Shown here: positions 1 through 64,000 of the stretch, one piece after another
Layout of the letters: every line of letters begins with the position of its first letter
Position numbering within the stretch: the stretch's first letter is position 1
NCBI GenBank assembly: GCA_020059745.1
Contig: JAGVBK010000004.1
Coordinates: forward strand, 100,797 to 164,796
Direction: 5' to 3'
Source of the DNA: Candidatus Shapirobacteria bacterium
Lineage (GTDB): Bacteria; Patescibacteriota; Microgenomatia; UM-FILTER-40-11
Length of the DNA: 64,000 nucleotides
Notes under the pieces: generated by a model
Told to the model about the DNA's origin: nothing
The model's input: only the letters and a program-made list of their open reading frames with translations
Databases searched by the model: none
Made by a program: the position numbers and the translations under genes

Positions 1-7
1 ATATCTC

Positions 8-205
8 ATGCGCCACAAAAACCAAGCTGTCACAAAGGAACAGATCATCAACCATGTATGGGATTACGATGCTGATGTTCTCCCTAATTCAGTTGAAGTT
101 TATATAAAACATTTACGCACGAAGATTGATGATCCATATCCCAATAAACCCTTAATTTATACAATTAAAGGGTTTGGTGGATACAAAATATCGGAAGAAC
201 CGTAA
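8..205 (+). CDS. Response regulator, C-terminal OmpR/PhoB-type winged-helix fragment (N-terminus lies outside the window)
   Basis: VWDYDADV...VEVYIKHLRTKID...IYTIKGFGY matches the OmpR-family DNA-binding domain; the ORF starts at the window edge. Confidence 0.6.
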   Translation: MRHKNQAVTKEQIINHVWDYDADVLPNSVEVYIKHLRTKIDDPYPNKPLIYTIKGFGGYKISEEP

Positions 206-208
206 ACC

Positions 209-1258
209 ATGACTACATTTCATTTCGCCAGATTAAAACTGACAGCCTGGTATCTTATTATAATAATGGCACTTAGCGTGCTGTTTAGCCTTGTAATATA
301 CCGAGTGCTTACGGCTGAAATCGATCGTTTTGAGAGAGCACAGCGATTTTTCATCGAAAGAAGGCTTCAGGAAGGAACTTTGCCACTTCCTCCAGGAAGA
401 AGGCTGTTTTTATTTGGTAATGGAGAACCTCCAAATCCGCAGCTTTTAACAGAAACCAAACAACGAATCTTAACTATGATTATCCTTGCGAATACAGGTA
501 TCTTAGTAATAACAGGAGGGCTTGGCTATTTTCTTGCGGGAAGAACGCTCAAACCTATCAAAGAAATGATGGATGAACAGAACAGATTTATAACCGATGC
601 TTCTCATGAGTTAAAAACCCCGCTTACTTCCCTACGCAGCGAATTTGAAGTAGCAATGCTTAACGATGCGAAAATGACTCTGAAGGAAGCAAAACAGCTT
701 ATCAAAAGCGGCTTTGAAGAAATTGTTGAATTACAAGGTCTTGCTGAAAACTTGATTGAGTTAACACAACAAAGTAAAAAACGAGGACTTATCAAAAGAG
801 AGGAAGTTTCACTTCTTGAAATAGCCGAGGCGGCTTTGAAAAAGGTTGTTCCTCTTGCCAAGCAAAAACACATCACTATAAACAACGATATTGATGATTA
901 TATCCTTGAAGGAGAAAACCAAAGCCTGACAGAGTTGTTTGTAATTCTCTTGGATAATGCAATCAAATATAGTCCCCAGCATTCAAAGATTTCACTTTCC
1001 TCAAAGAAAACCGATCATCATATTCGAATTGAGATAACAGATACTGGAATGGGCATTGATGAAAAAGACCTTCCCCATATCTTCGACAGGTTTTACAGAG
1101 CTGATAAATCCCGTTCAAAAACAACTGGATATGGGCTAGGGTTATCAATTGCTAAGCAAATAGTTGAGACTCATAATGGATCGATTTCTGCAGAAAGCAA
1201 ACCTAACAAGGGATCAAAATTTGTTATAAAGCTACCTCTAACCATATCTCACACATAA
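209..1258 (+). CDS. Sensor histidine kinase
   Basis: N-terminal TM segment, HisKA H-box SHELKTPLTSL, HATPase_c motifs (DNAIKYS, GYGLGLSIAK). It lies immediately downstream of the response regulator. Confidence 0.8.
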   Translation: MTTFHFARLKLTAWYLIIIMALSVLFSLVIYRVLTAEIDRFERAQRFFIERRLQEGTLPLPPGRRLFLFGNGEPPNPQLLTETKQRILTMIILANTGILVITGGLGYFLAGRTLKPIKEMMDEQNRFITDASHELKTPLTSLRSEFEVAMLNDAKMTLKEAKQLIKSGFEEIVELQGLAENLIELTQQSKKRGLIKREEVSLLEIAEAALKKVVPLAKQKHITINNDIDDYILEGENQSLTELFVILLDNAIKYSPQHSKISLSSKKTDHHIRIEITDTGMGIDEKDLPHIFDRFYRADKSRSKTTGYGLGLSIAKQIVETHNGSISAESKPNKGSKFVIKLPLTISHT

Positions 1259-1304
1259 GATTTTTAAGCCACTTTTAAGTTCTGCCATTTAGAATTTTTT
1301 ATAT

Positions 1305-2612
1305 ATGTCTTTATTAAAAGCATTTTTGGCAAAACTCAAAGGCTTTAAGAATTGGTTTGTAAAAGCTTCTCTGATCAAGAAACTGATTATTGTCACCATC
1401 GTTATCGGTATTGGCTGGTTTTCCATAACCCGAATTTTAAGCACGCGAAGCCAACAACCTCAGTACCAAACAGCTCAAGCAGAAAAAGGCACACTTATTA
1501 CCTCTGTTTCTGCTTCAGGAACGATTTCTCAAGGAAGTCAGGTAAGTATTACTACCCAAGCCACGGGAATAGTAAAAGAAGTTTATGTTTCCGACGGAGA
1601 TACAGTTACAGCAGGTCAGAAAATTGCCGAAATTACTCTCGACACCGCCTCGAAACAAAAACAAGCTGCCGCCTGGGCAAGTTATTTATCAGCTAAAAAC
1701 AGTTTAGAATCCGCTAAAACTAGCATCTACACCCTACAGTCTGCTCTGTTCGCAGCCAATCAGAAATTTATTAATGATGCTGTTGCCAGAGAACTACCTG
1801 CCGACGATCCAACTTACATTCAACAGAATGCCGATTGGTTAGCAGCAGAAGCAAAATACAAAAACCAGCAATCTGTAATAGAACAATCTCAGGCATCACT
1901 GAATAGTGCCTGGTTGTCATACACCCAAACTTCCTCAACCATCACCGCGCCAATGGCGGGGACTGTCACAGGCCTAACCCTTACAACTGGTTCATCGGTT
2001 GGTAGTCAAACATCATCCTCAACTTCGAATGGCACAGGAAGTTCCAATCAAAATGTCGGAACTATCCATGCAATTCAAAATATGTTGCAAGCAACAGTAA
2101 ATCTAACAGAAATTGATGTTGTAAAAGTTAAGCCTGGGCAAAAAGTAACGCTCACCCTAGACGCATTTCCAGACAAGACTTTTACTGGCAAGGTGGCAAC
2201 AGTCAACACGAACGGCTCTGTCAGTTCAGGAGTCACGACATATCCAACAACCATAACCTTTGATTCAGCATTAGATAGCATATATCCTAATATGGCTGTA
2301 AATGCGACCATCATTACCAACATTAAAGACAATGCCATTCTAGTGCCTTCAGGGGCAATTCAGACAGTTAATAATCAGTCTATTGTTCGAGTAATGAAAA
2401 ATGATCAGGTAATCTCAGTTCCTGTTGAAATTGGAGACTCGAATGATACACAAACGGAGATCGTTTCAGGAATCGACGAGGGAGACACGGTGATTACGGG
2501 GGGCACTACAACCCAAAATAATACCACCCCACAAGGAACTACCTCTCCGTTTGGGGGAAGTTTTGGAAGTAGAGGCGCGGGGGGAGGGCAAATTTTCATT
2601 CAAAGAAGATAA
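1305..2612 (+). CDS. HlyD/MacA-like periplasmic adaptor subunit
   Basis: N-terminal TM anchor, a biotin-lipoyl-like VSDGDTVTAGQKIAEI, coiled-coil and beta-barrel regions. It directly precedes the ABC ATPase and FtsX-type permease. Confidence 0.6.
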   Translation: MSLLKAFLAKLKGFKNWFVKASLIKKLIIVTIVIGIGWFSITRILSTRSQQPQYQTAQAEKGTLITSVSASGTISQGSQVSITTQATGIVKEVYVSDGDTVTAGQKIAEITLDTASKQKQAAAWASYLSAKNSLESAKTSIYTLQSALFAANQKFINDAVARELPADDPTYIQQNADWLAAEAKYKNQQSVIEQSQASLNSAWLSYTQTSSTITAPMAGTVTGLTLTTGSSVGSQTSSSTSNGTGSSNQNVGTIHAIQNMLQATVNLTEIDVVKVKPGQKVTLTLDAFPDKTFTGKVATVNTNGSVSSGVTTYPTTITFDSALDSIYPNMAVNATIITNIKDNAILVPSGAIQTVNNQSIVRVMKNDQVISVPVEIGDSNDTQTEIVSGIDEGDTVITGGTTTQNNTTPQGTTSPFGGSFGSRGAGGGQIFIQRR

Positions 2613-2631
2613 TATTTTCTAATAAAATGCT

Positions 2632-3357
2632 ATGCCAACAATTATTAGGGCAAGAAATCTATCAAAAGTCTATAAAACGGAAACGGTTGAAACAGTTGCG
2701 CTTAACAATGTTTCTTTTGATATAGAAAAGGGCGAATTTGTGGCTATCATGGGACCATCAGGAAGCGGCAAGTCCACTCTTATGCACATTCTGGGGGCAC
2801 TGGATACTCCAACAAATGGTGAATATATTTTGGACGGAGAAAATGTCAGCAAACTTCAAGATGACGAATTGGCTGAAATCCGAAATAGGAAAATAGGTTT
2901 TGTCTTTCAGGCTTTTAATCTACTTCCCCGAAGAACAGCTTTGCAAAATGTGATGTTGCCTATGACCTACGCAGCTATCTCAAAAGAGCAGCGTCTGGAA
3001 AAAGCTAAAAAGTATCTGAAAATGGTTGGTCTGGAAGATCGCATGGAACACACTTCAAATCAGCTTTCAGGCGGCCAGCAACAAAGAGTGGCAATCGCAC
3101 GCAGTCTTGCTATGAACCCCGCGATCTTACTTGCCGATGAACCAACAGGAAATATCGCCAGTATTCAAGCCGAAGAAATAATGGCCATATTCCAAAATCT
3201 TAATAAAAAAGGACATACCATAGTCATGATTACCCACGAACCTGATATTGCCGAACATGCAAAAAGGATTATTCACATAAAAGACGGCAAGATTGTCAAT
3301 GATGGTAATGGACACAAGCAAAGGAAGGTAAATGGAATACACAGAGATAATAACTGA
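2632..3357 (+). CDS. ABC transporter ATP-binding protein (MacB/LolD-like)
   Basis: Walker A GPSGSGKST, ABC signature LSGGQQQRVAIARSL, Walker B ILLADEPTGN. Confidence 0.9.
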   Translation: MPTIIRARNLSKVYKTETVETVALNNVSFDIEKGEFVAIMGPSGSGKSTLMHILGALDTPTNGEYILDGENVSKLQDDELAEIRNRKIGFVFQAFNLLPRRTALQNVMLPMTYAAISKEQRLEKAKKYLKMVGLEDRMEHTSNQLSGGQQQRVAIARSLAMNPAILLADEPTGNIASIQAEEIMAIFQNLNKKGHTIVMITHEPDIAEHAKRIIHIKDGKIVNDGNGHKQRKVNGIHRDNN

Positions 3358-4555
3358 AGCCATAGGCACCCTCACTGTCAATAAACTAAGAACGGGGCTT
3401 GCTACTCTTGGAATCGTCATCGGTATAGGCAGCGTTATTGCTCTCGTTTCACTCGGCCAAGCGAGCCAAAAGTCGGTCGAGTCACAAATTCAGTCTCTCG
3501 GATCAAATTTGTTAACTGTGTCTCCAGGTGCTGTTAGCCAGGGAGGTGTTCGAGGAGCAACAGGAGGTGGCACCACCCTCACCTTGGAAGATGCTAAAGC
3601 CATTAGCTCTACTTCTCAAATAACCACGATTCAGGCAGTTTCTCCTGAATACCAAAGCAGAGGCCAAGTTACAACAGGTAGAACCAACACTAATACACAA
3701 ATACTAGGCGTAACACCCGTCTACGCCGATATTAGAAAAGTAACAATGGCCCAGGGTAGTTTTATCAGCGAGCAACAAGTTAGCGGTATGGCCAAGGTAG
3801 CTGTAATTGGCCCAACTGTTGTTACCGATCTTTTTGGCGAAGGAGCAAGTCCAGTTGGACAAACTGTGAGGATAAACGGCCAAACATTAACCATTATCGG
3901 AATAACAGAAGCAAAAGGTGGTTCAGGATTTCAAAATCAGGATGATATTGTTTTTGTTCCCCTCTCAACAGCCCAAAAACAACTCTTTGGTGCAGATCAC
4001 TTAACCTCAATCGTCCTTGAGGCAAAATCTGCAGATGTTATGGTAAATGCACAAAATGAGGTAGGCTATTTTCTTTTGGCAAGACATAAGTTAAACGATC
4101 CAGCAAAAGCGGATTTCTCAATAATGAATCAGCAGGACATTTTAAATACTGTAAACCAGGTAACAGGCACCTTTACAACTCTTTTGACTGGAGTTGCCGC
4201 CATTTCTCTTTTGGTTGGAGGCATTGGCATTATGAACATAATGCTTGTTACTGTTACAGAACGAACCAGAGAAATAGGGCTTCGAAAAGCCCTTGGTGCA
4301 AAAAAGAAAGTTATTATCACTCAGTTTTTAATGGAATCTATTATTCTTACGTTCGCTGGAGGGTTAATCGGAATAGGGATTGGAATTTTGGCTTCATTTA
4401 TCATTACCAAACTTAGCAATTCTCCATTTGTTGTGTCTCCGAGCTCAATTCTCTTAGCATTTGTAGTATCCGCAGGGATAGGTATATTGTTTGGCTGGTA
4501 TCCAGCCCAAAAAGCAGCAAATCTACAGCCAATTGAAGCTCTGCGATATGAGTAA
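3332..4555 (+). CDS. ABC transporter permease, FtsX/MacB family
   Basis: N-terminal TM segment, a large periplasmic domain, then a C-terminal three-helix FtsX-like bundle. It overlaps the ATPase gene. Confidence 0.8.
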   Translation: MEYTEIITEAIGTLTVNKLRTGLATLGIVIGIGSVIALVSLGQASQKSVESQIQSLGSNLLTVSPGAVSQGGVRGATGGGTTLTLEDAKAISSTSQITTIQAVSPEYQSRGQVTTGRTNTNTQILGVTPVYADIRKVTMAQGSFISEQQVSGMAKVAVIGPTVVTDLFGEGASPVGQTVRINGQTLTIIGITEAKGGSGFQNQDDIVFVPLSTAQKQLFGADHLTSIVLEAKSADVMVNAQNEVGYFLLARHKLNDPAKADFSIMNQQDILNTVNQVTGTFTTLLTGVAAISLLVGGIGIMNIMLVTVTERTREIGLRKALGAKKKVIITQFLMESIILTFAGGLIGIGIGILASFIITKLSNSPFVVSPSSILLAFVVSAGIGILFGWYPAQKAANLQPIEALRYE

Positions 4556-4582
4556 AAATATGAAAGGAGGTGAAGTTTTTAT

Positions 4583-4996
4583 ATGCAAAAAAATAGTATT
4601 GTCGTCACAATAATCGTTGCGTTAATAGTTGGTGTCGCTGCCTTTTATGGTGGAATGCAGTATCAACAACGCCAAAAAGCCAGTTTTGGTGGTAGGCAAT
4701 TCACGACTGGTGTCCCAAACGGGCAATTCCAGGCCAGGGGCAACCTCCAGGGAATACGCCCCATCAATGGCGAGATCATCAGCCAAGATGAAAATAGCAT
4801 TACCGTCAAAATGCAGGACGGCAGTTCCAAGATCGTAATCCTGTCTGATCAAACCGCAATCAACAAGGCATCTACAGGATCAAAGGACGACTTAAAGACA
4901 GGTGAGCAGGTAGCGGCTTTTGGGACTGAAAACTCAGACGGAAGCATAACTGCTCAGAATATTTCGATTGGAGAAACTTTTAGGGTTAGACAATAA
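4583..4996 (+). CDS. Hypothetical small membrane-anchored protein
   Basis: ORF with an RBS-like aggagg upstream and one N-terminal TM helix. No recognisable motif. Confidence 0.4.
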   Translation: MQKNSIVVTIIVALIVGVAAFYGGMQYQQRQKASFGGRQFTTGVPNGQFQARGNLQGIRPINGEIISQDENSITVKMQDGSSKIVILSDQTAINKASTGSKDDLKTGEQVAAFGTENSDGSITAQNISIGETFRVRQ

Positions 4997-5033
4997 GGTT
5001 CCCAACCCTCACTAACAATGCCTCTAATCAAAT

Positions 5034-5046
5034 TGGTTATATTAAG
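5034..5046. repeat. 13-bp direct repeat TTGGTTATATTAA, copy 1 (copy 2 at 5809-5821)
   Basis: An exact 13-mer found on both sides of ORF 5255-5806. Confidence 0.5.
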
Positions 5047-5254
5047 TACTATTTGGGTTAAGAAAATTCCAGGCTAATTTCTTTTTGCTCGAGGATCGTA
5101 ACGTTAATATAAGCAAAGCTTGTTTCTCATATTCACTCAAAATAACCAGTCAATATGTGCGTATACTCAAAATATTCGAGGATATTATTTTTGTTCAGAA
5201 GCTAAAAATGGAAATGATACAAATACGAAATACATGTTTTATTTAATAAACCTA

Positions 5255-5806
5255 TTAAGTTCTCTTCATATAAAAAGACATACTCGAAACAGTAATTGCC
5301 ATCGGAGATTTGAAGGGTATTGCAACTTTATTCTCATCCTTTATATCCTGTGTCGGCTCATTAGATGTGGATATCACCTGAAAAGCTATATCACCTTCAA
5401 CTTGTTGTACTGCGCTAAAATATACTCGTTTACAACTCTTGGGTGGCAGATACCTGAGCTGTAATAACATAATGCCCTTGTTGTTAGCTTTCCCACTCAG
5501 AATAAATGCTCCAGAATTGACTGACATATTTCCAAATGTTAATTCTGAATCATGATCTTGATCTTCGATATTGGTAATTTTCAATGGTGGAGGCGAGTTT
5601 AAGTTTGTTGGTAACCATGCCACTATTTGAGTGTCGAAAAGCGGAGTTTCTGTTTTATTGTAAACAACAAAATATCCCTCTTTATTCCACGTAGTTTTGG
5701 TTAGATGTATTTTTTTCGGTTTTACATCGATTTTTGGTTGAACAAATTTTACAATCCAACCAATAATATCTTTTGTAAAACCAAGTAATGAAAGAGTATC
5801 AACCAT
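5255..5806 (-). CDS. Hypothetical protein, 183 aa, downstream of the NTase operon
   Basis: Clean ORF with no recognised motif. Flanked by the 13-bp direct repeats. Confidence 0.4.
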   Translation of the reverse strand: MVDTLSLLGFTKDIIGWIVKFVQPKIDVKPKKIHLTKTTWNKEGYFVVYNKTETPLFDTQIVAWLPTNLNSPPPLKITNIEDQDHDSELTFGNMSVNSGAFILSGKANNKGIMLLQLRYLPPKSCKRVYFSAVQQVEGDIAFQVISTSNEPTQDIKDENKVAIPFKSPMAITVSSMSFYMKRT

Positions 5807-5808
5807 AT

Positions 5809-5858
5809 TTGGTTATATTAACTTACCTAAGCTCCGCGGGCCTAAGATTAATATAACC
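5809..5858. promoter_or_regulatory. Perfect 11-bp inverted repeat (GGTTATATTAA ... TTAATATAACC, 26-nt spacer), giving a candidate hairpin terminator after the NTase gene or an operator for ORF 5255-5806
   Basis: Left arm 5811-5821 and right arm 5848-5858 are exact reverse complements. The left arm is also copy 2 of the 13-bp direct repeat (5809-5821). Confidence 0.4.
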
Positions 5859-5950
5859 TTTGACTTCACTCCAATTATACTCGCCTTACAAGATTTGAGG
5901 TACATCGGAGAGATGAGGCAAAGGTGGGAAGAAATTAAAAAAATTAGCAC

Positions 5951-7369
5951 TCATTCATCTTTAATTCCAACATAAAACCTGCCGGTGGCGACACAAACAC
6001 CCTTATTTATGGCATAGCAATCAACCCAATGCATACCTGGGTATTGGGTGTGTTCTTCTTTAAAGTCTGAGTCTCCCTCGCAAAAGTGAAATTCGTTTCC
6101 TCTCCAACCGCCTATGCGTGCCATTTCTAATGCCGGAAGTCCATTATTAACCACTAACCACCTTATTTCATCATATACAAGTCCATTAATATCTGGTGAA
6201 AAATATAAGGAATAGTCCTTGCTAAGATATTCTCCTGAAGTCATTGACCTTGTGCCATTAAGTACCTCAAGTTGAAACTTAGAAAATGGTTTTGGAATAT
6301 TCTTGAAAGAAGGAGGATTTTTAACCTTTTCTGAGCGCTTGACCTTGCAGGAAACGTTAATTTTTGAGGGGTTAGGAGCAAAAGGCCATGGCGGATTAGC
6401 AATGAGACTCTCCCTCAAAGCAGAATATACTTCTTCTCTTTCCTCTTCTGGCATGTTCACAAATTTACTTAATGCTTTGGAGGCAAAATCCACGGCTAAT
6501 TTTCTTTGCACTCCCGTTTTGTCTTCATTCAAATAACTGTCCACAAAAATATTGCTCTCTGCCATATCTGGTATTGCTGGTTTCTCTAGCCATTGCCCCA
6601 TATTTTTAAGGAAATAACAAACTGTATCATAAAAATTAATACCTTTATTCTGGGCAAAGATATTTGTGATAACCAGCTCAAAATGAAAGGATTTCAGCTC
6701 AAACTCGGTTAATCCGGCATTACACGACTTTTTCCAAACTTTAGCAAACTTGACGGATTTTCTATAACTAGGATTTGAATTTAAATTTAAAGCTTGTTTG
6801 ATGTAGCCTTTGGGGTCAGACAAAATCCAGGGAATTTTCCCTCCACTAACGCTATATTTCTTGGCCCAATTGCCCTGGTGCATTTTCTGGATTTCTGGAA
6901 CCAAATAAATATCGTCTCCATGCCTGTTTTTTCTTCCAGATTTTAAAGCGGGAACAACATCTATGGAAAAACCCTTTTCTTTTGGAAAAGCGATGCTAAC
7001 TGAGTGTGTTTGGTCTGCGTCAATTTCTACTTCTTCTCCTATTTTACGATAACCTTCGGCCAAAATTGAAGCTAAGCTTTGTAATGGGTCTTTAACATCA
7101 AAATAGAAGGGTTCACCTTGCTTAGCGCTTGAAAAAAGCTTACTTCCGGTTACTTGAAAAGCTTCAGGTAATATCCATATTATGTCAAGGTCGTGAACGG
7201 GGGTTACTGAAGTTTCTCTAACATATGAACCGCTTTGAAAAATTTCATTCCCCAATATCTCTTGAAGGTCGCTGTAATGTTTTGAAATAACTTCTCTTTC
7301 CTCCGCCGGGGGCGATAAATACTTGCGACAAAACTCCTCTAAGGTGGTATTAACTTCGTCTTGGTTCAT
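5951..7369 (-). CDS. CD-NTase / SMODS-like nucleotidyltransferase (pol-beta superfamily) with an extra C-terminal domain
   Basis: GSYVRETSVTPVHDLD fits the GS...[DE]h[DE] pattern, with a third acidic residue in FSIDVVPAL. A helical C-lobe follows, then ~140 aa of unknown function. Confidence 0.55.
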   Translation of the reverse strand: MNQDEVNTTLEEFCRKYLSPPAEEREVISKHYSDLQEILGNEIFQSGSYVRETSVTPVHDLDIIWILPEAFQVTGSKLFSSAKQGEPFYFDVKDPLQSLASILAEGYRKIGEEVEIDADQTHSVSIAFPKEKGFSIDVVPALKSGRKNRHGDDIYLVPEIQKMHQGNWAKKYSVSGGKIPWILSDPKGYIKQALNLNSNPSYRKSVKFAKVWKKSCNAGLTEFELKSFHFELVITNIFAQNKGINFYDTVCYFLKNMGQWLEKPAIPDMAESNIFVDSYLNEDKTGVQRKLAVDFASKALSKFVNMPEEEREEVYSALRESLIANPPWPFAPNPSKINVSCKVKRSEKVKNPPSFKNIPKPFSKFQLEVLNGTRSMTSGEYLSKDYSLYFSPDINGLVYDEIRWLVVNNGLPALEMARIGGWRGNEFHFCEGDSDFKEEHTQYPGMHWVDCYAINKGVCVATGRFYVGIKDE

Positions 7370-7913
7370 ATCGGTACGAGGACATAATGGAAAAGATATC
7401 GCTCACTAAGCGAAGTGGCATGCTTGATAGAGCATACCATTTGTAATCTTTAATTATTTCTTTATGTTTATCGTCAAGTTGGTAGCCTATTTCAAAGGTA
7501 TAAATAATTAAAGGTTTATCGGCTCGCCTGACCATTTGAAAAAAATCGTCAAAGTCATTCATTCCCCTATGGTATCCCAGTATTATAATGCCAGCTTCAT
7601 CAATATCTTTCTGGTCAATAGCATGGAAATCGGTTACAACTCCTTTAGAGACATTAAAATAGCCTGAACTCTTAAGAACCCCAAGCTCCCGTTCCATGTC
7701 TTTTGTCCCGCCATCATTTCTCTTTCCTCCAGGCGGACAAAAAATAAAAACCTTTTTGCCTAAATTCTTCCCAAGTCTCCAAAAAACTTTGGCCGACCGG
7801 CTGAAAATAACAATGAACCCTACAATAGCCACGAGAAGACCACCAGCGGCTTTTAAAATATCCCAAGCATCTAAAGCAGTGGTAATTTTATTAATATCTA
7901 TATCGGTTTTCAT
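7350..7913 (-). CDS. Single-pass membrane protein with a small alpha/beta (Rossmann-like) domain, translationally coupled to the NTase
   Basis: One TM helix (LLVAIVGFIVIFS), then VFIFCPPGG...GGT...IIILGYHRG. Its stop overlaps the NTase start by 20 nt. Confidence 0.45.
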   Translation of the reverse strand: MKTDIDINKITTALDAWDILKAAGGLLVAIVGFIVIFSRSAKVFWRLGKNLGKKVFIFCPPGGKRNDGGTKDMERELGVLKSSGYFNVSKGVVTDFHAIDQKDIDEAGIIILGYHRGMNDFDDFFQMVRRADKPLIIYTFEIGYQLDDKHKEIIKDYKWYALSSMPLRLVSDIFSIMSSYRYEPRRS

Positions 7914-7973
7914 CTTTTTCTTTCAAAACAAATGCTTGACATTTACTGTAGATATACCATAAACTTATTATAA
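7914..7973. promoter_or_regulatory. Divergent promoter region between the TM-NTase operon and lexA
   Basis: TTGACA at 7936-7941. TACTGTAGATATACCA contains a CTGT half-site reminiscent of an E. coli-type SOS box, but the second half-site is not matched. Confidence 0.25.
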
Positions 7974-8567
7974 ATGCAAGATGTAAAACCGCTTACAGAG
8001 CGGCAAAAACAAGTTCTAGACTTCATAAATTCATTTTTAAGCGAGAAAGGCATTTCCCCTTCGCTCAAGGAAATTGCCAGCTTTTTAAATACAAATAATC
8101 TTAGCTCAGCTCAATATTTCATTAATGAGCTTGAAGATAAGGGGTATCTTCGGAAAAATGCCAATAAAGCAAGAGGAATCATGCCTATCCCAAAAAAATA
8201 CTCAATTCCTTTGCTCGGTTTTATTGCCGCAGGAGAACCAATTGAGCCAATTGAATCTCCGGATGAAATATCCATTCCTCCAAGCATGGAAATAGACATA
8301 AAGTATCCTCACTATGCCCTCCAAGTTAAGGGTGATAGTATGATTGATATGGGGATTTTAGATGGTGATATTGTTATTATTAAACATCAGTTAACTGCTA
8401 GTAGCGGAGAAACGGTCGTTGCCGTTACAGAGAATGGAGCAACCTTGAAAATCTTTAAAAAAGAAAACGACCAAGTATTTTTGGAACCAAGAAATAAGGA
8501 GTATCAGACAATTTATCCGCAAAGGCTAGATATTAGAGGCAAATTTGTTGGCTTAATTAGAAACTAA
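7974..8567 (+). CDS. lexA: LexA repressor (S24 peptidase)
   Basis: N-terminal winged HTH, cleavage-site region LLGFIAAGEPI, catalytic Ser in KGDSM and Lys in TLKIFKK. Confidence 0.85.
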   Translation: MQDVKPLTERQKQVLDFINSFLSEKGISPSLKEIASFLNTNNLSSAQYFINELEDKGYLRKNANKARGIMPIPKKYSIPLLGFIAAGEPIEPIESPDEISIPPSMEIDIKYPHYALQVKGDSMIDMGILDGDIVIIKHQLTASSGETVVAVTENGATLKIFKKENDQVFLEPRNKEYQTIYPQRLDIRGKFVGLIRN

Positions 8568-8569
8568 AC

Positions 8570-9496
8570 ATGTTTTTAGAAATAAACAAAGTCCATCAGG
8601 GTGATGCGAGGAAACTGCTAAAGCAGGTAGAACCAAATTCAGTATCCTTAAGTGTTTGGTCTCCACCTTATTTTGTAGGAAAGGAATACGAAAAATACTT
8701 ATCATATCAAGATTGGGTTGACCTTTTAACCTCGGTAATTTCACTTCATGAACCAATATTAAAGCCGGGTGGTTTCCTTGTAGTTAATATTGCTGATATT
8801 CTCGCCTTTCAAGATAAATCAATCCCTCGTTTTCAAGCGCTTACCCTTACTAGACAAAAGTGTTCGGTTAGTCAGAAAGATGTTCTTGAAGCCAAAAAGA
8901 AGCACCCTGACTACAACCGATATCAACTTGCAGAATTATTGAAGTGTAGTGAGCAAACAATCGATAGAAGACTAAATGGCAATAACATAAGAGGCGGTAA
9001 ATACAACAATCAAACCAGAGTCCATTTAGTCGGAGATATTATTGAAAAACCGGCATATAAAGCAGGCTTATATCTTTATGATAGAAGAATTTGGAAAAAA
9101 GACCCTTGTTGGGAAAATAGCAAGTGGCATTCTTTATCCTACCGCTCTGTTGATGAATTTGAATATTTGTACTTTCTCTGGAAGCCAGGAATAACTACTG
9201 TTGACCGCAAAAGATTAAGCAAGGAAGAATGGAAGGATTGGGGTTCAAGAGGAGTTTGGGAAATACCTTCCGTTAGGACAAATAACGACCACGAAGCGAA
9301 ATTTCCCTTAGAACTCCCCAAAAGAGCAATAAGGCTTCTTACTTCACCAGGAGATGTTGTTTTAGATTGTTTTATGGGAAGTGGAACAACTGCCATTGCA
9401 GCAATTAATGAAGGAAGAAATTTTATCGGTATTGAATTAGAACCAAAATATGTTGATTTATCAAACCGAAAGATAAAAGAGGTGCAATCTAAATAA
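8570..9496 (+). CDS. DNA methyltransferase (beta-class amino-MTase, likely N4-cytosine or N6-adenine) with an inserted HTH-like segment
   Basis: Motif IV SPPY (VWSPPYF) lies N-terminal and motif I DCFMGSGTTAIAA lies C-terminal. The start is 2 nt after the lexA stop. Confidence 0.8.
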   Translation: MFLEINKVHQGDARKLLKQVEPNSVSLSVWSPPYFVGKEYEKYLSYQDWVDLLTSVISLHEPILKPGGFLVVNIADILAFQDKSIPRFQALTLTRQKCSVSQKDVLEAKKKHPDYNRYQLAELLKCSEQTIDRRLNGNNIRGGKYNNQTRVHLVGDIIEKPAYKAGLYLYDRRIWKKDPCWENSKWHSLSYRSVDEFEYLYFLWKPGITTVDRKRLSKEEWKDWGSRGVWEIPSVRTNNDHEAKFPLELPKRAIRLLTSPGDVVLDCFMGSGTTAIAAINEGRNFIGIELEPKYVDLSNRKIKEVQSK

Positions 9497-9515
9497 AAAT
9501 TTATTTATTAGTTTT

Positions 9516-10367
9516 TTATCTAGATTTTTCTTCCCACTTATTTCCGTTTATCCGAACAATTTTTGTACATCGCCAATTTTCAATTGAGGCCAAAGGGTTT
9601 AACCTAATTCTTATCCGCTTTGTATCGTCTGCTCTACTCTTTTCATCCTTACCGCAAATAATTAAACCGGGGGTCTCAGCTAATTTGGGTCCGTCAAACA
9701 TTAGCAAACCATTGGGAACACAGGCTAATTCAAAATATTTTAAGGGTTGAAAACCTATTTTTTCAACTTCATATACCGCCTTCAAAAACATTGTTATACA
9801 AAGAAGCGGCTTGTCGTCAATTAAATAAAAGGGTGGCAGCTTCGGTTGAAAGTTATAGTTGATTTTACCATTCCCTTGATAATGCACAGGCCAAGGTGAA
9901 TTAATAATTCCGTTTTTCCAATCATCACCTCTACCTGAAACTTGATTAGGAGGAACAACCACTTCATTTGGATTATCATTTGGTCCAGTTAACTTAATAT
10001 CTAAATGAACCAATGTCTCTTTATTGGTAAAACGGATATCTCCGCCTGTTGGCAAACCAGGAAACCTAACTTCTGAAAAAGCTTTAATAATTTTTGAAGT
10101 AAGATTATAACTAATTGTTTTCTCTCCTAACTCTAGCCAGGGAACAGAATTCCCTGTTGGTTGTCTTCCTCTCTGCTCTGGAGGATAGTTTGACCAAAAA
10201 GGATATAGCTTCCAAGCGTATTCCGTAAAATCTAAATAGAGGTCGTCGGCAATATCAAGAACTATGCCCTTGATTTTAAGGCAATGCTCTTTTTCTACTT
10301 TCCGAACGGTTTCAAGGTTGTTAACGAAATAATCTCTAACCTTAAAATAACTTTTCGCGTCAGTCAT
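9516..10367 (-). CDS. Hypothetical protein, a candidate restriction endonuclease partner
   Basis: Lies 19 bp from the MTase stop and is convergent with it, a common Type II R-M arrangement. No firm PD-(D/E)xK motif. Confidence 0.3.
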   Translation of the reverse strand: MTDAKSYFKVRDYFVNNLETVRKVEKEHCLKIKGIVLDIADDLYLDFTEYAWKLYPFWSNYPPEQRGRQPTGNSVPWLELGEKTISYNLTSKIIKAFSEVRFPGLPTGGDIRFTNKETLVHLDIKLTGPNDNPNEVVVPPNQVSGRGDDWKNGIINSPWPVHYQGNGKINYNFQPKLPPFYLIDDKPLLCITMFLKAVYEVEKIGFQPLKYFELACVPNGLLMFDGPKLAETPGLIICGKDEKSRADDTKRIRIRLNPLASIENWRCTKIVRINGNKWEEKSR

Positions 10368-10469
10368 AGTCTATGTTTGGGAGAAATCTATCAACGACAG
10401 CTTACCATAAAAGCATTTGAAATGAAATAATCACCCTATTTTTTTTCTTAAGAGACTAGCGATGGAGGT

Positions 10470-10694
10470 GTGGCTAATAATGGCCAAACAAAGAGGTTAC
10501 CAGTAACTTTGTATGGCTATCAGTTCTACGAAGAAAATGACATTGCTCAGGGCACACTTTACTTTGGTGACTGGAGCTACTATGTGATTGGAGACAGACA
10601 GACCATTTCGGTCAGGACAACGACTGAAGGAGGCGACGCTTGGAGGAGAAACGCTATGGAGAGTAATAAAGATACTCTATTTCGTAGAAATTAG
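10470..10694 (+). CDS. Hypothetical small protein
   Basis: ORF only. Confidence 0.3.
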   Translation: MANNGQTKRLPVTLYGYQFYEENDIAQGTLYFGDWSYYVIGDRQTISVRTTTEGGDAWRRNAMESNKDTLFRRN

Positions 10695-10746
10695 TAGAAA
10701 ATACTAGAAAACTTGACATCGCAATTTTTACCATTAATATGGAGGT

Positions 10747-11670
10747 ATGACCACCATATGTGAGGGCTGTACCATTGAATTTGCACCAAAGAGGAATGGC
10801 CAAAAATATCATAGTAGAGACTGTTTTCTGAAAGCCACACTAAAACTTCTTGTTTGTCCCCATTGTGGCCAAAAGTTTCAAAAAAAATTCTCTGGCCAAA
10901 TTTGCTGCTCCCGGAAGTGTTCCTATAAATTTAGGGCAAAGAAGGTTAGCAGGGGCAGTATTGTTTATTGCTCTCTTCCTTCCTGCAGTAAGGCAATATA
11001 CAGGATGCCGTCTAGAATTAAAAAGTATAATTTTTGCTGCTCAGAACATAGGGCTCTCTACCAAAAATCTCCTGAAAATAAGGACTTCGGCAAAGGGTGG
11101 AAACATACTGCCGAAGAAATCGCGAAAATTAGGCAAGCTAACTTAAACAGGGATTATAGTCAGACATTTACGGAGGAAGAAAGAGCTAAGGCTGCTAAAA
11201 GGGCGAGGAACAAGGTATGGACTCCTGAAGCTAGGAAAAATGCCAGCTTATCTCATTTGGGTAAGAAACTCCCAGAAGAGCAAAAACGAAAAATAAGGGA
11301 GAATTCTCCCAAAGGCGAGGAAAATAAACAATGGAAAGATGACGATGCGAGCTATGCGGCAAAGCATAGTTGGGCCAAAAGGCACATGGAAAAACCAAAG
11401 GTTTGTGCCTTCTCCCAAACCGAGGGGCATCTCTGTAAAGGAAGGTTGGAACTAGCCAACAAAAATCACCAGTATGAAAGAAATATTGACGATTGGGCTT
11501 GGATGTGCCGGTACCATCACGATAAATTTGATGTCGAAAACGGCTTGCGCCGCCTGACCCCCAAAACGGTGAAAATTTACGGGAAGTTTATTAACCCGAA
11601 AGTAAAAAATTTAAGCATAAGTGGCATAGTAGATAACCCAACAATTAGTCCTAATTTGAACTATCAATAA
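10747..11670 (+). CDS. HNH endonuclease with NUMOD3-like repeats and a Cys-rich N-terminus (homing-endonuclease-like)
   Basis: N-terminal CxxC clusters. Repeats GWKHTAEEIAKIRQAN and VWTPEARKNASLSHLGKKLPEEQKRKIREN resemble NUMOD3. The C-terminus HLCKG...NHQYERNIDD...CRYHHDKFD is HNH-like. Confidence 0.6.
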   Translation: MTTICEGCTIEFAPKRNGQKYHSRDCFLKATLKLLVCPHCGQKFQKKFSGQICCSRKCSYKFRAKKVSRGSIVYCSLPSCSKAIYRMPSRIKKYNFCCSEHRALYQKSPENKDFGKGWKHTAEEIAKIRQANLNRDYSQTFTEEERAKAAKRARNKVWTPEARKNASLSHLGKKLPEEQKRKIRENSPKGEENKQWKDDDASYAAKHSWAKRHMEKPKVCAFSQTEGHLCKGRLELANKNHQYERNIDDWAWMCRYHHDKFDVENGLRRLTPKTVKIYGKFINPKVKNLSISGIVDNPTISPNLNYQ

Positions 11671-11729
11671 ACTTATCAGAAGGCTACCTCTGGTAGACGA
11701 TAAGAGATAGTTCAAGGGTTGTTTCCCCT

Positions 11730-11948
11730 TTGGAAACGTTAGAGAACCCAGTAAGAGGCGTTTTAAATGCCTTTACTGGGTTCTTTTGGAAAAATATGAA
11801 AGACAAAAATAGCGAAGTTAAAAACGTTGATGAAATAGCAGAACATTGGGCGAGGCTAATTTTGTCGCATATTGAAATTAAAAAAAGAAAAGAAAAATCT
11901 ATGTTAGCAAATAAAAAAGGTCGATTTATGGCGCCAAATAATATATAA
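11730..11948 (+). CDS. Hypothetical small protein upstream of the recombinase (possible directionality factor)
   Basis: ORF only. Confidence 0.3.
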   Translation: METLENPVRGVLNAFTGFFWKNMKDKNSEVKNVDEIAEHWARLILSHIEIKKRKEKSMLANKKGRFMAPNNI

Positions 11949-11971
11949 TTAATTAACTATAGGACAAATTT

Positions 11972-13498
11972 ATGAAGACTTGCTACGCCTACATTAGGGT
12001 TTCTACTGATGAGCAAAAGAATAAAGGTTATTCTCCAGATAATCAAATTAGGCAGGTTAGAGATTATACTGAACTACACGAATATCGCATCAAGAAGATA
12101 TTTGATGATAGTGGAAGAAGCGGGCGGTCAACGGAGCATCGGTATGAACTTCAGAGTTTATTAAGTGCAGTCGACTCTAACCCGGTAGATGCCGTCATAA
12201 TATATAAAATTGACCGCTTTGCCAGAAATGTCGGAGATTTTGACAGGATTTATAAAAATTTTAAGACAAAAGGTATTAAACTTATTTCTGTTACTGAAGG
12301 CGATTTAACAGAGGGAAATAGTTTAATTCCCAATATTTTTGCTTCTGTAGCCCAATGGGAGTCAGAAGCAAATAGTTTGAGAACAAAAGATGCTTTGGCT
12401 CAAAAATTTGAAGAAGGCTGGCAACCAACCCCTCCCCCTATTGGCTACCGAACAGTTGGTGGGGAAAGGGAAAAAAAGACTTGTGAGCCTGACACTTATA
12501 CTGCGCCGATAATAAAAGAGCTTTTTAAAATGTATTCCACTGGAAATTATTCAATTCTTGCTTTGCAGGATTGGCTAAGTCAAAAGAACATTGTTTCTAA
12601 AAATGGAACCGGATTGGGACATAGTGTTATTTGCAATATCCTTAATAATCCTTTTTATTATGGACTAATTCGCTGGCATGGGGAGTCAAAAATCGGCAAG
12701 CACAAACCAATAATAGATAAATCGCTTTACGAGACGTGCCAGTATATTTTAGCTAAACATCGTAGTTTCCTAATTAGGAAGCGGGTACATGATTACTTAT
12801 TGAGAGGTTTCATCTTTTGTCATTATTGTGGCCAAAGGTATACTGCCGAACCTCATCCCAACCATTCAGTTAATAAACCTGGGGTAATCCATTACTATCA
12901 TTGCCCTAAAAGAGAACGAAATGGTTGCCCTTCAAAATACATTGAGGCAGATACTCTTGAGAAACAGATAGAAGAAGAGTTTAAAAAGCTCCAATTTAGC
13001 GAAGAATTCATTGAAGCAGTGATAAGGAAGGCCAAAGAAATCATCGCCCAAAACAGAAGAGAAAAGTCATCAGTAATGCGAGGTATTATTAATCAAAAAA
13101 ATGCTTTGGAAAATAAAAGGAATACCCTTGAAGATGCATTGTTAGATGGCACTATTGATAGAGAAACCTTTAAACGCCGCCATAATGCTTTGCAACAGCA
13201 ATTAATTAACTTAGATAACCAAATAACAGAATTTGACAACCAGGGGAAAATCGATATTGACTTAATTGAGGAAGTGCTTGCTTTTACGAGGGACATTTAT
13301 CAAACATATATTGAAGCCCCCGATTACCTTAAAAGGCATTATCTAAGGTTTTTCTTTGAGAAAGTTATAGTGAAGGATAAGAAAATATATAAAGTAATCC
13401 CGACTCCTATATTCAAAATATTGAAAAATAGGCACGAAATTATAATAAGAAAGAATTGGCTCCCCCGCGTGGATTCGAACCACGAACCTACCGCTTAA
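11972..13498 (+). CDS. Large serine recombinase (integrase)
   Basis: N-terminal resolvase catalytic motif YAYIRVSTDEQ, a recombinase domain, a zinc ribbon CHYCGQ...HCPKRERNGC and a C-terminal coiled coil. The ORF's 3' end reads into tRNA-Asn. Confidence 0.85.
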   Translation: MKTCYAYIRVSTDEQKNKGYSPDNQIRQVRDYTELHEYRIKKIFDDSGRSGRSTEHRYELQSLLSAVDSNPVDAVIIYKIDRFARNVGDFDRIYKNFKTKGIKLISVTEGDLTEGNSLIPNIFASVAQWESEANSLRTKDALAQKFEEGWQPTPPPIGYRTVGGEREKKTCEPDTYTAPIIKELFKMYSTGNYSILALQDWLSQKNIVSKNGTGLGHSVICNILNNPFYYGLIRWHGESKIGKHKPIIDKSLYETCQYILAKHRSFLIRKRVHDYLLRGFIFCHYCGQRYTAEPHPNHSVNKPGVIHYYHCPKRERNGCPSKYIEADTLEKQIEEEFKKLQFSEEFIEAVIRKAKEIIAQNRREKSSVMRGIINQKNALENKRNTLEDALLDGTIDRETFKRRHNALQQQLINLDNQITEFDNQGKIDIDLIEEVLAFTRDIYQTYIEAPDYLKRHYLRFFFEKVIVKDKKIYKVIPTPIFKILKNRHEIIIRKNWLPRVDSNHEPTA

Positions 13499-13531
13499 CA
13501 GGCGGACGCTCTACCGTTGAGCTACAGGGGA
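13457..13531 (-). tRNA. tRNA-Asn(GTT)
   Basis: Reverse-complement cloverleaf: acceptor TCCCCTG, D-arm AGCTCAACGGTAGAGC, anticodon loop CTGTTAA, T-arm GGTTCGAATCC, encoded CCA. Confidence 0.85.
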
Positions 13532-13585
13532 ATATTGCCTGTATGTGGGGCATATTTTAACAATTTTGGGGGTTTCTGACAAGGC

Positions 13586-14719
13586 CTACTCCAAATAATC
13601 CTGAAGCTTTTTCCTTCTTGAAGGATGCTTAAGTTTTCTTAGGGCTTTTGCTTCTATTTGTCTTATTCTTTCCCTGGTTACCCCGAATTTTTTGCCCACT
13701 TCTTCTAAAGTCATAGGCTTGCCGCCTTCAAGACCGAATCTGTAAACTAATACCTTTGCTTCCCTTGGGGTTAGGGTTTCAAGCACTTCTTTAATGTTGT
13801 CCTTTAAAAGCTGCTTTGAAGCAGTGTCGTAAGGAGATGGGGCGGTATCGGCAATAAAATCTCCTAAAAGAGAATCCTCCTCGTCTCCTACCGGTGCTTC
13901 CAAAGAAGTTGTTCCCTGGGCAATTTTTAAAATCTCCCTCACTTTTGCCGGCGGAATTTCCATTTCTTTGCCTACTTCTTCAGGGGTTGGATCTCTTCCC
14001 AGCTCCTGCATCAGCTTTCTTGAAATTCTCATGAGCTTATTAATGGTTTCCACCATGTGAACAGGAACTCTAATAGTCCTTGCCTGGTCAGCAATAGCTC
14101 TAGTAATAGCTTGTCTGATCCACCAGGTGGCATAAGTTGAGAATTTATAACCTCTTCTCCAGTCGTATTTTTCTACTGCCCGAATAAGCCCTTGGTTTCC
14201 TTCCTGAATAAGGTCAAGAAGGGTCAAACCCCGGCCAACATATCTTTTGGCAATGGAAACAACCAACCTTAAGTTTGATTCCGTCAGTTTCCTTTTAGCA
14301 GCCAGGCTGCCTTTTTCAATTTTTTGAGCCAAGTCAACCTCTTCCTCTGCTTTAAGAAGCGGAATTCTGCCAATCTCCCGAAGATACATTCTCACCGGGT
14401 CAGAAACAGCAGGAGATTCCAAAGAAGAAAGAACCTCAATTTCCCGGGCAAAATCCTTAGCCATTTTCTCGCTTTCCCTTATCTCTTCTTCACTTAAGGA
14501 GTCAAAAATATCAATACCTTCATCAATTACTTTGGTGTAAAATTCCTCAAGTTCATTAAGATAGTTTTCTGCAAAAGGAAAAACCTGAAGCACCTCATCC
14601 TGGGTAACAAATCCTTCTTTTTTACCTTTTTCAATCAGCTTTTTAATTGCTTTTTGGTCAATTAAAATTTTGTTTTCTTCTTTTTTCTGGTCTTTGACTG
14701 CAGTTTTCGGCATATGCAT
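13586..14719 (-). CDS. rpoD: RNA polymerase sigma-70 factor RpoD
   Basis: Regions 1.2 through 4, including [14 protein letters not shown] and [20 protein letters not shown]. Confidence 0.95.
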
Positions 14720-14753
14720 ATTTTACCTCATTTGAGCTTGATTTAAAAGGTTT

Positions 14754-16535
14754 TTATATTGTTTTTCCAAGTGTAGCCAGTTTCCTGGTTAAAAGAAGCA
14801 TTTTTTCCCTGGTCTTTTTCTCTTCTTCCTCGCTTTTCTCGCTTTTAATCTGGTCAGTTAACTTTTTAATCTCCTCTCTAATTTTAAGTGTTTCAAGTTG
14901 CTTCTCTGATTCTTCAAGCTCTTTCTCCAACCATTGTTTATCCTCTATTCTGGCCCCAAAGTCAACCAGATAAAGCTTGTCATAAGCATCTCTAAGCTCA
15001 ACCGGCAAAAAATTAAAAAAGAATTGGCTTGAGAATCTTTTGTTTTCTTTAAAAAATTCTTCCAGTTTTTCAATTAGCTTAACATAAACAGGCAAGTTAA
15101 TTAGACTTCTTGTTTTTTCCGAAAGCAGTCTTTTTGCCTCCTTGCCTTGGAAAGCCAGGGCAATAAGATATTCTTCAAGAATTTCCCGCCTTGTCTTTTG
15201 TATAACCGGTTGGCTCTGTTTTGGAGTCACGGGGGCTTTGCTAAAAACCTTTTTTGTCTGCAAAATTATTGATTCCTCGTTTACTTCAAGCTTTTCTGAA
15301 AGCCTTTTTATGTAGATGTCTTTAATGATTTCGTCTTCAATTTTAGCCAGTATGGGAATAAGCTCCTGGCCGATTTTCCTTTTTTCCTCTGCTGTTTTGC
15401 CCCGATATCTCTTAAAAGCAGAACTAATAAAAAAATCATAAATATTCTCCGCGTTATTTATTTGTTCTTTTAGATAGTCAGGCTCTTTTTGGGCAGCCTC
15501 GTCTGGGTCTTTGTACTTTTCCAAAGTAACTACTTTTAGGTTAAAACCGGCTTTGTCTGCAATCTCAATTCCCCGGCGGGAAGCCATGTCTCCGGCTGAA
15601 TCAGAATCTAAAGACAAAACTAAATTCTCACAAAATCTTTTAAGAAGCCTTGCTTGTGCCTCAGTTAAGGCCGAACCTTTAATTGCCACCACATTTTTTA
15701 TTCCCACCTGAAAGCAGGAAATGGCATCAAGTTCGCCTTCTACCACTACAGCCGTATTTTCCTTTTTAATCTCCTCTTTAGTTATTTGCAAAGGGTACAA
15801 AAGCTCGCTTTTGTGGTAAATGGCCGTTTCCGGAGTGTTGACATATTTTGCTTCTTTAGCATTAGCGTCAAGAAGCCGGCCGGAAAACCCGGTTACATTA
15901 CCTCGGTGGTCAAACAAAGGAAACATTACTCTGTCCCTGAAGCGATCATAAAATGAATCTCTTTTTTGGCCTTTAATAACCAAGCCTGCTTTTTCAAGAT
16001 CTAAAACATCATAGCCTTTTTTGCCAACAAGATACTTTTGCAAACCTTCCCACATGGGCGGAGAATAACCAATCTTAAACTTTTCAAGTGAGCCTTTGGT
16101 TATTCCTCTTTGGAGAATGTAACTTAAGGCCTTTTTGCCAATGTTATGGCTTACCAAAAGATAATGAAAGAACTCAGAAGCAAGATGATTCACTTCATAA
16201 AGCTTTTCTTTTTCCGACTCGTTTTTACTGGGCCGGTAGCTTTCAAGTTTAACCCCTGCTTTTTTAGCCAAAATCCGCAAAGCCTCGCCAAACTCGATTC
16301 TTTCCATTTCCATTAAAAAGCCAAAAGCGTCCCCGCCTTTCTGACAGCCAAAGCAGTGCCAAATCTGTCTTTCCGGAGAAACCATAAAAGAAGGGGTTTT
16401 TTCTGAATGAAAAGGGCAAAGCCCCTTAAAATTCCTGCCTGCTTTTGTTAAAACAACTGATTCAGAAATAAGCTGCACTAAGTCAATTTTTGAGCGGATT
16501 TCTTCTATCTGGTCCATGTGGCCTGATTTTAACAC
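14754..16535 (-). CDS. dnaG: DNA primase DnaG
   Basis: Zinc finger CPFHSEKTPSF...CFGC, then TOPRIM VVEGELD...DSDSAG. Confidence 0.9.
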   Translation of the reverse strand: MLKSGHMDQIEEIRSKIDLVQLISESVVLTKAGRNFKGLCPFHSEKTPSFMVSPERQIWHCFGCQKGGDAFGFLMEMERIEFGEALRILAKKAGVKLESYRPSKNESEKEKLYEVNHLASEFFHYLLVSHNIGKKALSYILQRGITKGSLEKFKIGYSPPMWEGLQKYLVGKKGYDVLDLEKAGLVIKGQKRDSFYDRFRDRVMFPLFDHRGNVTGFSGRLLDANAKEAKYVNTPETAIYHKSELLYPLQITKEEIKKENTAVVVEGELDAISCFQVGIKNVVAIKGSALTEAQARLLKRFCENLVLSLDSDSAGDMASRRGIEIADKAGFNLKVVTLEKYKDPDEAAQKEPDYLKEQINNAENIYDFFISSAFKRYRGKTAEEKRKIGQELIPILAKIEDEIIKDIYIKRLSEKLEVNEESIILQTKKVFSKAPVTPKQSQPVIQKTRREILEEYLIALAFQGKEAKRLLSEKTRSLINLPVYVKLIEKLEEFFKENKRFSSQFFFNFLPVELRDAYDKLYLVDFGARIEDKQWLEKELEESEKQLETLKIREEIKKLTDQIKSEKSEEEEKKTREKMLLLTRKLATLGKTI

Positions 16536-16564
16536 AAAGAGGAAGGGAAAAATTAAAGAGCTAT

Positions 16565-16640
16565 GCGGAAGAGGTGGGAATGTGTGCGCTTGCTTCGCAA
16601 TGCTCCGTTAATCCCGTCCTTCCTTGATGCGTTTCTGCGG
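16565..16640. repeat. ~72-bp repeat unit, copy A (a solo copy with no adjacent tRNA)
   Basis: A tRNA-Ser-3'-end-like GCGGAAGAGGTGGGA, then the core ATGTGTGCGCTTGCTTCGCAATGCTCCGTTAATCCCGTCCTTCCTTGA, then TGCGTTTCTGCGG. Confidence 0.5.
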
Positions 16641-16814
16641 TGTCTGTTTGAAAATATCCGAACGGAACTGGCTGGGCTCGGCGGGCGGAATTCCCCCCAC
16701 ACCCCTCTTCCGCCCGCCTCGCCTTGCCTGCCCGACAAATAGGCGGGAACCGGAGCGGAAAGGACGATTTCAAGTTTTTCTTTGGCGGCAAATTCTTTTA
16801 TTTCCTCTTCAGGA

Positions 16815-17744
16815 TTAACTATTTACGATAAATTCGACCAGCGCGTAAATTATCCAAAAGAATAAAAGCATGAATCCTTCTTTTTTCGTTATGGCGCGTC
16901 CTGAACGCATGAATCGTAATAACACGAAGGAGGCAACCACCATAAATGCCCCTGTGATATATATGATTTTTACTGGAAAATAAAATGGGCTTATGAAAGC
17001 AAGTATGCCAATGACAATAGTAGCGTCTGCCAGAACTGAACCTAAAATATCACCTATCGCAAGGCTGTCCTCTTTTTGTTTTATTGCTTTAAGCGAATAT
17101 AAGAATTCCGGCATTGTTGTTCCCAAACTAACAACGAGCATGCCAATAAGAATGGGGGTTATGTTTAATGTTTGAGCCAGCGTGGTTGCCGAAGTTACCG
17201 TAAAATGCGCACCTATGAGCAGCAAAGTCATAGCAAAGAGTAATAGAAATATATTTTTATACTTGCCATCACCGTTACTAAATACTTTTGACGCTTCTGT
17301 GCCATTCTTAAAAACTAAATAGTAGAAAAGAACCCCTGTAATTATCAAAATAGCACCATCAATACGGGAAAAATGTCCATTTAACCCCAAAATGACGGGA
17401 AGTAGCAAGAAGAAGGGGTACAGACTGACATTTTTTAACACCTTACTTTCGATTTTTACTCCGCGACCAGACAATAAAATTAAAAGAGCAAAAATAAGAG
17501 ACAGGTCGGCAATATTTGAACCAAATAATGTGCCGAGGCCAAATTCAGGTACCCCCTGAATTGCAGAATTTATTGAAATAATAGTTTCAGGCAGTATGGA
17601 GATAAAAGCAACCACAACAAAACCAATTACATAACGAGAGATACTAAAATGTTCCGCGAGTTTGGCAGAGTACTTTGTCGCCAAGGTAGCTCCCTTAACA
17701 ACAAGGGCTAACGAAAAGATAAATAGTAGCAAATTTTCGATCAT
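16815..17744 (-). CDS. CaCA-family cation/Ca2+ antiporter (YrbG-like)
   Basis: Two alpha-repeat regions (GSNIADLSLI and GDILGSVLADATIV) and about 10 TM helices. Confidence 0.8.
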   Translation of the reverse strand: MIENLLLFIFSLALVVKGATLATKYSAKLAEHFSISRYVIGFVVVAFISILPETIISINSAIQGVPEFGLGTLFGSNIADLSLIFALLILLSGRGVKIESKVLKNVSLYPFFLLLPVILGLNGHFSRIDGAILIITGVLFYYLVFKNGTEASKVFSNGDGKYKNIFLLLFAMTLLLIGAHFTVTSATTLAQTLNITPILIGMLVVSLGTTMPEFLYSLKAIKQKEDSLAIGDILGSVLADATIVIGILAFISPFYFPVKIIYITGAFMVVASFVLLRFMRSGRAITKKEGFMLLFFWIIYALVEFIVNS

Positions 17745-17746
17745 AA

Positions 17747-17953
17747 TTATTTCAATAAATCTTCAACGGAAACACCGAGCGCTTTAGCAATCTTGGCTAT
17801 CATCTGAACGCCTGGCTTTTTTACAAAATCGCCCTCAATTTTTGCAAGAGTGGAGTATTTGAGCTCGGCTTTTCGCGCCAAGTCGTCTTGGCTCAATTCT
17901 TGCTTCGTTCTCAATCGTTTTATATTTTCACCTATTGTTGCCATACTATCCAA
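17747..17953 (-). CDS. XRE-family HTH transcriptional regulator
   Basis: IGENIKRLRTKQELSQDDLARKAELKYSTLAKIE is a Cro/C1-type HTH. Confidence 0.7.
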   Translation of the reverse strand: MDSMATIGENIKRLRTKQELSQDDLARKAELKYSTLAKIEGDFVKKPGVQMIAKIAKALGVSVEDLLK

Positions 17954-18131
17954 GTTTTGATAACATAAAATTATGTTACAATCTTACTGTAAGATTATGA
18001 TAACGAATTTTCTGATTTTATTCAAGAAAAGCCCGCTTCTGGCCTTACTGAATTCAAAACGGCTTGAAATTTCCCCGAAAAACGGCTGGCGAGCCCGCGT
18101 AGCGGGCGAGCCAATGACTTCATTTCCTAAC

Positions 18132-18219
18132 TGGCGGAGAGAGCGGGATTCGAACCCGCGAGAGCTTTCGCCCTGCGCGCTTTCCAAGCGCGTGCACTCG
18201 ACCACTATGCGACCTCTCC
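18132..18219 (-). tRNA. tRNA-Ser(GGA)
   Basis: Reverse-complement cloverleaf: anticodon loop TTGGAAA, long variable arm, T-arm GGGTTCGAATCCC, encoded CCA. Confidence 0.8.
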
Positions 18220-18261
18220 AATAATTTAATTTTACCTTAGTTAGCTTTAAAAATCGACATT

Positions 18262-18335
18262 GCGCCTCTGGGAGGAATTGAACCTCCGACCCCCAGTTCC
18301 GGAAACTGATGCTCTATCCCCTGAGCTACAGAGGC
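18262..18335 (-). tRNA. tRNA-Arg(CCG)
   Basis: Reverse-complement: acceptor GCCTCTG, D-arm AGCTCAGGGGATAGAGC, anticodon loop TTCCGGA, T-loop TTCAATT. Confidence 0.75.
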
Positions 18336-18418
18336 AAATTACCCTAAAGCGGATTGCGTCCGCTGGGGTCACAGCAAAACATATGAAAGGCGTCGCGTAA
18401 TAATCTCGCCATATCAAG

Positions 18419-18497
18419 GCGGAAAGGGTGGGAGGGTGTGCGCTTGCTTCGCAATGCTCCGTTAATCCCGCCCTTCCTTGAAACTGCGTTTCTGCGG
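18419..18497. repeat. ~72-bp repeat unit, copy B, inserted at the 3' end of tRNA-Ser(CGA)
   Basis: GCGGAAAGGGTGGGA + core GGGTGTGCGC...CCTTCCTTGA + AACTGCGTTTCTGCGG, followed by a duplicated GCGGAAAGGGTGGGA that is the tRNA 3' end. Confidence 0.55.
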
Positions 18498-18579
18498 AAA
18501 GGGTGGGATTCGAACCCACGGTAGCTTGCGCCACACTGGTTTTCGAAACCAGCTCATTCGACCACTCTGACACCTTTCC
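18494..18579 (-). tRNA. tRNA-Ser(CGA)
   Basis: Reverse-complement: acceptor GGAAAGG, anticodon loop TTCGAAA, long variable arm, T-arm GGGTTCGAATCCC. Confidence 0.8.
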
Positions 18580-18581
18580 TG

Positions 18582-18654
18582 GTGCGCCCAGGAGGAATTG
18601 AACCCCCAACCTTTTGGACCGCAACCAAATGTTCTATCCGTTGAACTATGGGCG
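18582..18654 (-). tRNA. tRNA-Arg (anticodon read as GCG)
   Basis: Reverse-complement: acceptor GCGCCCA, D-arm GTTCAACGGATAGAAC, anticodon stem TTTGG/CCAAA with loop TTGCGGT, T-loop TTCAATT. An anticodon of GCG is unusual and should be confirmed. Confidence 0.6.
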
Positions 18655-18704
18655 CATTTAATTTGTAGCTTCTATATTATACCAGAATTCAGCCTTAAAT
18701 AGGC

Positions 18705-19271
18705 TTATTTTGAAGGCTTTTGTGAAGGTGGGCTTTTTTTCTCACTTTCAAGGGGAATTTTCTCAGAAAGCCAGGTTGAGGCATTGTCTAAAAATGTGGG
18801 TTCTGGCTCTTCCTCAAAAGCATATCTTAAAGAAATTTCCCTAATTTTTGCCTCGTCTCCCTCACCAATCATTAAGCTTAAACGAGAGGGGAAACCATAT
18901 TTAAGCTGGTAATTAACCATCTTTTGACCATATTTTTGATTTATCCAAAACTGCTCAACATTCTCCCAAGGATAAGTTTGGCCGGCATAAGCAACCCCCC
19001 GGTTTGTTAATCTATTTTCAATTTCTTCAGGAGGCACAGTAGAAAGAACATAAACTACAAAAACAAAAGCAATAATGGCGGCAATTAAAAAGAAATCTTT
19101 AACAAAGATTAAAATCAGGCTAACCAATAAAACAATAGCCAAAATCGTGCTCCAAAACTCCTTGTCTCTTTTTTTAAAAGGCCTTGTAGGCGCTTTCCAG
19201 GCGTATAAAACTTTTAGCTCTTTTGAGGGAATTACTTCTTGAATGGACTGAGAGGAATCAGACTCTGGCAT
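18705..19271 (-). CDS. Hypothetical membrane protein
   Basis: Two adjacent TM helices and a C-terminal soluble domain. No recognisable motif. Confidence 0.4.
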   Translation of the reverse strand: MPESDSSQSIQEVIPSKELKVLYAWKAPTRPFKKRDKEFWSTILAIVLLVSLILIFVKDFFLIAAIIAFVFVVYVLSTVPPEEIENRLTNRGVAYAGQTYPWENVEQFWINQKYGQKMVNYQLKYGFPSRLSLMIGEGDEAKIREISLRYAFEEEPEPTFLDNASTWLSEKIPLESEKKSPPSQKPSK

Positions 19272-19307
19272 TAAGTTAAGAATAAATCAAACAATCACCA
19301 AAATCAA

Positions 19308-19913
19308 TTATTTGTACATATAAATGGTAAAATCCTGGGGAGAATAGGTGTTTATAAGCTCCACTTTAGGAGTAACTGTCCGGCAAAACTCAGTCACTTC
19401 TTTTGAGTCATAAGCAGCAAAAAGCTCATCATCAATATGCCCTTTGGCATCAAGCATGTTAAAAGCAAGCCCAAGCTTACTTAAAGAAAACATTTTTTTA
19501 ATCATCTCAAAGTATTTTTCCTTGTGATTAGGAACCTTAAAAGACAAAGCTCCGGAAGAAAGGACATAATCAAAGCTTCCAGATTCAAAATTAAAAATAT
19601 CAAAAACCAGAAATTTAGCCTCTGGGTATTTAATTTTAGCTTTTTCTACCAGCTCCGGCACAGCATCAATACCCAGGTAATCAAAATCGCGATAACTTAG
19701 GTTAAGAAAGCGGTAAAGGTCCCCCAAGCCAGAACCAACATCTAAAATACTTTTTTTATCAAAATCCCCTACCCCGGTTAAAGCTTGGAACCTAATAAGC
19801 TGAGACTCTTCCCCTGCCCAATTTAAAGCTTTGGCGCTGTTAATGCCGTAAGTTTTTAATGATTTTATATAGTAATCCCTCAACCTGGTTTTATCTTGAT
19901 CTGAAAATTTCAT
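19308..19913 (-). CDS. Class I SAM-dependent methyltransferase
   Basis: Motif I ILDVGSGLGDL and a Rossmann-fold pattern. Confidence 0.7.
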   Translation of the reverse strand: MKFSDQDKTRLRDYYIKSLKTYGINSAKALNWAGEESQLIRFQALTGVGDFDKKSILDVGSGLGDLYRFLNLSYRDFDYLGIDAVPELVEKAKIKYPEAKFLVFDIFNFESGSFDYVLSSGALSFKVPNHKEKYFEMIKKMFSLSKLGLAFNMLDAKGHIDDELFAAYDSKEVTEFCRTVTPKVELINTYSPQDFTIYMYK

Positions 19914-19940
19914 CTTTGAAACTCTAAAAAATTTGGCAAT

Positions 19941-21164
19941 TTACCCAAACATCAACCATTCGGGTTTAAAAAGAAGCAATAAGCCAATAAAGAACATTAA
20001 AAAGCCGCCAATAAGATGGGAATAGCGAGAATATTTACTTTGCAAGCCTACGGCTTTGAGGGTAATCATGGCAGTGAAAAAAACAACTAAATCATCAATC
20101 ATAAAAATTAAAATATAAAAGAGAAGATAAAGGTAATACTGCCACTTTGGAAGTCCAGAAAGACTTAGAATTTGGGTATAAACAGCAGGCAGCCCCGCCG
20201 AACAAACAAGCTCTACTAAATTTACCGTTATTGCTAAAATGATTATTCCTCCCAGAGCAAGAAAGAATTCTTTTCTTTCGGTAATCGCTCGAATTTTTTG
20301 AAAAATCTTTTGTCTTTTTTTACTTCCCGTAACTGGGCAACTAGCTTCTTTGTTGGTCCAATAATCCCGAAGGTAATATCCTCCCGCGGTTAAAGCCACC
20401 AAACCGATTAAAATTCTAACCCAAATGACAAAACCTAAAAACAAAAATAAATTCAACCAGGCAGAAAGAAAAAGAAAATATACTGCTGCACTGGTAACAA
20501 TAAAAGTTATTCCCAAAATCCACATCCTCTTTCTGTCTTTCATACCTAAAAGCAAACTAATAAGGAATAATAGCGTCCACATGGCGCAGGGGTTAAAACC
20601 GTCTAAAAAGGCCAAAACAAAAGTTACGACCGGCAAGGATAACTGGTAAACATCAACTTCTCCAAAAAGAGGAAGTTTAACAAATTTATCTTTAGAGATA
20701 TTTTCTCCTTTTACTGAATTAGGGTTCGAGGAGGAAACTTCAGGCTTTACCTTTTTGTCCTCTGTCTCTTTAACGATTAAAGCCACTGGGTCTTCACAAG
20801 CGGTTTGAGAACATTCAATTATCTTATTTTCAATTTCTTTGGTGGTAATACCGTCAATAAACCCGAGAAAATGATCCTTTCCTATCACCAAAAAAGGCAC
20901 GCCCCCAACCTCAACATTTAAGTTTTCCGCAGTCTTTTGCAACAAAGCATTATTCTCCCGGTTGTGGTAAATCTCATATTCTTTTACTTTTAACTGTGGG
21001 TGCCTGCCTTCAAGCTCGTTAAGAAATTCCTGCATTTTCCCACAGTGGGGACAACCACGACCATAAAAGAAATAAGCATTAACAACAGGGGCTGCTCTCA
21101 CTTTTCCAAAAGAAGACAAAAAAAGAAACAGAGCTAAAAATAATATTTTTATTTTTTTATACAT
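19941..21164 (-). CDS. Thiol:disulfide interchange protein (thioredoxin-like domain fused to a CcdA/DsbD-type membrane domain)
   Basis: Signal peptide, thioredoxin motif GCPHCGKM, then TM helices with the conserved FNPCAMW. The ORF-track start at 21350 runs through a repeat and tRNA-Ser, so the start was reset to the MYKKIKILF ATG at 21164. Confidence 0.6.
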   Translation of the reverse strand: MYKKIKILFLALFLFLSSFGKVRAAPVVNAYFFYGRGCPHCGKMQEFLNELEGRHPQLKVKEYEIYHNRENNALLQKTAENLNVEVGGVPFLVIGKDHFLGFIDGITTKEIENKIIECSQTACEDPVALIVKETEDKKVKPEVSSSNPNSVKGENISKDKFVKLPLFGEVDVYQLSLPVVTFVLAFLDGFNPCAMWTLLFLISLLLGMKDRKRMWILGITFIVTSAAVYFLFLSAWLNLFLFLGFVIWVRILIGLVALTAGGYYLRDYWTNKEASCPVTGSKKRQKIFQKIRAITERKEFFLALGGIIILAITVNLVELVCSAGLPAVYTQILSLSGLPKWQYYLYLLFYILIFMIDDLVVFFTAMITLKAVGLQSKYSRYSHLIGGFLMFFIGLLLLFKPEWLMFG

Positions 21165-21224
21165 TATTTGTCTTGTGTTTAGTAAAAACCCAGGCCGGCC
21201 TTTCTTCCCCGTTTTCCTTAAAAC

Positions 21225-21320
21225 TGCGTTTTTGCGGAGAGGGTGGGAGGGTGTGCGCTTGCTTTGCAATGCTCCGTTAATCCCGCCCTTCCTTGATGCG
21301 TTTTTGCGGAGAGGGTGGGA
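21225..21320. repeat. ~72-bp repeat unit, copy C, at the 3' end of tRNA-Ser(TGA), with a 24-bp flanking duplication
   Basis: TGCGTTTTTGCGGAGAGGGTGGGA + core GGGTGTGCGCTTGCTTTGCAATGCTCCGTTAATCCCGCCCTTCCTTGA + TGCGTTTTTGCGGAGAGGGTGGGA, followed by TTCGAACCC of the tRNA. Confidence 0.55.
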
Positions 21321-21393
21321 TTCGAACCCACGGAGAACTTGCGTCCTCAATAGTTTTCAAGACTATCGCACTAGACCACTATGCGACCTCTCC
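21307..21393 (-). tRNA. tRNA-Ser(TGA)
   Basis: Reverse-complement: acceptor GGAGAGG, anticodon loop CTTGAAA, long variable arm, T-arm GGGTTCGAATCCC. Confidence 0.8.
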
Positions 21394-21406
21394 TTCTATA
21401 GGATAG

Positions 21407-21490
21407 AAATAAATTAGCGGAGAGTGTGGGAGTCGAACCCACTCGGCGCTTTCGCACCGCAAGTTTAGCAAACTTGTGCCTTACCGTCCG
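21407..21490 (-). tRNA. tRNA-Ser(GCT)
   Basis: Reverse-complement: acceptor GGAGAGT, anticodon loop TTGCTAA, long variable arm, T-arm GGGTTCGACTCCC. Confidence 0.75.
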
Positions 21491-21537
21491 GCCCACTCTC
21501 CAGGATACCCATATTATACCCAAATTCACCTTTAAAT

Positions 21538-22224
21538 TCACCTACAAATGGTCAAACCCCAAATATTTTTAGCGCCAGCTTTTTTTAAAACACCGGCAGC
21601 TTCGGTCATAGTAGCCCCGGTAGTCCAGACATCGTCAACTAAAACAATACTTAATCCCCTTACCGGTTTTTTTAGCTTAAAGATTCCTCTGACATTTTCT
21701 TTTCTTTCCTTTGATCCCAAAGTAGTTTGGGAAACGGTTGGTTTCCTTTTGATCAAAGTATCTTCTTTTAGAGAAAGGCCGGTTTTTTTAGCTAAGGCTT
21801 TGCCGAAAAGAACCGATTGGTTAAATCCCCTGATATTTTCCTTGTGCCAATGAAGCGGTATAGGAACTAAAATCGGCTTTTTTTGATCAATAAATTTATA
21901 CAAAGAAATAAAGGCTTTTTCATTTTCCCATTCCCGAAAAATTACCGAAAAAAGCTCAGGAAAAATATCAGTTAAAAACTCATATTTTATCTGATGAATT
22001 ACCTCTTTCAAAAGACCCTCAAACCTAAAAAAAGAAAAAAGCCCTTCAAGATCACATTTTTCCCGACAAAAAGAGTGCGTTTTGCCGCCCAAAGATGGCT
22101 TTTGGCAAAAAGGGCAAATTGGCGAGGCTTTTAAGAAAGTCTCTTGACAGCTTTTACATAGATAACTTCCTTCTTTTCCACAACCCAAGCATTCTTTGGG
22201 AAAAACAAGGTCTAAAATATTCAT
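21538..22224 (-). CDS. comFC: ComF-family protein (double zinc ribbon plus phosphoribosyltransferase domain)
   Basis: N-terminal CxxC x4, PRTase motif VLVDDVWTTGATM. Confidence 0.75.
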   Translation of the reverse strand: MNILDLVFPKECLGCGKEGSYLCKSCQETFLKASPICPFCQKPSLGGKTHSFCREKCDLEGLFSFFRFEGLLKEVIHQIKYEFLTDIFPELFSVIFREWENEKAFISLYKFIDQKKPILVPIPLHWHKENIRGFNQSVLFGKALAKKTGLSLKEDTLIKRKPTVSQTTLGSKERKENVRGIFKLKKPVRGLSIVLVDDVWTTGATMTEAAGVLKKAGAKNIWGLTICR

Positions 22225-22260
22225 CTCTCTTAGTTTAGCTCGTAATGATACAATATAGCC

Positions 22261-22707
22261 ATGAAAATCGTAAACAAAAAAGCAGGGTTTGATTATGAAA
22301 TCTCAGAGAAGATTGAGGCTGGCGTGGCCTTAACCGGAGCTGAAGTTAAATCGCTTTTTTCCGGCCAGGCAAGCTTGGATGAAGCTTATGTAAAAATAAT
22401 TGACGGAGAGGCTTTCTTAATTAATGCCCATATCCACCCATACCAATACGCCGATACCCGAAAAATTGATCCTAAGCGCACCAGAAAGCTTCTGCTTCAC
22501 AAAAAAGAGCTGCTTTCCCTTATTAATAAAATAAAGCAGAAAAATTTGATCATAATCCCCCTCTCGTGGTATAATATTGGTCACCAAATCAAGCTTGAGA
22601 TAGCCTTAGCCAAAGGTAAGAAAAAATGGCAAAAAAAAGAAGCTATTAAAAAGCGAGACTTGGAGAGGGAAATAGAACAAACAATCGGCAAAAAGATTAA
22701 AAACTAA
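22261..22707 (+). CDS. smpB: SsrA-binding protein SmpB
   Basis: KAGFDYEI...GVALTGAEVKS...LLLHKKE match SmpB. tmRNA lies immediately downstream. Confidence 0.9.
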   Translation: MKIVNKKAGFDYEISEKIEAGVALTGAEVKSLFSGQASLDEAYVKIIDGEAFLINAHIHPYQYADTRKIDPKRTRKLLLHKKELLSLINKIKQKNLIIIPLSWYNIGHQIKLEIALAKGKKKWQKKEAIKKRDLEREIEQTIGKKIKN

Positions 22708-22791
22708 TTTTTGCGGCGATTCAATTGAAGATCGCAAAAATTACCTTGAAGGATGATTTTTTGAAAGAAACCTCGGTTTCTTTCAATGAAA

Positions 22792-23165
22792 AGGGGATGC
22801 ACTGGTTTCGACGGGAAGCGCTCTTTTAAAACTGCAAGCCTCCTTTGAATCACAGGAGTAAAAAAGATTCAAAAAAGAAAAGACAACGATTATTCTGTTG
22901 CCCCTAGCGTTAACTACAACGTTAACTACGCTTTTGCGTAAATAGGCATCTTTAAAATTTCTTGCTTGCCGGAAGCTTAAAGGTGTAAACAAAGACAAGA
23001 CGCAGGCTGCTGGTTTGCCAAACACCAGTTGCCAAAGCCTAAGTTTGGCAACCTCTAGCTTTCCAGGTTAACGGATCAGGCTAGAGGTAAAAAAGTTAAC
23101 CTAAGCTTGTAGAAGTTTTAAATTAGACTTTTCGGATTCCGGTTCAATTCCGGACATCTCCACAC
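22792..23165 (+). ncRNA. ssrA: tmRNA (SsrA)
   Basis: 5' end GGGGATGCACTGGTTTCGACGGG. A tag reading frame ends ...VAPSVNYNVNYAFA with TAA at 22939-22941. A T-arm-like TCCGGTTCAATTCCGGA is followed by the 3' acceptor CATCTCC-A. CCA is not encoded. Confidence 0.75.
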
Positions 23166-23305
23166 TCCGCCCCGCCGAATCGGCGGGGCTTCGCGTGGTA
23201 AACCACACTTCGTCAACCGAAGAAACCTGTTCGATTTGATAAGGAGTGTGCCCCTACTGAAGCTCGAAGAGCGAAAGGGGGCTATGCTCTGGTAAAATTT
23301 TATAT

Positions 23306-23542
23306 GTGTATTATGTTTATATTCTCAAACTTTCTGACAATTCTTTTTATGCTGGTTTCTCTTCCAACTTAAAACAAAGGATTAAAGCTCATAACGATGG
23401 TTGCATCGAATCGACTAAAAACTTACGACCTTTAAAATTAGTATATTATTCTGCTTTTACTTCTAAAGAAAAGGCAACAAAATTTGAAAAATACTTAAAG
23501 CCTAGTTCAGGTTTTGCTTTCAGAAACAAACGGCTTGTTTAA
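23306..23542 (+). CDS. GIY-YIG nuclease-family protein (UPF0213-like), GTG start
   Basis: YYVYILKLSDNSFYAGFSSNLKQRIKAHN is a GIY-YIG motif. Confidence 0.7.
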   Translation: MYYVYILKLSDNSFYAGFSSNLKQRIKAHNDGCIESTKNLRPLKLVYYSAFTSKEKATKFEKYLKPSSGFAFRNKRLV

Positions 23543-23548
23543 TTTGCT

Positions 23549-25471
23549 TTATTTTAAAGCAGCTTCGTAGATTTTGGAGCCTGCTAAGATAAAAAGCCTT
23601 TTTTCAGGTTCAATAGCCACAATGTCGCTTGCTTCCTTAAACTTTTCCGAAACATATAAAGACTTAAAATTGCCTTTTTTGTCAATAACAAAGAGCTTCC
23701 CTGCTTCTTTGTCTAAAACATAAAGGTTTTCCGTTTCCTCAGAGGTAAAGATTTTTGCTGCTGCCTTAAACTCTTCCGGCATTTTTTGCAAAGAAAAAGC
23801 CTCTTCTTTTCCCAGGTTAAACTTGGCAATGCTTTTTTCCTCTAAAACCCAGATGGAACTGTCTATGGCCATGGAAACTGTTTTTGAAAGGTCAGGCGGG
23901 TTACCGATAAACCAGCTCTTTTTAGCACCAAATTCTCCTTCTGAATAAAGATACCTCCAGATAGTAGTATTTTTATCCAAAAGATAGACATTGCCGTTAA
24001 AAGAAGAAATTGCAGCAATTTCTCCCCAACCCGAATCGCTTTCAATCACCAGCTTTGCACTTTCCTCCTCAATCTCAAAAACCCCTTTATCCCCAAAAAC
24101 AAAGGCTTTTCCACCTGAGGCGGTAATCAGGTTTGCTTTTTCATCAAAATCAAGCACGCGGTGTGATTTTTTCTCCGCATCAAGAAAATAAATCTGGGAT
24201 TGACCCTGGTCTAAAATAACTAAATTTTCATTTAGAAGCGCAAAAGCGACTCCTGAGGCGCCATCTTTAATTAAGTTAAGATCCATAAAAACCGAAGGCT
24301 CATTTAGATAATGCTCATCGCCTAAAGATTCTAGGAATTTTTCAACCTGTTCTTTCAAAAAAACTGCCTCTTCATTATCTTTGGAAACACTCATGGCCTC
24401 AGAAACAAGGTTTTGAGCTTGAATACCCAAAACACGGCTTTCATTAGAATCCTGGGAAGAAAGAATTTTCCCCTGATTAAGCTTTTCCTCAGCCTGGCTT
24501 AAAATTTGGCTGGCTTGGGCTTTCTTTTGGCTTTCAATTCTCTTTTTACTGCCAAAAACAATGCTTATGCCTAAAAGGAAAAGAAGGAATAAAGCTGCCA
24601 AAAAGTAAACTTTTTTCTTTTTTTCCAAAGCAGTTTTTTTGACAAAAATCGGTCTTTCCGATAAATCTTCAGTTTTTTTGCTGCCAAATGCTGATCTTCT
24701 TCTTGAAATTTTTCTTTCCAGTAAAAAGTCTTTAATTTTTTTTCTAAGACTTACTTTTTCTTCTTCAGGCATCCCTGCCGCTGAAGACGGAGAAATAATA
24801 GTTTCCTCGGTTTTCTCAGTTTCTCCGGAAAAAACCTGCTGAATTTCTAAAGGTTCATTTTTTTGGGCTAGAGCCAGTATGGCTGCGGCAGCAGCCATGT
24901 CGTTGTGTCCAAGAATAACCGGGGCCAAGGCTTCAACCGCTTCTTCTGCCGAGCCTCCTTCCAGACTGGCCTTTAAAACTCCATCCCCCACCACGTTAAA
25001 AAACTTCTTCGAACCAATAACAACAAGGTCATTTTCTTCTAAAACACCGCTGGCAGTTTGCAAATCCCCATCGCCTTTAAGAATCTGGCTAAACCTGTCC
25101 CCTCTTTTAAGGCAAACTTTCCCTTCTCCATAGATAGCAAGATACAAAACTTTCTCAAACAAAACCGCGGCAATAATTTCAATGTCCTGATTTTCCGAAG
25201 TTATTTTGCTTACAGCTGAAGTTAATCTCTCAAAGGCAGTACCTTCGAGATTACCGTAGTATTCCTCATGCAGCCTTGCCAAAACCTCTCTTCCTGCCGC
25301 CACGGCCTCGATGCCTTCTGGTACCCCCGCCAAAACCAAGACTGCCAGTAAATCACCTCTTTTTTCTTTTTTTTCTTGATCTTCAGGAAAAAAGGTATGA
25401 ACCTGCGACCAAAAGCCGTCGCTTGGGTTACCAACTACCTTTGCAACCTGAAGGACAAACTTTCTTTCCAT
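23549..25471 (-). CDS. Membrane protein with an N-terminal PP2C/SpoIIE-like phosphatase domain (tentative)
   Basis: The N-terminal ~200 aa resemble a PPM-type fold (GDGDLQTASGVLEENDLVVIGSKKFF). A TM helix and a large C-terminal domain follow. Confidence 0.35.
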   Translation of the reverse strand: MERKFVLQVAKVVGNPSDGFWSQVHTFFPEDQEKKEKRGDLLAVLVLAGVPEGIEAVAAGREVLARLHEEYYGNLEGTAFERLTSAVSKITSENQDIEIIAAVLFEKVLYLAIYGEGKVCLKRGDRFSQILKGDGDLQTASGVLEENDLVVIGSKKFFNVVGDGVLKASLEGGSAEEAVEALAPVILGHNDMAAAAAILALAQKNEPLEIQQVFSGETEKTEETIISPSSAAGMPEEEKVSLRKKIKDFLLERKISRRRSAFGSKKTEDLSERPIFVKKTALEKKKKVYFLAALFLLFLLGISIVFGSKKRIESQKKAQASQILSQAEEKLNQGKILSSQDSNESRVLGIQAQNLVSEAMSVSKDNEEAVFLKEQVEKFLESLGDEHYLNEPSVFMDLNLIKDGASGVAFALLNENLVILDQGQSQIYFLDAEKKSHRVLDFDEKANLITASGGKAFVFGDKGVFEIEEESAKLVIESDSGWGEIAAISSFNGNVYLLDKNTTIWRYLYSEGEFGAKKSWFIGNPPDLSKTVSMAIDSSIWVLEEKSIAKFNLGKEEAFSLQKMPEEFKAAAKIFTSEETENLYVLDKEAGKLFVIDKKGNFKSLYVSEKFKEASDIVAIEPEKRLFILAGSKIYEAALK

Positions 25472-25477
25472 GAAAGT

Positions 25478-25705
25478 TTAAAAAAACAGCAGAACAAATA
25501 TAAAAATAAATAATGAAAATAAAAAGAATATCCAAGATATTGCCCTTAGAGAATTGGTCAAAATTCCCGAAACAACCTGAGTCATAAGTTTAACCTGCCT
25601 AACCACCACAAAAGAAAAAATAAGGTAAATAAAAAGGCCGATAAGAACAAAGAACTTGCCAACCTGCCAGATGTCAATGTTAAAAATGGCCCCGATAATA
25701 TCCAT
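25478..25705 (-). CDS. Small membrane protein
   Basis: Two TM helices. ORF only. Confidence 0.3.
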   Translation of the reverse strand: MDIIGAIFNIDIWQVGKFFVLIGLFIYLIFSFVVVRQVKLMTQVVSGILTNSLRAISWIFFLFSLFIFIFVLLFF

Positions 25706-26367
25706 TATCTTATTCTCCCTTCTAAGGCTTCAATTTTTTCTTCCGTCCTTAGCCTTTGCAGAATATTTGCCACACTTGCCGGCTGGGGTACGGCTTCAAA
25801 AACAAACTCAGGCATTTCCGCCGCAGTCTGGACAATTACATCTCCGTAGTTAAAAATGGTTCCAAAAACACCGTTGTTGGTAAAAGTAACATCCTGGATT
25901 TTGTCAAGCTCAGCATCAGAGATTTTTTTAGAGGTCAAATTAATAAAGTCAACATCAATTATCCTCTCATCAGTAATAATAGAGAGGTTAAAAAACCAGC
26001 TTAAGAACTGCTCATAAACAAACATTAAAAGGACAAGATACCAAAAGACAACAAAAATAAACTGGAAACGGGGAGGAAAAGAATCAAGTAAAGGAAAAAA
26101 TGTTAAGACTAAAGGAGCAAAAAACAAAGTGAGACCCAAAAGAAACCAGGGAATGTTTGTCAACCAGTGTTTCCTTAAGATTAAAAGAATCTCTTCCTCT
26201 GGTTCCTGAGTTTCAAAATGGATATTTTTTCTGGGTAAAACCAAAAGTGAGGAAAGAGAGCTTCCTTTATGCCTTGGGATAAATTCTCTTTTTTGTTCTT
26301 TTTTAGCTGGAGCGGCTTTTCTTTCGTCTTCTGAGGTATAAAGTTCAGTCATATAATATGGTAACAT
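25705..26367 (-). CDS. Hypothetical membrane protein (possibly bacterial PH-domain-like)
   Basis: Two TM helices and a C-terminal soluble domain. Confidence 0.35.
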   Translation of the reverse strand: MLPYYMTELYTSEDERKAAPAKKEQKREFIPRHKGSSLSSLLVLPRKNIHFETQEPEEEILLILRKHWLTNIPWFLLGLTLFFAPLVLTFFPLLDSFPPRFQFIFVVFWYLVLLMFVYEQFLSWFFNLSIITDERIIDVDFINLTSKKISDAELDKIQDVTFTNNGVFGTIFNYGDVIVQTAAEMPEFVFEAVPQPASVANILQRLRTEEKIEALEGRIR

Positions 26368-26373
26368 TATAAC

Positions 26374-28086
26374 TTACTTTTGCATTATATTAAAAAGAGC
26401 TGACTTTAAACTGATTGCGCCCGGCGCTCTTAAGTTAAAGACATGCTTAAATTCCTCGCCGGTGAATTCCTTTCTTCCTTTGTCTGTATCAATGTAAACC
26501 TTAGAGGTATAACCATCATTTGAATAGAAAACTTCGACATTATTGATTTTTGCAACCGGGCCGCCGTGTTTTGACGCTTCGGCTGCCATTTTATCCTTGC
26601 TCCAGCCTTCCTGGTCATAAAGACACCGGTCAGTAGGAAAGATGCCGCTCACATCGCCGCCGTTTGAATAAATAAGAGCAGCGTTAACAATGTCAGCAAA
26701 CTCCGTCTCGGTTAGCCAGGGGTGGCTTCTTCCGCATGTCTGGGCCGAGCGTGTTTTGTACCAAGCTTTGTAAAACCAAGGAGACTCTGCCACTTTTTCA
26801 TAAGCCTGGCTGGTCCAACCGCTTCTGCCATTAGACGTATCCCAGAGCCCGGGGGTTGTATGGCCATTGTGGGAATAAGAATAGGTATAACCGCCCGCAG
26901 TTGAGGCATACCAAGCAGAAAAAGGTTTACCGCCGGCAACCAGAACCCAACCCCTGGTGGCATTAACCGCTTCGTCCCATTTGCCGCCTTTATTGGCTGG
27001 TTTGTAAACTTGACAGGATTCAGTCGCACAAATTGAGCCTGCACCATTATTTGTATAGGCCAGGGCATAAGAACGGGCTGCCACTGCCTGGGCCTTAAGA
27101 GCCTCAAATCCACCTTTATCCCCCCACGAAGTAGGCATTTCATAAATTCTTTTAACATAAGTTTCTATATCAACCGTTCCGTAACCCTGAACAGTAATAT
27201 TAATTCCGGTTGAATAATCCTTTTTAAGCTCTACCCCACCATAGTAGGCACGAAGAATCTCTTCTGCTGATTGCCCGGATTTTGCCCGACCGTAAGCGCC
27301 GTACTGGCTCATTCCTTTGCGGTGCGGAGCACCAAAAGAAAAGGCAGCAAAAGCAGGCGAAAAACCAGGGTTATAGTCAGGCCGTGAAGCCGGATCATCA
27401 GCCAAAGGCACATCACCAACAGAAGTAGAAAAACCGCCTTCTTTCATGGCCAAAAGCTCTTTTTGTTTTGCTTTTATCTTGGCAAAAAATCCCTCTGTTT
27501 TTTCAACCTCCCCTTCTAAAAATTCAACTTGTTTGCTTGCCTGTGCTTTAAGCGAAGACAGAGAAGCCTGGTTCTTTTTCAAAGACTCTTTATCGTTTTT
27601 TAAAGTCACCAGTTTTTGGGAAATTGAAGTAATTATCTGCCAATCCTGCTGGGCAGCAGTGCGGCGCAAGGCAAGGCCCTGGCTAAAATCTGAAACAGAT
27701 TTTGAGGAAAGAAGCAAAGTTAAAATATTAAACTCCCTTTCTCTTTTATACATTTCTCTTAGCCTGGCAGATAAAAGTTCTTCCTGGTCTCCCAAGTCTT
27801 CTTCTCTAACTTTAATTTCTTTTTCTGTTTCTTTGAATTGCCTGTCCAGACTTGCCAGTCTGGCATTAAAAGAAGCAAGCTGTTTTTTGTATGTTTCCAG
27901 GTCGGTTTTATTTTTTTCGTGAGCATCTTTTCTGGCATCATACTCACGCTGAAGCTCGGCAACTTGGCAGTCCCAATCAGTTGCCGGACAACCCTGGGCC
28001 TTAACGGAAAAGCTAATAAAGAAAGCGGTTGCCAGTAATCCTAAAAAAAAGAGCAAAAATAACCTTAGCTTATTATGAAGAGACAT
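26374..28086 (-). CDS. SpoIID/LytB-domain protein with an N-terminal coiled coil
   Basis: Signal peptide, a long coiled coil, then the SpoIID/LytB signature GFEALKAQAVAARSYAL. Confidence 0.6.
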   Translation of the reverse strand: MSLHNKLRLFLLFFLGLLATAFFISFSVKAQGCPATDWDCQVAELQREYDARKDAHEKNKTDLETYKKQLASFNARLASLDRQFKETEKEIKVREEDLGDQEELLSARLREMYKREREFNILTLLLSSKSVSDFSQGLALRRTAAQQDWQIITSISQKLVTLKNDKESLKKNQASLSSLKAQASKQVEFLEGEVEKTEGFFAKIKAKQKELLAMKEGGFSTSVGDVPLADDPASRPDYNPGFSPAFAAFSFGAPHRKGMSQYGAYGRAKSGQSAEEILRAYYGGVELKKDYSTGINITVQGYGTVDIETYVKRIYEMPTSWGDKGGFEALKAQAVAARSYALAYTNNGAGSICATESCQVYKPANKGGKWDEAVNATRGWVLVAGGKPFSAWYASTAGGYTYSYSHNGHTTPGLWDTSNGRSGWTSQAYEKVAESPWFYKAWYKTRSAQTCGRSHPWLTETEFADIVNAALIYSNGGDVSGIFPTDRCLYDQEGWSKDKMAAEASKHGGPVAKINNVEVFYSNDGYTSKVYIDTDKGRKEFTGEEFKHVFNLRAPGAISLKSALFNIMQK

Positions 28087-28143
28087 ATTCTAATTTTACC
28101 ATCTTTATATATTTAAGCTTAATTATGGTATCATTAACATGCT

Positions 28144-28539
28144 ATGTTTAGGAAAGCAAAGAAAACATTAATGACCTTAGTTGGTCTTTTTTTCTTTTTT
28201 ACCCAAACAGCAACAACTGCCTTTGCCGGCTGTCAGGATAACGAGGTAAGAACCGCACTTGGCTGTATTCCGGTCGGGTCAGAAGTTGGTAGCCTTAACG
28301 AGTTTGTTGGATGGATAATTGGAAGGGCTATCTTTGTGGGCTCAGGAATCGCTTTCTTACTTATGGTCCTTGGCAGTTTCCAAATTTTAACTTCAGCAGG
28401 AAACCCCGAAAAGGCAAGAGCGGGAAAAGAAGTTTTAACCAGCGCAGTAAGTGGCCTTTTGTTTATAATATTTTCAATATTCTTACTAAGATTAGTCGGC
28501 GTGGACATACTCCACATCCCAGGCCTTGGGGCTAACTAA
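28144..28539 (+). CDS. TrbC/VirB2-like (T4SS_pilin family) pilin paralog 1
   Basis: Signal/TM segment, then a helical hairpin with the shared motif SAGNPEKA...SAVSGLLFIIFSIFLLRLVGVDIL. Confidence 0.55.
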   Translation: MFRKAKKTLMTLVGLFFFFTQTATTAFAGCQDNEVRTALGCIPVGSEVGSLNEFVGWIIGRAIFVGSGIAFLLMVLGSFQILTSAGNPEKARAGKEVLTSAVSGLLFIIFSIFLLRLVGVDILHIPGLGAN

Positions 28540-28888
28540 AAAACTAGTTATGAAAACAGAACTGGCACAAGTTGATTTTGAAGTAATCCAAAACTATATT
28601 CCTGGATTAAAATCAGAATTTGGAATAGATAATAACGAACCTGCTGCCCAAATAGTTTTTAATCTTATTGACAGAATCCTTCCTGTTGTTTTTATTATTG
28701 CAGGACTCCTTCTCTTCTTTTACCTTATTGCCGCAGGGTTTCAGATGATGACCTCGCCCGGCGACGAAAAAGCTGCTGCTTCCGCAAAAGCGAAGATTAC
28801 CAATGCCTTGGCTGGGTTTTTAATTCTTTTTGTTTCTTTTTGGCTAGTGAAGCTTTTGGGGTATATCTTAGGGCTTGATTTAATCTAA
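28526..28888 (+). CDS. TrbC/VirB2-like pilin paralog 2
   Basis: Shared motif MTSPGDEKAAASAKAKITNALAGFLILFVSFWLVKLLGYILGLDL. Confidence 0.55.
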   Translation: MGLTKKLVMKTELAQVDFEVIQNYIPGLKSEFGIDNNEPAAQIVFNLIDRILPVVFIIAGLLLFFYLIAAGFQMMTSPGDEKAAASAKAKITNALAGFLILFVSFWLVKLLGYILGLDLI

Positions 28889-29593
28889 TTACTTGCCAAA
28901 CCTTCTTTGTCTTCTTTGGTATTCCAAAATTGCCCTATCAAGCTCTTTTGGACCAAAGTCCGGCCATAAGGTGTCGGTAAAATAAAGCTCAGAGTAAGAA
29001 AGCTGCCACAAAAGGAAATTTGAAAGCCTAACCTCTCCTCCTGTTCTTATAATTAAGTCGGGGTCGGGCTGGCCGTTGGTGTAAAGGTGTTTAGAAACCA
29101 GCTCCTCATTTACTTTGTCAGCCGGAACGCCTTCTTTGATAATTTCTTTTATTGCTCTCACAATCTCGTCCCTTCCGCCGTAGTTTAAAGCTAAGTTAAC
29201 CTTTATTCTTTCGTTTTTTAAAACAATTTTAAGCATTTCGCTGATTGCCCGGGCTACTCTTCGCGGAAAAGCCTGAAAATTACCTAAAACAAAAAGTTTT
29301 ATCCCTTCTTTTTCATAGTCTTCTTTTTTTTCTTTGACAATTCTTAAAAGCAAGTCAAAAATGCCGGCAACTTCTTTGGTGGTTCTTTTGCGCCAATTTT
29401 CCGTTGACAAGGTGTAAACCGTCAGGTTCTTTACTCCTAATTCTTTGCACCTTTCCACAATTCTATCAAGATTTCTGGCGCCTTCTTCATGACCTTTATT
29501 GGCGTCTAAATCTCTTTTATCCGCCCAGCGCCTGTTCCCGTCCATAATTATGGCAATGTGGTGAGGTATTGCTTTTTTGTCAATTTTTTCCAT
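28889..29593 (-). CDS. uppS: Undecaprenyl diphosphate synthase (isoprenyl transferase)
   Basis: HIAIIMDGNRRWA and the C-terminal RTGGEVRLSNFLLWQ. Confidence 0.9.
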   Translation of the reverse strand: MEKIDKKAIPHHIAIIMDGNRRWADKRDLDANKGHEEGARNLDRIVERCKELGVKNLTVYTLSTENWRKRTTKEVAGIFDLLLRIVKEKKEDYEKEGIKLFVLGNFQAFPRRVARAISEMLKIVLKNERIKVNLALNYGGRDEIVRAIKEIIKEGVPADKVNEELVSKHLYTNGQPDPDLIIRTGGEVRLSNFLLWQLSYSELYFTDTLWPDFGPKELDRAILEYQRRQRRFGK

Positions 29594-29644
29594 TTTTTCC
29601 CTTGCAAGAAAAAAATTTTAACACCAAGCTCTCAAAGCACAACT

Positions 29645-30712
29645 TTAATAATCACGATGAAGAACAAAGTCAACGGCAAGTCTTAAGTTTTTTCTGGCAG
29701 GATTATTTTCTAAAAACAAAAGTTCATTGTCAAAGTATTCTTTTGCTTCTTCGGCGAGGTTTTCAGCAATATTCTGAGCATAACTAAGGCTGCCATAACT
29801 TTTCATCATCTCAATTACCTTTAAAACCTCTTTTTCTGTTTTTTCCTCCTTGTTTTTTTCTAAAATTACTTTGAGCTTTTCTTTATCCTTTTTTTTAGCT
29901 GCCTTTAGCAGGTGCATTAACATTAAAGTTCTTTTGCCTTCAATTATATCGCTTCCTTTTTGCTTTTTAAGACCCTTAAAATCAGAAGTTAGATCAAGAA
30001 GGTCGTCTTTAATCTGAAAACACCGCCCCAAAAGCTGGCCAAAGAAGTAAAGCTTTTTTAGCTCGTTTTTATCTGCATTCCCGATAATGGCTCCAAGCCT
30101 CATTGGTCCGGCAATGGTGTAGTAGGAGGTTTTACCGTCAAGAATTAAAAAAATATCTTCATTCTCTAACTCAGTTTTATTCTCTTTTGCCCATTTTATT
30201 TCCACGGTCTGGCCAAAAGTAGTTCTTTTTAGCATTTGGTAAAACTCACAAGCAACTTCTTCTGCTTTTTTAGGGCCCAAAACTTTGGTGTTATCCCAAA
30301 GCATTTTCCACATTAAAACATGAAGGCTGTCGCCGGCATTAATAGCCAACTCTTTTCCATAAATCCTGTGCAAGGCAGGCGCTCCCCTTCTTTGCAAAGA
30401 ATCATCCTCAAAATCGTCATGGATAAGAATCCAATCTTCAGAGGTCTGCATGGCCGCAGCTGTTTTCAAGGCCGTTTTTTCCTGTGCCCCCATTGCTTCA
30501 GCTGTTAAAAGAAGCAAAGTGGGTCTTATGTATTTTCCTCTTCTTTCGGGATATGCAGAAGTAATTTCCCTATGGAAAGAAAGAAGGTCTTTATATTTTT
30601 CAGCAATTTCTGGGTTTTCTGGAAAGAAATTAAGGTCAGACAAATACTTTTCAATCTCTTTCCAAACAAATTCTTTTTTTTCTTTTAAGACCTCTTCAAA
30701 AGCACTTGGCAT
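29645..30712 (-). CDS. Trans-polyprenyl diphosphate synthase (IspA/IspB family)
   Basis: First DDxxD in LIHDDFEDD, second in FQIKDDLLD. Confidence 0.85.
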   Translation of the reverse strand: MPSAFEEVLKEKKEFVWKEIEKYLSDLNFFPENPEIAEKYKDLLSFHREITSAYPERRGKYIRPTLLLLTAEAMGAQEKTALKTAAAMQTSEDWILIHDDFEDDSLQRRGAPALHRIYGKELAINAGDSLHVLMWKMLWDNTKVLGPKKAEEVACEFYQMLKRTTFGQTVEIKWAKENKTELENEDIFLILDGKTSYYTIAGPMRLGAIIGNADKNELKKLYFFGQLLGRCFQIKDDLLDLTSDFKGLKKQKGSDIIEGKRTLMLMHLLKAAKKKDKEKLKVILEKNKEEKTEKEVLKVIEMMKSYGSLSYAQNIAENLAEEAKEYFDNELLFLENNPARKNLRLAVDFVLHRDY

Positions 30713-30752
30713 AAGTAGCTAATTTTAGCATTTAGTTGCAATCTGTTTTTGC

Positions 30753-31124
30753 TTGTTGTTTAATCAATTAAAAGAGTTTATAAAAATGAAAAAGCTTCTT
30801 TCAGTAAATATCGGTGAACAATGGTTAATAAGTCCGGACAAAACAATAGCCGAGGCTGAACAATTTGATTCCCCAGGTGCCCTTATCTCGATTATTTTAA
30901 AAAATGTCTATACGCTTGCCGGAATTCTTCTTTTGGTTTTATTGATTTTCGGTGGCATTTCCATTATCATAGGCGCAGGTGAAAACGATCCAAAAAGGGC
31001 AGCTCAAGGCAAAAAAACAATCATTACTGCCCTAACCGGATTTTTAGTTATTTTTACCAGTTATTGGATAATACAATTAATTAGTTATATAACCGGAGTT
31101 CAAATTCTAAACCCATTAATTTAA
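30753..31124 (+). CDS. TrbC/VirB2-like pilin paralog 3
   Basis: GAGENDPKRAAQGKKTIITALTGFLVIFTSYWIIQLISYITGVQIL. Confidence 0.55.
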   Translation: MLFNQLKEFIKMKKLLSVNIGEQWLISPDKTIAEAEQFDSPGALISIILKNVYTLAGILLLVLLIFGGISIIIGAGENDPKRAAQGKKTIITALTGFLVIFTSYWIIQLISYITGVQILNPLI

Positions 31125-31127
31125 AAA

Positions 31128-31487
31128 ATGGCATTACTAGAAGAAGGAACAAGTTTTTTTGGCGATATTGCTGCCCCTCCAGGAGTTGATAAACATGGTG
31201 CGGGCTTTGAAAATGGATTAATGGGCTTTGCCAACACTCTCTTAAAACTTGTCATTCTCGGTGCGGGTCTTTATGCTTTTGTTAACATAATTATCGCTGG
31301 CTATACTTTTCTCGGCGCTGGCGGTGATCCTAAAAAGGTAGAGCAAGCTTGGGCGAAAATCTGGCAATCTTTACTCGGTCTGACCTTTGTGGCAGGCTCG
31401 CTTGTTCTGGCAGGGATCTTTGGCTATTTAGTATTTAAAGATCCCACGGCAATAATTAATCCAAAAATCTATGGTCCAGAAAATTAA
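31128..31487 (+). CDS. TrbC/VirB2-like pilin paralog 4
   Basis: GAGGDPKKVEQAWAKIWQSLLGLTFVAGSLVLAGIFGY. Confidence 0.5.
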   Translation: MALLEEGTSFFGDIAAPPGVDKHGAGFENGLMGFANTLLKLVILGAGLYAFVNIIIAGYTFLGAGGDPKKVEQAWAKIWQSLLGLTFVAGSLVLAGIFGYLVFKDPTAIINPKIYGPEN

Positions 31488-31875
31488 CAAAACCTTCTTG
31501 GCAGCAGGTCCAACTGGAAAACCATTGGGTTCTTTTGAAGGAATCGGACCTTTCGGAACAGGGACCTCCGACTGGTCAGAAACATGCGGCGAGGCCGGCC
31601 AGGCTGGTTGTCTTTTTGCCCAGATACTTTCCTTAATCCTTGGCGTTGTTACAATCATCGCCTTTATCTGGTTTATTATCTCTGTTTTTACCGCTGCTTT
31701 CGGGTTCCTAGCCTCAGGAGGAGATAAAGTTAAAACTCAAAATGCTCAAAAACAACTCACTAATGCTCTTATCGGTCTTGTTTTAATTATTTCTTCGCTC
31801 TTTTTTGTCAAACTGGTGGGAGTGGTTTTTGGAGTTGATGTTCTTTCAATTAATGATTTATTAAACGCCCTATGA
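31471..31875 (+). CDS. TrbC/VirB2-like pilin paralog 5
   Basis: ASGGDKVKTQNAQKQLTNALIGLVLIISSLFFVKLVGVVFGVDVL. Confidence 0.55.
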   Translation: MVQKINKTFLAAGPTGKPLGSFEGIGPFGTGTSDWSETCGEAGQAGCLFAQILSLILGVVTIIAFIWFIISVFTAAFGFLASGGDKVKTQNAQKQLTNALIGLVLIISSLFFVKLVGVVFGVDVLSINDLLNAL

Positions 31876-32216
31876 ACTATACAGATACTGCAGGTAATGC
31901 GGGGAAAATTATAAACCCCATTCTCTCCGATGAGTTAAATGAACTCTCTGGCCAAGCATTTTTCCAGCAATTGGTTAGCACTTTAATTGGATTAGGATTT
32001 GTTGTCGGTGTAATTGTCTTTGTTTTTCTTTTAATTGTCGGAGCAATAAGATGGATTACTTCAAGTGGAGACAAGGCAGCAACCGAAGGGGCGAGAAAAC
32101 AAATTACTAATGCCTTTATAGGCCTTGTGCTTCTTTTTTCTGTTTTTGCTATAATCAGATTGGTAGAAACTATCTTTGGTATTAATATTTTAGAGTTAAC
32201 CATACCAACTCTTTAA
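31872..32216 (+). CDS. TrbC/VirB2-like pilin paralog 6
   Basis: SSGDKAATEGARKQITNAFIGLVLLFSVFAIIRLVETIFGINIL. Confidence 0.55.
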   Translation: MNYTDTAGNAGKIINPILSDELNELSGQAFFQQLVSTLIGLGFVVGVIVFVFLLIVGAIRWITSSGDKAATEGARKQITNAFIGLVLLFSVFAIIRLVETIFGINILELTIPTL

Positions 32217-32227
32217 CCTGAAAGGGG

Positions 32228-32659
32228 GTGAACATGAATAAACTTAGCAAAACACTATTAACTGCTTTTTCTTTTGCAGGCTATGCCATGTTGCTACCTG
32301 CTTCAGTCTTTGCCGAAGATATTAATCTTGGTCCAACTGTTCTGCCAGAAGGTTTTGGAGGAGCCGCTGGAATTACTGTTCAATCTTTTGTTTCAGGAGC
32401 TATAAGATTGCTTTTGGTAGTTGCTGCTTTAGCTTTCTTTTTTATGCTTGTTGTTGGCGGCATTCAGTGGATTTTCTCAGGTGGAGATAAAGCAGCCACG
32501 GAATCAGCTAGAAAGAAAATCACTAACGCTTTAATCGGATTGGCGATTGTTTTTGCCGCTTGGGCAATCGCAGCTTTGATAAAAACTCTTTTTGGGGTTG
32601 ACATTTTAACCTTAGACATTCCGACTTTTACTACAACAGCACCAACTCAGTCCCAATAA
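32228..32659 (+). CDS. TrbC/VirB2-like pilin paralog 7
   Basis: SGGDKAATESARKKITNALIGLAIVFAAWAIAALIKTLFGVDIL. Confidence 0.55.
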   Translation: MNMNKLSKTLLTAFSFAGYAMLLPASVFAEDINLGPTVLPEGFGGAAGITVQSFVSGAIRLLLVVAALAFFFMLVVGGIQWIFSGGDKAATESARKKITNALIGLAIVFAAWAIAALIKTLFGVDILTLDIPTFTTTAPTQSQ

Positions 32660-32746
32660 AGAAGTTTCCGTATTTTGAGAATAAAGCACCGGGAAACCGG
32701 TGCTTTTTGTAAGTTTATTCTCTCTCTATTTTGTGCTAAACTTTAG

Positions 32747-33166
32747 TTGATGAAAAAAATTGTGTCTTTTTTACTTGCTCTTGCAGTTCTCTTTTCTTTT
32801 TCAAACTCCCTTTTTTGTGCCCAGGCACAGGGAACCGAAGAGTGGAGCGACATTGACCAAAAATGCGTGGTAACGGCTGATGACGGGACAACGGTTGCTA
32901 CCATTCAGGGACTCGAATGCCTTTTTATAAACATTACCCGCATTTTAACTCCAATTTTTGGGATTGCTCTTTTTTTTATGCTTGTTGTTGGCGCTTTTCA
33001 GATGATTACCTCCGGAGGCGATCCCAAACAGGCTCAAAAAGCAAGGCAGACAATTACCTACGCTATTTTTGGGTTGATTGCTTTTGTCGGCGTTTGGTTT
33101 ATTCTGAAGCTAATTTATTTTGTCACCGGTGTTGATGTCACCAAATTTGAAATTCCTAGCCTTTAG
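32747..33166 (+). CDS. TrbC/VirB2-like pilin paralog 8
   Basis: SGGDPKQAQKARQTITYAIFGLIAFVGVWFILKLIYFVTGVDV. Confidence 0.55.
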   Translation: MMKKIVSFLLALAVLFSFSNSLFCAQAQGTEEWSDIDQKCVVTADDGTTVATIQGLECLFINITRILTPIFGIALFFMLVVGAFQMITSGGDPKQAQKARQTITYAIFGLIAFVGVWFILKLIYFVTGVDVTKFEIPSL

Positions 33167-33184
33167 CCCTAGTCCGTTCACAGG

Positions 33185-36118
33185 ATGAAAAAAATATTTA
33201 TTTTCTTTCTGTTTTTAGCCTTCCTTTCTTTTTTAAAACCTGTTTTTGCCTACAGCCAAAACAAAGCAGGAATAAACATTGCCGCCAACCATCACGAACT
33301 TGAAAAAGCAGCTGAAATTGTTGGACCAGGAGGTTGGGTTGTAATCATGGCCTGCCCAAGTGATGGAGATAAAATTGCCAGCTTCATTGCCAGTCATCCG
33401 CAAATAAATGTAGTTGTAAGAGGCCATTTTGCCGGCAATACCCCTAATGCGGATTTAGCTAAATCATGGGCGGCTACACTAGCAAGCATTCCCTCAACAA
33501 ATAAAATCTATTTTGTTCCCTGGAATGAACCAAACCAGGCAGGTACAGCTGATTATGCAACTCCAGAAGAGGTAGTGGGGTTTGTTAGTGACCTAACTTT
33601 AAACTTTCAACAAACTATGGGCAGTTCGTGGAAGAATAAAGTTATTCTCCTCTCTCCGATGATGAACCAAACACATTACAATTTTTCTGATTATGTTCAC
33701 CAAATAAGAGCAGTAAAATCAAGTTTTTTTGGCCAATTTGACGGTATTGCTTTTAGTCTTTATGATCTTTGTGATACTCCCCTTACCTGTGACAGTAAAT
33801 ATCTTAATCCTTTAAAGATCGAGGAAGTGCTAGGAGAAATGGGAGCAACAGGAAAACCAATCTTTGGAATTGAGGCGGGAACGGCTGGTAACAATTTTTA
33901 CTGGAAGATGGCGCCAAGTGCCGGTTCACCCTTGTTTCAGTTTGTTGACAGTTATCTTGACAGGTCTCCAGGATCAGTGAAGATGTTTGCAATTCCCTCT
34001 TATGACCTAGCTGGTGAAGTTGGTCATTCCTGGAGCCTTTTTGACCCTCCTGATGTTGCAAATCTTTTAAGGAGTGCCCCCGACGGGGGCACAACTTCTG
34101 CTTCGGGGGTTAGTCAAAATATCACCATGAAGAAATGTCCTGGCCGAAACTATACCTTTTACGAAAACAGTGAAAGCGAATGCATTGAGTGCGGCGGGAG
34201 CGGCTATTCACTTTTGTCTTGTTTGCCACTTTCGGGAGAAGAATACGGAGAGGAATATAGTAAAGAAACTTTAAAAATTTCAGAAACAGTTGGTTATCAA
34301 AACGACTGTACAACTGTAAATTTTACCGGAAAACTTTCCGCCTCAAATGTCTCCATTCCTTTTGCCAGAAACCTTAACCTCTTTTTCATTGGTCCTTATA
34401 TGGACAACCTGGCTGCCCGAGTGGCAAAACAAAACCCAAACCCAATAAAAGATTACGGCGTAATCGAAAAGATTGCATCTGTAGAACTTCAAGATGATCT
34501 CAGGCTTAAATTTCTTTCAGAAATAACCAACGGCCACCCCACTCGCTATTCTGGTTTTAATATCCAAGGAGTTGGAGCAAACGAACTGGCTTCAAGATTT
34601 AAGAGCATTGATAAAAAAAGAAAAGAAAGAAGAAGATTAACTGAAAATGAAGAAATATTTCTTAAAAAAATTTGGCCACAGGTTCCTCTTTTTGCCAACG
34701 AAGAAACAGACGGCGAAATCATTTTTGAGGGAAGCGGTATAAGCGGCTCAATTAAAACCTCAATACCGGAAGTTTACCGTCTTGATAAAGTTACCCAGCT
34801 TATTGCCCAAATGTTGGGACTGAAAAATAACCACGTTGCCGGCGAACAGGTAATAAATCCGCAGGTCTTAGCCAAAGATTGTGAGAAAACACCTAATCTT
34901 CCGAAAATTGTTAGCGATAAAGAAACTCTTAGCGGCCCTTCAGACCCTGTCTGTACGGATAATAACCTTCAGGAAAATCCTCAAGAAATAATTGAGGGAG
35001 AAAGAACTTATGACCACTCAGACTTTGATACAAGAAATATGGGAGGTTGTGAAGGTAAACCTCCAAATGGCTGTTGCGGAACCGGAGGAAAATGCTTACC
35101 TAAAGGAGACTTAGCCATTCCCGGAGTTTGTTCAGCCGGAGAGTGTGATTGTAAAAGCTGTGATTCTGAGGATTTTTGCTATTCAGGAAGCCATTATCCG
35201 GGATGTGAAGTGCCAAAGCCAGAAAAGACCTTCGATATTGATATTAGTATTAAAAACAGGGTTCCTTTTTTAAAAAGAATTTCAGAAAACACCGTTGGTC
35301 CAAATGGAATTTTCAGAATTTTTGTTCCTCTAAATGAGGACTCTTCCTCTGCAAATAGAATAATCAGCCACGCCTTTCGCGAAGTTGCCGGTGAATCAAA
35401 AGCAAGCCTTGAAATGGACAATTTTCAGGTTAAATCAGCCGTTGGAGTTGAAATCGATCCAGAAAGTAGTCAGGATTTAATCACCTTGCTTTTTCACAAG
35501 CTTGGAACTGTATTTAACGCTAAAAACTTAGTCGCTGGAATGGAACTTTGGCCCTTTGGGCAAGGAGGAACCGTAGCCAACCCTGACCCATTTAGTCCAG
35601 CAGTCTCGGATATCACTAATTTCGAGACCCTTTTTGAAACCATAGGAAACACAATCGGGGTGCCTCCAAAAATTCTGGCTGCGATCATGCAAATCGAAAG
35701 TCCAAGCACCTACAACCTTACTGCTGAACAAATCAACACCTATTCCCAACCAGAAGTTATTATGCCTGGTTGTGGTCCTAACGAGTGTTCGGCTACCGGA
35801 CCGATGCAAATGACAACGGGGATTGATCGCAACGGAAGCCCTTCTTGCTCAGAATGTTGTTGGAAAGGAAAGTGTCTTACTGAATGCCCAAACCAATGGT
35901 CTGTTTACGGACAAGGAAACCCTTGTAACTTAGCTGATAATATTACTGCTGCAGCAAAAAAATTAAAACATGATAGTGGTGCAACCTCAATGGATTGGAC
36001 AAGAGAGCAAGTTTACGAAGCTGCCTACCACTATTACGGCAATTGCACAGTTGCTTATGAAAGATTGGGAAACAGAACCTATTGTGAATTTGTCTGGTGG
36101 TATTACACGGCAAGATAA
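33185..36118 (+). CDS. Large secreted multidomain cell-wall hydrolase with an N-terminal TIM-barrel glycoside-hydrolase-like domain (NEP motif), a Cys-rich middle and a C-terminal lytic-transglycosylase (SLT)-like domain
   Basis: Signal peptide. FVPWNEPNQ resembles the GH5-type NEP catalytic motif. The C-terminal ILAAIMQIESPSTY...GPMQM matches the SLT ES...Q pattern. Many CxxC clusters. Confidence 0.5.
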   Translation: MKKIFIFFLFLAFLSFLKPVFAYSQNKAGINIAANHHELEKAAEIVGPGGWVVIMACPSDGDKIASFIASHPQINVVVRGHFAGNTPNADLAKSWAATLASIPSTNKIYFVPWNEPNQAGTADYATPEEVVGFVSDLTLNFQQTMGSSWKNKVILLSPMMNQTHYNFSDYVHQIRAVKSSFFGQFDGIAFSLYDLCDTPLTCDSKYLNPLKIEEVLGEMGATGKPIFGIEAGTAGNNFYWKMAPSAGSPLFQFVDSYLDRSPGSVKMFAIPSYDLAGEVGHSWSLFDPPDVANLLRSAPDGGTTSASGVSQNITMKKCPGRNYTFYENSESECIECGGSGYSLLSCLPLSGEEYGEEYSKETLKISETVGYQNDCTTVNFTGKLSASNVSIPFARNLNLFFIGPYMDNLAARVAKQNPNPIKDYGVIEKIASVELQDDLRLKFLSEITNGHPTRYSGFNIQGVGANELASRFKSIDKKRKERRRLTENEEIFLKKIWPQVPLFANEETDGEIIFEGSGISGSIKTSIPEVYRLDKVTQLIAQMLGLKNNHVAGEQVINPQVLAKDCEKTPNLPKIVSDKETLSGPSDPVCTDNNLQENPQEIIEGERTYDHSDFDTRNMGGCEGKPPNGCCGTGGKCLPKGDLAIPGVCSAGECDCKSCDSEDFCYSGSHYPGCEVPKPEKTFDIDISIKNRVPFLKRISENTVGPNGIFRIFVPLNEDSSSANRIISHAFREVAGESKASLEMDNFQVKSAVGVEIDPESSQDLITLLFHKLGTVFNAKNLVAGMELWPFGQGGTVANPDPFSPAVSDITNFETLFETIGNTIGVPPKILAAIMQIESPSTYNLTAEQINTYSQPEVIMPGCGPNECSATGPMQMTTGIDRNGSPSCSECCWKGKCLTECPNQWSVYGQGNPCNLADNITAAAKKLKHDSGATSMDWTREQVYEAAYHYYGNCTVAYERLGNRTYCEFVWWYYTAR

Positions 36119-36119
36119 A

Positions 36120-36524
36120 ATGAAGAAAAAAAGGCTTTATCTTTTTGTTAGTATTGTTCTTTTATTTTCTGCTTTTGTTCTTTTTAACTTTGTTATTCCT
36201 GTAAAAAAAGCTCCGAAGATAAACTTTTTTATTCCTAAAACAAAGGAGCAATCTAGAGAGGATATTCAATTAAAAGAAGAGGTAACCGGCAGTAAAAAAA
36301 CAAAACTTGAAGAATATAACCGCTATAGTTTTAAAGATATAAGCCTCGAATACAGAGCAAATAAGTTGGTTATTGTTTTTTTTAAAAACTCACTTAAAGA
36401 AGCACAAAAACAAGTTAGCGATTTTTTTCAAAACCAAAACTTAGATCCTAATGAATATAACTTCGAGTATATTGACCTTAATAAAAGTGATAAAGAACCG
36501 CCTTCCGGGTTTGGGCAGTCTTGA
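36120..36524 (+). CDS. Hypothetical signal-anchored protein
   Basis: The ORF-track start at 35970 overlaps the upstream gene. The internal ATG at 36120 (MKKKRLYLFVSIVLLF) gives a non-overlapping signal-anchored protein. Confidence 0.4.
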   Translation: MKKKRLYLFVSIVLLFSAFVLFNFVIPVKKAPKINFFIPKTKEQSREDIQLKEEVTGSKKTKLEEYNRYSFKDISLEYRANKLVIVFFKNSLKEAQKQVSDFFQNQNLDPNEYNFEYIDLNKSDKEPPSGFGQS

Positions 36525-36566
36525 TAGACAGGAAAAATTATTTTTGCTATTATCAAGAAAGACAAA

Positions 36567-38141
36567 ATGAAAAAAAATAATTTTTTTAAGCTACTTATCC
36601 CTGCTTTTATATTTTTCTTCTTTTTTGGGACAAATAAAACCTACGCCTCTATCCCAATCGGCACTGGAGAGGATTGCACAACTTCGCAAGACTGTCTTCG
36701 TGAATATGGTATGGGAACTTGTATAAATAGGGTCTGCGTCACTACTCAAAATGATATTCTTGAATTCCAAAGAGAAGTTGAGGCAGGTAAAAACGGAAAC
36801 CCTAATTTATCCTGGTTCTCAAGTGAAGTGTTTGGCAAGGTTGCTGATGCCGGTGTTTCGGAAATTTTTGGCAATATTCCTGAAGGAGAAACTTCCCAAT
36901 CGTACGTCCCCGGAGGAGTTATCGGAAGCCTGGGGAAAATGCTTTCTTCCTTGTATGCCATTCCTCCGGCTTCTGGAGGAGAATACATTGCCTCCATAAA
37001 AAGAGACCTTGGAGTAGTAAGCCCGGCTTATGCCCAAGGCATAGGCTTTGAAGGCTTAAGGCCAGTTCTTGAAATCTGGAAAACATTCAGAAACATCTCT
37101 TACATATTCTTTGCCCTAATTGCCCTTTATATTGGTTTTGCTATCATGTTCAGACTTAAACTTGACCCAAGAACTGTTATCTCCATTCAAAATTCACTTC
37201 CTAAACTAGTAGTTGCTTTTCTTTTGATTACTTTTTCCTATGCCATTGCCGGACTTCTTATTGATTTGTCTTACATCCTCATGTTTATAATCATGAACAC
37301 AGTCGGAGAAATAACCTTTGGAAGACTTGAGTACGATGGCTTTGCTGATTTTACCAATTTTCTTACAGGCAGGACTTACGATAACAACAACTGGTTTTTT
37401 GTTGGCAGATACCTCGCCCAGGTTATTCTTCTTACTGTTGGCTCGCTACCAAAAATTCTTCCTATTTTGCTCTTTCCGGTAGCTAGGTTAATTTTTGGGG
37501 CCATAATAATCTATGTCTTACTTAAAATCTTATACCAAGTGCTGATATCTTACGTTAATATTGTGCTTCTGGTAATTTTTGCCCCTTTCCAGCTTCTTGT
37601 TTCGGCCTTACCAGGCAATAAAGATGGCACTAAGTGGTTTAGAAATTTAATCGCAAACATTGCAGTTGTACCAACAATACTAACGATGTTCCTTTTGGCA
37701 GGTTATTTTTTAAGCTTCGACGCTTTTAACTTTTCTTCAGAAAACGCTCTTGATGTTATTGAGGCAACGTGGGAGTCGATAAGAGGAATCTTTACTGCGG
37801 ATGGAGCTTTTGCCAGCATCCAAAATGTTCTTACCTGGGCAGCCACTCAGTTAATTGGTTTTGGCCTTTTTGTTATGATCCCTAAAGTAACAGACATGGT
37901 TAAGTACACACTGCAAATTAAGGGTTATGACTTCCCGTCTGCAATCGGCGAAACAATGTCTGGAGCTTATGAAAGAAGTTTTGGCAAAGAAGCTTCCAAA
38001 TATGCCCAAGCGCAAAGGCTGTATGAAAGCAATCCTTGGTTGTATCCCGATCCTTCCACTGTGGGTGCCTTTTCTAGATTTAAAGGTGTGAAAGACTGGT
38101 TTGGCAGAATGGGGGCCAAGACTGAAGGCGGAAGAAAATAA
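36567..38141 (+). CDS. Polytopic membrane protein with a Cys-rich secreted N-terminal domain, possibly VirB6/TrbL-like
   Basis: Signal peptide, a Cys-rich region, then at least six TM helices. Sits inside the pilin / VirB4 cluster. Confidence 0.35.
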   Translation: MKKNNFFKLLIPAFIFFFFFGTNKTYASIPIGTGEDCTTSQDCLREYGMGTCINRVCVTTQNDILEFQREVEAGKNGNPNLSWFSSEVFGKVADAGVSEIFGNIPEGETSQSYVPGGVIGSLGKMLSSLYAIPPASGGEYIASIKRDLGVVSPAYAQGIGFEGLRPVLEIWKTFRNISYIFFALIALYIGFAIMFRLKLDPRTVISIQNSLPKLVVAFLLITFSYAIAGLLIDLSYILMFIIMNTVGEITFGRLEYDGFADFTNFLTGRTYDNNNWFFVGRYLAQVILLTVGSLPKILPILLFPVARLIFGAIIIYVLLKILYQVLISYVNIVLLVIFAPFQLLVSALPGNKDGTKWFRNLIANIAVVPTILTMFLLAGYFLSFDAFNFSSENALDVIEATWESIRGIFTADGAFASIQNVLTWAATQLIGFGLFVMIPKVTDMVKYTLQIKGYDFPSAIGETMSGAYERSFGKEASKYAQAQRLYESNPWLYPDPSTVGAFSRFKGVKDWFGRMGAKTEGGRK

Positions 38142-38148
38142 AAAGGTA

Positions 38149-40215
38149 CTACATTCCAAATCTTTTCCTGTTTCTTTTTATCCTTCTTCTAATGATTTCT
38201 CTCCTGCCAAAGTATTTATCCATTCTCATGTGCTTTCCTAAATTATTCGGATTATTTAAATTCACGCCGTTTAAATCTTTAAAAGCTTTTTCTCTTGCTT
38301 TCTTAACAGGCATTTCCATTGTCGCATACAGCCTGTCATCTCCCAAAACCTGGGTAAGTATAAGATCATAATGTTCATAGCTTATATTAAGCAAAATGTC
38401 TGAGGAATAGTTAGCAGGCCCTTGCATCATGCCAATTACCGCCCCTTCAAGAAGTTCAATATCAGAATAAACATCTGAAAGTAATTTAGACCGTCCTGTC
38501 CTTAGCTTTGACAGTGCCGTTGCCAATTCTTGGACTGTCGGGTTTTTAGCTTTACTTTGGATTATGTAATATATTCTTTTTGCCGAATCCATCAAATCGC
38601 CGTAGCCTGGCCAAAGCTCTCCGCTTCCAATTTTACTAAGGCCGACATCTTCAGGATTAACATAATCAAAAAGGCCTGACCCGGGTTCAATTTCTTTTTT
38701 CCTTGAGAGAACCAGGGTTTGAGCTAAGGTAGGAGGAGTTTCTCTTCTTTTTTTGTCTCCTTCCCCAACGTTTGTTAAATCAAACAGGCTAAAAAACATT
38801 CTCTTTGGCATAAAATTAATTTTGCCTTCTTCAAATTTTTTTCTGAATTTTAGATCATGCCTTATTCTCTCTGCGTACCAATCGCCAAGATTCCCCCCCC
38901 AACTTTCATCTGTTCCAAAGTCTTCTTTGCCTGTAAGCCACTTACCACGACCTTTGTCTTGTGGTCTAAAAAAAGCCCTTATCTGTTCTGCGTATACATT
39001 TCCATTTCTTATATGTCTTCCCACATCGCCTGAGTCAGGTGCGTTTCCTACAAAAATTAGATTCCAGGCAACTGAAAAAGCAGCCAAGGCCGATACTTCA
39101 GGCGACGAATCAGGACCTCCCATCGTGTTTTCTGGAGTTAAAAGTTCGGGGTTCTCTTTAAAGTATTTTGTTAATTTATCAACAAACTTTTCTTTATAAT
39201 CGTCAAAGTTAGTTAACTCCTCAAGTCCTTTTTTGTCTACATATAAACTTCCAGTGTTACTTAAGAGAAAAAAATCATTAAACATTGTTGCCATGGCAAT
39301 CCTAAAACCAGGCATGTGGTTCCACATAGTAATTAAGGCTTCTTTATTAACTCTAATATCTCTCCTGTCTGTATAGTCATCAAGGCTTAAGTGGGCAGCT
39401 TCCCTTTTAATATAACTTCCCAAAAGAATTCCCAACCTAGTCCTAATTACATTTTTCCACCTTTCCGGTAAACGATCATACCAAACAGGAGGCTGAGTAT
39501 CAAAAAGTTGAACATTTAAACCTGCCTGAGCCGACTCTGCAGAAACAAGACCGCTATAACCCGTAACCCTAAAAGCTTCATATTGTTCCCTTTGCATCTC
39601 TATTGTTTCAGCCTGAAACTGGTCTTGCCGCGAAAGGCTTCTTTCCTCAATTCTAATTATCTGGTCAAGTTTCTCGGCAAGTTGATTGTCAGGCGAACGA
39701 GAGGTAGGGCTTTCCTCAACAGGGGTTTGTGTGAGACTGTTTCTTAGAAGATTAAGTCTTTCTTCAGCATACCATCTTATAACCCCATAGTGGGGGTCAT
39801 CTTCAGAAAGACCCCATTCCTTGTCTAAATCTCTTGCTTGTCTTCTTTCTTCTCTTATATCCTCTGCGGTAAGACGCCCTTCTCTTTTTTTTGCCTCTAG
39901 ATCTTGGAGTACATCCGTAAAAGGCTTAAAAGCTCCCTCGTCTTGTAAGTCTTGTACAAGACCTTGTATTCTCCCTCTTACTTCACTGATCACATCGTTA
40001 ATCTTTCTTTTTTCTTCCTCTTCAGTTGTTTTTCTCAAACGGGAGAGAAGCCGCTCTCTTTCTTTTAAGGCATCAATAAAAGACAGTTCGCTTACTGGCT
40101 TTTTGCTGGACTCTGGATTAACTGTTTGTCCTAGTTCTGATTTATTCATATTTTCACTTGGTTGACTATCGACACTTTCGGGCATGGTACTAAAATTATA
40201 GCAAAAATCAAGCAA
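38149..40215 (-). CDS. Hypothetical protein, 688 aa, with an acidic/coiled N-terminal third and a basic C-terminal tail
   Basis: Clean long ORF on the opposite strand inside the T4SS-like cluster. No motif recognised. Confidence 0.4.
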   Translation of the reverse strand: MLDFCYNFSTMPESVDSQPSENMNKSELGQTVNPESSKKPVSELSFIDALKERERLLSRLRKTTEEEEKRKINDVISEVRGRIQGLVQDLQDEGAFKPFTDVLQDLEAKKREGRLTAEDIREERRQARDLDKEWGLSEDDPHYGVIRWYAEERLNLLRNSLTQTPVEESPTSRSPDNQLAEKLDQIIRIEERSLSRQDQFQAETIEMQREQYEAFRVTGYSGLVSAESAQAGLNVQLFDTQPPVWYDRLPERWKNVIRTRLGILLGSYIKREAAHLSLDDYTDRRDIRVNKEALITMWNHMPGFRIAMATMFNDFFLLSNTGSLYVDKKGLEELTNFDDYKEKFVDKLTKYFKENPELLTPENTMGGPDSSPEVSALAAFSVAWNLIFVGNAPDSGDVGRHIRNGNVYAEQIRAFFRPQDKGRGKWLTGKEDFGTDESWGGNLGDWYAERIRHDLKFRKKFEEGKINFMPKRMFFSLFDLTNVGEGDKKRRETPPTLAQTLVLSRKKEIEPGSGLFDYVNPEDVGLSKIGSGELWPGYGDLMDSAKRIYYIIQSKAKNPTVQELATALSKLRTGRSKLLSDVYSDIELLEGAVIGMMQGPANYSSDILLNISYEHYDLILTQVLGDDRLYATMEMPVKKAREKAFKDLNGVNLNNPNNLGKHMRMDKYFGRREIIRRRIKRNRKRFGM

Positions 40216-40437
40216 AAATTAAATCTATAAGCTGTTTATTGAAAAATGCAAAAGAATGGCTGATAATACTTTTAGTTAAAGCAGGAAATTCGGAAAGGCA
40301 AGTAAGCCGAAGCTGTGCCGCAACTGTAATCCGAACAAAGTGAGGATTACGCCCTGAGCAATGTCGAAGGGTGTAGTGCAAATTTTGAAAGGTAAGCCAG
40401 AATACTGCATAACTTTTATTTCCCGAGCAGGAAAAAT

Positions 40438-41406
40438 ATGCCTCAAAACAAAGAAAGATTTGCCATTGAAATCTCAGGTTGGCAAGAAAAGCCTCTAGAA
40501 GCACTCCAAGGAGATATTGCCTCGTTTTCAATTGAGGCGGGGAAAGTTCCTTTGGAAAAAAGAATCAACCCCGTTGCTGTTAGTCTTGAAAACTTCAGAA
40601 CCTTGGTTAAAAAAGGCAGCCCGGATTCAGAAGATCAGGCAACGGAAAAAATTTATGATTGGGCAGAAAAAGTGTCTCCTTCAGTTTATCTTTGGCTTGA
40701 TACGGTAAGTGAAGAAGAAGTCCTTCTTGGCATGAAAGGATTCATCAATCTTAATCCGGGCAATGTCGGTGTTTGGATAAGCCCACCTTTTAAGGATCAT
40801 TACAAAGAGTCGAGAATTGCCGTCTACCAAGTAGTTGAAGTAAATAATCGGAAGTATCTTTTTTTTAGGAATTTTTGCGGCAACTTAAGTTCAGAGGAAT
40901 GCTACAGCCTTGCCTTGGGTCTGGAAAAATTCTCTTTAGATAGAAACTTGATCGTAAACGACCCCGAGCTTATTCGCTCCTCTCCTCTTTTTCTTAATAT
41001 TCCGGGAAGTTCTTTTGTTTCCTTTCTTTCAAAAAATATTCCCGATATATCTTCCTGGTCAGAAGTTGAAAAAGGAAAAGATATCGAAGAAAAAATAAAT
41101 GCCTTAAAAGTTGCTTCAGGCATCTTAGACGAAAACACCTATACTGCCATTAATAAAGCAGTAACGCCAGAAGAGCAAATTCTAATTGGAAGGTTAATAG
41201 AAATTAGGTTACAAGAAAAGTTGGGCAAGGCTCTTTCGCCCAGCTCTTGCGGAAATCTTTATTCGGCTTTTAGTAACCCTCTTTTTGTCTCTATAAGAGG
41301 AATACACTCTCAAGAAATAACCACTAGAAGGAAACACTGCGGTAAATGCGGTAAATACGGTTATTTTCTTGATGGTGAAACCTGCCCCTACGATACCAAA
41401 GATTAA
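40438..41406 (+). CDS. Hypothetical protein with a C-terminal zinc ribbon
   Basis: HCGKCGKYGYFLDGETCPYD at the C-terminus. Preceded by a ~220-nt structured leader. Confidence 0.4.
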   Translation: MPQNKERFAIEISGWQEKPLEALQGDIASFSIEAGKVPLEKRINPVAVSLENFRTLVKKGSPDSEDQATEKIYDWAEKVSPSVYLWLDTVSEEEVLLGMKGFINLNPGNVGVWISPPFKDHYKESRIAVYQVVEVNNRKYLFFRNFCGNLSSEECYSLALGLEKFSLDRNLIVNDPELIRSSPLFLNIPGSSFVSFLSKNIPDISSWSEVEKGKDIEEKINALKVASGILDENTYTAINKAVTPEEQILIGRLIEIRLQEKLGKALSPSSCGNLYSAFSNPLFVSIRGIHSQEITTRRKHCGKCGKYGYFLDGETCPYDTKD

Positions 41407-41466
41407 GTTGCCACACTATGTTACCGTTGAAAGAAGTTCGATAAAAAAGTAAGATAAAAAGGTAAA

Positions 41467-42453
41467 ATGCAGCAACATCCGGTTCCTCAACCAATTACCA
41501 GCTACGAGTTTCACTTAGTGGGAGATATGACCTTAAAGCAGTTTGGCAAGCTGGCTGCTGGAGTTGTCTTGGCTTTAATTGTTTATGCTTTTAATCCTCC
41601 TGCTTTGTTTAAATGGCCTCTTGTTTTCATTTTTGTCAGTCTTGGTGCTGGCTCTGCTTTTATCCCTTTTGAAGGCAGGCCAATTGATACTTGGATTTTT
41701 GCGTTTTTTAAAAGAATTTATTCTCCAACCCAATATGTTTGGCGTCAAGGGGGAGCGGTGCAATCAATTCCTTCAATAAATAAAGAGCAGACAAGTCAAA
41801 AAAACACCTTTCAAAGTTCAATTCACCCAGGTATCGGATTTAAGCCTCCCACAATACATATGCCAAATTTAAACATTAAAAACACTGTTTCTCTCTTTAG
41901 TAAAAAAAATGAAGCTAGTCCTGATGAAAAAGAAGCAAACCCGCCAAAAGAAACACAAAAAGAACAAAAAGAAAACCAAAAACCAGCCTCGCAAACAATA
42001 GTCTTAAGTAGAACTCCTGCTTCCCCTCCTGCCGGTCCAACAAAAACTTTTCAAGCTCATACCCAGCAAGCCGTTAGCACAGGAACAATTCTTAAGCCTC
42101 CTTCTCTTCCAAAATTTTCTCCTCCAACTCAAATTATTCAGCCAAAAGTGGAAGCAAAATTTGTGCCCTCAGCCATTATTCCCGCAACGCCAACTATGTC
42201 AAACTTGCTTGTTGGTTTTGTCCATACTCCTGACGGAAAAATCGTTGAAAATGCCATTTTGGAGGTCAGAGACCCCCAGGGAACTCCGGTGCGGGCTTTT
42301 AAAACCAACAAGCTTGGCCAATTCAGAAGCGCTACTCCCCTTCCTAATGGTTCTTATGAGATAGAAACAGAAAAAGAAGGCTTCAGATTTGATATAATCA
42401 AAGTTGAGCTCAAAGGCGAAATTTTATCGCCTATTGAAATCGTCAGCAAATAG
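41467..42453 (+). CDS. Membrane protein with two N-terminal TM helices, a Pro/Lys-rich linker and a C-terminal carboxypeptidase-regulatory-like beta-sandwich (possible VirB3/PrgI-like T4SS component)
   Basis: A TM hairpin (LAAGVVLALIVYAF...LVFIFVSLGAGSAF). The C-terminal GFVHTPDGKIVENAILEVRD...GSYEIETEKEGF looks like a CarboxypepD_reg fold. Confidence 0.35.
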   Translation: MQQHPVPQPITSYEFHLVGDMTLKQFGKLAAGVVLALIVYAFNPPALFKWPLVFIFVSLGAGSAFIPFEGRPIDTWIFAFFKRIYSPTQYVWRQGGAVQSIPSINKEQTSQKNTFQSSIHPGIGFKPPTIHMPNLNIKNTVSLFSKKNEASPDEKEANPPKETQKEQKENQKPASQTIVLSRTPASPPAGPTKTFQAHTQQAVSTGTILKPPSLPKFSPPTQIIQPKVEAKFVPSAIIPATPTMSNLLVGFVHTPDGKIVENAILEVRDPQGTPVRAFKTNKLGQFRSATPLPNGSYEIETEKEGFRFDIIKVELKGEILSPIEIVSK

Positions 42454-42491
42454 CTCCTCTTATTTTAAAATTTGAAATTTAAAATTTAAAA

Positions 42492-43169
42492 TTGGTAAAT
42501 ATGGATCCTGCCCGAATTCCAATAAGAGCCACCACCCAAGAAAGCCTGCCCGTTGAGGACGTTAAAGACAACATTGTAATCTTAAAAGACGGGTCTTGCG
42601 CTTTGGTGCTTTCTGTTTCCTCGGTAAATTTTGATCTCTTGTCAGAAAGAGAGCAAGACGCCATTATTTATGCTTACGGCGCTATGCTTAATTCGCTTAC
42701 CTTTCCTATTCAAATTTTGGTAAGATCTCAGCAAAAAGATATTTCTTCATATCTTGAGCTTTTAGAAAAACAGGAAAAAATGAAAGTAAACTCCAGCCTT
42801 ATTCAGAAAATGATTGCCTCGTACCGAAAGTTCGTCTCTGAAATGGTAAGAAAAAACAATGTTTTGGACAAAAAATTTTATGTGGTAATCCCTTTTTCCG
42901 CATTAGAACTAGGCGTTGCCAGCACCCTAACCTCGGTTTTTAAAAAAAGAACAAACCTCCCTTTTTCAAAAGAATACATACTGACCAAAGCCAAAACCGC
43001 ACTTTTTCCCAAAAGAGATCATTTAATTAAGCTCTTTGCCAGGCTTGGGCTGGTGGCCAGACAAATGGAAACAAAAGAGCTTATCCGGCTTTATTATAAA
43101 ATCTATAACACCGAAGAAGAAGTTAACAAACAAATAAACCAGGAAGTAAAAAGAAATGGAAATCCTTAA
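42492..43169 (+). CDS. Hypothetical protein coupled to the VirB4-like ATPase (possible N-terminal VirB4-domain homolog)
   Basis: Its stop overlaps the next gene's start by 14 nt. No motif recognised. Confidence 0.3.
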   Translation: MVNMDPARIPIRATTQESLPVEDVKDNIVILKDGSCALVLSVSSVNFDLLSEREQDAIIYAYGAMLNSLTFPIQILVRSQQKDISSYLELLEKQEKMKVNSSLIQKMIASYRKFVSEMVRKNNVLDKKFYVVIPFSALELGVASTLTSVFKKRTNLPFSKEYILTKAKTALFPKRDHLIKLFARLGLVARQMETKELIRLYYKIYNTEEEVNKQINQEVKRNGNP

Positions 43170-45156
43170 AAAAATAAAAAATAAAATTCCGGCAAAAAAG
43201 AAAGTAGGTCAGGCGGAAACTAACCAAAGCCAAACCAACTCTCAATCGATTTCACCAAAACCAGTTAGTCTGGACTCCTGTGTCCAGGATGTAATCGCCC
43301 CCTCCGCCATTGAAGTAGATTTTGACTACCTAAAAATAAACAATCATTACACAAGAACCCTTTTTGTTGCCGGCTATCCTCGCTACGTAAGCGCTAACTG
43401 GCTTTCTCCTTTAATAAATTTTGACCATTCTTTGGATATTTCTCTTTTTGTTTACCCTGTTGAAAGCAAATCGGTTTTAGATGATTTGAGAAGAAAAATT
43501 GCAGAAATGGAAGCAGAAATCTCAACAGACATTGAAAGAGGTAAGGTAGTTAACCCTGCCACGCAGGCAAAACTTGAAGATGCAATTACCATGCAAGAGC
43601 AGCTGGTTAAAGGTGCAGAAAGATTTTTTCAGTTTGCAATTTACATCACTATCACCACAGAGACACTCGAAAAGCTAAACCAAGTTTCCAAAGGAGTTGA
43701 ATCAACCCTGGCCGCACTGCTCATTATCCCCAAGCACGCTACCTTACAAATGGAAGAAGGTTTTAAAAGCACCTTGCCTATTTGTGCCGATTATCTAAAC
43801 ATTACCAGAAACATGGATACCACTTCTTTGGCAACTACCTTTCCTTTTACTTCTTCTGAGTTGACTGCCAACGAAGGAATCATGTACGGCATAAACGAGC
43901 ATAACGGTTCTTTAATTGTTTTTGACCGCTTTACCTTAGAAAACTACAACAGTGTTGTTTTTGCTAAAGCCGGTGCCGGTAAAAGCTATATGGTTAAGCT
44001 TGAGGTTTTGCGTTCTTTAATGTTTGATTCTGAAATTATTATCATTGACCCTGAAAACGAATACGAAAGGCTTTGCAGCGCAGTGGGCGGAGAAAATATA
44101 AGCTTTGGCTTTAACTCTAAGGCTAAGGTTAATCCTTTTGATCTTTCCCAGGTTTATGAAGAAGGAGAAAACGAGCTTAATAATAAAATCCTTTCCCTTC
44201 ACTCCCTTTTTAAAGTCATTATGGGAAATCTTTCTGCTACTGAAGAAGCTATCCTTGACAGGGCGCTAATGATGACTTACCAGATGAAAGGAATAACCCA
44301 AGATCCGGAAACCCAGAAAAAAGAGCCGCCGCTTATGGAGGACCTTTTCAAGGCTTTAATCGGCATGGAAGACCCTCAAGCTCGCTCGCTTGCCGACAGA
44401 ATTGAAAAATTTGTTAAAGGCTCTTTTACCGGTATCTTTGACCAGCGCTCAAACATTGATATAAAAAACCCCTTTACTGTTTTTTCTTTAAGAGATCTTG
44501 AATCGACATTAAGGCCTATTGCAATGTTTATAATTTTGGATTTTATCTGGACCAGAGTTAAAAAAGACTTAAGAAAAAGGATATTAGTAGTTGACGAGGC
44601 TTGGTTTATGATGAGAAGCAAAGATTCAGCCGAGTTTCTTAATTCGATCGCCAAAAGGGCCAGAAAATACTATCTTGGCGTCACTACCATTACTCAAGAT
44701 GTTGAAGATTTTCTTAAAGATGATCTTGGTAAGGCAATTGTCACCAATTCCTCAATTCAGGTTCTGATGAAACAACACCCGGCAGCCATTGATAAGGTTG
44801 CTCAGGTTTTTTACCTCTCTGAGGGAGAAAAACAATTTTTGCTTGCCTGTGATGTCGGTGAAGGCCTGTTTTTTGCCGGTGAAAATCATGTTGCGATGCG
44901 GGTTATTGCCTCTTCGGAGGAACACCAGCTTATCACCTCAAAACCGCAAGAAATAATCCAGAGAAAAGCGGCTAATAAAGAAAGCCCTGCAGCAACTGCC
45001 CAAGAAAGTAAAAAAGAAGCGGCTAAGGAAGTTGTTATGGAAAATATAGCGCCCCAAACCAGCCAAAACACTTCTATAAATCAAAGCAATCCTTTGCCTC
45101 CTAAATTCAAAAGTGAGATAATAATGGATAATGCCACAAGAGACAGCAACCAATAG
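43156..45156 (+). CDS. VirB4/TraC/TrbE-like T4SS ATPase
   Basis: Walker A FAKAGAGKSY and Walker B RILVVDEAWFM, with overall VirB4-like spacing and size. Confidence 0.7.
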   Translation: MEILKKIKNKIPAKKKVGQAETNQSQTNSQSISPKPVSLDSCVQDVIAPSAIEVDFDYLKINNHYTRTLFVAGYPRYVSANWLSPLINFDHSLDISLFVYPVESKSVLDDLRRKIAEMEAEISTDIERGKVVNPATQAKLEDAITMQEQLVKGAERFFQFAIYITITTETLEKLNQVSKGVESTLAALLIIPKHATLQMEEGFKSTLPICADYLNITRNMDTTSLATTFPFTSSELTANEGIMYGINEHNGSLIVFDRFTLENYNSVVFAKAGAGKSYMVKLEVLRSLMFDSEIIIIDPENEYERLCSAVGGENISFGFNSKAKVNPFDLSQVYEEGENELNNKILSLHSLFKVIMGNLSATEEAILDRALMMTYQMKGITQDPETQKKEPPLMEDLFKALIGMEDPQARSLADRIEKFVKGSFTGIFDQRSNIDIKNPFTVFSLRDLESTLRPIAMFIILDFIWTRVKKDLRKRILVVDEAWFMMRSKDSAEFLNSIAKRARKYYLGVTTITQDVEDFLKDDLGKAIVTNSSIQVLMKQHPAAIDKVAQVFYLSEGEKQFLLACDVGEGLFFAGENHVAMRVIASSEEHQLITSKPQEIIQRKAANKESPAATAQESKKEAAKEVVMENIAPQTSQNTSINQSNPLPPKFKSEIIMDNATRDSNQ

Positions 45157-48100
45157 GGGTTATAGACAGAATCTTGGTTCATTTATTGTTTATGCTTCTT
45201 CCTTTATTGATGGTGAAAACAGAAAGCAAAGGATTGATAACTCCGAGTCCTTCCAAAAAGTAAACAATCAAGTCAGATTTCTTCTTGTTGGTCTTGGACT
45301 TTCCGATATGGAAACTTTTGAAGATCTTAATTTTGAAGAATCTGTTGATATTCTTAAAAAGTACCTTAGTTCTATCGAAGAAGATCCTTCAGGTGCCAGT
45401 ATTCCAGTAAACTTAAAAGAGCTTGTTGAAAACTTAAACGATAGAGATAATCAAAAAATAGACCAGGAAATCAGTCGGACATTGCAAGATCTAAGAAGAG
45501 TAACAAACCTGAAAACTGTTTTAGCTCAGTCACTAGGGCAAAAAAATTTTTTTACCGATAAAGAAGACGAGGTGGCAAGCTTGGTCCTCGAAAACAGCAG
45601 TGTTGCCAATAAAATTGAGCAAATAGAAAAATCCAGCCTGGAAAAGGACCAAAAAGAAGAAGAAATTAAACAAGTCTGGCAAGAAGCTTGGAATGAAGCA
45701 GTAGAGCAAACAGGTTTAAAAATTACAAAAGACTTACCGGTTGAAAAAATCAGAGAAATTGCCTCAGAAATTAAAAATTATTTAGCGCAAAAAGATGAAG
45801 TCTACCAAATAATCAAAAAACATACTCCAGAAGGTGTTGATATTTTAACGGTTCCAAAAGCAGAAAATACTGCAGAAAAAGCAACTGAAATAGTTGAATC
45901 TATCTTAGCAGATAATGAACTTACGGAAATGGTTAGGGAAATTAAAGATTCTGCTCTCTCTCAACAGGAAAGAACAGAGAGAGTCCGGAAAATTCTACCT
46001 CAAGTTTTTAGAAAAGCAGTTGAAGATACCCAAACACAGACACTTGTCAGAGTAGAACCTACCCCTGAACAAATAGCGAAATTATCAGACCAACTTTTAT
46101 CCCCTGAACCACAAAAAGAAGTCTTAAAAATCTTGACTGAGACAATTATTAGTGAAAAGACTAAAGCCCCACTTCAAACACCTGTTGATCCCAAAGAAGT
46201 GGCTGAAATCTCTTCAGTTATTTTGAATGACAAAAAGCTAAAAAGCGAAATAACAAGAATCCTAGAAGACGAAGAGATTCCAAAGGAAAGTAAACCCAAG
46301 GAAATCGGACAGGCGGTCAAAAATACAATACTAACTATTGAAAAAACTGACCTTTCTCTAGAGCAAGTTCAGAAGGTTAGAAATCTCGAATTTTCTCCCG
46401 AAGAAAGCCAAAAGCTGGCAGAAGAAATTATCAAACCCTCCCCTCAAAGAAGAAATGTTGAAAAAACAGTTGAGTCTCTTATATTTCCGAAGGAAACATC
46501 ACCCTTGATACTGTCACAAGAAACAGAACAAGCACTTCTCCAAAATATCACAAACCTAGTTGTTGATGACAAAAATTTATCTCAACAAATTGAGGAAATT
46601 AATGCCAATCCAAATCTGAGCCTAAAAGAAAAAGACGAAAGAATAAGGAAAGTCTGGAACAGTACTTGGAAAAAAGCACAAGGAATAACCGGGCAAGAAA
46701 CCGCCAAAGAAATTCCCATTTCGCCAGAAGAAATAAATAAAATTGCTAAAGTCTCAAAAGAAAAAAGCAAAAAAAAAGAGAAAATAAAAGATGAAACTGT
46801 TGGAACAATTCCTATTTTTCATCAAAACCTTCTGATTAACCGTGAAGATGTTATTGCTAGAAACATAATTCTTAAAGAAGAAACGCTTCTTTCAATAGAC
46901 AAAACGCTTAACAATCCTCTTCTTTCGGGAAGGGAAAAAATTGAAACTATTGGTAAAATTTGGTCAGATGTCTGGGACAGGGCAATTGATCAATCTGGTT
47001 TAACACCAAAAGAAGCAGTAAAAACTAAAGAGCATGTATTTTCAACCCAAACAGTCAATCATTTCATTAAAGAGTTATCAAAACCCCAGGTCGATACTGG
47101 CATTGTCAGCGGAATAATAAAAGAATCTTTTAAACCTTTAACTAAAAAGCAACAAATTGCTGTCCAACAATTTCTTCTTCCTACTGTCGCTACCAACAGA
47201 GCCTTAGTCTCTGAACTGGGCTGGGAAAATGTATTTTTAATTTCTTTTGCTGAGATTGCACCAATCTTAACTAGCGAGGAATTCAATTTAAACTCTGACC
47301 AAGCACTAAACATAATAAAAAATTATTCACAAGTGGCTGAGAAAATGTCTCCTGCCGAGCAAGTAGGAAAAGAGATGTCTCCACTCACCCCTCAACTTGT
47401 TTTTTGGAAAAGACATTTTACCCCTTTAGTCAACATCAGTAAACCAGAAGGTAATCCTCAAGGAAACGCCTGGCTAGTTAAAGACGAAAGAGGAAGAACA
47501 ATTTTTGAAAATGTTAAGCTTGGAATTAATCTTGGACTAAGTCCAGAGCTTGCATTTCAATTCCAAAAAGAAGCAGGTGAAAGATTGAGTTTGCACTGGA
47601 CAACACAGGGAATTAATCCTCAAGAAATTCAGAAAACAAAAGATATAATTCTAAAATCTCTTGAAGAACTTCATGAATCAAAAAATTACGCCTTAATTAG
47701 CGATAGTGAACTTGTGGAAAACTATTCTAGATTCCAAAAAGAGTTACCGCAAAAGAAAGTAAATACATGGGCAAGCAATCGCATTAAAAGTATTTCAAAC
47801 CTAATAAAAGCCAAACCAACACCTTTCCCTAATAAAATTAAGACAGATATTAAAAAATGGTTTTTAAATACCAAAATAGGAAAACAGATCAAGGGGGTAA
47901 TCAGCACTTTTTCGCAAAATTCACTTCAGAAATTTTTTTCTACCACCCAAATTGGAATAAAAAAAGCAACAACCGCAGCAGTTTTTAAAATTCTTACAAA
48001 ATTAGGATTACAAGCTGTTGCAAATACATTAGCACCTGTTATCGGAACAATCATTGCCTTTGCGGCAGAAAAAATTATTAAAGCGGGAGTTAGGTTGGTC

Positions 48101-48856
48101 CGAAAAGTATTTTCTTCAATCACTTCAGGGTTTGGCCTTGCTGATACACTTCTTGGAAACATTTCAAACCAAAACATAAACAAAAATGACGACAAAGGAA
48201 TTGCCTTCTTACTTATAGGAGTTATCGGCTTTATTGTGTTTTTCCCAATTTTTGTTATCCTTGTGATTTTAGGTGGAGCTTTTATTGGAGAAATGAACTT
48301 TTCAAATGAATATATTGAACAAGCAAGGATAAGCTATGCAACACTTGCCGACTATGAATGTGACAACCCGCGCCATTTTTCCGAGGAAGTAATTTGCAAG
48401 CTTTCCAAAGAAAATTATCCCTGCAACAACAGTTTGATTACTACCCATACCTGGATTAATGTTAGTTCTTGTTTTAGTCAAATTACCCTTAATAATAAAG
48501 AAGCCATAAGTAATAAATTCCTTGACCATATTCAGAGATACGGCAAGCTTCAATGTCTTGGTTTTGCTTTAGTTATCCAGTCTTCACTTGGCCAAAATTT
48601 TGACCTTGGTCACGGAAGCGCAGGAATGTATACCCAATCACCCTACCCGAGTGGCTACACAAAAATTGATGGAAGTGGTGAACCGGCAAGAGGAGATCTT
48701 GCTGTTTGGTCTGGCTCACCAGGCCATATTGCCCTTGTTTTAGGCACAAGTGGTAATATTAAAATTGTTGTTGCCGAAGCTGACGGTACAAGCGGTATGA
48801 TTGCCATAAAAGAAAGAGCAAGGCCTTCAATATTTTTAAGATATGAAAGTGAGTAA
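45131..48856 (+). CDS. Giant (1241-aa) repeat-containing membrane protein with a C-terminal CHAP peptidoglycan-hydrolase domain (PrgK/TcpG-like)
   Basis: Internal repeats (IKQVWQEAWNEAVEQTGL, IRKVWNSTWKKAQGITG, IGKIWSDVWDRAIDQSGL) and TM helices near residue 1000. The CHAP signature has Cys in LQCLGFALV and His in GHIALVLG. Confidence 0.6.
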   Translation: MPQETATNRGYRQNLGSFIVYASSFIDGENRKQRIDNSESFQKVNNQVRFLLVGLGLSDMETFEDLNFEESVDILKKYLSSIEEDPSGASIPVNLKELVENLNDRDNQKIDQEISRTLQDLRRVTNLKTVLAQSLGQKNFFTDKEDEVASLVLENSSVANKIEQIEKSSLEKDQKEEEIKQVWQEAWNEAVEQTGLKITKDLPVEKIREIASEIKNYLAQKDEVYQIIKKHTPEGVDILTVPKAENTAEKATEIVESILADNELTEMVREIKDSALSQQERTERVRKILPQVFRKAVEDTQTQTLVRVEPTPEQIAKLSDQLLSPEPQKEVLKILTETIISEKTKAPLQTPVDPKEVAEISSVILNDKKLKSEITRILEDEEIPKESKPKEIGQAVKNTILTIEKTDLSLEQVQKVRNLEFSPEESQKLAEEIIKPSPQRRNVEKTVESLIFPKETSPLILSQETEQALLQNITNLVVDDKNLSQQIEEINANPNLSLKEKDERIRKVWNSTWKKAQGITGQETAKEIPISPEEINKIAKVSKEKSKKKEKIKDETVGTIPIFHQNLLINREDVIARNIILKEETLLSIDKTLNNPLLSGREKIETIGKIWSDVWDRAIDQSGLTPKEAVKTKEHVFSTQTVNHFIKELSKPQVDTGIVSGIIKESFKPLTKKQQIAVQQFLLPTVATNRALVSELGWENVFLISFAEIAPILTSEEFNLNSDQALNIIKNYSQVAEKMSPAEQVGKEMSPLTPQLVFWKRHFTPLVNISKPEGNPQGNAWLVKDERGRTIFENVKLGINLGLSPELAFQFQKEAGERLSLHWTTQGINPQEIQKTKDIILKSLEELHESKNYALISDSELVENYSRFQKELPQKKVNTWASNRIKSISNLIKAKPTPFPNKIKTDIKKWFLNTKIGKQIKGVISTFSQNSLQKFFSTTQIGIKKATTAAVFKILTKLGLQAVANTLAPVIGTIIAFAAEKIIKAGVRLVRKVFSSITSGFGLADTLLGNISNQNINKNDDKGIAFLLIGVIGFIVFFPIFVILVILGGAFIGEMNFSNEYIEQARISYATLADYECDNPRHFSEEVICKLSKENYPCNNSLITTHTWINVSSCFSQITLNNKEAISNKFLDHIQRYGKLQCLGFALVIQSSLGQNFDLGHGSAGMYTQSPYPSGYTKIDGSGEPARGDLAVWSGSPGHIALVLGTSGNIKIVVAEADGTSGMIAIKERARPSIFLRYESE

Positions 48857-49481
48857 TATGTTTAAAGATAAAAGAATCAAGTTTATAGTTTTTCTTTCCT
48901 TGGTTGCTGGATTACTCTTAGGAATCAAGCTCATTATTCCTAAAGTTAAAAAATTAGAAATAGTTGAAACCTCACCTAAAGACAATCAAGAAGTTTCCAT
49001 TAATTCAAATATTGTCTTTGTCTTTAATCAGGCCGTCAGTTCACAAGATTTTATTGTTTCGACATACCCTGTTTTCAACTACTTAATTGAAAACAAAGAT
49101 CAAAATTCAATTTCCATTAAGCCTACCCTTCTTAAATACAGCACTGAGTATAAAATAGAATTAAAACACGAAAGGATTGAAAATTTTTATGGTGTTTTAA
49201 CTTTTACAACCACTAAAGCTCCAAAAACACCTGAATATGACGAAAAACAAACAGAAAAATTCTATGAACAACTTGAGAAAGAGACCTATGAAGACTATCC
49301 CCTATTTGACCATATTCCTTATTATGGAAAAGATTTCTCAATTGACTATTTAAAACCCTTAACTCTCGAGGTTGTTCTTAAAAAAGAAACCCAGGAAACA
49401 AGAGAAGAAGCCTTGGAGTGGATAAGGTCAAAAGGGATTGATCCCTCTACTCATAAAATTGAGTGGAAATACCAGCCTTAA
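48843..49481 (+). CDS. Hypothetical signal-anchored protein
   Basis: N-terminal TM segment. ORF only. Confidence 0.35.
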   Translation: MKVSNMFKDKRIKFIVFLSLVAGLLLGIKLIIPKVKKLEIVETSPKDNQEVSINSNIVFVFNQAVSSQDFIVSTYPVFNYLIENKDQNSISIKPTLLKYSTEYKIELKHERIENFYGVLTFTTTKAPKTPEYDEKQTEKFYEQLEKETYEDYPLFDHIPYYGKDFSIDYLKPLTLEVVLKKETQETREEALEWIRSKGIDPSTHKIEWKYQP

Positions 49482-50606
49482 TTATTCTGTCTGCAGTCTT
49501 ACTGGCATGATAACATGAAGAAAGCTTTCGTCCTGGGCAATCTTAAAAACACCAGGATTTAAAGAGCCGGTCATGCTAAAAGAAATATCTTTTCCGGTAA
49601 CCGCTCCTAAAAACCCTTGCAAAAATCTGTAGTTAAAGGCAATCTCTCCTCCTTCTCCTTCAATACTGACCTCAATTTGGTTTTTGTTTTCACCGACTTG
49701 GGGGGAATTGGCACTCATCTCAAGAAAGCTGTCTTTAAAATTCATCTTAACAATGTTTGCAGATTCCCTGGCAAAAATGGAAACAAGCTTCACTGCCCGC
49801 GCCAAAGATTCCTTATCAAGAATAACTTTTGTTTCCGAGTTTTCCGGAATTATTTTTTCATAATCAGGAAACTCTCCCTCAATCACTCTGGAAAAAAGCT
49901 CCATTTCCGGAAAAACAAAAACAACCTGGTTTTGTTCTTTTGTAAAGCCCATTTGCAAGGTTAAGCCCTTTTCGGCTTTTTCTTCGGAAATGATTTTAGA
50001 AACCTCCATTAAAGTTCTTGCCGGAAGAAGAAGCTTAACTTCTTCTTTTACCGGACTATCCAGTTCAATGGTCTTTAAAGACAGCCTGTAACCGTCTGTA
50101 GCTACCATGGAAAGGGTTTTTCCTTGGATTTTGAACAGTACACCGGTTAAAACAGGACGGCCATCGTCAGAAGCGGCTGCAAAAGCCACCTGATTAATTG
50201 CCTCAGAAAGCTTTTCTGCCGGTAAAACAAACAAAGATTCAGGGGAATATACCGGTAGTTTAGGAAACTCAGAAGCGGAAATACCATTAATGTTGGCACT
50301 AAAACCTTCGCAGGAAATCTTTAAAGAATTCTCATTAACTAAAAGATCTATTTTTTCTGCGGGCAAAGAGGAAACTATTTCTGTTAAAATCCTTGCCGGA
50401 ACAGTAATTTCTCCCTCTTCTTCAACTTTTCCGCCCAACCATAAAGAAACTCCCGTTTCCAGATTGGTAGCTGATATTTTTAACCTGTTTTGGTCGGTTT
50501 TAATCAAAACATTGGCAAGAATCGGCAATTGGACCTTAGAAGAAATTGACCTTGAAGCAACCCCTAGGCCTTTATTAAGATTTTCTTGAAGTATTTGGAT
50601 TTTCAT
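49482..50606 (-). CDS. dnaN: DNA polymerase III beta subunit (sliding clamp)
   Basis: MKIQILQENLNKGL...three-domain clamp pattern. Directly downstream of dnaA. Confidence 0.9.
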   Translation of the reverse strand: MKIQILQENLNKGLGVASRSISSKVQLPILANVLIKTDQNRLKISATNLETGVSLWLGGKVEEEGEITVPARILTEIVSSLPAEKIDLLVNENSLKISCEGFSANINGISASEFPKLPVYSPESLFVLPAEKLSEAINQVAFAAASDDGRPVLTGVLFKIQGKTLSMVATDGYRLSLKTIELDSPVKEEVKLLLPARTLMEVSKIISEEKAEKGLTLQMGFTKEQNQVVFVFPEMELFSRVIEGEFPDYEKIIPENSETKVILDKESLARAVKLVSIFARESANIVKMNFKDSFLEMSANSPQVGENKNQIEVSIEGEGGEIAFNYRFLQGFLGAVTGKDISFSMTGSLNPGVFKIAQDESFLHVIMPVRLQTE

Positions 50607-50819
50607 TTTCCTCCTTAATTGCTATTTTAAAGTTTTTTTCCTTTTAAGTAAATTCGTTTATTTAATTTTAGTAGTAATAGTAGTAGATATCTGTGTATAA
50701 GTTAATATTTTGAAAATTTAAATTTGGTTTTCGGGTTATCTTTTTGTTTATAAACTACTTAAAATCTTGTGAATGAAATTGTTGATAACTTAGGCTCTTT
50801 TTGTTGATAAGTGCAAAAC
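50607..50819. other. Candidate oriC: AT-rich unwinding region plus DnaA-box-like 9-mers between dnaA and dnaN
   Basis: TTATACACA (reverse complement of 50692-50700) and two TTATCAACA-like boxes near 50775-50815. A very AT-rich stretch lies at 50610-50720. Confidence 0.5.
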
Positions 50820-52172
50820 TTATCCGGTTTTCAACGAAAGCCTTTGTTTTATCCCGGAAATATCCACTCTTAAATCCTCGTTTTCGCGAAGCTTTTGGGA
50901 AATTTTTTCCACACCATGCATTATGGTGGTATGGTCCCTGCCTCCAAGCAGTTTGCCTACCTCAGCAAGAGGCAGGTTTAGCTCTGCCCTGAGAAGGTAC
51001 ATTAGAACCTGCCTAGGAAGAACAATTTCTTTTATTCTTGTTTTCCCTTTAAGCTGGTGAACTTTAAGGTGATAATAGTCAGCTACAACATCAACCACGT
51101 TTTTAGGTTTTATTAAATTGTTGTTTAATTCTTTTTCTGCCAAAGTTTTTCCCAGTAAAGTATTAACCAATTCAGTTGATAAAGGAATGTCTTTTGCTTC
51201 CATTTCAGTTATTATTCTGGTTAAAAAACCTTCCATTTTTCTAGTAGATTCAATATTGGCGGCAACAAGCTGGGCAATATCCATGGGCAGATCAATTTTT
51301 CTTTGCCTTGCTTTTATTAAAAGGATAGCGGTCCTTAGTTCAAAATCAGGAGTGGGAATATCAACAATAAGCCCGGCTTCAAACCGTGATTTTAGCCTTT
51401 CCTCAAGCTTAGCAATTTCTTCCGGCGGCCGGTCGCTGGTTAAAACCACTTGCCCACCCTCTCTTTGAATGGCGTTAAAGGTATGAAAAAATTCTTCCTG
51501 GACCGTAACTTTCCCGGCAATAAACTGGACATCGTCTAAAAGAAGCACTTTTATACTTCTATACTTTTTCTTAAACTGATCTGTGGTTTTATTCCTGATA
51601 GCATTAATAATTTCGTTGGTAAATTCTTCACCTGGACAGAAAAGCACCTTTGCAGAAGGACTATTTTTTAAAATTTCATGCCCTACGGCTTGCATTAAAT
51701 GGGTTTTTCCTACCCCTACCCCGCCCCAGATAAAAAGAGGATTATAAGCACTGCCAGGGTTCTTTGCTACTGCCGTGGCAGCGGCAAAGGGAAGTTGATT
51801 AGAAGAAGAAACCGCAAAGTTTTCAAAAGTAAAGTCGGCCCGCAGCCGGTGGTCATCGCTTCTTCCTTCTTTTTTAAATGGTTGGGTTTGTGAAAAAAGA
51901 GGCCCGCTTTCAAAAGACGAAGAGGTAACAGGCTTAATTGAAAAAACCAAACTGTTGTTGGCTTTTGTGTGGCGATCGAGAATATCTTTAATTAAACTGT
52001 AGTATCTTGCCTCAATTAGATTCTGAATGTAGGCCGAGGGGCAGCCGATGTTGGCAATGTTGTTTTCAAGGGAAACAAGTTGTGTATTTTGGAAAAGCGT
52101 CTGAAAAATAGCTTTAGAAACGGAAATTTTAAGCTCTTCCTGAAGGTTTTTCCAAATAGTTTCTTTGTTCAT
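50820..52172 (-). CDS. dnaA: Chromosomal replication initiator DnaA
   Basis: AAA+ Walker A GGVGVGKTHL, Walker B LLLDDVQF, and the C-terminal DNA-binding region GGRDHTTIMHG. Confidence 0.95.
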   Translation of the reverse strand: MNKETIWKNLQEELKISVSKAIFQTLFQNTQLVSLENNIANIGCPSAYIQNLIEARYYSLIKDILDRHTKANNSLVFSIKPVTSSSFESGPLFSQTQPFKKEGRSDDHRLRADFTFENFAVSSSNQLPFAAATAVAKNPGSAYNPLFIWGGVGVGKTHLMQAVGHEILKNSPSAKVLFCPGEEFTNEIINAIRNKTTDQFKKKYRSIKVLLLDDVQFIAGKVTVQEEFFHTFNAIQREGGQVVLTSDRPPEEIAKLEERLKSRFEAGLIVDIPTPDFELRTAILLIKARQRKIDLPMDIAQLVAANIESTRKMEGFLTRIITEMEAKDIPLSTELVNTLLGKTLAEKELNNNLIKPKNVVDVVADYYHLKVHQLKGKTRIKEIVLPRQVLMYLLRAELNLPLAEVGKLLGGRDHTTIMHGVEKISQKLRENEDLRVDISGIKQRLSLKTG

Positions 52173-52262
52173 TTTTCTTAAAGCGGCAGGAGCAAGTTAA
52201 TAAGCATCACGGACAGGCAGTTTGAAGAGGGATCCGTGCTTGGTAAAAATTATCTTAAAGAG

Positions 52263-52271
52263 TTATCCACA
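52263..52271 (+). promoter_or_regulatory. Perfect DnaA box TTATCCACA upstream of dnaA
   Basis: Exact consensus 9-mer in the dnaA/rpmH intergenic region. Confidence 0.6.
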
Positions 52272-52365
52272 ATTTGTCAACAAGAAAAATACCCTTAAGA
52301 CAGGTTTTAAAGAAACTTTACCAGTTTCTGTTTTTAAGATATAATAAAATCGTAACGGAGGAAAT

Positions 52366-52503
52366 ATGCCAAAAAGAACATACCAACCCAAAAAAATAAA
52401 AAGAGTAAGAAAACATGGCTTCAGAGCCAGGATGAAGGCAGTGGGTGGCAGAAAGGTCGTTAAAAGAAGAATGGCCAAGGGAAGAAAAGAGTTAACTGTA
52501 TAA
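52366..52503 (+). CDS. rpmH: 50S ribosomal protein L34 (not in the ORF track because it is under 60 aa)
   Basis: [45 protein letters not shown], with an RBS GGAGG 7 nt upstream. Confidence 0.85.
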
Positions 52504-52520
52504 AGGGCATTTTCAATTAA

Positions 52521-52847
52521 GTGCTTTCAGGTAAAAACCGACTAGATAAAAAAGAAATTAGCAAGTTAAGAGAAGAAAAACTTCCCGTTCTTCAAGGCAG
52601 ATATTTAGGCTTGATTTACAAACCAGCCAACGAAAAAAAATTTTCCTTGATTGTTTCTTCGAAAATTTCCAGAAAGGCAGTGGAAAGAAACAGGATTAAA
52701 AGGCTTTTTTACAACACACTTAAGGAAAGTTTTTTTGATTTAAGCGGCTTTTTTCTTTTTTTAGCCAAGAAAAATATTATTGCTGCCAAAAAAGAAGACT
52801 TGACCCTGGACTTAGAGGGGTTTAAAACAAAAGTAAGACAAAGATGA
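52521..52847 (+). CDS. rnpA: RNase P protein component
   Basis: Conserved RNR motif [15 protein letters not shown]. Position between rpmH and yidD. Confidence 0.8.
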
Positions 52848-53080
52848 AAAGATTTCTATTATCATTAATAATCTTTTATCAAAAACACCTTTCTTTTGAC
52901 GCAGGTGTTTTAAAAGCACTTTTTTTAACAGAAAAATCTTGCCGCTTTGAACCCAGCTGTTCGCAATACACATATGAGGCAATTAATAAATATGGTATAA
53001 TTTCCGGAGGCTGGAAAGGAATAAAAAGGATTGTTAAGTGTAATCCTTTTAACAGAGGAGGATACGATCCCCTTAAATAA
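52844..53080 (+). CDS. yidD: Membrane protein insertion efficiency factor YidD
   Basis: [19 protein letters not shown]...[21 protein letters not shown]. Confidence 0.85.
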
Positions 53081-53097
53081 CTTCTTGCCGATTTTAT

Positions 53098-53886
53098 ATG
53101 AATACAATTTGGAATACATTACTTTTTCAACCGATTTTAAATATTTTAATTCTGTTTTATAACCTACTTTTTTCAAATCTGGGTTTGGCAATTATTTTCT
53201 TAACTCTGATTATCCGCCTGATTTTAATTCCTCTAACAAATCCACAACTTAAAGCCTCAAAGAAAATGCAGGAGCTAATGCCTGAGCTTGAGAAGCTTAA
53301 GAAAAAGTACAAAGACGACAAGCAAAAACTAATGCAGGCGCAAATGGAGCTTTATAAAAGAAACAACATAAATCCAGCGGCTGGCTGTTTACCTTGGATT
53401 GTCCAGCTCATTCTTTTAATTACTCTGTTTCAGGTTTTTAATCAGGTAATTCGTTCAGGAACAGAAACAATTGCCGTTTTAAACGAAAAACTCTACCCTT
53501 TCCTTAGATTTTCTGAAGGAGCAAGCCTAAACCTTAATTTTTTACATCTTAATCTTGCCAAACCTGATTTAATTCAAATTCCCGGTTTTGTAGCTATACC
53601 GGGAATCTTTGTTATTCTGGCAACAGTTTTTCAGTTCCTTTCTTCTAAACTAATGGTACCAAGTGTTAAAGTTGAGGAAAAGGAAGCTAAGGCTACAGAA
53701 CAAAAGACTGACGATATGGCAGTTTCCATGCAAAAGCAAATGCTTTATCTTTTTCCATTAATGACCTTGGTTTTTGGTTACACCATGCCTTCAGGCGTGA
53801 TTCTTTACTGGTTTGTTTTTTCTTTATTTTCTTATATTCAGCAGCTCATCATTAATAAAAACAAAAAAGCGGAGGTAAAAGCATGA
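53098..53886 (+). CDS. yidC: Membrane protein insertase YidC (short form)
   Basis: Conserved region KMQELMPELEKLKKKYKDDKQKLMQAQMELYKRNNINPAAGCLP and multiple TM helices. Confidence 0.8.
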   Translation: MNTIWNTLLFQPILNILILFYNLLFSNLGLAIIFLTLIIRLILIPLTNPQLKASKKMQELMPELEKLKKKYKDDKQKLMQAQMELYKRNNINPAAGCLPWIVQLILLITLFQVFNQVIRSGTETIAVLNEKLYPFLRFSEGASLNLNFLHLNLAKPDLIQIPGFVAIPGIFVILATVFQFLSSKLMVPSVKVEEKEAKATEQKTDDMAVSMQKQMLYLFPLMTLVFGYTMPSGVILYWFVFSLFSYIQQLIINKNKKAEVKA

Positions 53887-54344
53887 ATGAAGAGACATTT
53901 GGTCTTTTAAACTCAGAAATTAAAGCCTTAGTTAACGATATTGGATTAACAACTGAGGTTAAGTCCCAAGCGGATGAAGAAATAAAAGCTTTTAATATTG
54001 ATCTTGATTCCCCTGAAGCAGCTTTGCTGATTGGCTTCCATGGTGAAACCTTACAGTCTTTACAGCTTATCTTTTCTTTTTTGGTTCACAAATTGACTGG
54101 CGAGTGGTACAAAGTGAGTGTTGATGTTGGTGACTACAAACAAAAAAGAGAAGAACAACTGAGAAATTTGGCTCTCAACCTGGCGGCTAAAGCAAAAATT
54201 TCAGGAGAAGCGCAGACAATCCCAAATTTAAACGCTAACGAAAGAAGGCTGATTCACCTTGCCCTGTCTGACAATCCTGATGTTGTTTCCGAGTCTGAAG
54301 GAGAAGGAAGACAAAGAGTTTTAGTTATCAAGCCAAAAAAATAA
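53883..54344 (+). CDS. Jag/KhpB RNA-binding protein (KH plus R3H)
   Basis: The R3H motif NANERRLIHLAL and position downstream of yidC. Confidence 0.75.
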   Translation: MNEETFGLLNSEIKALVNDIGLTTEVKSQADEEIKAFNIDLDSPEAALLIGFHGETLQSLQLIFSFLVHKLTGEWYKVSVDVGDYKQKREEQLRNLALNLAAKAKISGEAQTIPNLNANERRLIHLALSDNPDVVSESEGEGRQRVLVIKPKK

Positions 54345-54349
54345 TTCAA

Positions 54350-64000: not shown

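Follow-up and report, generated by a model that had tools for sequence, protein, structure and literature searches.

Genes and attachment sites at the tRNA-Asn locus

The window, i.e. the entire 64,000-nucleotide stretch of DNA analysed, contains a large serine recombinase (LSR) gene whose 3' end runs into tRNA-Asn(GTT), with a series of accessory genes to its left (Table 1). The overlap between recombinase ORF and tRNA gene, estimated at about 40 nt in the initial annotation, amounts to 42 nt. As had also been noted there, rpoD (13586-14719) and then dnaG (14754-16535) immediately adjoin the tRNA gene to the right.

Table 1. Features of the tRNA-Asn locus.
Feature	Position	Strand	Evidence
Relic left by an older member of the element family, 0.74 kb	5088-5830	.	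tail HMM, translation, att geometry
Far junction: core GCTCC (5831-5835) and P arm with TTAATATAA (5848-5856)	5831-5858	+	empty-site and family comparison
Displaced 3' LSR segment, encoding LRGPKINITFDFTPIILALQDLRYIGEMRQRWEEIKKISTHSSLIPT and a stop	5832-5975	+	translation; tail HMM E 2e-21; simulated excision; homology to P0120 tail
SMODS-family oligonucleotide cyclase, C-terminal AGS-C sensor domain	5951-7369	-	PF18144, PF18134; PADLOC 'Cyclase'
187-aa single-pass membrane protein, candidate CBASS effector, first gene of the operon	7350-7913	-	PADLOC
LexA repressor, winged-helix and S24 peptidase, divergent from cyclase operon	7974-8567	+	PF01726, PF00717, TIGR00498
N4/N6 DNA methyltransferase (N6_N4 methylase), type II	8570-9496	+	PF01555 2.6e-42; PADLOC MTase_II
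BglI/SfiI-family type II restriction endonuclease	9516-10367	-	PF14562 7.5e-82; PADLOC REase_II
HK97-type major capsid protein fragment, C-terminal part, 74 aa	10470-10694	+	PF05065 6.6e-8; TIGR01554
307-aa Cys-rich protein	10747-11670	+	weak PHROG 314 match, E 1.5e-3
72-aa ORF just 5' of the recombinase, candidate accessory/directionality factor	11730-11948	+	position
LSR, integrated 'short' form, 508 aa, intact	11972-13498	+	PF00239, PF07508, PF13408; PHROG 95
P' arm of attP, inside LSR ORF, with ATTATAATAAG	13437-13458	+	family consensus
Core GCTCC, tRNA-side junction (P'-core-B)	13459-13463	.	L085 BLAST overlap; family junctions
tRNA-Asn(GTT), integration target	13457-13531	-	ARAGORN; Rfam RF00005 67.6 bits, placed 13460-13531
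Reconstructed attP: ..AAGAAAGAATTG GCTCC GCGGGCCTAAGATTAATATAACC..			

Pfam searches identified Resolvase, Recombinase, and Zn_ribbon_recom domains in the LSR, which also matched the PHROG 95 'integrase' family (3e-103). All 44 homologues compared retain S11, R9, and the four Cys of the zinc ribbon, and the AF2 model of the homologue P0120 displays a catalytic domain, a recombinase domain, a zinc ribbon, and a coiled coil. The last 13 residues (..WLPRVDSNHEPTA, followed by the stop codon) are read from the strand opposite to the acceptor and T arms of the tRNA, the DNA coding for residues 497-508 being core and tRNA. The attP is located inside the LSR ORF. The P' arm has the family consensus aggTtAtAaTAAG at -21..-10 relative to the core, the P-arm motif is the inverted repeat of the P' motif, and both repeats are conserved in the family together with the core, which was GCTCC at 38 of 40 distinct family junctions and GCTCG at the other 2. 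Crossover occurs within the tRNA-side core, most likely at the TC dinucleotide.

The cargo is mainly defence-related and comprises a CBASS-like cyclase with a 1-TM effector as well as a BglI-like restriction-modification pair. The cyclase matched PADLOC 'Cyclase' over its full length (PDLC00785, 3.3e-71), its scores against the NCBIfam CBASS cyclase models being under the cut-offs, and the 187-aa protein matched PDLC01057 (TM; 3e-24) and PDLC00664 ('Effector 1TM'; 1.1e-5). With 158.8 bits against TIGR00498 (cut-off 110.95) the repressor is a bona fide LexA, and no second lexA copy occurs in the window. The methyltransferase (PADLOC MTase_II PDLC03260, 4.9e-169) starts 3 nt past the lexA stop, is probably co-transcribed with LexA, and converges with the nuclease gene. 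Thus, domain searches identified the NTase operon, lexA, and the methyltransferase with its convergent partner, all previously placed left of the recombinase, but did not confirm the 'HNH/NUMOD' label given to the 307-aa protein, for which Pfam and NCBIfam yielded no match and the PHROG 314 match was the only one. Homologues of this protein, 43–51% identical, occupy the same position in three other elements (L118, L119, L152), and the 72-aa ORF, without match in Pfam, PHROG, or NCBIfam, is likewise shared in position with L152, L112, and L134. The capsid fragment has a homologue in L118 (ORF of 132 aa; pN/pS 0.2-0.3), and this relic points to phage ancestry of the element. No transfer, packaging, or replication genes were found in the element.

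Empty sites, boundaries, and an older relic

In four contigs from four samples (L082-L085; three from Logan runs and one from a JGI assembly), the 3' end of tRNA-Asn is fused to window position 5830, so that the tRNA end ..GGGGGAGC abuts TTAGGTAAGTTAAT..ATG of a 183-aa gene; the far side matches the window at 99.6-100%. Since four independent contigs show this empty site, with tRNA-Asn directly joined to the 183-aa gene, the limits of the mobile unit were set at 5831-13458 (7,628 bp), with a 5-bp GCTCC repeat on both flanks. The BLAST alignment pieces of L085 overlap only in GGAGC, the 5 bp corresponding to 13459-13463. At the empty site of L085 the tRNA terminus reads ..GGGGGAGC followed directly by TTAGG, and by comparison the island provides the last bases of the window's tRNA-Asn (A72/G73 onward, with the encoded CCA). 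In run SRR10812145, contig L001 carries the rpoD/dnaG/tRNA stretch of the window (15805-13460) with 99.96% identity, and the empty junction lies on a separate contig, L083. The occupied form was present in JGI contig Ga0104761_1000192, which is 99.994% identical across window positions 1-16714. GTDB relatives have retained dnaG-rpoD-tRNA-Asn and lack the window's genes. The synteny comparison proposed earlier therefore yielded the empty tRNA-Asn site, supporting the initial view of an accessory/defence island integrated by the adjacent recombinase. An attP junction of the window's own element was not found. Taken together, the 7,628-bp segment is very probably an integrative element that was inserted into the extreme 3' end of tRNA-Asn(GTT) by its own LSR.

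The initial annotation considered the AT-rich gap at 4997-5254 the probable far boundary, without an obvious direct repeat of a tRNA fragment. Such a repeat was searched for and does not exist, the repeat being 5 bp only; lack of a long direct repeat is expected of a serine recombinase. The edge of the mobile unit lies at 5831-5835 rather than in the gap, but the gap holds the outer junction (5088-5092) of the older relic and is therefore the edge of a composite island. The relic has a GC content of 0.328. It comprises a core-like GCTCG at 5088-5092 and a P arm whose TTAATATAA (5105-5113) keeps the spacing of the younger element, as well as a degenerate tail ORF (5085-5246, +), the 183-aa ORF (5255-5806, -), and a P'-like half-site GGTTATATTAAC (5811-5822). 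Its tail yielded an HMM match at 5133-5231 (E 6e-5) and the translation LLEDRNVNIS..ILKIFEDIIFVQKLKMEMIQIR, compared with P0101, L157, and L187, and the GCTCG+N12+TTAATATAA geometry equals that of L187. The relic segment is present in the empty-site contigs. As the distal arm of the 'empty' site resembles the P'-type half-site of the relic, the younger element may, judging from sequence, have entered a non-canonical site. Adjacency of the element to the relic, left by a related element that inserted earlier, indicates that tRNA-Asn is a repeatedly used hot spot.

In-frame split of the recombinase gene and the circular form of a relative

As the LSR gene spans the attachment site, insertion results in a swap of the recombinase tail. 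On simulated excision at GCTCC, the displaced segment at 5832-5975 fuses in frame with codon 496 to give a 543-aa 'long' LSR, and in 9/9 elements of 6.7-11.1 kb the ORF extends in frame into a conserved tail of about 45 aa (..YIGELRQRWEEIKKL..). A 19-codon tail motif displayed a pN of 0.22 versus a pS of 0.97. The relative P0120 occurs as a 9,646-bp circle with an intact 538-aa long form; three sequencing runs yielded it as sequences that are exact rotations of one another and whose ends overlap by 30 nt in each case. In principle, this circular assembly could also arise from tandem copies. The tail helix was predicted with low confidence in the AF2 model of P0120 (pLDDT ~50) and has no known homologues.

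More than 500 homologues of the LSR occur in Microgenomates/Patescibacteria (59-78% identity), and the protein is a member of a large clade of Microgenomates (CPR) recombinases that specialises in tRNA-Asn, with attP inside the 3' end of the ORF. The site is the 3' end of tRNA-Asn or a tRNA-like sequence in 63 of 76 complete loci: a called tRNA-Asn overlaps the ORF end in 44, and a tRNA-like T arm follows GCTCC in 19 more. Cargo varies between loci of the clade; genes of other elements encode restriction-modification and toxin-antitoxin systems and regulators, and structural genes are absent from them.

Alternative explanations and relation to known systems

A reading of the recombinase as a conserved chromosomal resolvase, housekeeping or domesticated, that adjoins tRNA-Asn-rpoD-dnaG, and of its neighbours as ordinary core genome, is extremely improbable. 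The order LSR-tRNA-Asn-rpoD-dnaG does recur in at least 20 metagenomic loci of different species; however, the window's CBASS, LexA, and nuclease cargo occurs in none of them, the region from recombinase to far junction differs completely among loci, the elements span 6.7-11.1 kb with conserved att sites, near-identical strains possess empty sites, and the GTDB relatives keep the flank without the window's genes. The recombinase is thus element-associated, and relatives show no conserved cargo. We also consider it very unlikely that the locus is a decayed prophage, fixed and immobile, in which recombinase-tRNA overlap and tail segment are functionless leftovers. The capsid-gene fragment, the prophage-typical LexA- and CI-type repressors, the match of the recombinase to a phage integrase family, and the clearly decayed relic alongside would fit such a history, but strains differ in whether they carry the insert, with junctions precise to the base, the recombinase has kept every conserved residue and is intact, the two att arms are undamaged, as is the tail ORF, which remains in frame, and a circular family member was found. 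Moreover, the 7.6 kb contain a single phage-derived fragment, and no close relatives were found in IMG/VR.

An alternative that is unlikely, though more probable than these two, concerns the tail, which would not, or not only, extend the recombinase but be a stand-alone gene for a ~50-aa peptide at the far end, acting in trans, e.g. as a directionality or regulatory factor, and translated in the integrated state from an NTG start made by the junction (core xxG, then CTC). At E <= 0.001, the tail profile gave at least 315 matches. All 120 of those listed are small stand-alone ORFs of 39-94 aa, many of which begin exactly at the junction (about one-third with MLPxP at the core), so that the tail may also, or instead, be a separate peptide. 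GTG or TTG precedes CTC in 5/8 examined junctions, and the relic tail ORF starts with TTG at 5085. In the window, however, CTC follows AAG, and no in-frame start codon lies ahead of the tail; start-codon junctions are over-represented because the database contains called genes only, and the 9/9 in-frame fusions, like the unbroken long ORF of the circle, speak for the fusion as the form under selection. Both roles are compatible with each other.

An integrase gene abutting its tRNA attachment site is the classic arrangement for tyrosine integrases. The initial annotation extended this term to the present recombinase, but among serine integrases such sites were found in 14/297 cases and called previously unreported and rare (PMC7192596). 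The LSR shares with the phage-type large serine integrases A118, TP901-1, phiC31, and Bxb1 the domain order, including a zinc ribbon with inserted coiled coil, a very short attP/attB identity (5 bp here), an attP forming an imperfect inverted repeat around the core, and the position of the gene at the element edge. In contrast to these, the target is a tRNA gene end, the elements are small (7-11 kb) with defence and without virion genes, and attP lies inside the integrase ORF, so that the C-terminus of the protein depends on the integration state. Islander-type tRNA islands and defence islands likewise show an integrase abutting a tRNA, variable accessory and defence cargo, and reuse of one tRNA locus with tandem or relic elements, but their tyrosine integrases differ in family and mechanism; here, no tRNA fragment of tens of bp is displaced, which explains why no repeat had been noticed initially. 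Similarity to SCCmec CcrA/B/C (best NCBIfam match CcrB, 2e-45) extends to a small cargo cassette inserted by an LSR at the 3' end of a conserved housekeeping gene, whereas the score is far under the family cut-offs (155 vs 900 bits), the target is tRNA-Asn instead of rlmH, and one recombinase replaces a pair.

A recombination site within the recombinase's own gene is also found in SSV-type 'suicidal' integrases of archaeal viruses and plasmids, which are partitioned on integration and are, according to a review, tyrosine recombinases and exclusively archaeal (PMC8371274). There, the split destroys the enzyme, whereas in the bacterial serine recombinase the loss is confined to a ~45-aa tail outside the canonical fold, and all catalytic and DNA-binding domains are kept. 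According to the summary of Broussard et al. 2013 in PMC9262239, integration-dependent immunity in the mycobacteriophages BPs and Brujita involves an attP in the 3' end of a gene, an attB overlapping a tRNA gene, and a product whose C-terminus, and hence behaviour, is altered by integration; the truncated gene encodes the repressor, the integrase is a tyrosine integrase, the common core measures ~35 bp, and what is lost is a degradation tag of the ssrA type. Measured against that account, attP position, tRNA attB, and C-terminal change are shared, while here the affected gene is that of the serine recombinase itself, with a core of 5 bp and, as tail, a conserved helix whose end lacks an LAA-like tag.

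We propose that insertion occurs at the acceptor-stem/discriminator position by recombination across the 5-bp core common to attP and attB; the tRNA stays intact because the exchange is limited to its last few bases. The excised circle would encode the long enzyme (543 aa in the window's element), including a flexible linker and, at the C-terminus, a conserved helix (..FQN.sYIGELRQRWeEIKKL..), and integration would replace this tail by ~12 tRNA-encoded residues, placing the tail-coding segment at the far end. Long and short LSR may differ in activity or stability, and we tentatively suggest that integration thereby resets the enzyme and might act as a built-in commitment or directionality switch.

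A defence island at tRNA-Asn and its empty site

The gene of the large serine recombinase (LSR) extends 42 nt into tRNA-Asn(GTT), and the end of its ORF, ..KNWLPRVDSNHEPTA*, is a reverse-complement reading of the acceptor and T arms of the tRNA. This overlap had been described in the initial annotation, as had the core genes rpoD and dnaG, which start directly to the right of the tRNA. Its naming of the leftward neighbours as an NTase operon, lexA and a methyltransferase with a convergent partner was largely right by domain matches; the label of an HNH/NUMOD endonuclease for the 307-aa protein was not confirmed by Pfam, NCBIfam or PHROG searches. The suggested comparison of GC content yielded a small difference (0.375 in the island, 0.40-0.41 in the flanks).

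Features of the island and its attachment tRNA in window coordinates
Feature	Position	Strand	Basis
SMODS + AGS_C cyclase	5951-7369	-	Pfam; PADLOC 'Cyclase' PDLC00785, 3.3e-71
187-aa single-pass membrane protein, overlaps cyclase gene	7350-7913	-	PADLOC TM/1TM effector models
LexA	7974-8567	+	TIGR00498, 158.8 bits (cut-off 110.95); PF01726 and PF00717
N4/N6 methylase, start 3 nt past lexA	8570-9496	+	PF01555, 2.6e-42; PADLOC
BglI-family nuclease, convergent with methylase	9516-10367	-	PF14562, 7.5e-82; PADLOC
HK97-type capsid protein fragment, 74 aa	10470-10694	+	Pfam, NCBIfam
307-aa Cys-rich protein	10747-11670	+	Family label unsupported
72-aa ORF	11730-11948	+	No family match
LSR, 508 aa	11972-13498	+	Resolvase, Recombinase and Zn_ribbon_recom domains
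tRNA-Asn(GTT)	13457-13531	-	ARAGORN; same tRNA placed at 13460-13531 by Rfam

The predicted SMODS cyclase gene adjoins the putative 1-TM effector gene in a candidate CBASS type I layout; against the NCBIfam CBASS cyclase equivalogs, the cyclase product reached 56 and 44 bits (cut-off 200). The methylase and nuclease genes, 20 nt apart, represent a type II R-M system of the BglI/SfiI family. BglI sites were not avoided in the window, as GCCN5GGC occurs 16 times with 7.8 sites expected from shuffles, which fits recent acquisition or another specificity of the BglI-family enzyme. None of the 16 sites lies inside the island. LexA combines a winged-helix DNA-binding domain with an S24 self-cleaving peptidase and scored above the equivalog cut-off. 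No other lexA copy occurs within the 64-kb window, and island-less strains would be without this copy. Inspected by eye, the 60-nt divergent region between the cyclase operon and lexA displayed a promoter-like TTGACA-N18-TAAACT and a half CTGT motif; no clear SOS box was seen, and no operator was identified. LexA and the methylase are putatively co-transcribed, divergently from the cyclase operon, an arrangement that may couple defence-gene expression to DNA damage. The island does not qualify as a prophage, since the 74-aa capsid fragment is the only piece of virion, packaging, lysis or replication modules found in it. Counterparts of this fragment occur in L152 (6584-6811) and, within a longer ORF of 132 aa, in L118 (about 900-1290), with pN/pS of 0.2-0.3; the recombinases of the three elements keeping it are just ~67% identical to the LSR of the window. 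Either the fragment is what remains of an ancestral phage and is eroding slowly, or it is a small protein that has been kept.

Empty sites were located by exact-protein look-up of a 183-aa ORF (5255-5806, minus strand), which recovered four short contigs from four samples (L082-L084 from Logan runs SRR10812145/6/8, L085 from JGI 3300037067). In all four, the tRNA-Asn 3' half abuts the upstream sequence of the 183-aa ORF (..GGTTCGAATCCACGCGGGGGAGC joined to TTAGGTAAGTTAATATAACCAAATATG..). Within 1,030 bp, contig L085 spans the 3' end of rpoD, the whole tRNA and the 183-aa gene. By BLAST, it matched the window at 5835-5213 (100% identity) and at 13705-13459 (98%), and the two pieces overlap by GGAGC only. 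The mobile unit therefore comprises 5831-13458, that is 7,628 bp including one copy of the core GCTCC, which is found at 5831-5835 and 13459-13463. From run SRR10812145, contig L001 matches window 15805-13460 (rpoD, part of dnaG, tRNA) at 99.96%, and the separate contig L083 bears the empty junction. A JGI contig of 62.9 kb represents the occupied form and matches window 1-16714 at 99.994% identity. Exact look-ups of the island nuclease and LexA recovered that contig alone, the recorded blocks being long contigs and none of them Logan; look-ups of the LSR and a 137-aa flank protein gave no match. The JGI contig has no gene call at the LSR position, probably because the annotation pipeline discards CDSs overlapping tRNAs. 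Island occupancy varies at strain level with base-precise junctions. The region had been proposed to be an accessory and defence island, and the empty-site junctions uphold this reading with a corrected boundary; a tRNA-linked defence island as such is ordinary.

Deeper in rpoD, L085 is clearly diverged (1-165 compared to window 13706-13870), and it is 98-100% identical from the last 120 nt onward. This pattern reflects either a strain recombination mosaic or a different close species sharing the locus.

The absence of an obvious tRNA-fragment repeat at the far end was confirmed by repeat finding and by two 24-25-nt probes allowing ≤3 mismatches; no displaced tRNA fragment exists because the core is only 5 bp long. 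With respect to Islander-type islands, no Phage_integrase domain was detected by Pfam among the island's annotated ORFs and no second tRNA 3' half was found. Among GTDB species representatives compared via rpoD, the order dnaG-rpoD-tRNA-Asn was confirmed. However, the closest representatives are just 67-70% identical and share no flank genes, and therefore no empty site could be read from them.

A recombinase family directed to the tRNA-Asn end

The catalytic domain of the LSR (PF00239, 1.5e-31, residues 5-149) matches that of TP901-1 integrase (3bvp), and the serine nucleophile S11 as well as R9 are invariant across 44 homologues. PF07508 and PF13408 are also present, with the zinc-ribbon residues C283, C286, C311 and C319 invariant in the same set. 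In the AF2 model of the homologue P0120, long helices (344-391, 397-440) are inserted between the zinc-ribbon strands. The LSR further matched the phage integrase family PHROG 95 over residues 1-480 (3e-103). By these sequence features, the protein qualifies as a large serine recombinase. Its activity in integration and excision is putative, and indirect evidence for it comes from the occupancy polymorphism and from a circular relative.

A protein search returned 542 relatives of the LSR (E ≤ 1e-20). Those listed share 59-78% identity and, where named, belong to Microgenomates, Daviesbacteria, Roizmanbacteria, Shapirobacteria and Patescibacteria. The C-termini of the relatives are mostly translated tRNA (LPRVDSNHEP, LPREDSNLEP, LPRQDSNLQP etc.). 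Scanning metagenomes with the family alignment gave 80 loci, 4 of them cut by contig ends. At 44 of the 80 loci, tRNA-Asn(GTT) on the opposite strand overlaps the end of the recombinase ORF. A tRNA-like T arm directly after GCTCC is present at 19 further loci (truncated contigs or degenerate genes), and about 7 of 80 carry a non-tRNA 'attP-type' tail. In at least 20 family loci rpoD (61-73% identical) and dnaG come next; the elements are always seen beside rpoD because dnaG-rpoD-tRNA-Asn is kept as core synteny by the GTDB relatives.

Serine recombinases exchange strands at a central dinucleotide, and their attP and attB sites otherwise share little. The 5-bp core GCTCC is present at both junctions and in the empty site. 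A P' arm (..TTATAATAA..) and a P arm (..TTAATATAA..) are each located 13-14 nt from the core centre, so that attP is an imperfect inverted repeat: the P' arm, on the recombinase side directly before the core, contains ATTATAATAAG, and the P arm beyond the far core has its motif inverted relative to that of P'. Among 40 distinct family junctions, the core reads GCTCC in 38 and GCTCG in 2, with a P' consensus of aggTtAtAaTAAG at -21 to -10. The far ends of L124, L139, L144, L152, L156 and L160 display the same att architecture. Judging from symmetry and from the GCTCG variants, the crossover dinucleotide is probably TC, corresponding to G71-A72 of the tRNA. Only the final bases of the tRNA are swapped, the island providing ..GCCA (encoded CCA) where the empty site reads ..GC joined to TTA.

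The cyclase, effector, LexA and nuclease of the window are absent from all family loci compared; only the module of capsid fragment, 307-aa protein and 72-aa ORF is common to the window, L152 and L118/L119. Nine other elements mapped at both ends carry, as the commonest protein families (top 25 of 60), HTH regulators, DUF5659 and HTH_36 proteins, methylases (C5, N4/N6, N6), nucleases and R-M components (Vsr, MutH-like, NgoFVII, type I/III R-M subunits), as well as SocA/Panacea, M78 peptidase, DUF4145 and Hypoth_Ymh. None of these 25 families relates to virions, packaging or conjugation. Scans of IMG/VR with the LSR protein and the family alignment recovered relatives of ≤30% identity only, and no phage genome tied to the family. 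The family consists of small tRNA-Asn-specific elements of 6.7-11.1 kb with defence and addiction cargo.

Three additional read-through tails occur in the family, ..KWDDYRKxDWxxEIEYPxLT.., ..DSNxxPxxYSxPLVTKRxGLSH.. and ..LPLxDLFxNQKIEFG.., distributed over three groups of homologues (P0007, P0042, P0066, P0084; P0024, P0039, P0040, L121, L164, L182, L183; P0029, P0068, L126, L133). They suggest other targets or neighbouring element types, and the ..PLVTKRxGLSH tail might represent a tmRNA or long-arm tRNA end.

The attachment site within the recombinase gene

The LSR ORF spans the core at codons 496-498. When excision was simulated by joining window 13458 to 5831, the ORF stayed in frame and continued as ..RKNW-LRGPKINITFDFTPIILALQDLRYIGEMRQRWEEIKKISTHSSLIPT*, with a predicted tail about 50% identical (by eye) to that of P0120. 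Long non-tRNA tails of some homologues, among them P0120, P0101, L157, L163, L166, L176/L177, L179 and L187, are mutually alignable. A profile of this tail also located the displaced segment in other integrated elements, where it lies on the same strand as the recombinase gene and 6.7-11.1 kb upstream of the end of that ORF. Excision was simulated for the elements with GCTCC located at both ends (window, L124, L139, L144, L152, L156, L160, L137, L133), and in 9 of 9 it resulted in an in-frame fusion to ..FQN.sYIGELRQRWeEIKKL..; by chance, frame agreement alone would occur in nine elements with a probability of about (1/3)^9. The 19-codon tail motif displayed a pN of 0.22 and a pS of 0.97 over 45 pairs, indicating protein-level selection on the motif.

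Contigs of 9,676 bp from three sequencing runs encode the 538-aa long form P0120. All of them have a 30-nt terminal overlap and, with 0 mismatches, they are rotations of a single 9,646-bp circle. The P0120 ORF crosses an intact attP (GGTTATATTAAG..GCTCC..ATTGATATAAGC). No terminal overlap was found on other attP-tailed contigs (L163, L157, L166, L187 and others), circularity being confined to the P0120 contigs. In the AF2 model of P0120, the canonical fold ends with strand 490-492 and is followed by a low-confidence disordered linker (496-518), into which the stretch encoded by core and P arm falls. Tail helices are placed at 508-516 and 519-537 with a pLDDT of about 50, which supports no claim on a docking site. 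The integrated enzyme therefore retains all canonical domains (to about residue 492) and loses a linker-plus-helix appendage. The tail peptides had no match in PHROG, and the precomputed Pfam column for the tail ORFs was empty.

The 9,646-bp circle (L189-L191) also encodes DUF5659, a 247-aa HTH_36 protein, a 962-aa KAP NTPase, an HTH_3 regulator and a 62-aa excisionase-like protein of the HTH_17/MerR type. The HTH_36 protein is a possible replication initiator, and the closed-circle assembly may mean that this relative persists as an episome.

The tail profile matched the window a second time, at 5133-5231 (E 6e-5). The corresponding ORF (5085-5246) reads LLEDRNVNIS..ILKIFEDIIFVQKLKMEMIQIR, similar to tails found in a subgroup that is more distant (P0101, L157, L166, L187). 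It starts at a core-like GCTCG (5088-5092), followed after 12 nt by TTAATATAA (5105-5113), a geometry shared with L187 and the younger element. At the opposite end, the 20 nt beside the core of the younger element, GGTTATATTAACTTACCTAA, agree with 10 of the 12 positions of the P' consensus when offset by 1 nt. We read 5088-5830 (GC 0.328) as what is left of an older insertion whose recombinase has been lost; two half-sites now enclose the 183-aa ORF. Consequently, the composite island does end in the AT-rich gap where the initial annotation had placed the far boundary; for the polymorphic unit, which ends at 5831, that placement did not hold.

An orphan tail ORF (MLPEPWINIALDF..YIGELRQRWEEIKKL..) without a nearby recombinase is located on the chromosome of a relative (L193 10001-10180, L194 1403-1582), adjoining a response regulator/histidine kinase/MFP/ABC/MacB/DUF5666 cluster that also flanks the island of the window in opposite relative orientation; it may be the scar of a past integration plus inversion. 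On L176/L177 (2690-4900), an intact long-form recombinase precedes the remnant of another recombinase 3' end, which is joined to a tRNA-like fragment (..LDLDSNQEPSRYTNPHISMKRGLSH..); an IS-type transposase (289 aa) and rpoD come next, and no tRNA-Asn is called. The locus looks like a tandem array, since scrambled, at this tRNA-Asn hot spot.

Elsewhere in the window, a repeat family of about 63-79 nt has three copies (16565-16627, 18419-18481, 21233-21309; 92% and about 90% identical) and no Rfam match. Two of the three lie directly 3' of tRNA-Ser genes and open with 15 nt of the tRNA-Ser 3' end (GCGGAAAGGGTGGGA). Beside the first copy, at 16714, the window and the otherwise identical JGI contig diverge. 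The repeats look like attachment-site scars or a small tRNA-linked element.

Possible roles of the tail exchange

The sequences show the element and its junctions, its polymorphism, the preference of the family for its site, the in-frame split of the gene and a relative whose long form lies on a circle. We are highly confident of the structure; for what the tail swap means functionally, our confidence is moderate to low. The element would excise as a circle encoding the 543-aa long form, which would recombine attP with the tRNA-Asn end, and integration would turn the gene into the 508-aa short form. In A118- and phiC31-type integrases, the coiled coil governs synapsis; here, the tail helix is predicted to follow the zinc ribbon directly and to lie close to the coiled-coil base. 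The simplest proposal, plausible if short of probable, is that the helix modulates direction or stability, such that integration is self-limiting and excision requires further input. Candidates for this input would be the 72-aa ORF and, in relatives, the HTH_17/DUF5659/HTH_36 proteins. We tentatively suggest a self-partitioning serine integrase gene, in which integration removes a helix or releases a ~50-aa peptide and thereby sets directionality, activity or stability.

Translation of the tail segment as a separate peptide in the integrated state would account for the 120 listed tail-profile matches (of 315), which are stand-alone ORFs of 39-94 aa, many starting with MLPxP exactly at the core. 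In line with this, the codon ahead of the junction, which is NNG because of the core's G, is GTG or TTG at 5 of 8 junctions inspected. However, called-gene databases are biased toward junctions possessing a start codon, and in the window the codon ahead of the tail is AAG, with no start upstream. We consider a separate peptide unlikely and rate it below a switch by tail exchange, although both can hold together.

Targets in t(m)RNA genes were reported for 14 of 297 serine integrases (4.9%) compared to 44.5% of tyrosine integrases, and it was stated that experimental proof of t(m)RNA use by serine integrases would be required (PMC7192596). Both its target and its gene layout set the LSR apart from the serine integrases studied so far. 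Tyrosine integrases whose own gene contains the recombination site are known as SSV-type or 'suicidal'; according to a 2021 review, they occur exclusively in archaea (PMC8371274). As in these, attP lies inside the integrase gene here (nine of nine simulated cases, plus the circle); in contrast, the enzyme is a serine recombinase whose whole canonical fold stays intact after integration, only the tail being exchanged. The nearest bacterial analogy would be the integration-dependent immunity of mycobacteriophages, where attP lies in the repressor gene and integration into a tRNA removes a C-terminal degradation tag (PMC9262239). Here, however, the crossed gene is that of the recombinase and not LexA, and the tail ends with ..SSLIPT and has no LAA-like or ssrA-like tag. 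The principle is common to both systems and to the family here, which belongs to neither. No description of this family, or of serine recombinases in Patescibacteria/CPR or at tRNA-Asn, was found in the full-text literature, the coverage of which is incomplete. Out of the ordinary are the CPR-wide tRNA-Asn-specific serine integrase clade, the 5-bp core at the tRNA tip and the conserved partition of the integrase gene.

Genome engineers value serine integrases as tools, and these enzymes have, to our knowledge, been regarded as avoiding tRNA genes as targets. In the present case, an entire clade with many members is specialised on a single tRNA end, and its att sites are directly legible in the sequence. 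Because attP falls within the integrase gene, a conserved C-terminal helix is exchanged upon integration. This suggests a simple way for a serine integrase to sense circle versus chromosome and bears on direction control; if self-partitioning is true, an intrinsic topology-encoded switch would replace or supplement the classical recombination directionality factor. Microgenomates are uncultivated bacteria with tiny genomes, and they appear to exchange R-M, CBASS and toxin-antitoxin cassettes via 7-11-kb elements at one hot spot beside rpoD.

Follow-up and report, generated by a model that had tools for sequence, protein, structure and literature searches.

Type I CBASS is defined by the absence of E1/E2/JAB and HORMA/TRIP13 genes. 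Fusions of a CD-NTase to a C-terminal AGS-C domain account for approximately 40% of type I CBASS operons, and the commonest partners of type I cyclases, in clades D, E and F, are 2TM or 4TM effectors (bioRxiv 10.1101/2023.05.21.541620). A single-pass form, '1TM', figures as one effector class in Millman et al. (2020). Small nucleotide-gated membrane proteins are deployed by related immune systems as well: activation of Cam1 and Csx23 (type III CRISPR) and of Cap15 (CBASS) leads to membrane depolarisation or disruption (PMC11229360; PMC10808066), and Cam2, a protein with a TM segment and a REC-like domain, is an uncharacterised, predicted cA3-activated type III CRISPR effector (Hoikkala et al., 2024, PMC11229360). 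With respect to regulation, CapH/CapP couples an HTH repressor to an ImmA/IrrE-type metallopeptidase in a DNA-damage-responsive CBASS regulator (Lau et al., 2022, 10.1101/2022.04.27.489752). Other CBASS regulators fall into the CapW and CapK/CapS classes. LexA-family proteins in general are inactivated by proteolysis upon a DNA-damage or ssDNA signal.

The DNA analysed here, referred to as the window, is a stretch of 64,000 nucleotides from a Candidatus Microgenomates (Patescibacteria/CPR) genome. It contains what is very probably a minimal type I CBASS anti-phage cassette with two operon genes; a divergent LexA-type repressor gene that travels with the operon is the only thing about it that is somewhat out of the ordinary. 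We further propose, tentatively and allowing that it may well prove otherwise, that this repressor is a dedicated regulator co-mobilised with the cassette, which would form another class of DNA-damage switch for abortive-infection immunity besides CapW, CapH/CapP and CapK/CapS and could stand in for CapH/CapP inside one and the same cyclase/effector lineage, and that the effector is the CBASS counterpart of Cam2, with a receiver-like sensor of cyclic oligonucleotides common to both immunities. The principal features are as follows.

5255-5806, minus strand: ORF of 183 aa
5811-5821 and 5848-5858: perfect 11-bp inverted repeat, 26 nt between arms
5831-5950, minus strand: 3' flank of the cassette, to the homology breakpoint (blastn, pairwise alignment)
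5951-7369, minus strand: predicted CBASS cyclase, 472 aa, with a CD-NTase/SMODS core (residues ~1-330) and a C-terminal AGS-C domain (PADLOC, Pfam)
7350-7913, minus strand: predicted single-pass membrane effector, 187 aa (CBASS '1TM' class, Cam2-like; PADLOC, AF2 model)
7914-7979, strand not assigned: putative divergent promoter region (sequence inspection)
7974-8567, plus strand: LexA-type repressor, 197 aa, with a winged-helix DNA-binding domain and an S24 peptidase (Pfam, NCBIfam)

The three minus-strand ORFs, the overlap between two of them and the inverted repeat had all been noted correctly by the initial annotation, which overlooked the one conserved extra partner, the LexA-like gene.

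Cassette boundaries and the divergent LexA-type gene

Homology between the window and locus L015, from another Patescibacteria genome, covers exactly positions 5831-8561 at 90.8% identity (blastn), and the other flanks compared are unrelated. One end of the shared block is at the lexA stop codon; the other lies approximately 120 nt beyond the cyclase. This 2.7-kb cassette, comprising the divergent LexA-type repressor, the effector and the cyclase, is the actual unit, and it has clearly moved between genomes. At the cyclase-side boundary, positions 5905-5831 (minus strand) hold a gene remnant, the first 25 codons of a 137-aa gene that is intact in L015; tblastn with the 137-aa L015 protein matches these positions at 96% over 25 residues, and pairwise alignment shows the break. 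One arm of the inverted repeat is window-specific and lies just past the recombination breakpoint at ~5831, and the other lies inside the remnant of the gene that is intact in the related genome. The repeat is not a canonical terminator, because no T-run follows it.

Beyond this boundary, the 183-aa gene does follow the cyclase, as annotated, but the association with the operon that had been supposed for it did not hold. Its homologs adjoin GroEL/Nramp or hydrolase/methyltransferase genes with no cyclase near, and it is missing from every other locus carrying the effector-cyclase pair. The 183-aa gene and a BglI-like R-M pair are neighbours of the operon, not components. The surrounding region of the window looks like a decayed integrated element: besides the R-M pair it holds a fragment of a capsid gene and a serine integrase that overlaps tRNA-Asn. 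Among the related loci, recombinases are found near L001 and L017, and T4SS genes near L003.

The LexA-type gene is divergent from the effector-cyclase operon. Its product matches Pfam LexA_DNA_bind (3.8e-15) and Peptidase_S24 (2.1e-24) and exceeds the cut-off of the NCBIfam lexA model TIGR00498 (158.8 bits against 110.95); the Ser/Lys dyad (Ser122, Lys159) is invariant, and FIAAGEP supplies an Ala-Gly site for the predicted self-cleavage. In 8 of 11 distinct loci (the window, L015, L001, L010/16, L017, L003, L019 and L020) a LexA/S24 gene lies upstream of the effector-cyclase pair, as a rule directly beside it and in divergent orientation. Candidatus Termititenax is among them, with a cyclase of just 32% identity. 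The same position is occupied by an HTH_3 and Peptidase_M78 pair, which has the CapH/CapP architecture, in two loci (L011/12 and L013/14), whereas L021 has no regulator gene at the locus. The window itself has neither an M78 peptidase nor an XRE HTH gene among the neighbours scanned with Pfam, and so does not carry CapH/CapP proper. As with CapH/CapP, the repressor gene sits directly upstream of the CBASS operon, and the sister loci with M78 pairs belong to the same cyclase/effector family as the window. In contrast to CapH/CapP, the window regulator combines the repressor and a predicted self-cleaving S24 serine peptidase in a single chain, where CapP is a separate M78 metallopeptidase, and it has no sequence relationship to CapH or CapP. 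The literature searched held no paper linking CBASS with LexA or S24 regulators. The LexA/S24 partner, or a CapH/CapP-like pair in its place, suggests DNA-damage-inducible control of the cassette.

The intergenic region offers candidate sites for such control.

7979-7974, minus strand: predicted -35 of the operon promoter, TTGCAT, overlapping the lexA ATG
7956-7951, minus strand: predicted TG-extended -10 of the operon promoter, TATATC, at a 17-nt spacer from the -35
7942-7963: candidate operator, an imperfect palindrome TTTACTGTA-GATA-TACCATAAA covering the operon -10
7936-7965, plus strand: promoter-like site TTGACA-18-TAAACT, which could serve lexA

The geometry of -35, 17 nt, TGn and -10 recurs in L015 (TTGCAT/TATATC), L010 (TTGTAT/TACCAT) and L001 (TTGCAA/TAGCAT). 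Candidate operators, on the other hand, vary in geometry from locus to locus, and for this reason the operator assignment is tentative.

The LexA-like protein could instead be the general SOS repressor in such small genomes, or a CI-like repressor of the integrated element, that stands beside CBASS merely through shared mobile DNA. The score above the equivalog cut-off of TIGR00498, which models housekeeping LexA, is in keeping with this, as are the grouping of the protein with phage repressors in PHROGs, the resemblance of the region to a decayed element, and the recombinases and T4SS genes noted above. We nevertheless consider this reading rather unlikely, given that the L015 homology block is bounded by the lexA stop and a point shortly past the cyclase, that LexA/S24 genes recur upstream of the pair even at the distance of Candidatus Termititenax, that a CapH/CapP-like pair takes the same position in two loci, and that the predicted -35 of the operon overlaps the lexA start codon.

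The predicted membrane effector

The last 20 nt of the effector gene are also the first 20 nt of the cyclase gene (ATGAACCAAGACGAAGTTAA, 7350-7369), and an overlap of 8-23 nt is found in the related loci that have a full-length effector. Translation of the cyclase is coupled to that of this membrane protein, which crosses the membrane once and has a Rossmann-like domain on the cytoplasmic side, in agreement with the one TM helix and small Rossmann-like domain that the initial annotation had read from the 187-aa protein.

7800-7859, minus strand: predicted TM helix of the effector, residues ~19-38
7368-7754, minus strand: putative cytoplasmic receiver-like alpha/beta sensor domain, residues 54-182

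In the AF2 model (pLDDT 84.8), residues 4-49 form a single long helix at the N-terminus, and an alpha/beta domain with five strands comes after it. Residues 1-18 are acidic, whereas residues 39-54 include six Arg/Lys, and this charge distribution suggests a cytoplasmic location for the soluble domain. Although Pfam and NCBIfam have no match, PADLOC recognises the protein: residues 7-183 align to positions 2-166 of 167 of "C3a59 TM" (PDLC01057, 3e-24), a strong match that bears a type III CRISPR ancillary name, and the CBASS 'Effector 1TM' model gives a weak match (PDLC00664, 1.1e-5). Other members of the family, which comprises 116 representatives at 50% clustering, mostly of 160-190 aa, are also matched by the Mem_02 and Mem_04 models. 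No experimentally characterised member of this effector class was found in the literature searched.

The family has a second context as well. In one locus only, L018, a homolog of the effector (hhalign 99.3%, E 2.8e-20) is divergent from an operon of Cas10 (GGDD) and RAMP genes with a small repeat array, and this homolog fits Cam2, the likeness being judged from the published description of that protein. Compared in the same way, by description, the window effector shares the layout of Cam2, with an N-terminal TM helix and a C-terminal receiver (REC)-like domain that lacks the phospho-acceptor Asp; by secondary-structure correspondence with CheY, G113-Y114 stands at that position. It differs from Cam2 in being partnered by a CD-NTase rather than by Cas10. 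Cam1, Csx23 and Cap15 are likewise small proteins, with N-terminal TM helices and a cytoplasmic sensor of cyclic nucleotides, as predicted here, but their sensors are a CARF domain, a tetrameric domain of its own and a beta-barrel, respectively, in place of the receiver-like domain, and PDB searches detected no sequence similarity of the effector to any of the three.

A different mode of killing by the same CBASS cassette can be envisaged, in which the 187-aa protein, tethered to the membrane, would be an N-glycosidase of the NDT/TIR-like kind and, once activated, would break down NAD+ or nucleotides instead of disrupting the membrane. The best PDB matches of the effector model in Foldseek are DNPH1, a designed phosphodeoxyribosyltransferase, MilB and the SARM1 TIR (E 2e-4 to 4e-3), and the family has conserved polar residues (E76, Y114, Y138, Y157 and R168). 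However, the TM-scores of these matches are only 0.4-0.6 at approximately 12% sequence identity, and a profile search of PDB sequences with the effector returned no significant NDT or TIR protein (YtoQ, 0.34). Furthermore, E76 lies in the first helix, presumably unlike the catalytic Glu position of NDT and TIR enzymes, and conservation is highest between the last strand and the beginning of the C-terminal helix (Y157, N/S164 and P166-L169). Enzymatic killing thus appears improbable, and we retain the reading of the protein as a membrane effector with a receiver-like sensor.

The cyclase and the classification of the operon

The pol-beta signature of the 472-aa protein, noted in the initial annotation, and the C-terminal domain that it had left unexplained are located as follows.

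7184-7231, minus strand: cyclase catalytic motifs, G47-S48 at 7226-7231 and D60-L61-D62 at 7184-7192 (codon positions)
6959-6961, minus strand: third acidic residue D137, in FSIDVVP (codon position)
5960-6247, minus strand: AGS-C (Ig-like) domain, residues 375-470 (Pfam PF18134 AGS_C, 4.3e-14)

None of the residues G47, S48, D60, L61, D62 and D137 changes across 30 homologs of 28-61% identity, so the motifs are not due to chance. PADLOC Cyclase PDLC00785 matches residues 1-470 at positions 1-442 of 443 (3.3e-71), a match that takes in the AGS-C domain as well, and all 28 PADLOC matches are 'oligonucleotide-cyclase' models. Pfam SMODS (1.7e-6; 28.8 bits against a cut-off of 26.5) and AGS_C both exceed their gathering scores, and a PDB search with the 30-homolog profile returned CD-NTases only (6p82, 1.3e-16; CdnC 6p80, 1.6e-11). 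Both NCBIfam CBASS cyclase equivalogs match far below cut-off (56 and 44 bits against 200). On these sequence grounds the protein is a CD-NTase/SMODS signalling nucleotidyltransferase, with predicted synthesis of a cyclic di- or trinucleotide. One homolog, P0155 (347 aa), is annotated 'tRNA nucleotidyltransferase (CCA-adding enzyme)' by one source.

The operon, in turn, has the composition of type I CBASS, with a cyclase and an adjacent effector gene in a single operon with the 20-nt overlap. In each of the 11 distinct loci the cyclase is preceded by an effector of the same family, complete or truncated. As the initial annotation had found, E1/E2/JAB, HORMA and TRIP13 are absent: Pfam gave no significant domain of these kinds in nine neighbouring proteins of the window, Pfam and PADLOC together found no Cap2/Cap3 (E1/E2, JAB) or HORMA/TRIP13 gene among the neighbouring ORFs at 4583-13498, and none is listed in the related loci compared. 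Type I CBASS with CD-NTase-AGS-C (Millman et al., 2020; Richmond-Buccola et al., 10.1101/2023.05.21.541620) has the same two-gene core of cyclase and one effector, likewise without Cap2/Cap3 and without HORMA/TRIP13, and shares the SMODS core, the GS...DxD...D motifs and the C-terminal AGS-C; as in type I CBASS with a transmembrane effector, a TM segment is predicted in the effector. The locus differs from known type I CBASS in its CPR/Patescibacteria host, in a cyclase too divergent for the NCBIfam CBASS cyclase equivalogs, in a gene order of effector and then cyclase, and in an effector that is not of the 2TM/4TM type but comes from the rare class with a single TM and has a receiver-like sensor.

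The locus had initially been presented as a previously undescribed nucleotide-signalling system matching no CBASS, Pycsar or Thoeris type and holding no recognisable CBASS effector, in which the C-terminal domain of the NTase and the membrane partner would both be new and the 183-aa protein would be a third component. The silence of Pfam and NCBIfam on the 187-aa and 183-aa proteins, the sub-threshold NCBIfam cyclase scores and the want of a characterised effector-class member in the literature searched would all accord with novelty. Against this, the cyclase is matched over its full length by PADLOC, the 187-aa protein is itself recognised as the effector by the C3a59 and Effector 1TM models, the C-terminal domain has a name in Pfam, AGS_C, and has been described for type I CBASS, and the 183-aa gene occurs in unrelated housekeeping contexts and is absent from other loci with the pair. 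We regard the proposal as highly improbable, and at the level of classification it is refuted by PADLOC, Pfam, the AGS-C literature and the absence of the 183-aa gene elsewhere; both genes being recognised by existing defence-system HMMs, the operon is to be read as one of a known kind, with a predicted role in phage defence. A non-signalling NTase (MNT toxin-antitoxin, aminoglycoside NTase, CCA-adding enzyme or poly(A) polymerase) in a pair unrelated to defence, for which the annotation of P0155 might speak, deserves practically no credence and is refuted by the Pfam, PADLOC and PDB profile results, as no such family is among the Pfam, NCBIfam and PADLOC matches and all PDB sequence matches are CD-NTases.

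Proposed mechanism and significance

We envisage that, upon infection, the CD-NTase would make a cyclic oligonucleotide (our weak guess would be a cyclic trinucleotide, for example cA3), and that the 187-aa protein, presumably translated with the cyclase from one mRNA via the 20-nt overlap, would bind it through its cytoplasmic, receiver-like alpha/beta domain. Ligand binding may then drive oligomerisation of the TM helices, whereupon the membrane would lose its integrity or potential and the infection would be abortive. The LexA-type repressor most likely holds the operon off from the palindrome over the operon -10, until DNA damage or ssDNA accumulation triggers its self-cleavage and the operon is derepressed; it would thereby fill the role that CapH/CapP-like pairs appear to have in the sister loci. 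The nucleotide identity, membrane disruption as the killing mode and LexA control of the operon are all three what we infer from the comparisons above.

As a CBASS operon the locus is ordinary, and its modest value comes from the CPR host, the effector class and the candidate regulator. It provides a compact and clean example of type I CBASS from ultra-small CPR bacteria. The LexA/S24 partner may represent a simple, one-protein tie between CBASS expression and DNA damage. Finally, the effector points to a TM and receiver-like class, Cam2-like, that is common to CBASS and type III CRISPR loci, and if a receiver fold does sense cyclic oligonucleotides, a ubiquitous signalling domain would have been put to a new use.

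The cyclase and its partner effector

In CBASS, infection activates a CD-NTase, whose cyclic oligonucleotide product activates an effector and leads to abortive infection. By every defining feature that can be read from sequence, the locus considered here belongs to type I CBASS rather than to a novel class of signalling system. The initial annotation had located three minus-strand ORFs, of 472, 187 and 183 aa, all of which are present at the coordinates it gave; the protein records, from a Candidatus Microgenomates bacterium, bear locus tags C4578_00745 to _00755. Its description of the operon as undescribed does not hold, since the C-terminal domain of the cyclase and the supposedly missing effector are both already catalogued. 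The genes in question, together with the divergent gene beside them, are as follows.

Genes of the locus and its immediate neighbour
5255-5806, minus strand: 183-aa gene
5951-7369, minus strand: 472-aa cyclase
7350-7913, minus strand: 187-aa effector
7974-8567, plus strand: LexA-like repressor, divergent from the pair

We classify the 472-aa protein as a CBASS cyclase with a C-terminal AGS-C domain. The PADLOC CBASS cyclase model PDLC00785 covers residues 1-470 (3.3e-71), and all 28 PADLOC matches are to oligonucleotide-cyclase models. Pfam places SMODS at residues 6-146 and AGS_C at residues 375-470 (4.3e-14), each above its gathering score, and the latter accounts for the C-terminus that had been called unexplained. 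The protein is divergent and scores under the NCBIfam equivalog cut-offs. The nucleotidyltransferase motifs G47-S48, D60-L61-D62 and D137, picked out in the initial annotation, are intact; they are invariant in 30 homologs that are 28-61% identical to the window protein, and such constancy across divergent homologs indicates that they are under selection. When a profile of these 30 homologs was searched against solved structures, only CD-NTases were recovered, the nearest being 6p82/6p8u (~1e-16), deposited merely as "Nucleotidyltransferase," and E. coli CdnC (1.6e-11). We take 6p82/6p8u to be P. aeruginosa CdnD, and these nearest solved relatives, enzymes of clades C and D, are presumably cA3 or cAAG synthases. 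The families of MNT, aminoglycoside nucleotidyltransferases, CCA-adding enzymes and poly(A) polymerases surfaced in none of the searches. According to a preprint (10.1101/2023.05.21.541620), the CD-NTase carries a fused Ig-like AGS-C domain (~18 kDa) in approximately 40% of type I CBASS operons, a type I feature that has been suggested to modulate phage sensing.

The stop of the 187-aa gene overlaps the start of the cyclase gene by 20 nt, as had been noted, and the two genes are translationally coupled. No recognisable CBASS effector had been seen in the initial annotation, but the 187-aa protein matches PADLOC effector models and is best assigned as the effector of the operon: it matches PDLC01057 ("C3a59, trans-membrane") along its full length (3e-24) and, more weakly, the CBASS "Effector 1TM" model (1.1e-5). 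Lau et al. (10.1101/2022.04.27.489752) cite "1TM" as an effector class from Millman et al. 2020. An exhaustive profile search gathered the family into 116 representative clusters, nearly all of 160-190 aa, and a narrow effector alignment (A1), used for locus finding, yielded three further loci. The AlphaFold model, a confident one (pLDDT 84.8), comprises a single long helix (residues 4-49) with a hydrophobic core at about residues 19-38, followed by a five-stranded alpha/beta domain (residues 54-182). The core is flanked by an acidic N-terminus and by six Arg/Lys within residues 39-54, so that under the positive-inside rule the alpha/beta domain is predicted to be cytoplasmic. In our secondary-structure mapping of this domain to CheY, which is not a structural alignment, G113-Y114 would occupy the position of the receiver phospho-acceptor Asp. 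Positions conserved in the family are R46, N50, K/R53, E76, Y114, P134, Y138, Y157 and an (N/S)xPLRL motif at 164-169. Among solved structures the effector has no significant sequence relative, tblastn of plasmid and phage collections with family members matched nothing, and Foldseek against viral structures returned generic alpha/beta folds only.

Cassette boundaries and genomic surroundings

Comparison with L015, a locus from another Patescibacteria genome, delimits the unit. DNA homology between the two extends over exactly 5831-8561 at 90.8% identity, a block to which cyclase, effector and divergent gene (7974-8567) all belong, and the ~5 kb of L015 compared on each side has no detectable similarity to the window. 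The real unit, as judged from these alignments, is a three-gene cassette of cyclase, effector and divergent LexA-like gene. Amino-acid identity between the two loci changes steeply across it, from 97.9% for the cyclase and 92.0% for the effector to 75.5% for the LexA-like protein, which points either to faster evolution of the repressor or to a recombinant block.

The cyclase-side end of the block falls inside a gene that encodes 137 aa in L015 and of which the window keeps just the first 25 codons.

Features at the cyclase-side junction
5811-5905, minus strand: 25-codon remnant of the 137-aa L015 gene, with the junction (homology breakpoint ~5831)
5811-5821 and 5848-5858: arms of a perfect 11-bp inverted repeat

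The inverted repeat reported initially is real. It is more readily seen as a feature of the junction than as a terminator, because its second arm sits just past the breakpoint; a terminator or regulatory hairpin is unsupported, there being no T-run and the arms straddling the recombination breakpoint. At the breakpoint itself, the second arm is accompanied by a repeated CTTAGG word. No conserved gene was found 3' of the cyclase in the loci compared, this position being taken by an 87-aa gene in L001, an SNF2 fragment in L003, the 137-aa gene in L015 and only the 25-codon remnant in the window.

The 183-aa gene, which had been counted as part of the operon, is a bystander, as judged by the contexts of its homologs and by its absence from all other loci with the effector-cyclase pair. 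No cyclase was found near its homologs (51-67% identical), which either stand two in a row with GroEL on one side and an Nramp transporter on the other or follow hydrolase and methyltransferase genes. The family is small, is seen only in Microgenomates-like contigs (loci L006-L009) and often adjoins GroEL and the Nramp transporter. The protein has a hydrophobic N-terminus, and its AF2 model is all-beta and of low confidence (pLDDT 55).

Beyond the LexA-like gene, the surroundings of the cassette resemble a defence island or an integrated element that has decayed.

Features beside the cassette
8570-9496, plus strand, and 9516-10367, minus strand: complete BglI/SfiI-family type II R-M pair, directly beside the CBASS cassette
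10470-10694, plus strand: 74-aa phage major capsid fragment (Pfam Phage_capsid, 6.6e-8, profile positions 198-251 of 280)
10747-11670, plus strand: 307-aa Cys-rich protein with several CxxC pairs, between capsid fragment and integrase
11972-13498, plus strand: large serine recombinase (Resolvase, Recombinase and Zn-ribbon; PHROG integrase, 3e-103)
13457-13531, minus strand: tRNA-Asn, overlapping the recombinase 3' end by ~40 nt

The R-M pair consists of an N4/N6 methyltransferase (PADLOC MTase_II, 4.9e-169) and an endonuclease (Pfam Endonuc_BglI, 7.5e-82), neither of which adjoins the cassette in L015. The capsid fragment is a decayed-prophage remnant lying between this pair and the integrase, and the Cys-rich protein has no significant match in Pfam, NCBIfam, PADLOC or PHROGs. 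The overlap of the recombinase 3' end with tRNA-Asn suggests that the element integrated at this tRNA gene; no convincing att-type direct repeats of tRNA-Asn were found within 4.5-14 kb. Further downstream, six tRNA genes cluster at 18132-21501, four for Ser and two for Arg, and a tmRNA gene lies beyond them at 22793-23163. Upstream of the island, ORF translations of the plus strand at 1-4555 indicate a response-regulator gene represented by its 3' end, a histidine kinase, and an apparent MacA-like periplasmic adaptor, MacB-like ABC ATPase and ABC permease.

The LexA-type candidate regulator and the predicted divergent promoters

The divergent gene encodes a repressor of the LexA type. Its product carries Pfam LexA_DNA_bind and Peptidase_S24 domains, scores 158.8 bits against TIGR00498 (cut-off 110.95) and contains an Ala-Gly site; its Ser122/Lys159 dyad is invariant. 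Among 11 distinct loci surveyed with this cyclase/effector family, a LexA/S24 gene lies upstream of the pair in eight, usually adjoining and divergent (the window, L015, L001, L010/L016, L017, L003, L019 and L020); the last of these, from Candidatus Termititenax, has a cyclase just 32% identical. Two loci (L011/12 and L013/14) instead carry, at this position, an HTH_3 and Peptidase_M78 pair, the same architecture as the known CBASS regulator CapH/CapP, and in the remaining locus (L021) the effector is truncated and a regulator is missing. The pair has different neighbours in different loci. Between loci in which cyclase and effector have 51-65% identity to those of the window, the LexA-like proteins share just ~31-35%. 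A LexA-type partner falls outside the described CBASS regulator families CapW, CapH/CapP and CapK/CapS; no paper tying CBASS to S24/LexA repressors was found in the literature searched, an absence that is no proof of novelty.

A DUF2188 gene (75-79 aa) stands between regulator and effector in L011/L012 (4229-4456) and L019 (3220-3459), loci otherwise unlike in that the regulator is CapH/CapP-like in the former and LexA-like in the latter, and L003 has a different, 177-aa gene in this position. These inserts may be optional accessory genes of the CBASS subfamily.

Upstream of the operon, the window, L015, L010 and L001 have a predicted promoter geometry in common: a -35 element TTG(C/T)A(T/A), a 17-nt spacer and a TG-extended -10.

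Features of the divergent promoter region
7979-7974: predicted operon -35, overlapping the lexA start codon
7942-7963: 22-bp imperfect palindrome, covering the predicted operon -10 (7956-7951)
Plus strand, spanning the 7942-7963 palindrome: promoter-like site for lexA

Such an arrangement would be consistent with autoregulated divergent promoters under repressor control. The putative operators are unlike one another and no common LexA operator was found across the loci: L001 and L010 have GTCTAC direct repeats and a short palindrome in common upstream, whereas the window and L015 have another, the 22-bp imperfect palindrome, of which the 64-kb window holds no second copy.

A link to type III CRISPR and a proposed mechanism

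NucC and TIR-SAVED are effectors common to CBASS and type III CRISPR. The present family likewise appears, from one compared locus, to be common to both, as its homolog in L018 adjoins a Cas10 operon and the window family aligns with that homolog over the entire length (hhalign 99.3%, E 2.8e-20, 167 columns). In L018 the gene is divergent from the Cas10 and RAMP operon, the Cas10 GGDD is intact, and a small repeat array is close by. Sampled family members match, in PADLOC, both the PDLC01057/1TM models and the type III CRISPR "Mem_02/Mem_04" membrane-protein models. The effector system is Cam2-like, or "1TM," the likeness to Cam2 being one of published description rather than of compared sequence. 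Cam2 is a predicted type III CRISPR ancillary membrane effector, predicted to respond to cA3 (PMC11229360), and no later experimental work on it was found in the literature searched.

In the mechanism that we propose, infection would render the CD-NTase active, with AGS-C possibly modulating phage sensing, and the cyclic oligonucleotide produced would activate the effector and bring about abortive infection. The signal might conceivably be a cyclic trinucleotide, a guess drawn from two hints, namely the cA3 or cAAG synthesis that we presume for the clade C/D relatives and the cA3 response predicted for Cam2. The receiver-like domain would bind the nucleotide and the transmembrane helices would oligomerise, such that the membrane is depolarised or permeabilised, by analogy with Cam1, Csx23 and Cap15 (PMC11229360). 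The LexA-like protein, for its part, would repress the operon and cleave itself upon DNA damage, a role that would equal the one shown for CapH/CapP.

Follow-up and report, generated by a model that had tools for sequence, protein, structure and literature searches.

CapH/CapP, CapW (together with BrxR) and CapK/CapS are reported to be repressors encoded divergently and directly upstream of an immune operon; they are inactivated after DNA damage, and expression of the operon goes up (bioRxiv 10.1101/2022.04.27.489752; PMC11662680; PMC13373217). In type II restriction-modification (R-M) systems, the balance of methylase to endonuclease is set transcriptionally by C proteins (reviewed in PMC3874152). 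In type I systems, restriction alleviation after DNA damage proceeds by degradation of HsdR by ClpXP (PMC4231737). The LexA regulon of the Patescibacteria was the subject of a study by Sanchez-Osuna, Barbe and Erill (Environ Microbiol 2017, cited in PMC7739468 and PMC8565304). By its title it concerns the DNA damage-inducible network, and PMC7739468 places it among the studies showing that LexA evolved recognition of direct-repeat motifs. The passages citing that study give no detail of the motif.

In this work a lexA gene is described which lies between a CBASS operon and an R-M methyltransferase gene, in a window of 64 kb (the whole stretch of 64,000 nucleotides that was analysed). From its sequence we propose, with a probability of about 0.6, that a chromosomal, autoregulated lexA is co-transcribed with the methyltransferase gene and probably represses the CBASS operon, and that both respond to DNA damage. 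A literature search for operons or fusions of lexA with methyltransferases, and for CPR defence islands tied to LexA, returned nothing relevant, the 2017 Patescibacteria study being known through the papers that cite it.

Organization of the locus

The features of the locus are collected in Table 1. The LexA protein gives Pfam matches to LexA_DNA_bind at the N-terminus (PF01726, 3.8e-15, residues 5-68) and to Peptidase_S24 at the C-terminus (PF00717, 2.1e-24). The residues A85-A86-G87, S122 (in the sequence GDSM) and K159 are unvarying in an alignment of 33 homologues. The earlier note on this DNA had called the protein a bona fide LexA with an S24 Ser/Lys dyad and an HTH domain, and the Pfam domains together with AAG, S122 and K159 bear this out. 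The protein is identical (100%) to the entry 'transcriptional repressor LexA [Candidatus Microgenomates bacterium]' and 60-75% identical to many Patescibacteria LexA proteins; over many Microgenomates species the identity is 60-76%.

Table 1. Positions of the features around lexA in the 64-kb window
Feature	Position	Strand	Description
CBASS cyclase	5951-7369	-	CD-NTase (SMODS with C-terminal AGS_C sensor domain); second gene of the divergent operon
One-TM CBASS effector	7350-7913	-	First gene of the divergent operon; ATG 60 bp from the lexA ATG
Divergent control region	7914-7973	.	Exactly 60 bp; lexA promoter and putative LexA operator
-35 hexamer TTGACA, lexA promoter	7936-7941	+	Promoter scan
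Putative LexA operator	7945-7972	+	Three direct repeats, 11-bp period, over the lexA promoter
R1, ACTGTA	7945-7950	+	Operator repeat
R2, ACCATA	7956-7961	+	Operator repeat
-10 hexamer TAAACT, lexA promoter	7960-7965	+	ATG begins 8 nt downstream
R3, ATTATA	7967-7972	+	Operator repeat
lexA	7974-8567	+	197 aa; winged-HTH DNA-binding domain, A86-G87 cleavage site, S122/K159 dyad
Beta-class N4/N6 DNA methyltransferase, SPPY (VWSPPYF)	8570-9496	+	Pfam N6_N4_Mtase PF01555, 2.6e-42
BglI-family restriction endonuclease	9516-10367	-	Pfam Endonuc_BglI PF14562, 7.5e-82; PDB 1DMU, 1.3e-34
Prophage remnant	10470-13531	.	Between the R-M pair and tRNA-Asn
Major-head-protein C-terminal fragment	10470-10694		Phage_capsid match; phrog_10, 2.3e-7
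Large serine integrase	11972-13498		phrog_95, 3e-103; Pfam Resolvase, Recombinase, Zn_ribbon_recom
tRNA-Asn	13457-13531	-	Overlapped by the 3' end of the integrase gene

The gene order lexA, tRNA-Asn, rpoD is common to the window and to two related loci (L006 and L021), and because this order is shared, lexA is regarded as chromosomal. The same order opposes the possibility that lexA is mobile and carried by an integrated element. In the closest relative, L001, a 38-nt remnant of tRNA-Asn is found about 5 kb downstream of lexA. A single lexA locus was obtained from every assembly but one, the exception being the MAG MFDN01 with two (L022 and L033). Signatures of recA, uvrA, uvrB, ruvB and dinB were found neither in the 64-kb window nor in the Microgenomates lexA loci, and in the WWE3 relatives lexA is divergent from a UvrB-like gene (called by motif only). 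We consider it probable that this lexA encodes the SOS repressor of a Candidatus Microgenomates bacterium from the chromosome and is the transcriptional hub of a small defence island.

The stop codon of lexA (TAA, 8565-8567) is followed by the two nucleotides ac and by the ATG of the methyltransferase gene at 8570, so the 2-nt distance to an SPPY-type methyltransferase given in the earlier note is exact. No Shine-Dalgarno sequence precedes the methyltransferase gene, and the scan for promoters and terminators found no promoter match of at least 10/12 and no terminator match before it; a weak promoter-like site (9/12) is located within lexA at 8344-8372, about 200 nt upstream of the methyltransferase gene. 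The methyltransferase carries the AdoMet motif FMGSGTT in addition to SPPY, and matches the PADLOC family MTase_II (PDLC03260, 4.9e-169).

The BglI-family endonuclease gene is convergent with the methyltransferase gene, with a spacer of 19 bp. In the alignment with 1DMU, its fragments GGDIRF and LDIK correspond to the catalytic Asp and D-I-K of BglI. With this partner, the methyltransferase is not a solitary enzyme but provides the modification activity in a type II R-M system of BglI-like kind. This assignment shifts the biological reading to the control of autoimmunity. The endonuclease gene has its own upstream region, in which the operator matrix described below gives no LexA-box match, and no ORF for a small HTH_3 C protein is found upstream of 10367. 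BglI sites, GCCN5GGC (GCCNNNNNGGC), whose avoidance would have been a sign of activity, are not depleted in the 64 kb, with 16 observed against about 10 expected; this counts against the reading proposed here.

On the other side of the control region, the cyclase gene overlaps the effector gene by 20 nt. The cyclase matches Pfam AGS_C (4.3e-14) and SMODS (1.7e-6) and PADLOC Cyclase PDLC00785 (3.3e-71), and the effector matches the PADLOC families C3a59 TM (3e-24) and 1TM Effector (1.1e-5). The system is of CBASS type I: it consists of a cyclase and one effector and lacks the accessory genes for Cap2/Cap3 and for HORMA/TRIP13. The cassette is 97-100% identical to that of L001 (98% for the cyclase at the amino acid level), whereas the lexA DNA and the flanks are only about 70% identical there. 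The neighbouring orf183 has no family match and lies outside the shared cassette.

The prophage remnant also holds two unknown ORFs. Direct repeats bounding an island (att sites) were searched for at tRNA-Asn and none were found, as is expected for a serine integrase.

Control region and putative operator

It had been claimed that lexA is divergent from a TM-NTase operon across a 60-bp intergenic region containing TTGACA; the region has exactly this length, and the hexamer is its -35 element. The lexA promoter, TTGACA-18-TAAACT, is of sigma-70 type and has 10/12 matches in the promoter scan. Promoter-like matches are common in this AT-rich DNA (33 found and 25.7 expected). Of 61 sequences upstream of lexA that were compared, 58 contain the TTGAC element, and they cover all Patescibacteria clades; its distance from the ATG among the 26 closest relatives is 32-44 nt and mostly 37-38 nt. 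Since the -10 element ends 8 nt before the ATG, the distance from promoter to ATG is nearly constant among relatives and a Shine-Dalgarno sequence is absent, the lexA mRNA probably has little or no leader.

The putative operator has the consensus TTACTGTAAATTTATCATAAAGTTATCATAA across 23 related lexA promoters, where it is located 32-44 nt (mostly 37-38 nt) from the ATG. A 19-nt position weight matrix (PWM) was trained on these 23 promoters with the window excluded, and both strands of the 64 kb were scanned with it. The two highest scores fall in the control region, 22.4 bits at 7944-7962 and 18.3 bits at 7955-7973. The next-best site in the window has 14.9 bits and all others have 7.1 bits or less. 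With these scores standing above the rest of the window, the box is more than a chance match. In the window and the lexA-centred loci of about 12 kb, the motif occurs only at lexA promoters, apart from one doubtful site at 17985-18003. A metagenome scan with ACTGTA-N5-ATCATAAA (14 specified bases) found TTGAC within 12 nt upstream in 2 of the 122 matches listed, and the matches appear random. The 60-bp region is 83% identical to that of L001, and the flanks about 70%.

The sequence of the repeats co-varies with the recognition helix of LexA over five clades, and the -35 TTGAC stays in almost all. The helix NLS(S/T)AQY corresponds to repeats ACTGTA/ATCATA, S(I/V)STAQH to TAATAA repeats, TVH(Q/E)H to TTCG-N7-TTCG, SxPT(I/V)(F/H)Q to TTAGTA repeats and SDGSVxQY to TACGAGT repeats. 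R1 is kept even where lexA has a co-oriented or a distant gene upstream, which indicates that it is not merely the -10 element of a divergent promoter. Part of the conservation of R2 and R3 may be due to promoter function, since both overlap the -10 region and their complements resemble -10 hexamers.

The SOS-box-like sequence with CTGT that had been flagged earlier, TACTGTAGATATACCA at 7944-7959, thus needs a different description. It does coincide with a lexA promoter element conserved in the lineage, but it is not an E. coli-type palindrome: CTGT-N8-ACAG does not occur in 7914-7973, and the operator is a triple direct repeat of which only one half-site is E. coli-like.

Judged from the gene spacing, any CBASS promoter must overlap the 60-bp control region or sit inside lexA. 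TTTATA-17-TACAGT, with TACAGT as the complement of R1, could be such a promoter on the minus strand.

Recurrence in related species

The position next to lexA was compared in 48 related species-level loci. In 42 of them lexA is directly followed by a DNA methyltransferase gene or by vsr and then such a gene, or is fused to one: Eco57I/N6_Mtase in 12, N6_N4_Mtase in 11, C5 in 10, Vsr then a C5 methyltransferase in 5, D12 in 3 and a fusion in 1. These methyltransferases belong to at least four Pfam families and form at least ten clusters unlinked by BLAST, which suggests repeated independent acquisition. All the pairs are co-oriented. Their gaps range from -14 to +102 bp, most of them being no larger than 36 bp, and an SD-like motif is absent at 35 of the 42 junctions. 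On an independent contig of 1.2 Mb, lexA is followed by a D12 methyltransferase gene with a 1-nt overlap and then by a convergent HNH endonuclease gene and a C-protein gene. Closely related LexA proteins are found beside different R-M families, as in the different cassettes of L004 and L005, so lexA is not carried along with the cassette. None of the non-Patescibacteria control loci has a methyltransferase after lexA; two of them carry a dinB-like gene there (L059 and L069).

Six of the 48 loci are without a methyltransferase after lexA, including L001, which keeps the CBASS genes. The loci of this kind also include L008, L011 and L040, and two further examples were met in independent look-ups.

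Proteins in which LexA is fused to an N6-methyltransferase make up at least 120 clusters, with lengths of 589-645 aa. Seven examples were aligned, and each retains AAG, the catalytic Ser and Lys, the AdoMet motif and NPPY. The three fusion loci examined share their surroundings: downstream lies a convergent gene for a protein of 276-316 aa that has no annotation, and the divergent genes on the upstream side are defence genes. The possibility that the fusion of locus L047 is an assembly artefact is opposed by the number of independent full-length fusion clusters. The comparative data, 42 of 48 loci and widespread fusions, strongly back the co-transcription of lexA and the methyltransferase gene that the 2-nt distance had suggested.

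On the divergent side, a CBASS cyclase gene is among the two genes next to lexA in 11 of 47 loci, and a link of CBASS to lexA is supported by this recurrence. The effectors of these systems vary (1TM, Cap15, SAVED and HORMA). Nine cyclase loci were identified by gene cluster, and in eight of these the intergenic gap measures 53-86 bp. Several divergent partners of lexA are uncharacterised.

Proposed regulation and alternative explanations

The recurring layout suggests that phage defence in these bacteria is coupled to the signal for DNA damage. We infer that LexA dimers would bind R1-R3 and repress the lexA promoter, from which lexA and the methyltransferase gene would be expressed as one bicistronic, translationally coupled and probably leaderless mRNA. 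Negative autoregulation would keep the methylase output steady. DNA breaks, including those made by the cell's own endonuclease, would lead to RecA-stimulated cleavage of LexA and a rise in methylase, which could represent a transcriptional form of restriction alleviation or a feedback on autoimmunity. The CBASS promoter would overlap the lexA operator, which would make CBASS LexA-repressed and damage-inducible. Recombination would swap the slots on both sides of lexA and the wiring would persist. The case for such a wiring to DNA damage is weaker for CBASS than for the methyltransferase. In one preprint, the expression of defence systems in E. coli correlates negatively with recA expression, which counts against the proposed reading.

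Defence cassettes might instead merely gather beside lexA and tRNA-Asn, by homology-facilitated exchange and phage integration next to a conserved core gene, each keeping its own promoter, while LexA regulates itself and leaves its neighbours uncontrolled. That the locus is a recombination hot spot is shown by cargo that differs widely on either flank of lexA, by serine recombinases near lexA in many loci and by a CBASS cassette far closer to that of L001 than the DNA around it. The prophage remnant with its integrase at tRNA-Asn and the exceptions without a methyltransferase (L001, L008, L011, L040) also fit, and a hot spot accounts alone for some of the clustering of defence genes at lexA. 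We nevertheless consider it unlikely as the whole explanation, because it does not predict that the methyltransferase and not the endonuclease always comes first, co-oriented and at so short a distance, nor that SD-less junctions recur across at least ten unrelated methyltransferase clusters, nor that in-frame fusions are kept in at least 120 clusters. In addition, the 60-bp divergent region is too small for a CBASS promoter free of the operator. That the genes are coincidental neighbours after a chance insertion of the island, with the box being only an AT-rich promoter spacer, is hardly credible. The base composition, the common promoter-like matches and the missing palindrome would agree with it, but it is contradicted by the specificity of the PWM, by the conservation of the repeats and their co-variation with the recognition helix, and by the lineage-wide adjacency of methyltransferases and CBASS.

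The regulator could also be a dedicated one, a LexA-family repressor comparable to a C protein or to phage CI/SetR-like proteins, which serves the R-M and CBASS genes or moves together with them, the SOS regulator being separate or absent. The restriction of the motif to lexA promoters within the window and the loci of about 12 kb (apart from the doubtful site), the two lexA loci in one MAG and the mobile-element genes close by are compatible with this, and the existence of fusions points to a special function of LexA linked to the methyltransferase. It is nonetheless improbable in view of the order lexA, tRNA-Asn, rpoD, which is kept while the cargo changes, and of the LexA identity and single promoter design over many Microgenomates species. 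The occurrence of close LexA proteins beside different R-M families, the WWE3 orthologues divergent from a UvrB-like gene and the single lexA locus in all assemblies but one argue in the same direction. The reading preferred here is thus that of a chromosomal, autoregulated SOS repressor to which the defence genes are wired.

A wider generalization can be offered only tentatively, and we rate it at slightly under even odds: in the Microgenomates and Parcubacteria, LexA could be an organiser of the anti-phage arsenal, with methyltransferases as core members of the lexA operon and abortive systems licensed by damage. The R-M methyltransferases would be positionally fixed after lexA and, in a large clade, covalently fused to LexA, and DNA breaks, self-restriction included, would lead to more methylation. 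On its divergent side the operator would serve CBASS, Thoeris-like, Abi and further abortive systems, which damage would license. The cassettes would be exchanged by recombination and the wiring would stay. If true, this would be an undescribed coupling, stable in evolution, by which streamlined genomes link the SOS response both to restriction-modification and to innate immunity.

If the proposed wiring is correct, bacteria poor in regulators would have a simple way to curb toxic R-M and abortive-infection systems. With the methylase on an autoregulated, damage-inducible transcript, self-cutting would automatically raise protection. Suicide-type immunity (CBASS) would be licensed by damage through a housekeeping repressor and not through modules of the CapH/CapP or CapW type. 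The lexA locus would also be a landmark for new defence genes in uncultured Patescibacteria. The fusions can be tested in vitro for DNA binding, RecA-stimulated cleavage and methylation, which is valuable for organisms that cannot be grown.

Comparison with known systems

The canonical LexA of the E. coli SOS system is the same kind of two-domain, self-cleaving repressor; it has an operator over its own promoter, as is proposed for the repeats here, and lexA would be first in a short operon here as in operons of the lexA-dinB/imuA type and before the dinB-like gene of the control loci L059 and L069. The half-site TACTGTAAAT at R1 closely matches the E. coli half-site TACTGTATAT. In contrast to the canonical system, the half-sites form three direct repeats with an 11-bp period and not a palindrome, the probable partner in the operon is an R-M methyltransferase gene and not a repair or translesion gene, and the transcript is probably leaderless. 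The LexA of the 2017 Patescibacteria study, compared here through what the citing papers say of it, comes from the same superphylum, and a motif of direct-repeat type is reported for it.

As with CapH/CapP, CapW and CapK/CapS, the repressor gene is divergent, directly upstream of an immune operon, and the two share a 60-bp control region. Those regulators are dedicated to the immune operon, move along with it and have no relation to LexA, being an HTH protein with a metallopeptidase, a WYL protein, and a kinase with a repressor. The regulator of the window, by contrast, would be the cell's RecA-dependent, self-cleaving SOS repressor at a fixed site of the chromosome, beside which the CBASS cassette is exchanged. 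The LexA protein has no match to a PADLOC regulator family, only two marginal CARF3 matches (E about 0.008), and its Pfam domains are those of LexA. It may work like these regulators though it is not a member of their families.

Regulatory HTH-methyltransferase fusions of the SsoII/EcoRII type control type II R-M systems. The LexA-methyltransferase fusions resemble such methyltransferases with an N-terminal DNA-binding domain; here this module is a cleavable LexA. Among systems with C proteins, the relative on the 1.2-Mb contig keeps its endonuclease with its own C protein, and the BglI-like pair of the window is without a C gene. Unlike under C-protein control, the methylase would be driven by a stress regulator of the host and not by a controller encoded in the system. 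Restriction alleviation has the same goal, to shield an under-methylated or repaired chromosome from the cell's own endonuclease after damage. In type I systems it is proteolytic and acts on the endonuclease, whereas in the type II system of the window it would be transcriptional and would act through more methylase.

Results and Discussion

The genes around lexA are listed in the table below. The earlier note had described a lexA divergent from a TM-nucleotidyltransferase defence operon across 60 bp and followed, after a gap of 2 nt, by a methyltransferase gene; this layout is borne out by the ORF map and the sequence (the lexA stop is TAA). The product is a bona fide LexA, as had been proposed, with both Pfam domains and with the AAG cleavage site, Ser122 and Lys159 invariant in an alignment of 33 homologues. 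A database entry named LexA from Candidatus Microgenomates bacterium has the identical sequence, and many Patescibacteria LexA proteins share 60-75% identity with it. The divergent operon is assigned by PADLOC to CBASS.

Features of the lexA region and its surroundings (window-relative positions)
Feature	Position	Strand or orientation	Basis
Nucleotidyltransferase, 472 aa (CBASS cyclase)	5951-7369	-	ORF map; PADLOC 3.3e-71
One-TM protein (CBASS TM effector)	7350-7913	-	ORF map; PADLOC TM effector 3e-24
Intergenic region, 60 bp	7914-7973	between divergent genes	sequence
lexA, 197-aa product	7974-8567	+	Pfam LexA_DNA_bind + Peptidase_S24
Methyltransferase, 308 aa	8570-9496	+	Pfam N6_N4_Mtase
BglI-family restriction endonuclease	9516-10367	convergent with methyltransferase	Pfam 7.5e-82; PDB 1DMU 1.3e-34
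Decayed prophage	10470-13531	between R-M pair and tRNA-Asn	phage head-protein fragment + integrase
tRNA-Asn	13457-13531	-	
XRE-type HTH gene, 68 aa	17747-17953	-	
Matrix site TACTGTAAGATTATGATAA	17985-18003		LexA-box matrix
Six tRNA genes (Ser x4, Arg x2) and tmRNA gene	18132-23163 (tmRNA 22793-23163)		tmRNA tag by ARAGORN

The BglI-family endonuclease gene was absent from the earlier note. Its product and 1DMU align at what we take to be the catalytic Asp and D-I-K residues of BglI. With this neighbour, the methyltransferase is the modification enzyme in a type II R-M pair. The BglI recognition site GCCNNNNNGGC occurs 16 times in 64 kb (positions 824-59518) against about 10 expected; no avoidance or depletion of these sites is seen across the window, though the endonuclease is apparently intact.

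The region beyond the endonuclease is a decayed prophage. What is left of it comprises a C-terminal piece (74 aa) of a phage major head protein, two ORFs without a family match (one of 307 aa and Cys-rich, the other of 72 aa), and a large serine integrase gene that runs with its last codons into the 3' end of tRNA-Asn. A direct repeat flanking the remnant was looked for and none was found. The genes rpoD and dnaG come next. The predicted tag peptide of the tmRNA in the tRNA cluster is unusually long and ends in SSFPG, not in the usual LAA-type end.

The lexA promoter and its repeats

The DNA upstream of the lexA start was lined up for 79 loci, fetched from a collection with one genome per species. 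The 23 closest relatives share a common design: cTTGACA, 2-3 bases, ACTGTA, 5 bases, ATCATA, 5 bases, ATCATA (sometimes ACTGTA in this last repeat), ATG, with a distance to the lexA ATG of 32-44 nt that is 37-38 in most cases. In the window this becomes TTGACA ttt ACTGTA gatat ACCATA aactt ATTATA a ATG, with repeat starts at 7945, 7956 and 7967 and an 11-bp period. A LexA-box matrix trained without the window has its best window site at 7944-7962 (22.4 bits), followed by the overlapping register of repeats 2 and 3 (18.3 bits) and a third site of 14.9 bits, all remaining sites being at or below 7.1 bits.

The -35 element TTGAC is kept in almost all distant clades, whereas the repeat sequence differs and co-varies with the predicted LexA recognition helix. 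The helix NLS(S/T)AQY goes with ACTGTA/ATCATA repeats, S(I/V)STAQH with TAATAA repeats, and TVHQH or TVHEH with TTCG-N7-TTCG; two more helix and repeat pairs behave in the same way. Repeat 1 is conserved with or without a divergent gene upstream of lexA. Because of the matrix ranking, this co-variation and the conservation of repeat 1, we argue that the putative LexA operator is a regulator site and not merely a promoter spacer. Repeats 2 and 3 share sequence with the -10 region.

Taken together with its flanks (consensus TACTGTAAAT), repeat 1 is nearly the same as one half-site of the E. coli LexA consensus; the half-sites of the window and its relatives are direct, not inverted as in E. coli. 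The SOS-box-like sequence TACTGTAGATATACCA proposed earlier spans repeat 1 and most of repeat 2. A remark in a published account, with a Patescibacteria study among the cited sources, that LexA has evolved direct-repeat recognition in several groups (PMC7739468) fits the repeats found here.

The -10 hexamer TAAACT (7960-7965) ends 8 nt before the lexA ATG; over this site (window positions 7960-7976) and the lexA starts of L001-L024 the distance is 8-10 nt, and no Shine-Dalgarno sequence is found upstream of these starts. This suggests that the lexA mRNA is probably leaderless in this clade. In the WWE3 relatives the leader instead measures about 60 nt and carries AGGAGG.

The third-ranked matrix site, TACTGTAAGATTATGATAA (14.9 bits), is located 32-50 bp upstream of the XRE-type HTH gene and also makes up a palindrome of 17 bp, AATCTTACTGTAAGATT. 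Either LexA has a second target here or the site is the operator of the XRE-type repressor itself; both readings are tentative.

Genes following lexA

The evidence throughout is comparative, taken from metagenome assemblies. Leaving WWE3 aside, 48 species-level loci were sorted by the first gene after lexA. A methyltransferase follows lexA or is fused to it in 42 of them: Eco57I/N6_Mtase type (12 loci), N6_N4_Mtase (11), C5 cytosine methylase (10), Vsr then C5 methylase (5), D12/Dam type (3) and one in-frame fusion. All 42 are oriented with lexA, the gap ranging from -14 to +102 bp and in most cases not exceeding 36 bp, and 35 of the 42 junctions lack a Shine-Dalgarno-like motif before the methyltransferase. 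In the window, a weak promoter-like match is present within lexA. The other loci have no co-oriented gene (L001, L008, L011, L040) or an unknown gene (L033, L048) after lexA, and two independent look-ups of further lexA loci likewise gave no methyltransferase. Of 12 lexA loci checked outside Patescibacteria, the 9 readable ones have no methylase after lexA, and two have a dinB-like gene there.

The methyltransferases form at least 10 clusters unlinked by BLAST, and two loci with near-identical LexA proteins (L004 and L005) carry different cassettes. In these comparisons, the cargo after lexA turns over and yet keeps its place and direction. Most endonuclease genes are convergent, and many come with a C protein of their own; a 1.2-Mb contig has the order lexA, D12 methylase (1-base overlap), convergent HNH endonuclease and HTH_3 gene.

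The fused ORF of Candidatus Doudnabacteria (locus L047 from MFES01000004.1, locus positions 5992-7761, 589 aa) combines LexA_DNA_bind, S24 and N6_Mtase/Eco57I domains. A search with it gave at least 120 cluster representatives (P0121-P0240) of 589-645 aa, mostly from Patescibacteria/Parcubacteria and named LexA or adenine methyltransferase; those listed have 98-100% query coverage and all three domains. In seven aligned fusions the AAG cleavage site, Ser, Lys, AdoMet motif and GNPPY are all intact. Three fusion neighbourhoods mirror the window layout: an unannotated convergent gene of 276-316 aa, possibly an endonuclease, overlaps the fusion 3' end, and AbiV, HNH, CYTH, HEPN or Schlafen-type genes are divergent upstream. 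Retention on this scale is difficult to account for unless the two parts, LexA and methylase, act jointly.

The lexA gene itself probably does not belong to a mobile island. In L006 and L021, tRNA-Asn is found 2-4 kb after lexA and rpoD is close by, and L001 has a 38-nt tRNA-Asn remnant about 5 kb downstream. The anchor genes are conserved and the content between them varies. Two lexA loci that share a promoter design, L022 and L033, come from one metagenome-assembled genome (MFDN01, Candidatus Daviesbacteria), so that either the two lexA genes are paralogues or the bin is mixed. After one lexA come an N6_N4 methyltransferase and a putative endonuclease; after the other there is an unknown gene of 137 aa, and a serine recombinase is close by.

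Divergent partners of lexA

A CBASS cyclase (PADLOC) is among the two genes divergent from lexA in 11/47 loci, with variable effectors (1TM, Cap15, SAVED, one HORMA); other partners include ThsB-TIR, AbiV, AAA_21 and DUF2188. The gap between lexA and CBASS is 53-86 bp in 8 of the 9 cyclase loci identified by gene cluster. In the 60-bp intergenic region of the window, 7936-7972 is taken up by the lexA promoter and repeats, and 22 bp are left. Any CBASS promoter must overlap the putative operator or be read through it. One minus-strand candidate, TTTATA (7973-7968), 17-nt spacer, TACAGT (7950-7945), has 8/12 consensus positions and is under the promoter-scan threshold.

The CBASS cassette (5831 to about 7800-7830) is 97-100% identical in DNA to L001 (3858-5860). 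Within the 5' end of the effector gene and across lexA, the value drops to about 70% (LexA protein, 76%). This drop indicates a recent exchange of the cassette by homologous recombination into an already homologous slot.

A small DUF2188 protein (76-104 aa, KNQHVVP-like start) is the commonest divergent partner, across distant Patescibacteria clades (L008, L012, L017, L018, L020, L040, L048, L050); in L040 the repeat motif is inverted and faces this gene. Eight members match the PADLOC candidate family PDC-S16 and are probably the same proteins. In WWE3 (L051-L058, L062, L070) lexA has no methyltransferase after it, its promoter holds the TTCG-N7-TTCG direct repeat, and it is divergent from a UvrB-like protein of about 670 aa, identified by motif only (Walker motif); a UvrA-like gene lies further out. 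The uvrB gene is a classical member of the SOS response.

Proposed regulation

The sequences show which parts are present, in what order and how far apart, that the repeats are conserved and co-vary with the recognition helix, and that the architecture recurs and fusions exist. LexA would bind the repeats and repress its own promoter. The methylase would be translated from the lexA transcript, its level being buffered and rising after RecA-stimulated LexA cleavage, and would then guard repaired or freshly synthesised DNA against the BglI-like enzyme; the same cleavage event would derepress CBASS. We give this reading as a whole a probability of about 0.6. The main alternative, a defence hot spot beside a core gene without regulatory meaning, accounts for the cargo turnover. 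However, it leaves the strict orientation, order and spacing unexplained, as well as the LexA-methyltransferase fusions, and we consider it unlikely.

Comparison with known systems

In the literature searched, which does not include the 2017 Patescibacteria SOS study, no report was found of lexA-methyltransferase operons or fusions, or of CPR lexA-centred defence islands. Unbalanced R-M systems are known to trigger SOS, and control of R-M systems by C proteins is known as well. For type I R-M, restriction alleviation by proteolysis is described in PMC4231737. CapH/CapP, CapW and CapK/CapS are established cases in which repressors encoded divergently from CBASS place it under DNA-damage control (bioRxiv 10.1101/2022.04.27.489752, PMC11662680, PMC13373217); in contrast to the arrangement described here, these are dedicated regulators unrelated to LexA.

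Follow-up and report, generated by a model that had tools for sequence, protein, structure and literature searches.

Short gene-less units at the 3′ ends of serine tRNA genes in a Candidatus Shapirobacteria genome: candidate miniature integrative insertions

The window analysed here is a 64-kb stretch of DNA from a Candidatus Shapirobacteria bacterium, in which a short repeat is found in three copies, at 16565-16640 (A), 18419-18508 (B) and 21234-21320 (C), that are 90-98% identical. A pattern for its 33-nt core matches the window at 16584, 18438 and 21253 only, where shuffled sequences are expected to give no match. A repeat search of the window returned a family of 77-nt units (16564-16640, 18418-18494 and 21233-21309; 81-90% ungapped identity), and gapped alignment of the three gave a mean column identity of 93%, with unrelated outer flanks. 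These three analyses bear out the original prediction of a three-copy family with a common core. The 48-nt core then described is present in all three copies, except that its first bases in copy A read ATGTG and not GGGTG. The core pattern, the repeat search and BLAST revealed no copy in the 64 kb beyond these three and one remnant, all at tRNA-Ser ends, so that the predicted association with tRNA-Ser is strict. As had also been proposed, copies B and C lie exactly at the 3′ ends of tRNA-Ser(CGA) and tRNA-Ser(TGA): ARAGORN and Rfam place both genes on the minus strand, and the repeat is therefore immediately 3′ of the tRNA in each case. The features of these two loci are as follows.

18494-18579, minus strand: tRNA-Ser(CGA) (ARAGORN; Rfam tRNA, 58.3 bits)
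18494-18508, minus strand: copy B proximal core, the last 15 nt of tRNA-Ser(CGA), TCCCACCCTTTCCGC (repeat mapping)
18434-18493, minus strand: copy B insert, 60 nt
18493-18478, minus strand: copy B trailer, AGAAACGCAGTTTCAA
18477-18466, minus strand: copy B anti-core, GGAAGGGCGGGA
18465-18434, minus strand: copy B 32-nt loop, with hairpin GCATTGC-GAA-GCAAGCGC
18419-18433, minus strand: copy B distal core, an exact 15-nt copy (TCCCACCCTTTCCGC) of the tRNA-Ser(CGA) end; identity ends right after G73-C74
21417-21501: tRNA-Ser(GCT), with tRNA-Ser(TGA) 23 nt downstream
21306-21393, minus strand: tRNA-Ser(TGA) (ARAGORN; Rfam)
21306-21320, minus strand: copy C proximal core, TCCCACCCTCTCCGC
21249-21305, minus strand: copy C insert, 57 nt
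21305-21293, minus strand: copy C trailer
21292-21281, minus strand: copy C anti-core
21280-21249, minus strand: copy C loop, with AAA in place of GAA as the hairpin loop
21234-21248, minus strand: copy C distal core, TCCCACCCTCTCCGC
21199-21224, minus strand: decayed left part of an older copy behind C, GTTTTAAGGAAAACGGGGAAGAAAGG against GTTTCAAGGAAGGGCGGGATTAACGG

From the tRNA end, the unit runs through a 13-16-nt trailer, a 12-nt anti-core and a 32-nt loop containing a small hairpin to a 15-nt copy of the tRNA end. The insert behind the tRNA-Ser gene is 57-60 nt in length, GC-rich and gene-less, and a scan for promoters and terminators found none within the units. The unit begins right after G73-C74 of the tRNA, and the distal core runs from the last T-loop base to G73-C74, with the direct-repeat identity spanning the interval from the T-loop/T-stem border to the same two nucleotides. 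There is no inverted repetition between its ends (AGAAACGCA... and ...GCGCACACCC); the sole inverted repeat, formed by anti-core and core, is internal and lies to one side. The first description of the unit missed this anti-core, which allows the unit to fold as an acceptor/T-arm minihelix.

The last 15 nt of the tRNA recur 75 nt (B) and 72 nt (C) downstream, and each distal core reproduces its adjacent tRNA end exactly, in spite of the one position that distinguishes the two tRNAs. An intact tRNA followed by a direct partial 3′ copy, as expected of an att duplication, is thus present in B (15 of 15 positions) and C (15 of 15, or 24 of 24 with the trailer), and copy A has a partial tRNA-like end only. 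The flanking duplications noted originally are therefore real at 15 nt in B and C, but the 24-nt repeat in C (21225-21248 identical to 21297-21320) is not a longer target duplication: it is there because the decayed older copy (80% identity over 50 nt in the repeat search; BLAST match at 21214-21236) sits behind C. The stacking of this decayed unit behind C points to repeated insertion at one site. The N-terminal extension of the open reading frame at 19941-21350 is spurious, as suspected, with the start at the ATG at 21164 giving a protein of 407 aa (homologues 395-413 aa).

Copy A was initially regarded as a solo copy. It instead adjoins a 1.5-kb gene cassette, the far end of which adjoins a third serine tRNA gene.

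16565-16638, minus strand: copy A (pattern, repeat search, alignment)
16565-16579, minus strand: copy A distal core, TCCCACCTCTTCCGC, with no adjacent tRNA
16580-16611, minus strand: copy A loop
16612-16623, minus strand: copy A anti-core, GGAAGGACGGGA
16624-16636, minus strand: copy A trailer
16637-16638, minus strand: GC junction
16639-18131, minus strand: mobile cassette, 1.5 kb (99% identity to contigs elsewhere; arm and junction comparison; Pfam)
16639-16762, minus strand: cassette terminal repeat arm, about 124 nt
16815-17744, minus strand: cassette Na/Ca exchanger gene (Pfam)
17747-17953, minus strand: cassette Xre-type HTH gene (Pfam)
18025-18131, minus strand: cassette leader/arm
18132-18219, minus strand: tRNA-Ser(GGA) (ARAGORN)

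The cassette, which also holds a fragment of serine-recombinase coding sequence, is located exactly between tRNA-Ser(GGA) and copy A, at the G73-C74 junction. On the tRNA side the sequence reads ...CTCTCC-GC-CAGTTAGG, the cassette arm completing the CCA of the tRNA, and on the other side CAGACACC-GC-AGAAACGCA, in register with TTTCC-GC-AGAAACGCA of copy B. The arms of the cassette form palindromes about the GC, and where they end they resemble the terminus of a tRNA (...CAGACACC-GC-CA). That the cassette is mobile is indicated by its 99% identity over 1423 nt to contigs L038, L041 and L042, in an unrelated gene context, and by its replacement in L036, a contig otherwise 100% identical, by a different HTH+VTT cassette at the copy A junction. 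Most likely, then, copy A has been separated from its tRNA by a mobile gene cassette, and tRNA-Ser(GGA) is its probable former partner; the copy A core and the end of this tRNA are mismatched at 5 of 15 positions. A larger RNA containing copy A and closed by GCGGAAGAGG/CCTCTTCCGC was considered and rejected, as its upstream arm is the cassette terminal repeat, which travels with the cassette in other genomes.

The cassette family is present in at least 120 metagenome contigs, beside large serine recombinase genes at tRNA-Ser 3′ ends (in L086 such a gene abuts tRNA-Ser). Among contigs with a cassette arm, tRNA-Ser makes up 61 of 121 tRNAs, and a recombinase-element arm follows 13 of 58 non-redundant tRNA-Ser genes. 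Among 106 non-redundant tRNAs, 10 have their last 14 nt repeated further downstream on the same strand, and each of three control searches gave none; the intervening inserts are 84-221 nt long and unrelated in sequence. Seven other tRNAs, in unrelated contigs, likewise have an insert and a duplicated 3′ end, again with unrelated inserts. In several modules the repeat identity extends past the tRNA end into the trailer, and L085 has a 46-nt imperfect duplicate of a tRNA-Ser 3′ half. The L079 module is missing from the related L106 locus, indicating that such modules are sporadic and not conserved. The predicted integrative setting is supported by these searches, which place the site within a recombination hot spot and find similar layouts sporadically elsewhere. 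When viral contigs were scanned for duplicated ends, a single prophage family was returned, which has an att site of the usual kind at tRNA-Ser and a second match due to chance.

Searches for relatives of the unit itself were negative. Scanning for exact 20-mers in genome, metagenome and viral collections, which evidently lack the source contigs, gave no matches, and the insert had only chance BLASTN matches among phage and plasmid records. All open-frame translations of the unit were also searched against proteins, to detect spurious ORFs over other copies, and none gave a match; nor did a covariance model built from copies A, B and C detect a homologue in the 0.62 Mb of related contigs searched. 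Rfam, at gathering thresholds and at E<10, reported only tRNAs and tmRNA in the window region and six analogous loci. Synteny was equally uninformative: homologues of the 407-aa thioredoxin-like protein are at most 66% identical and lie in unrelated, partly conjugative contexts, and a genome scan with ComF found no relatives, the two closest proteins (68-71% identity) being on 1.8-1.9-kb contigs that end inside tRNA-Ser(GCT). The available assemblies covering the loci are all identical, with no empty site and no presence/absence polymorphism.

Taken together, these results lead us to favour, tentatively and at somewhat less than an even chance, the view that a miniature, integrative but gene-less insertion, or else an att scar, specific to tRNA-Ser 3′ ends best accounts for the unit. 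In integration of this (Campbell/att) kind, a circular element carrying a tRNA 3′ segment would recombine with the gene to leave an intact tRNA on one side and a partial tRNA on the other, the unit entering after G73-C74 and itself contributing 57-60 bp. The unit may have been copied between tRNA-Ser genes by a recombinase acting in trans, the internal anti-core/core hairpin may form part of the recombination site, and copy A would once have stood directly behind tRNA-Ser(GGA) or another tRNA-Ser-like gene. Flanking partial tRNAs and stacking are a published hallmark of elements that integrate behind tRNA genes (bioRxiv 10.1101/2020.12.28.424599). No recombinase gene is found in or beside the unit, the only one in the window being a serine recombinase at 11972-13498 that abuts tRNA-Asn. 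Against an integrative origin, a circle of 72-75 bp is implausibly small for a classical excision product, and a simple tyrosine- or serine-recombinase exchange predicts one donor core, whereas the cores of B and C both match the local tRNA. The identity of all available assemblies, the mismatches between the copy A core and the tRNA-Ser(GGA) end, the lack of terminal inverted repeats and of similarity to the cassette arms, and the negative homologue searches count against it as well. The original proposal of a mobile or integrative remnant retains the tie to tRNA-Ser, the flanking copies and the hot spot in its favour, but no empty site, assignable recombinase or outside homologue was found.

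The main rival, possible if on the unlikely side, is that the unit encodes a small tRNA-like minihelix RNA co-transcribed with tRNA-Ser. Pairing between the anti-core (GGAAGGG-CGGGA) and distal core (TCCCA-CCTTTCC) would yield an acceptor plus T-stem of 12 bp with an expanded T-loop, and processing by RNase P, RNase Z and the CCA-adding enzyme would free an RNA that could punctuate the transcript before the next gene or mimic the tRNA-Ser acceptor stem, local gene conversion keeping the distal core identical to the tRNA. The same hairpin is predicted in all three copies, the only substitution within the small hairpin falls in its loop, and the unit is always on the tRNA strand, where it is the last feature of each tRNA-Ser transcription unit that the window contains (GCT-TGA, GCG(Arg)-CGA and, before the cassette arrived, CCG(Arg)-GGA) and is followed by a same-strand gene (dnaG, tRNA-Arg or the 407-aa gene). 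The larger analogous modules are also closed by an acceptor/T-like helix, and in L126, L014, L072 and L120, which contain several GNRA and UUCG loops, folding favours the tRNA strand by 3-13 kcal/mol. For the window's own three copies, however, the antisense strand gives the better fold, with G.U pairs there in place of C.A mismatches, and the folding Z-scores are just -1.4 to -2.4. Neither compensatory changes nor a match to a curated family was found: the anti-core is constant and the distal core varies, so that each helix has a different bulge or mismatch, and Rfam (E<10) and the covariance model gave no relatives. The sporadic distribution of the modules, and repeat identity that crosses the tRNA end into the trailer, also argue against an RNA gene.

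It is improbable that the unit is a degenerate, internally collapsed tandem tRNA-Ser duplicate (acceptor 5′ strand, remnant body, T-stem 3′ strand, acceptor 3′ strand), neither mobile nor functional, with its three loci kept similar by gene conversion. The unit does start 13-16 nt after the tRNA, a distance comparable to tandem tRNA spacing (23 nt between Ser(GCT) and Ser(TGA)), its acceptor-5′-like and T/acceptor-3′-like ends are in tRNA order, and L085 holds a clear duplicate of this type. The adjacent tRNAs, however, are about 72% alike whereas the three bodies are nearly identical, indicating that one sequence was copied and not that local duplication took place three times; no tRNA is detected in the body at E<10; and gene conversion would be needed simultaneously for the 48-nt body across loci and the 15-nt core within them. 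A scar or minimal substrate of the HTH-cargo cassettes' serine-recombinase system, recombining at a GC corresponding to tRNA-Ser G73-C74 and leaving the left arm joined to the right with nothing between, is quite improbable. Copy B repeat identity stops exactly after GC, copy A and the cassette junctions use the same GC, the palindromic arms have tRNA-like ends, recombinase genes and cassettes occur at tRNA-Ser genes in many contigs, and the unit, at 57-60 bp, is close in size to a serine-recombinase attP site. Derivation from cassette arms was nevertheless rejected, since local alignment of the unit to either arm type is no better than to shuffles (p 0.21-0.53): arms of the form CAGTTAGGAAATG... 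or ...TTCAAACAGACACC around GC are absent and only the position of the GC junction is shared. The unit ends are not mutual inverted repeats, the anti-core lying 13-16 nt inside the left end; exchange at GC would make an element-borne distal core identical everywhere, yet A, B and C differ; and the window has no matching recombinase. A generic intergenic REP-like repeat or an assembly artefact, its association with tRNA coincidental, is very improbable indeed. The unit is short, GC-rich, hairpin-forming and intergenic, and contigs of other assemblies break near the repeats (L003 inside B, L001 55 nt before A), but all three copies and the remnant in the 64 kb are at tRNA-Ser ends, in place of many dispersed copies without gene association. 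The loci are 100% identical in four independent assemblies (L001, L002, L003 and L037) and, for copy A, in L036, so that the structure is not an assembly artefact, and the copies differ at fixed positions, showing that they are distinct loci.

If the unit is a miniature integrative insertion, site-specific integration at tRNA genes may leave behind, and even propagate, units far below the size of any described integrative element, and these could be searched for by their signature: a tRNA, then a short insert, then the 3′ end of that tRNA repeated exactly. Were it a processed tRNA-like RNA, it would represent a new small RNA class tied to serine tRNAs. A further reading, which we think unlikely, is that candidate-phyla-radiation (CPR) bacteria possess a hitherto undescribed class of structured modules directly behind tRNAs, each closed by a helix that reproduces both the acceptor stem and the T stem of its tRNA (a 'top-half' tag), and that the unit is the smallest of them. 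These modules, whether RNA or DNA, would be small and mobile, would rely on the tRNA-like end when processed, replicated or integrated, and would give the serine-recombinase cassette arrays crowded around tRNA-Ser genes additional places to land. The tRNA-Ser 3′ ends are marked as the main site of gene exchange in these very small genomes, where single-cargo cassettes under the control of a small HTH protein are exchanged among cells that are identical in other respects and are common to unrelated organisms.

Several known systems invite comparison. Casposons make target duplications of 14-15 bp, often at tRNA 3′ ends, and the 15-bp direct duplication that includes the tRNA 3′ end is similar, but the unit lacks terminal inverted repeats at the insert ends, and no Cas1-type gene was seen within the annotated part of the window. 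CIME-type elements are att-flanked sequences without recombination genes, and MITEs are miniatures of transposons. The unit resembles both in being gene-less, flanked by site repeats and presumably dependent on an enzyme in trans; it is orders of magnitude smaller than a CIME and, unlike a MITE, has neither terminal inverted repeats nor a short target duplication of fixed length. With tRNA minihelices and the tRNA-like domain of tmRNA it shares an acceptor-like stem stacked on a T-stem-like stem, a G discriminator and sequence taken from the tRNA 3′ end, but its helix is imperfect, it lacks a T-loop consensus, covariation and an Rfam match, and it carries extra sequence at the T-loop position. 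The window also contains a real tmRNA, at 22793-23163. Rules for the sublocation of integration within tRNA genes were reportedly set out by Williams in 2002. From tRNA-integrating elements (genomic islands, prophages, tycheposons) the unit differs in having only 57-60 bp between its repeats, no genes and no linked integrase, in occurring as three near-identical copies at three tRNA-Ser genes of one genome, and in that both repeats match the local tRNA. It is like them in being bounded on one side by a complete tRNA and on the other by a direct copy of part of its 3′ region, in an identity block that runs from in or next to the T-loop to near the tRNA end, and in the remnants left where newer and older units are stacked behind one tRNA (bioRxiv 10.1101/2020.12.28.424599).

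The three repeat copies of the original prediction are real. Within the window, a 33-nt core pattern has matches solely at 16584, 18438 and 21253 (shuffled sequence leads one to expect no match), a repeat search recovers a 77-nt family at 16564-16640, 18418-18494 and 21233-21309, the three units align with a mean column identity of 93%, and their sequence shows zero differences across the JGI, NCBI, Logan and second JGI assemblies. Each unit comprises a 57-60-nt insert plus a copied tRNA 3' end (copy A at 16565-16640, B at 18419-18508, C at 21234-21320), and the tRNA genes nearby are as follows.

tRNA genes around the three copies
18132-18219, minus strand, tRNA-Ser(GGA)
18262-18335, minus strand, tRNA-Arg(CCG)
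18494-18579, minus strand, tRNA-Ser(CGA)
18580-18655, minus strand, tRNA-Arg(GCG)
21306-21393, minus strand, tRNA-Ser(TGA)
21417-21501, minus strand, tRNA-Ser(GCT)

As these genes lie on the minus strand, copies B and C start directly 3' of a tRNA on the tRNA strand. Both tRNAs have their terminal 15 nt repeated once downstream, at a distance of 75 nt for B and 72 nt for C, confirming the duplicated tRNA ends proposed for these two copies. The unit has five parts.

Parts of the unit, in minus-strand reading order
tRNA end: TCCCACCC(T/C)TTCC-GC
trailer, 13-16 nt: A(G/A)AAACGCA(GTT)TCAA
anti-core, 12 nt: GGAAGG(G/A)CGGGA
loop, 32 nt, with a small hairpin, GCATTGC-(G/A)AA-GCAAGCGC
distal core: the tRNA end repeated

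The anti-core is imperfectly complementary to the distal core, and RNA folding predicts the same stem of 11-12 bp and inner hairpin in all three copies, with one bulge or mismatch each; in the predicted structure the acceptor strand precedes the T-stem strand, an order that recalls a tRNA's top half. The fold has weak thermodynamic support (z-scores between -1.4 and -2.4), and the antisense strand folds better than the tRNA strand by 3-6 kcal/mol, because C.A mismatches turn into G.U pairs. Since the anti-core is constant whilst the distal core differs between A, B and C, alignment of the three copies reveals no compensatory changes. Behind copy C the 24-nt repeat runs on into a decayed version of the left part of the unit, an arrangement that indicates two units in succession behind a single tRNA.

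Copy C had also been blamed for a spurious N-terminal extension of ORF 19941-21350, and correctly so: the first 62 codons run through copy C and the tRNA, and the true start lies at 21164, giving a protein of 407 aa like its homologues. This thioredoxin-like membrane protein (19941-21164), encoded between copies C and B, has no close relative, identities reaching 66% at the highest. Its homologues (on contigs L005, L007 and L010) are found in varied contexts, some adjoining type IV secretion/conjugation genes, and it may therefore be horizontally acquired cargo. Immediately past the tRNA-Ser cluster, at 22261-23542, are SmpB, a small GIY-YIG ORF (23306-23542) and a tmRNA (22793-23163) whose tag is VNKDKTQAAGLPNTSCQSLSLATSSFPG.

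Copy A had been described as a solo copy, a description that its surroundings refute. The adjoining Na/Ca exchanger gene encodes a 309-aa protein that is found, identical, in quite different contigs, and at the nucleotide level window 16636-18046 is 99% identical to contigs L038, L041 and L042. In L038 the segment carries terminal inverted repeats of ~137 bp at both ends, with unrelated genes around it and no tRNA nearby. The right repeat of the window segment joins copy A through its outer end (...TTCAAACAGACACC) at GC 16637-16638, in exact register with the tRNA-Ser(CGA)/copy B junction (CACC-GC-AGAAACGCA versus TTCC-GC-AGAAACGCA), and the other end joins tRNA-Ser(GGA) as CTCTCC-GC-CAGTTAGG. 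The cassette is therefore placed precisely between tRNA-Ser(GGA) and copy A. The core of copy A (TCCCACCTCTTCCGC) differs at five positions from the Ser(GGA) end (TCCCGCTCTCTCCGC), so that copy A either never duplicated tRNA-Ser(GGA) or swapped partner by recombination at the GC site. A 10-nt inverted match to the copy A core (16704-16713) was considered as part of the unit and rejected, as it lies within the cassette repeat and moves with the cassette. Among the four tRNA-Ser genes, Ser(GGA) is alone in having its CCA encoded in the genome (18132-18135), the C and A being supplied by the opening bases of the inserted cassette arm (CC-GC-CAGTTAGG).

The cassettes belong to a widespread family: at least 120 metagenome contigs contain the 22-nt outer end of the repeat, and usually CGCCA comes next, with unrelated sequence beyond it. 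Inverted pairs of this end, 1.0-1.8 kb apart, enclose two genes, one for a conserved Xre-type HTH protein (65-71 aa) and one for a variable cargo (Na/Ca exchanger, MFS-like, VTT/DedA, MBL-fold and others); a transposase is absent from these cassettes. Cassettes with this terminal inverted repeat (~75-137 bp, ending ...TTCAAACAGACACC-GC) lie at window 16639-18131, L038 9515-11121 and L086 2539-4138 and on contigs L044-L163, and the window cassette is 99% identical to copies amid unrelated gene contexts. In contig L086 the cassette adjoins a gene for a 490-aa large serine recombinase (946-2600), whose 85-bp inverted arms (CAGTTAGGAAATG...) meet tRNA-Ser on one side and the HTH-cargo cassette on the other, both junctions lying at the GC that corresponds to G73-C74 of the tRNA. 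Both cassette arms and recombinase arms are palindromic around GC. Fragments of the recombinase coding sequence (KEFAAKEKLEIV) lie inside cassettes, at the inner repeat boundary, and the cassettes therefore look like deletion derivatives, arranged in arrays. On contigs carrying the cassette repeat end, 61 of the 121 tRNAs are tRNA-Ser, and a recombinase-element arm follows 13 of 58 non-redundant tRNA-Ser genes. Contig L036, from another sample, agrees with the window over 11,961 nt, from 16714 across dnaG and rpoD, apart from a single mismatch (window 16707), and copy A is identical. At the copy A junction, L036 1-922 (compared with window 16639-16830) holds a different cassette, HTH plus VTT-domain, in the opposite orientation, this cassette lying upstream of a 74-nt repeat end common to both. 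Either a subpopulation has exchanged its cassette, or the contig is a chimera joined via the shared 74-nt arm. Found whilst explaining copy A, the cassette family may outdo the unit as the remarkable object.

Elsewhere in the window, the gene for a 508-aa large serine recombinase (11972-13498) enters the 3' end of tRNA-Asn (13457-13531, on the opposite strand) by about 40 nt. The adjoining 4.7-13.5 kb encodes a BglI-type restriction enzyme, an N6/N4 methyltransferase, a LexA-like repressor and a phage-capsid fragment. This is probably an element integrated at tRNA-Asn; a search of the window revealed no duplicate of the tRNA-Asn end.

All copies in the window are linked to tRNA-Ser. No further copy was found in the window, by BLAST in 1.06 Mb of retrieved contigs, with a covariance model in 0.62 Mb of retrieved contigs, or in phage and plasmid records. 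Exact scans of genome, metagenome and viral collections gave no match to unit 20-mers, nor did the protein database to its translated frames. The nearest relatives found have a ComF only about 70% identical (68-71%), on contigs too short to cover the site. In the two closest (L015 1206-1670, L016 1156-1788) comF is separated from tRNA-Ser(GCT) by an extra ORF of 154-210 aa, which has only a weak match to HTH; in the window the gap is just 36 nt.

Analogous modules do exist. Allowing at most one mismatch in 14 nt, requiring sufficient flank, leaving out same-organism loci and counting the window's own tRNAs, 10 of 106 non-redundant tRNAs on the scanned contigs have their last 14 nt copied on the same strand 20-400 nt downstream, whilst three control searches for such copies gave 0 each.

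Analogous modules on other contigs, those with a named tRNA being the hits of this count outside the window (coordinates: 107-221-nt inserts between tRNA and duplicate 3' end)
L014, tRNA-Ser(GCT), 272-448
L072, tRNA-Ser(GGA), 10190-10395
L079, tRNA-Ser(GGA), 1023-1146
L085, tRNA-Ser(TGA)
L120, tRNA-Met, 1995-2157
L126, tRNA-Ser(CGA), 8180-8420
L152, tRNA-Glu
L125, L126-like module after a cassette end (as copy A in the window), 1878-1931

In six of these (L014, L072, L079, L085, L120 and L126) the repeat is 13-22 nt long and the inserts (84-221 nt) bear no relation to that of the window. In five of the six the repeat starts in the T-loop and stops 0-4 nt beyond the discriminator; in L085 an exact 13-nt repeat within the T-arm is part of an imperfect 46-nt copy of the tRNA 3' half. 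In all but L085 a 5' segment is once more predicted to pair with the distal copy, closing a multi-hairpin fold. The 107-221-nt inserts fold strongly on the tRNA strand. This strand folds better in four of the five larger modules (L126, L014, L072 and L120), L079 folding slightly better antisense, and the predicted folds hold several GNRA and UUCG loops; no Rfam family matches. The L126, L014 and L125 inserts have sequence blocks in common (CGCAGCGATGTGCGAGTT, and the hairpin TTTCCGTCAGGAAA). A related locus, L106, lacks the L079 module whilst conserving the downstream block, and such modules are therefore sporadic.

We rank first, tentatively, a DNA-level origin in which the unit would be a miniature integrative insertion without genes, or an att scar, copied from one tRNA-Ser gene to another. 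We do so because the copies are specific to tRNA-Ser ends, the direct repeats follow the local tRNA sequence, the identity blocks begin and end where tRNA attachment sites typically do, a younger unit has an older remnant stacked behind it, comparable modules are sporadic and the site is a proven integration hot spot. For the unit, neither a recombinase nor an empty site nor a circular junction was found. Both cores equal the local tRNA, contrary to simple strand-exchange models, the unit is too small for excision as a classical circle, and it is unrelated to the cassette-family arms; these serious weak points keep our confidence in the reading somewhat below even.

The main rival, a co-transcribed tRNA-like minihelix RNA, strikes us as rather unlikely. 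It would account for the anti-core, the strand, the RNA-like loops in the larger analogues and the fact that each tRNA-Ser transcription unit is followed by a copy, but covariation, a family match and conservation among relatives are absent. We consider a decayed tandem pseudo-tRNA improbable, and a serine-recombinase scar a little more so; a generic repeat or artefact, given tRNA-Ser linkage and identical independent assemblies, is very improbable indeed.

The closest known case to the putative integrative unit is provided by tycheposons and genomic islands, in which partial-tRNA repeats flank, and pile up behind, tRNA-integrating elements (bioRxiv 10.1101/2020.12.28.424599). Unlike these elements, the unit is extremely small and contains no gene; it also has an internal anti-core and occurs at different isoacceptor genes in three near-identical copies.
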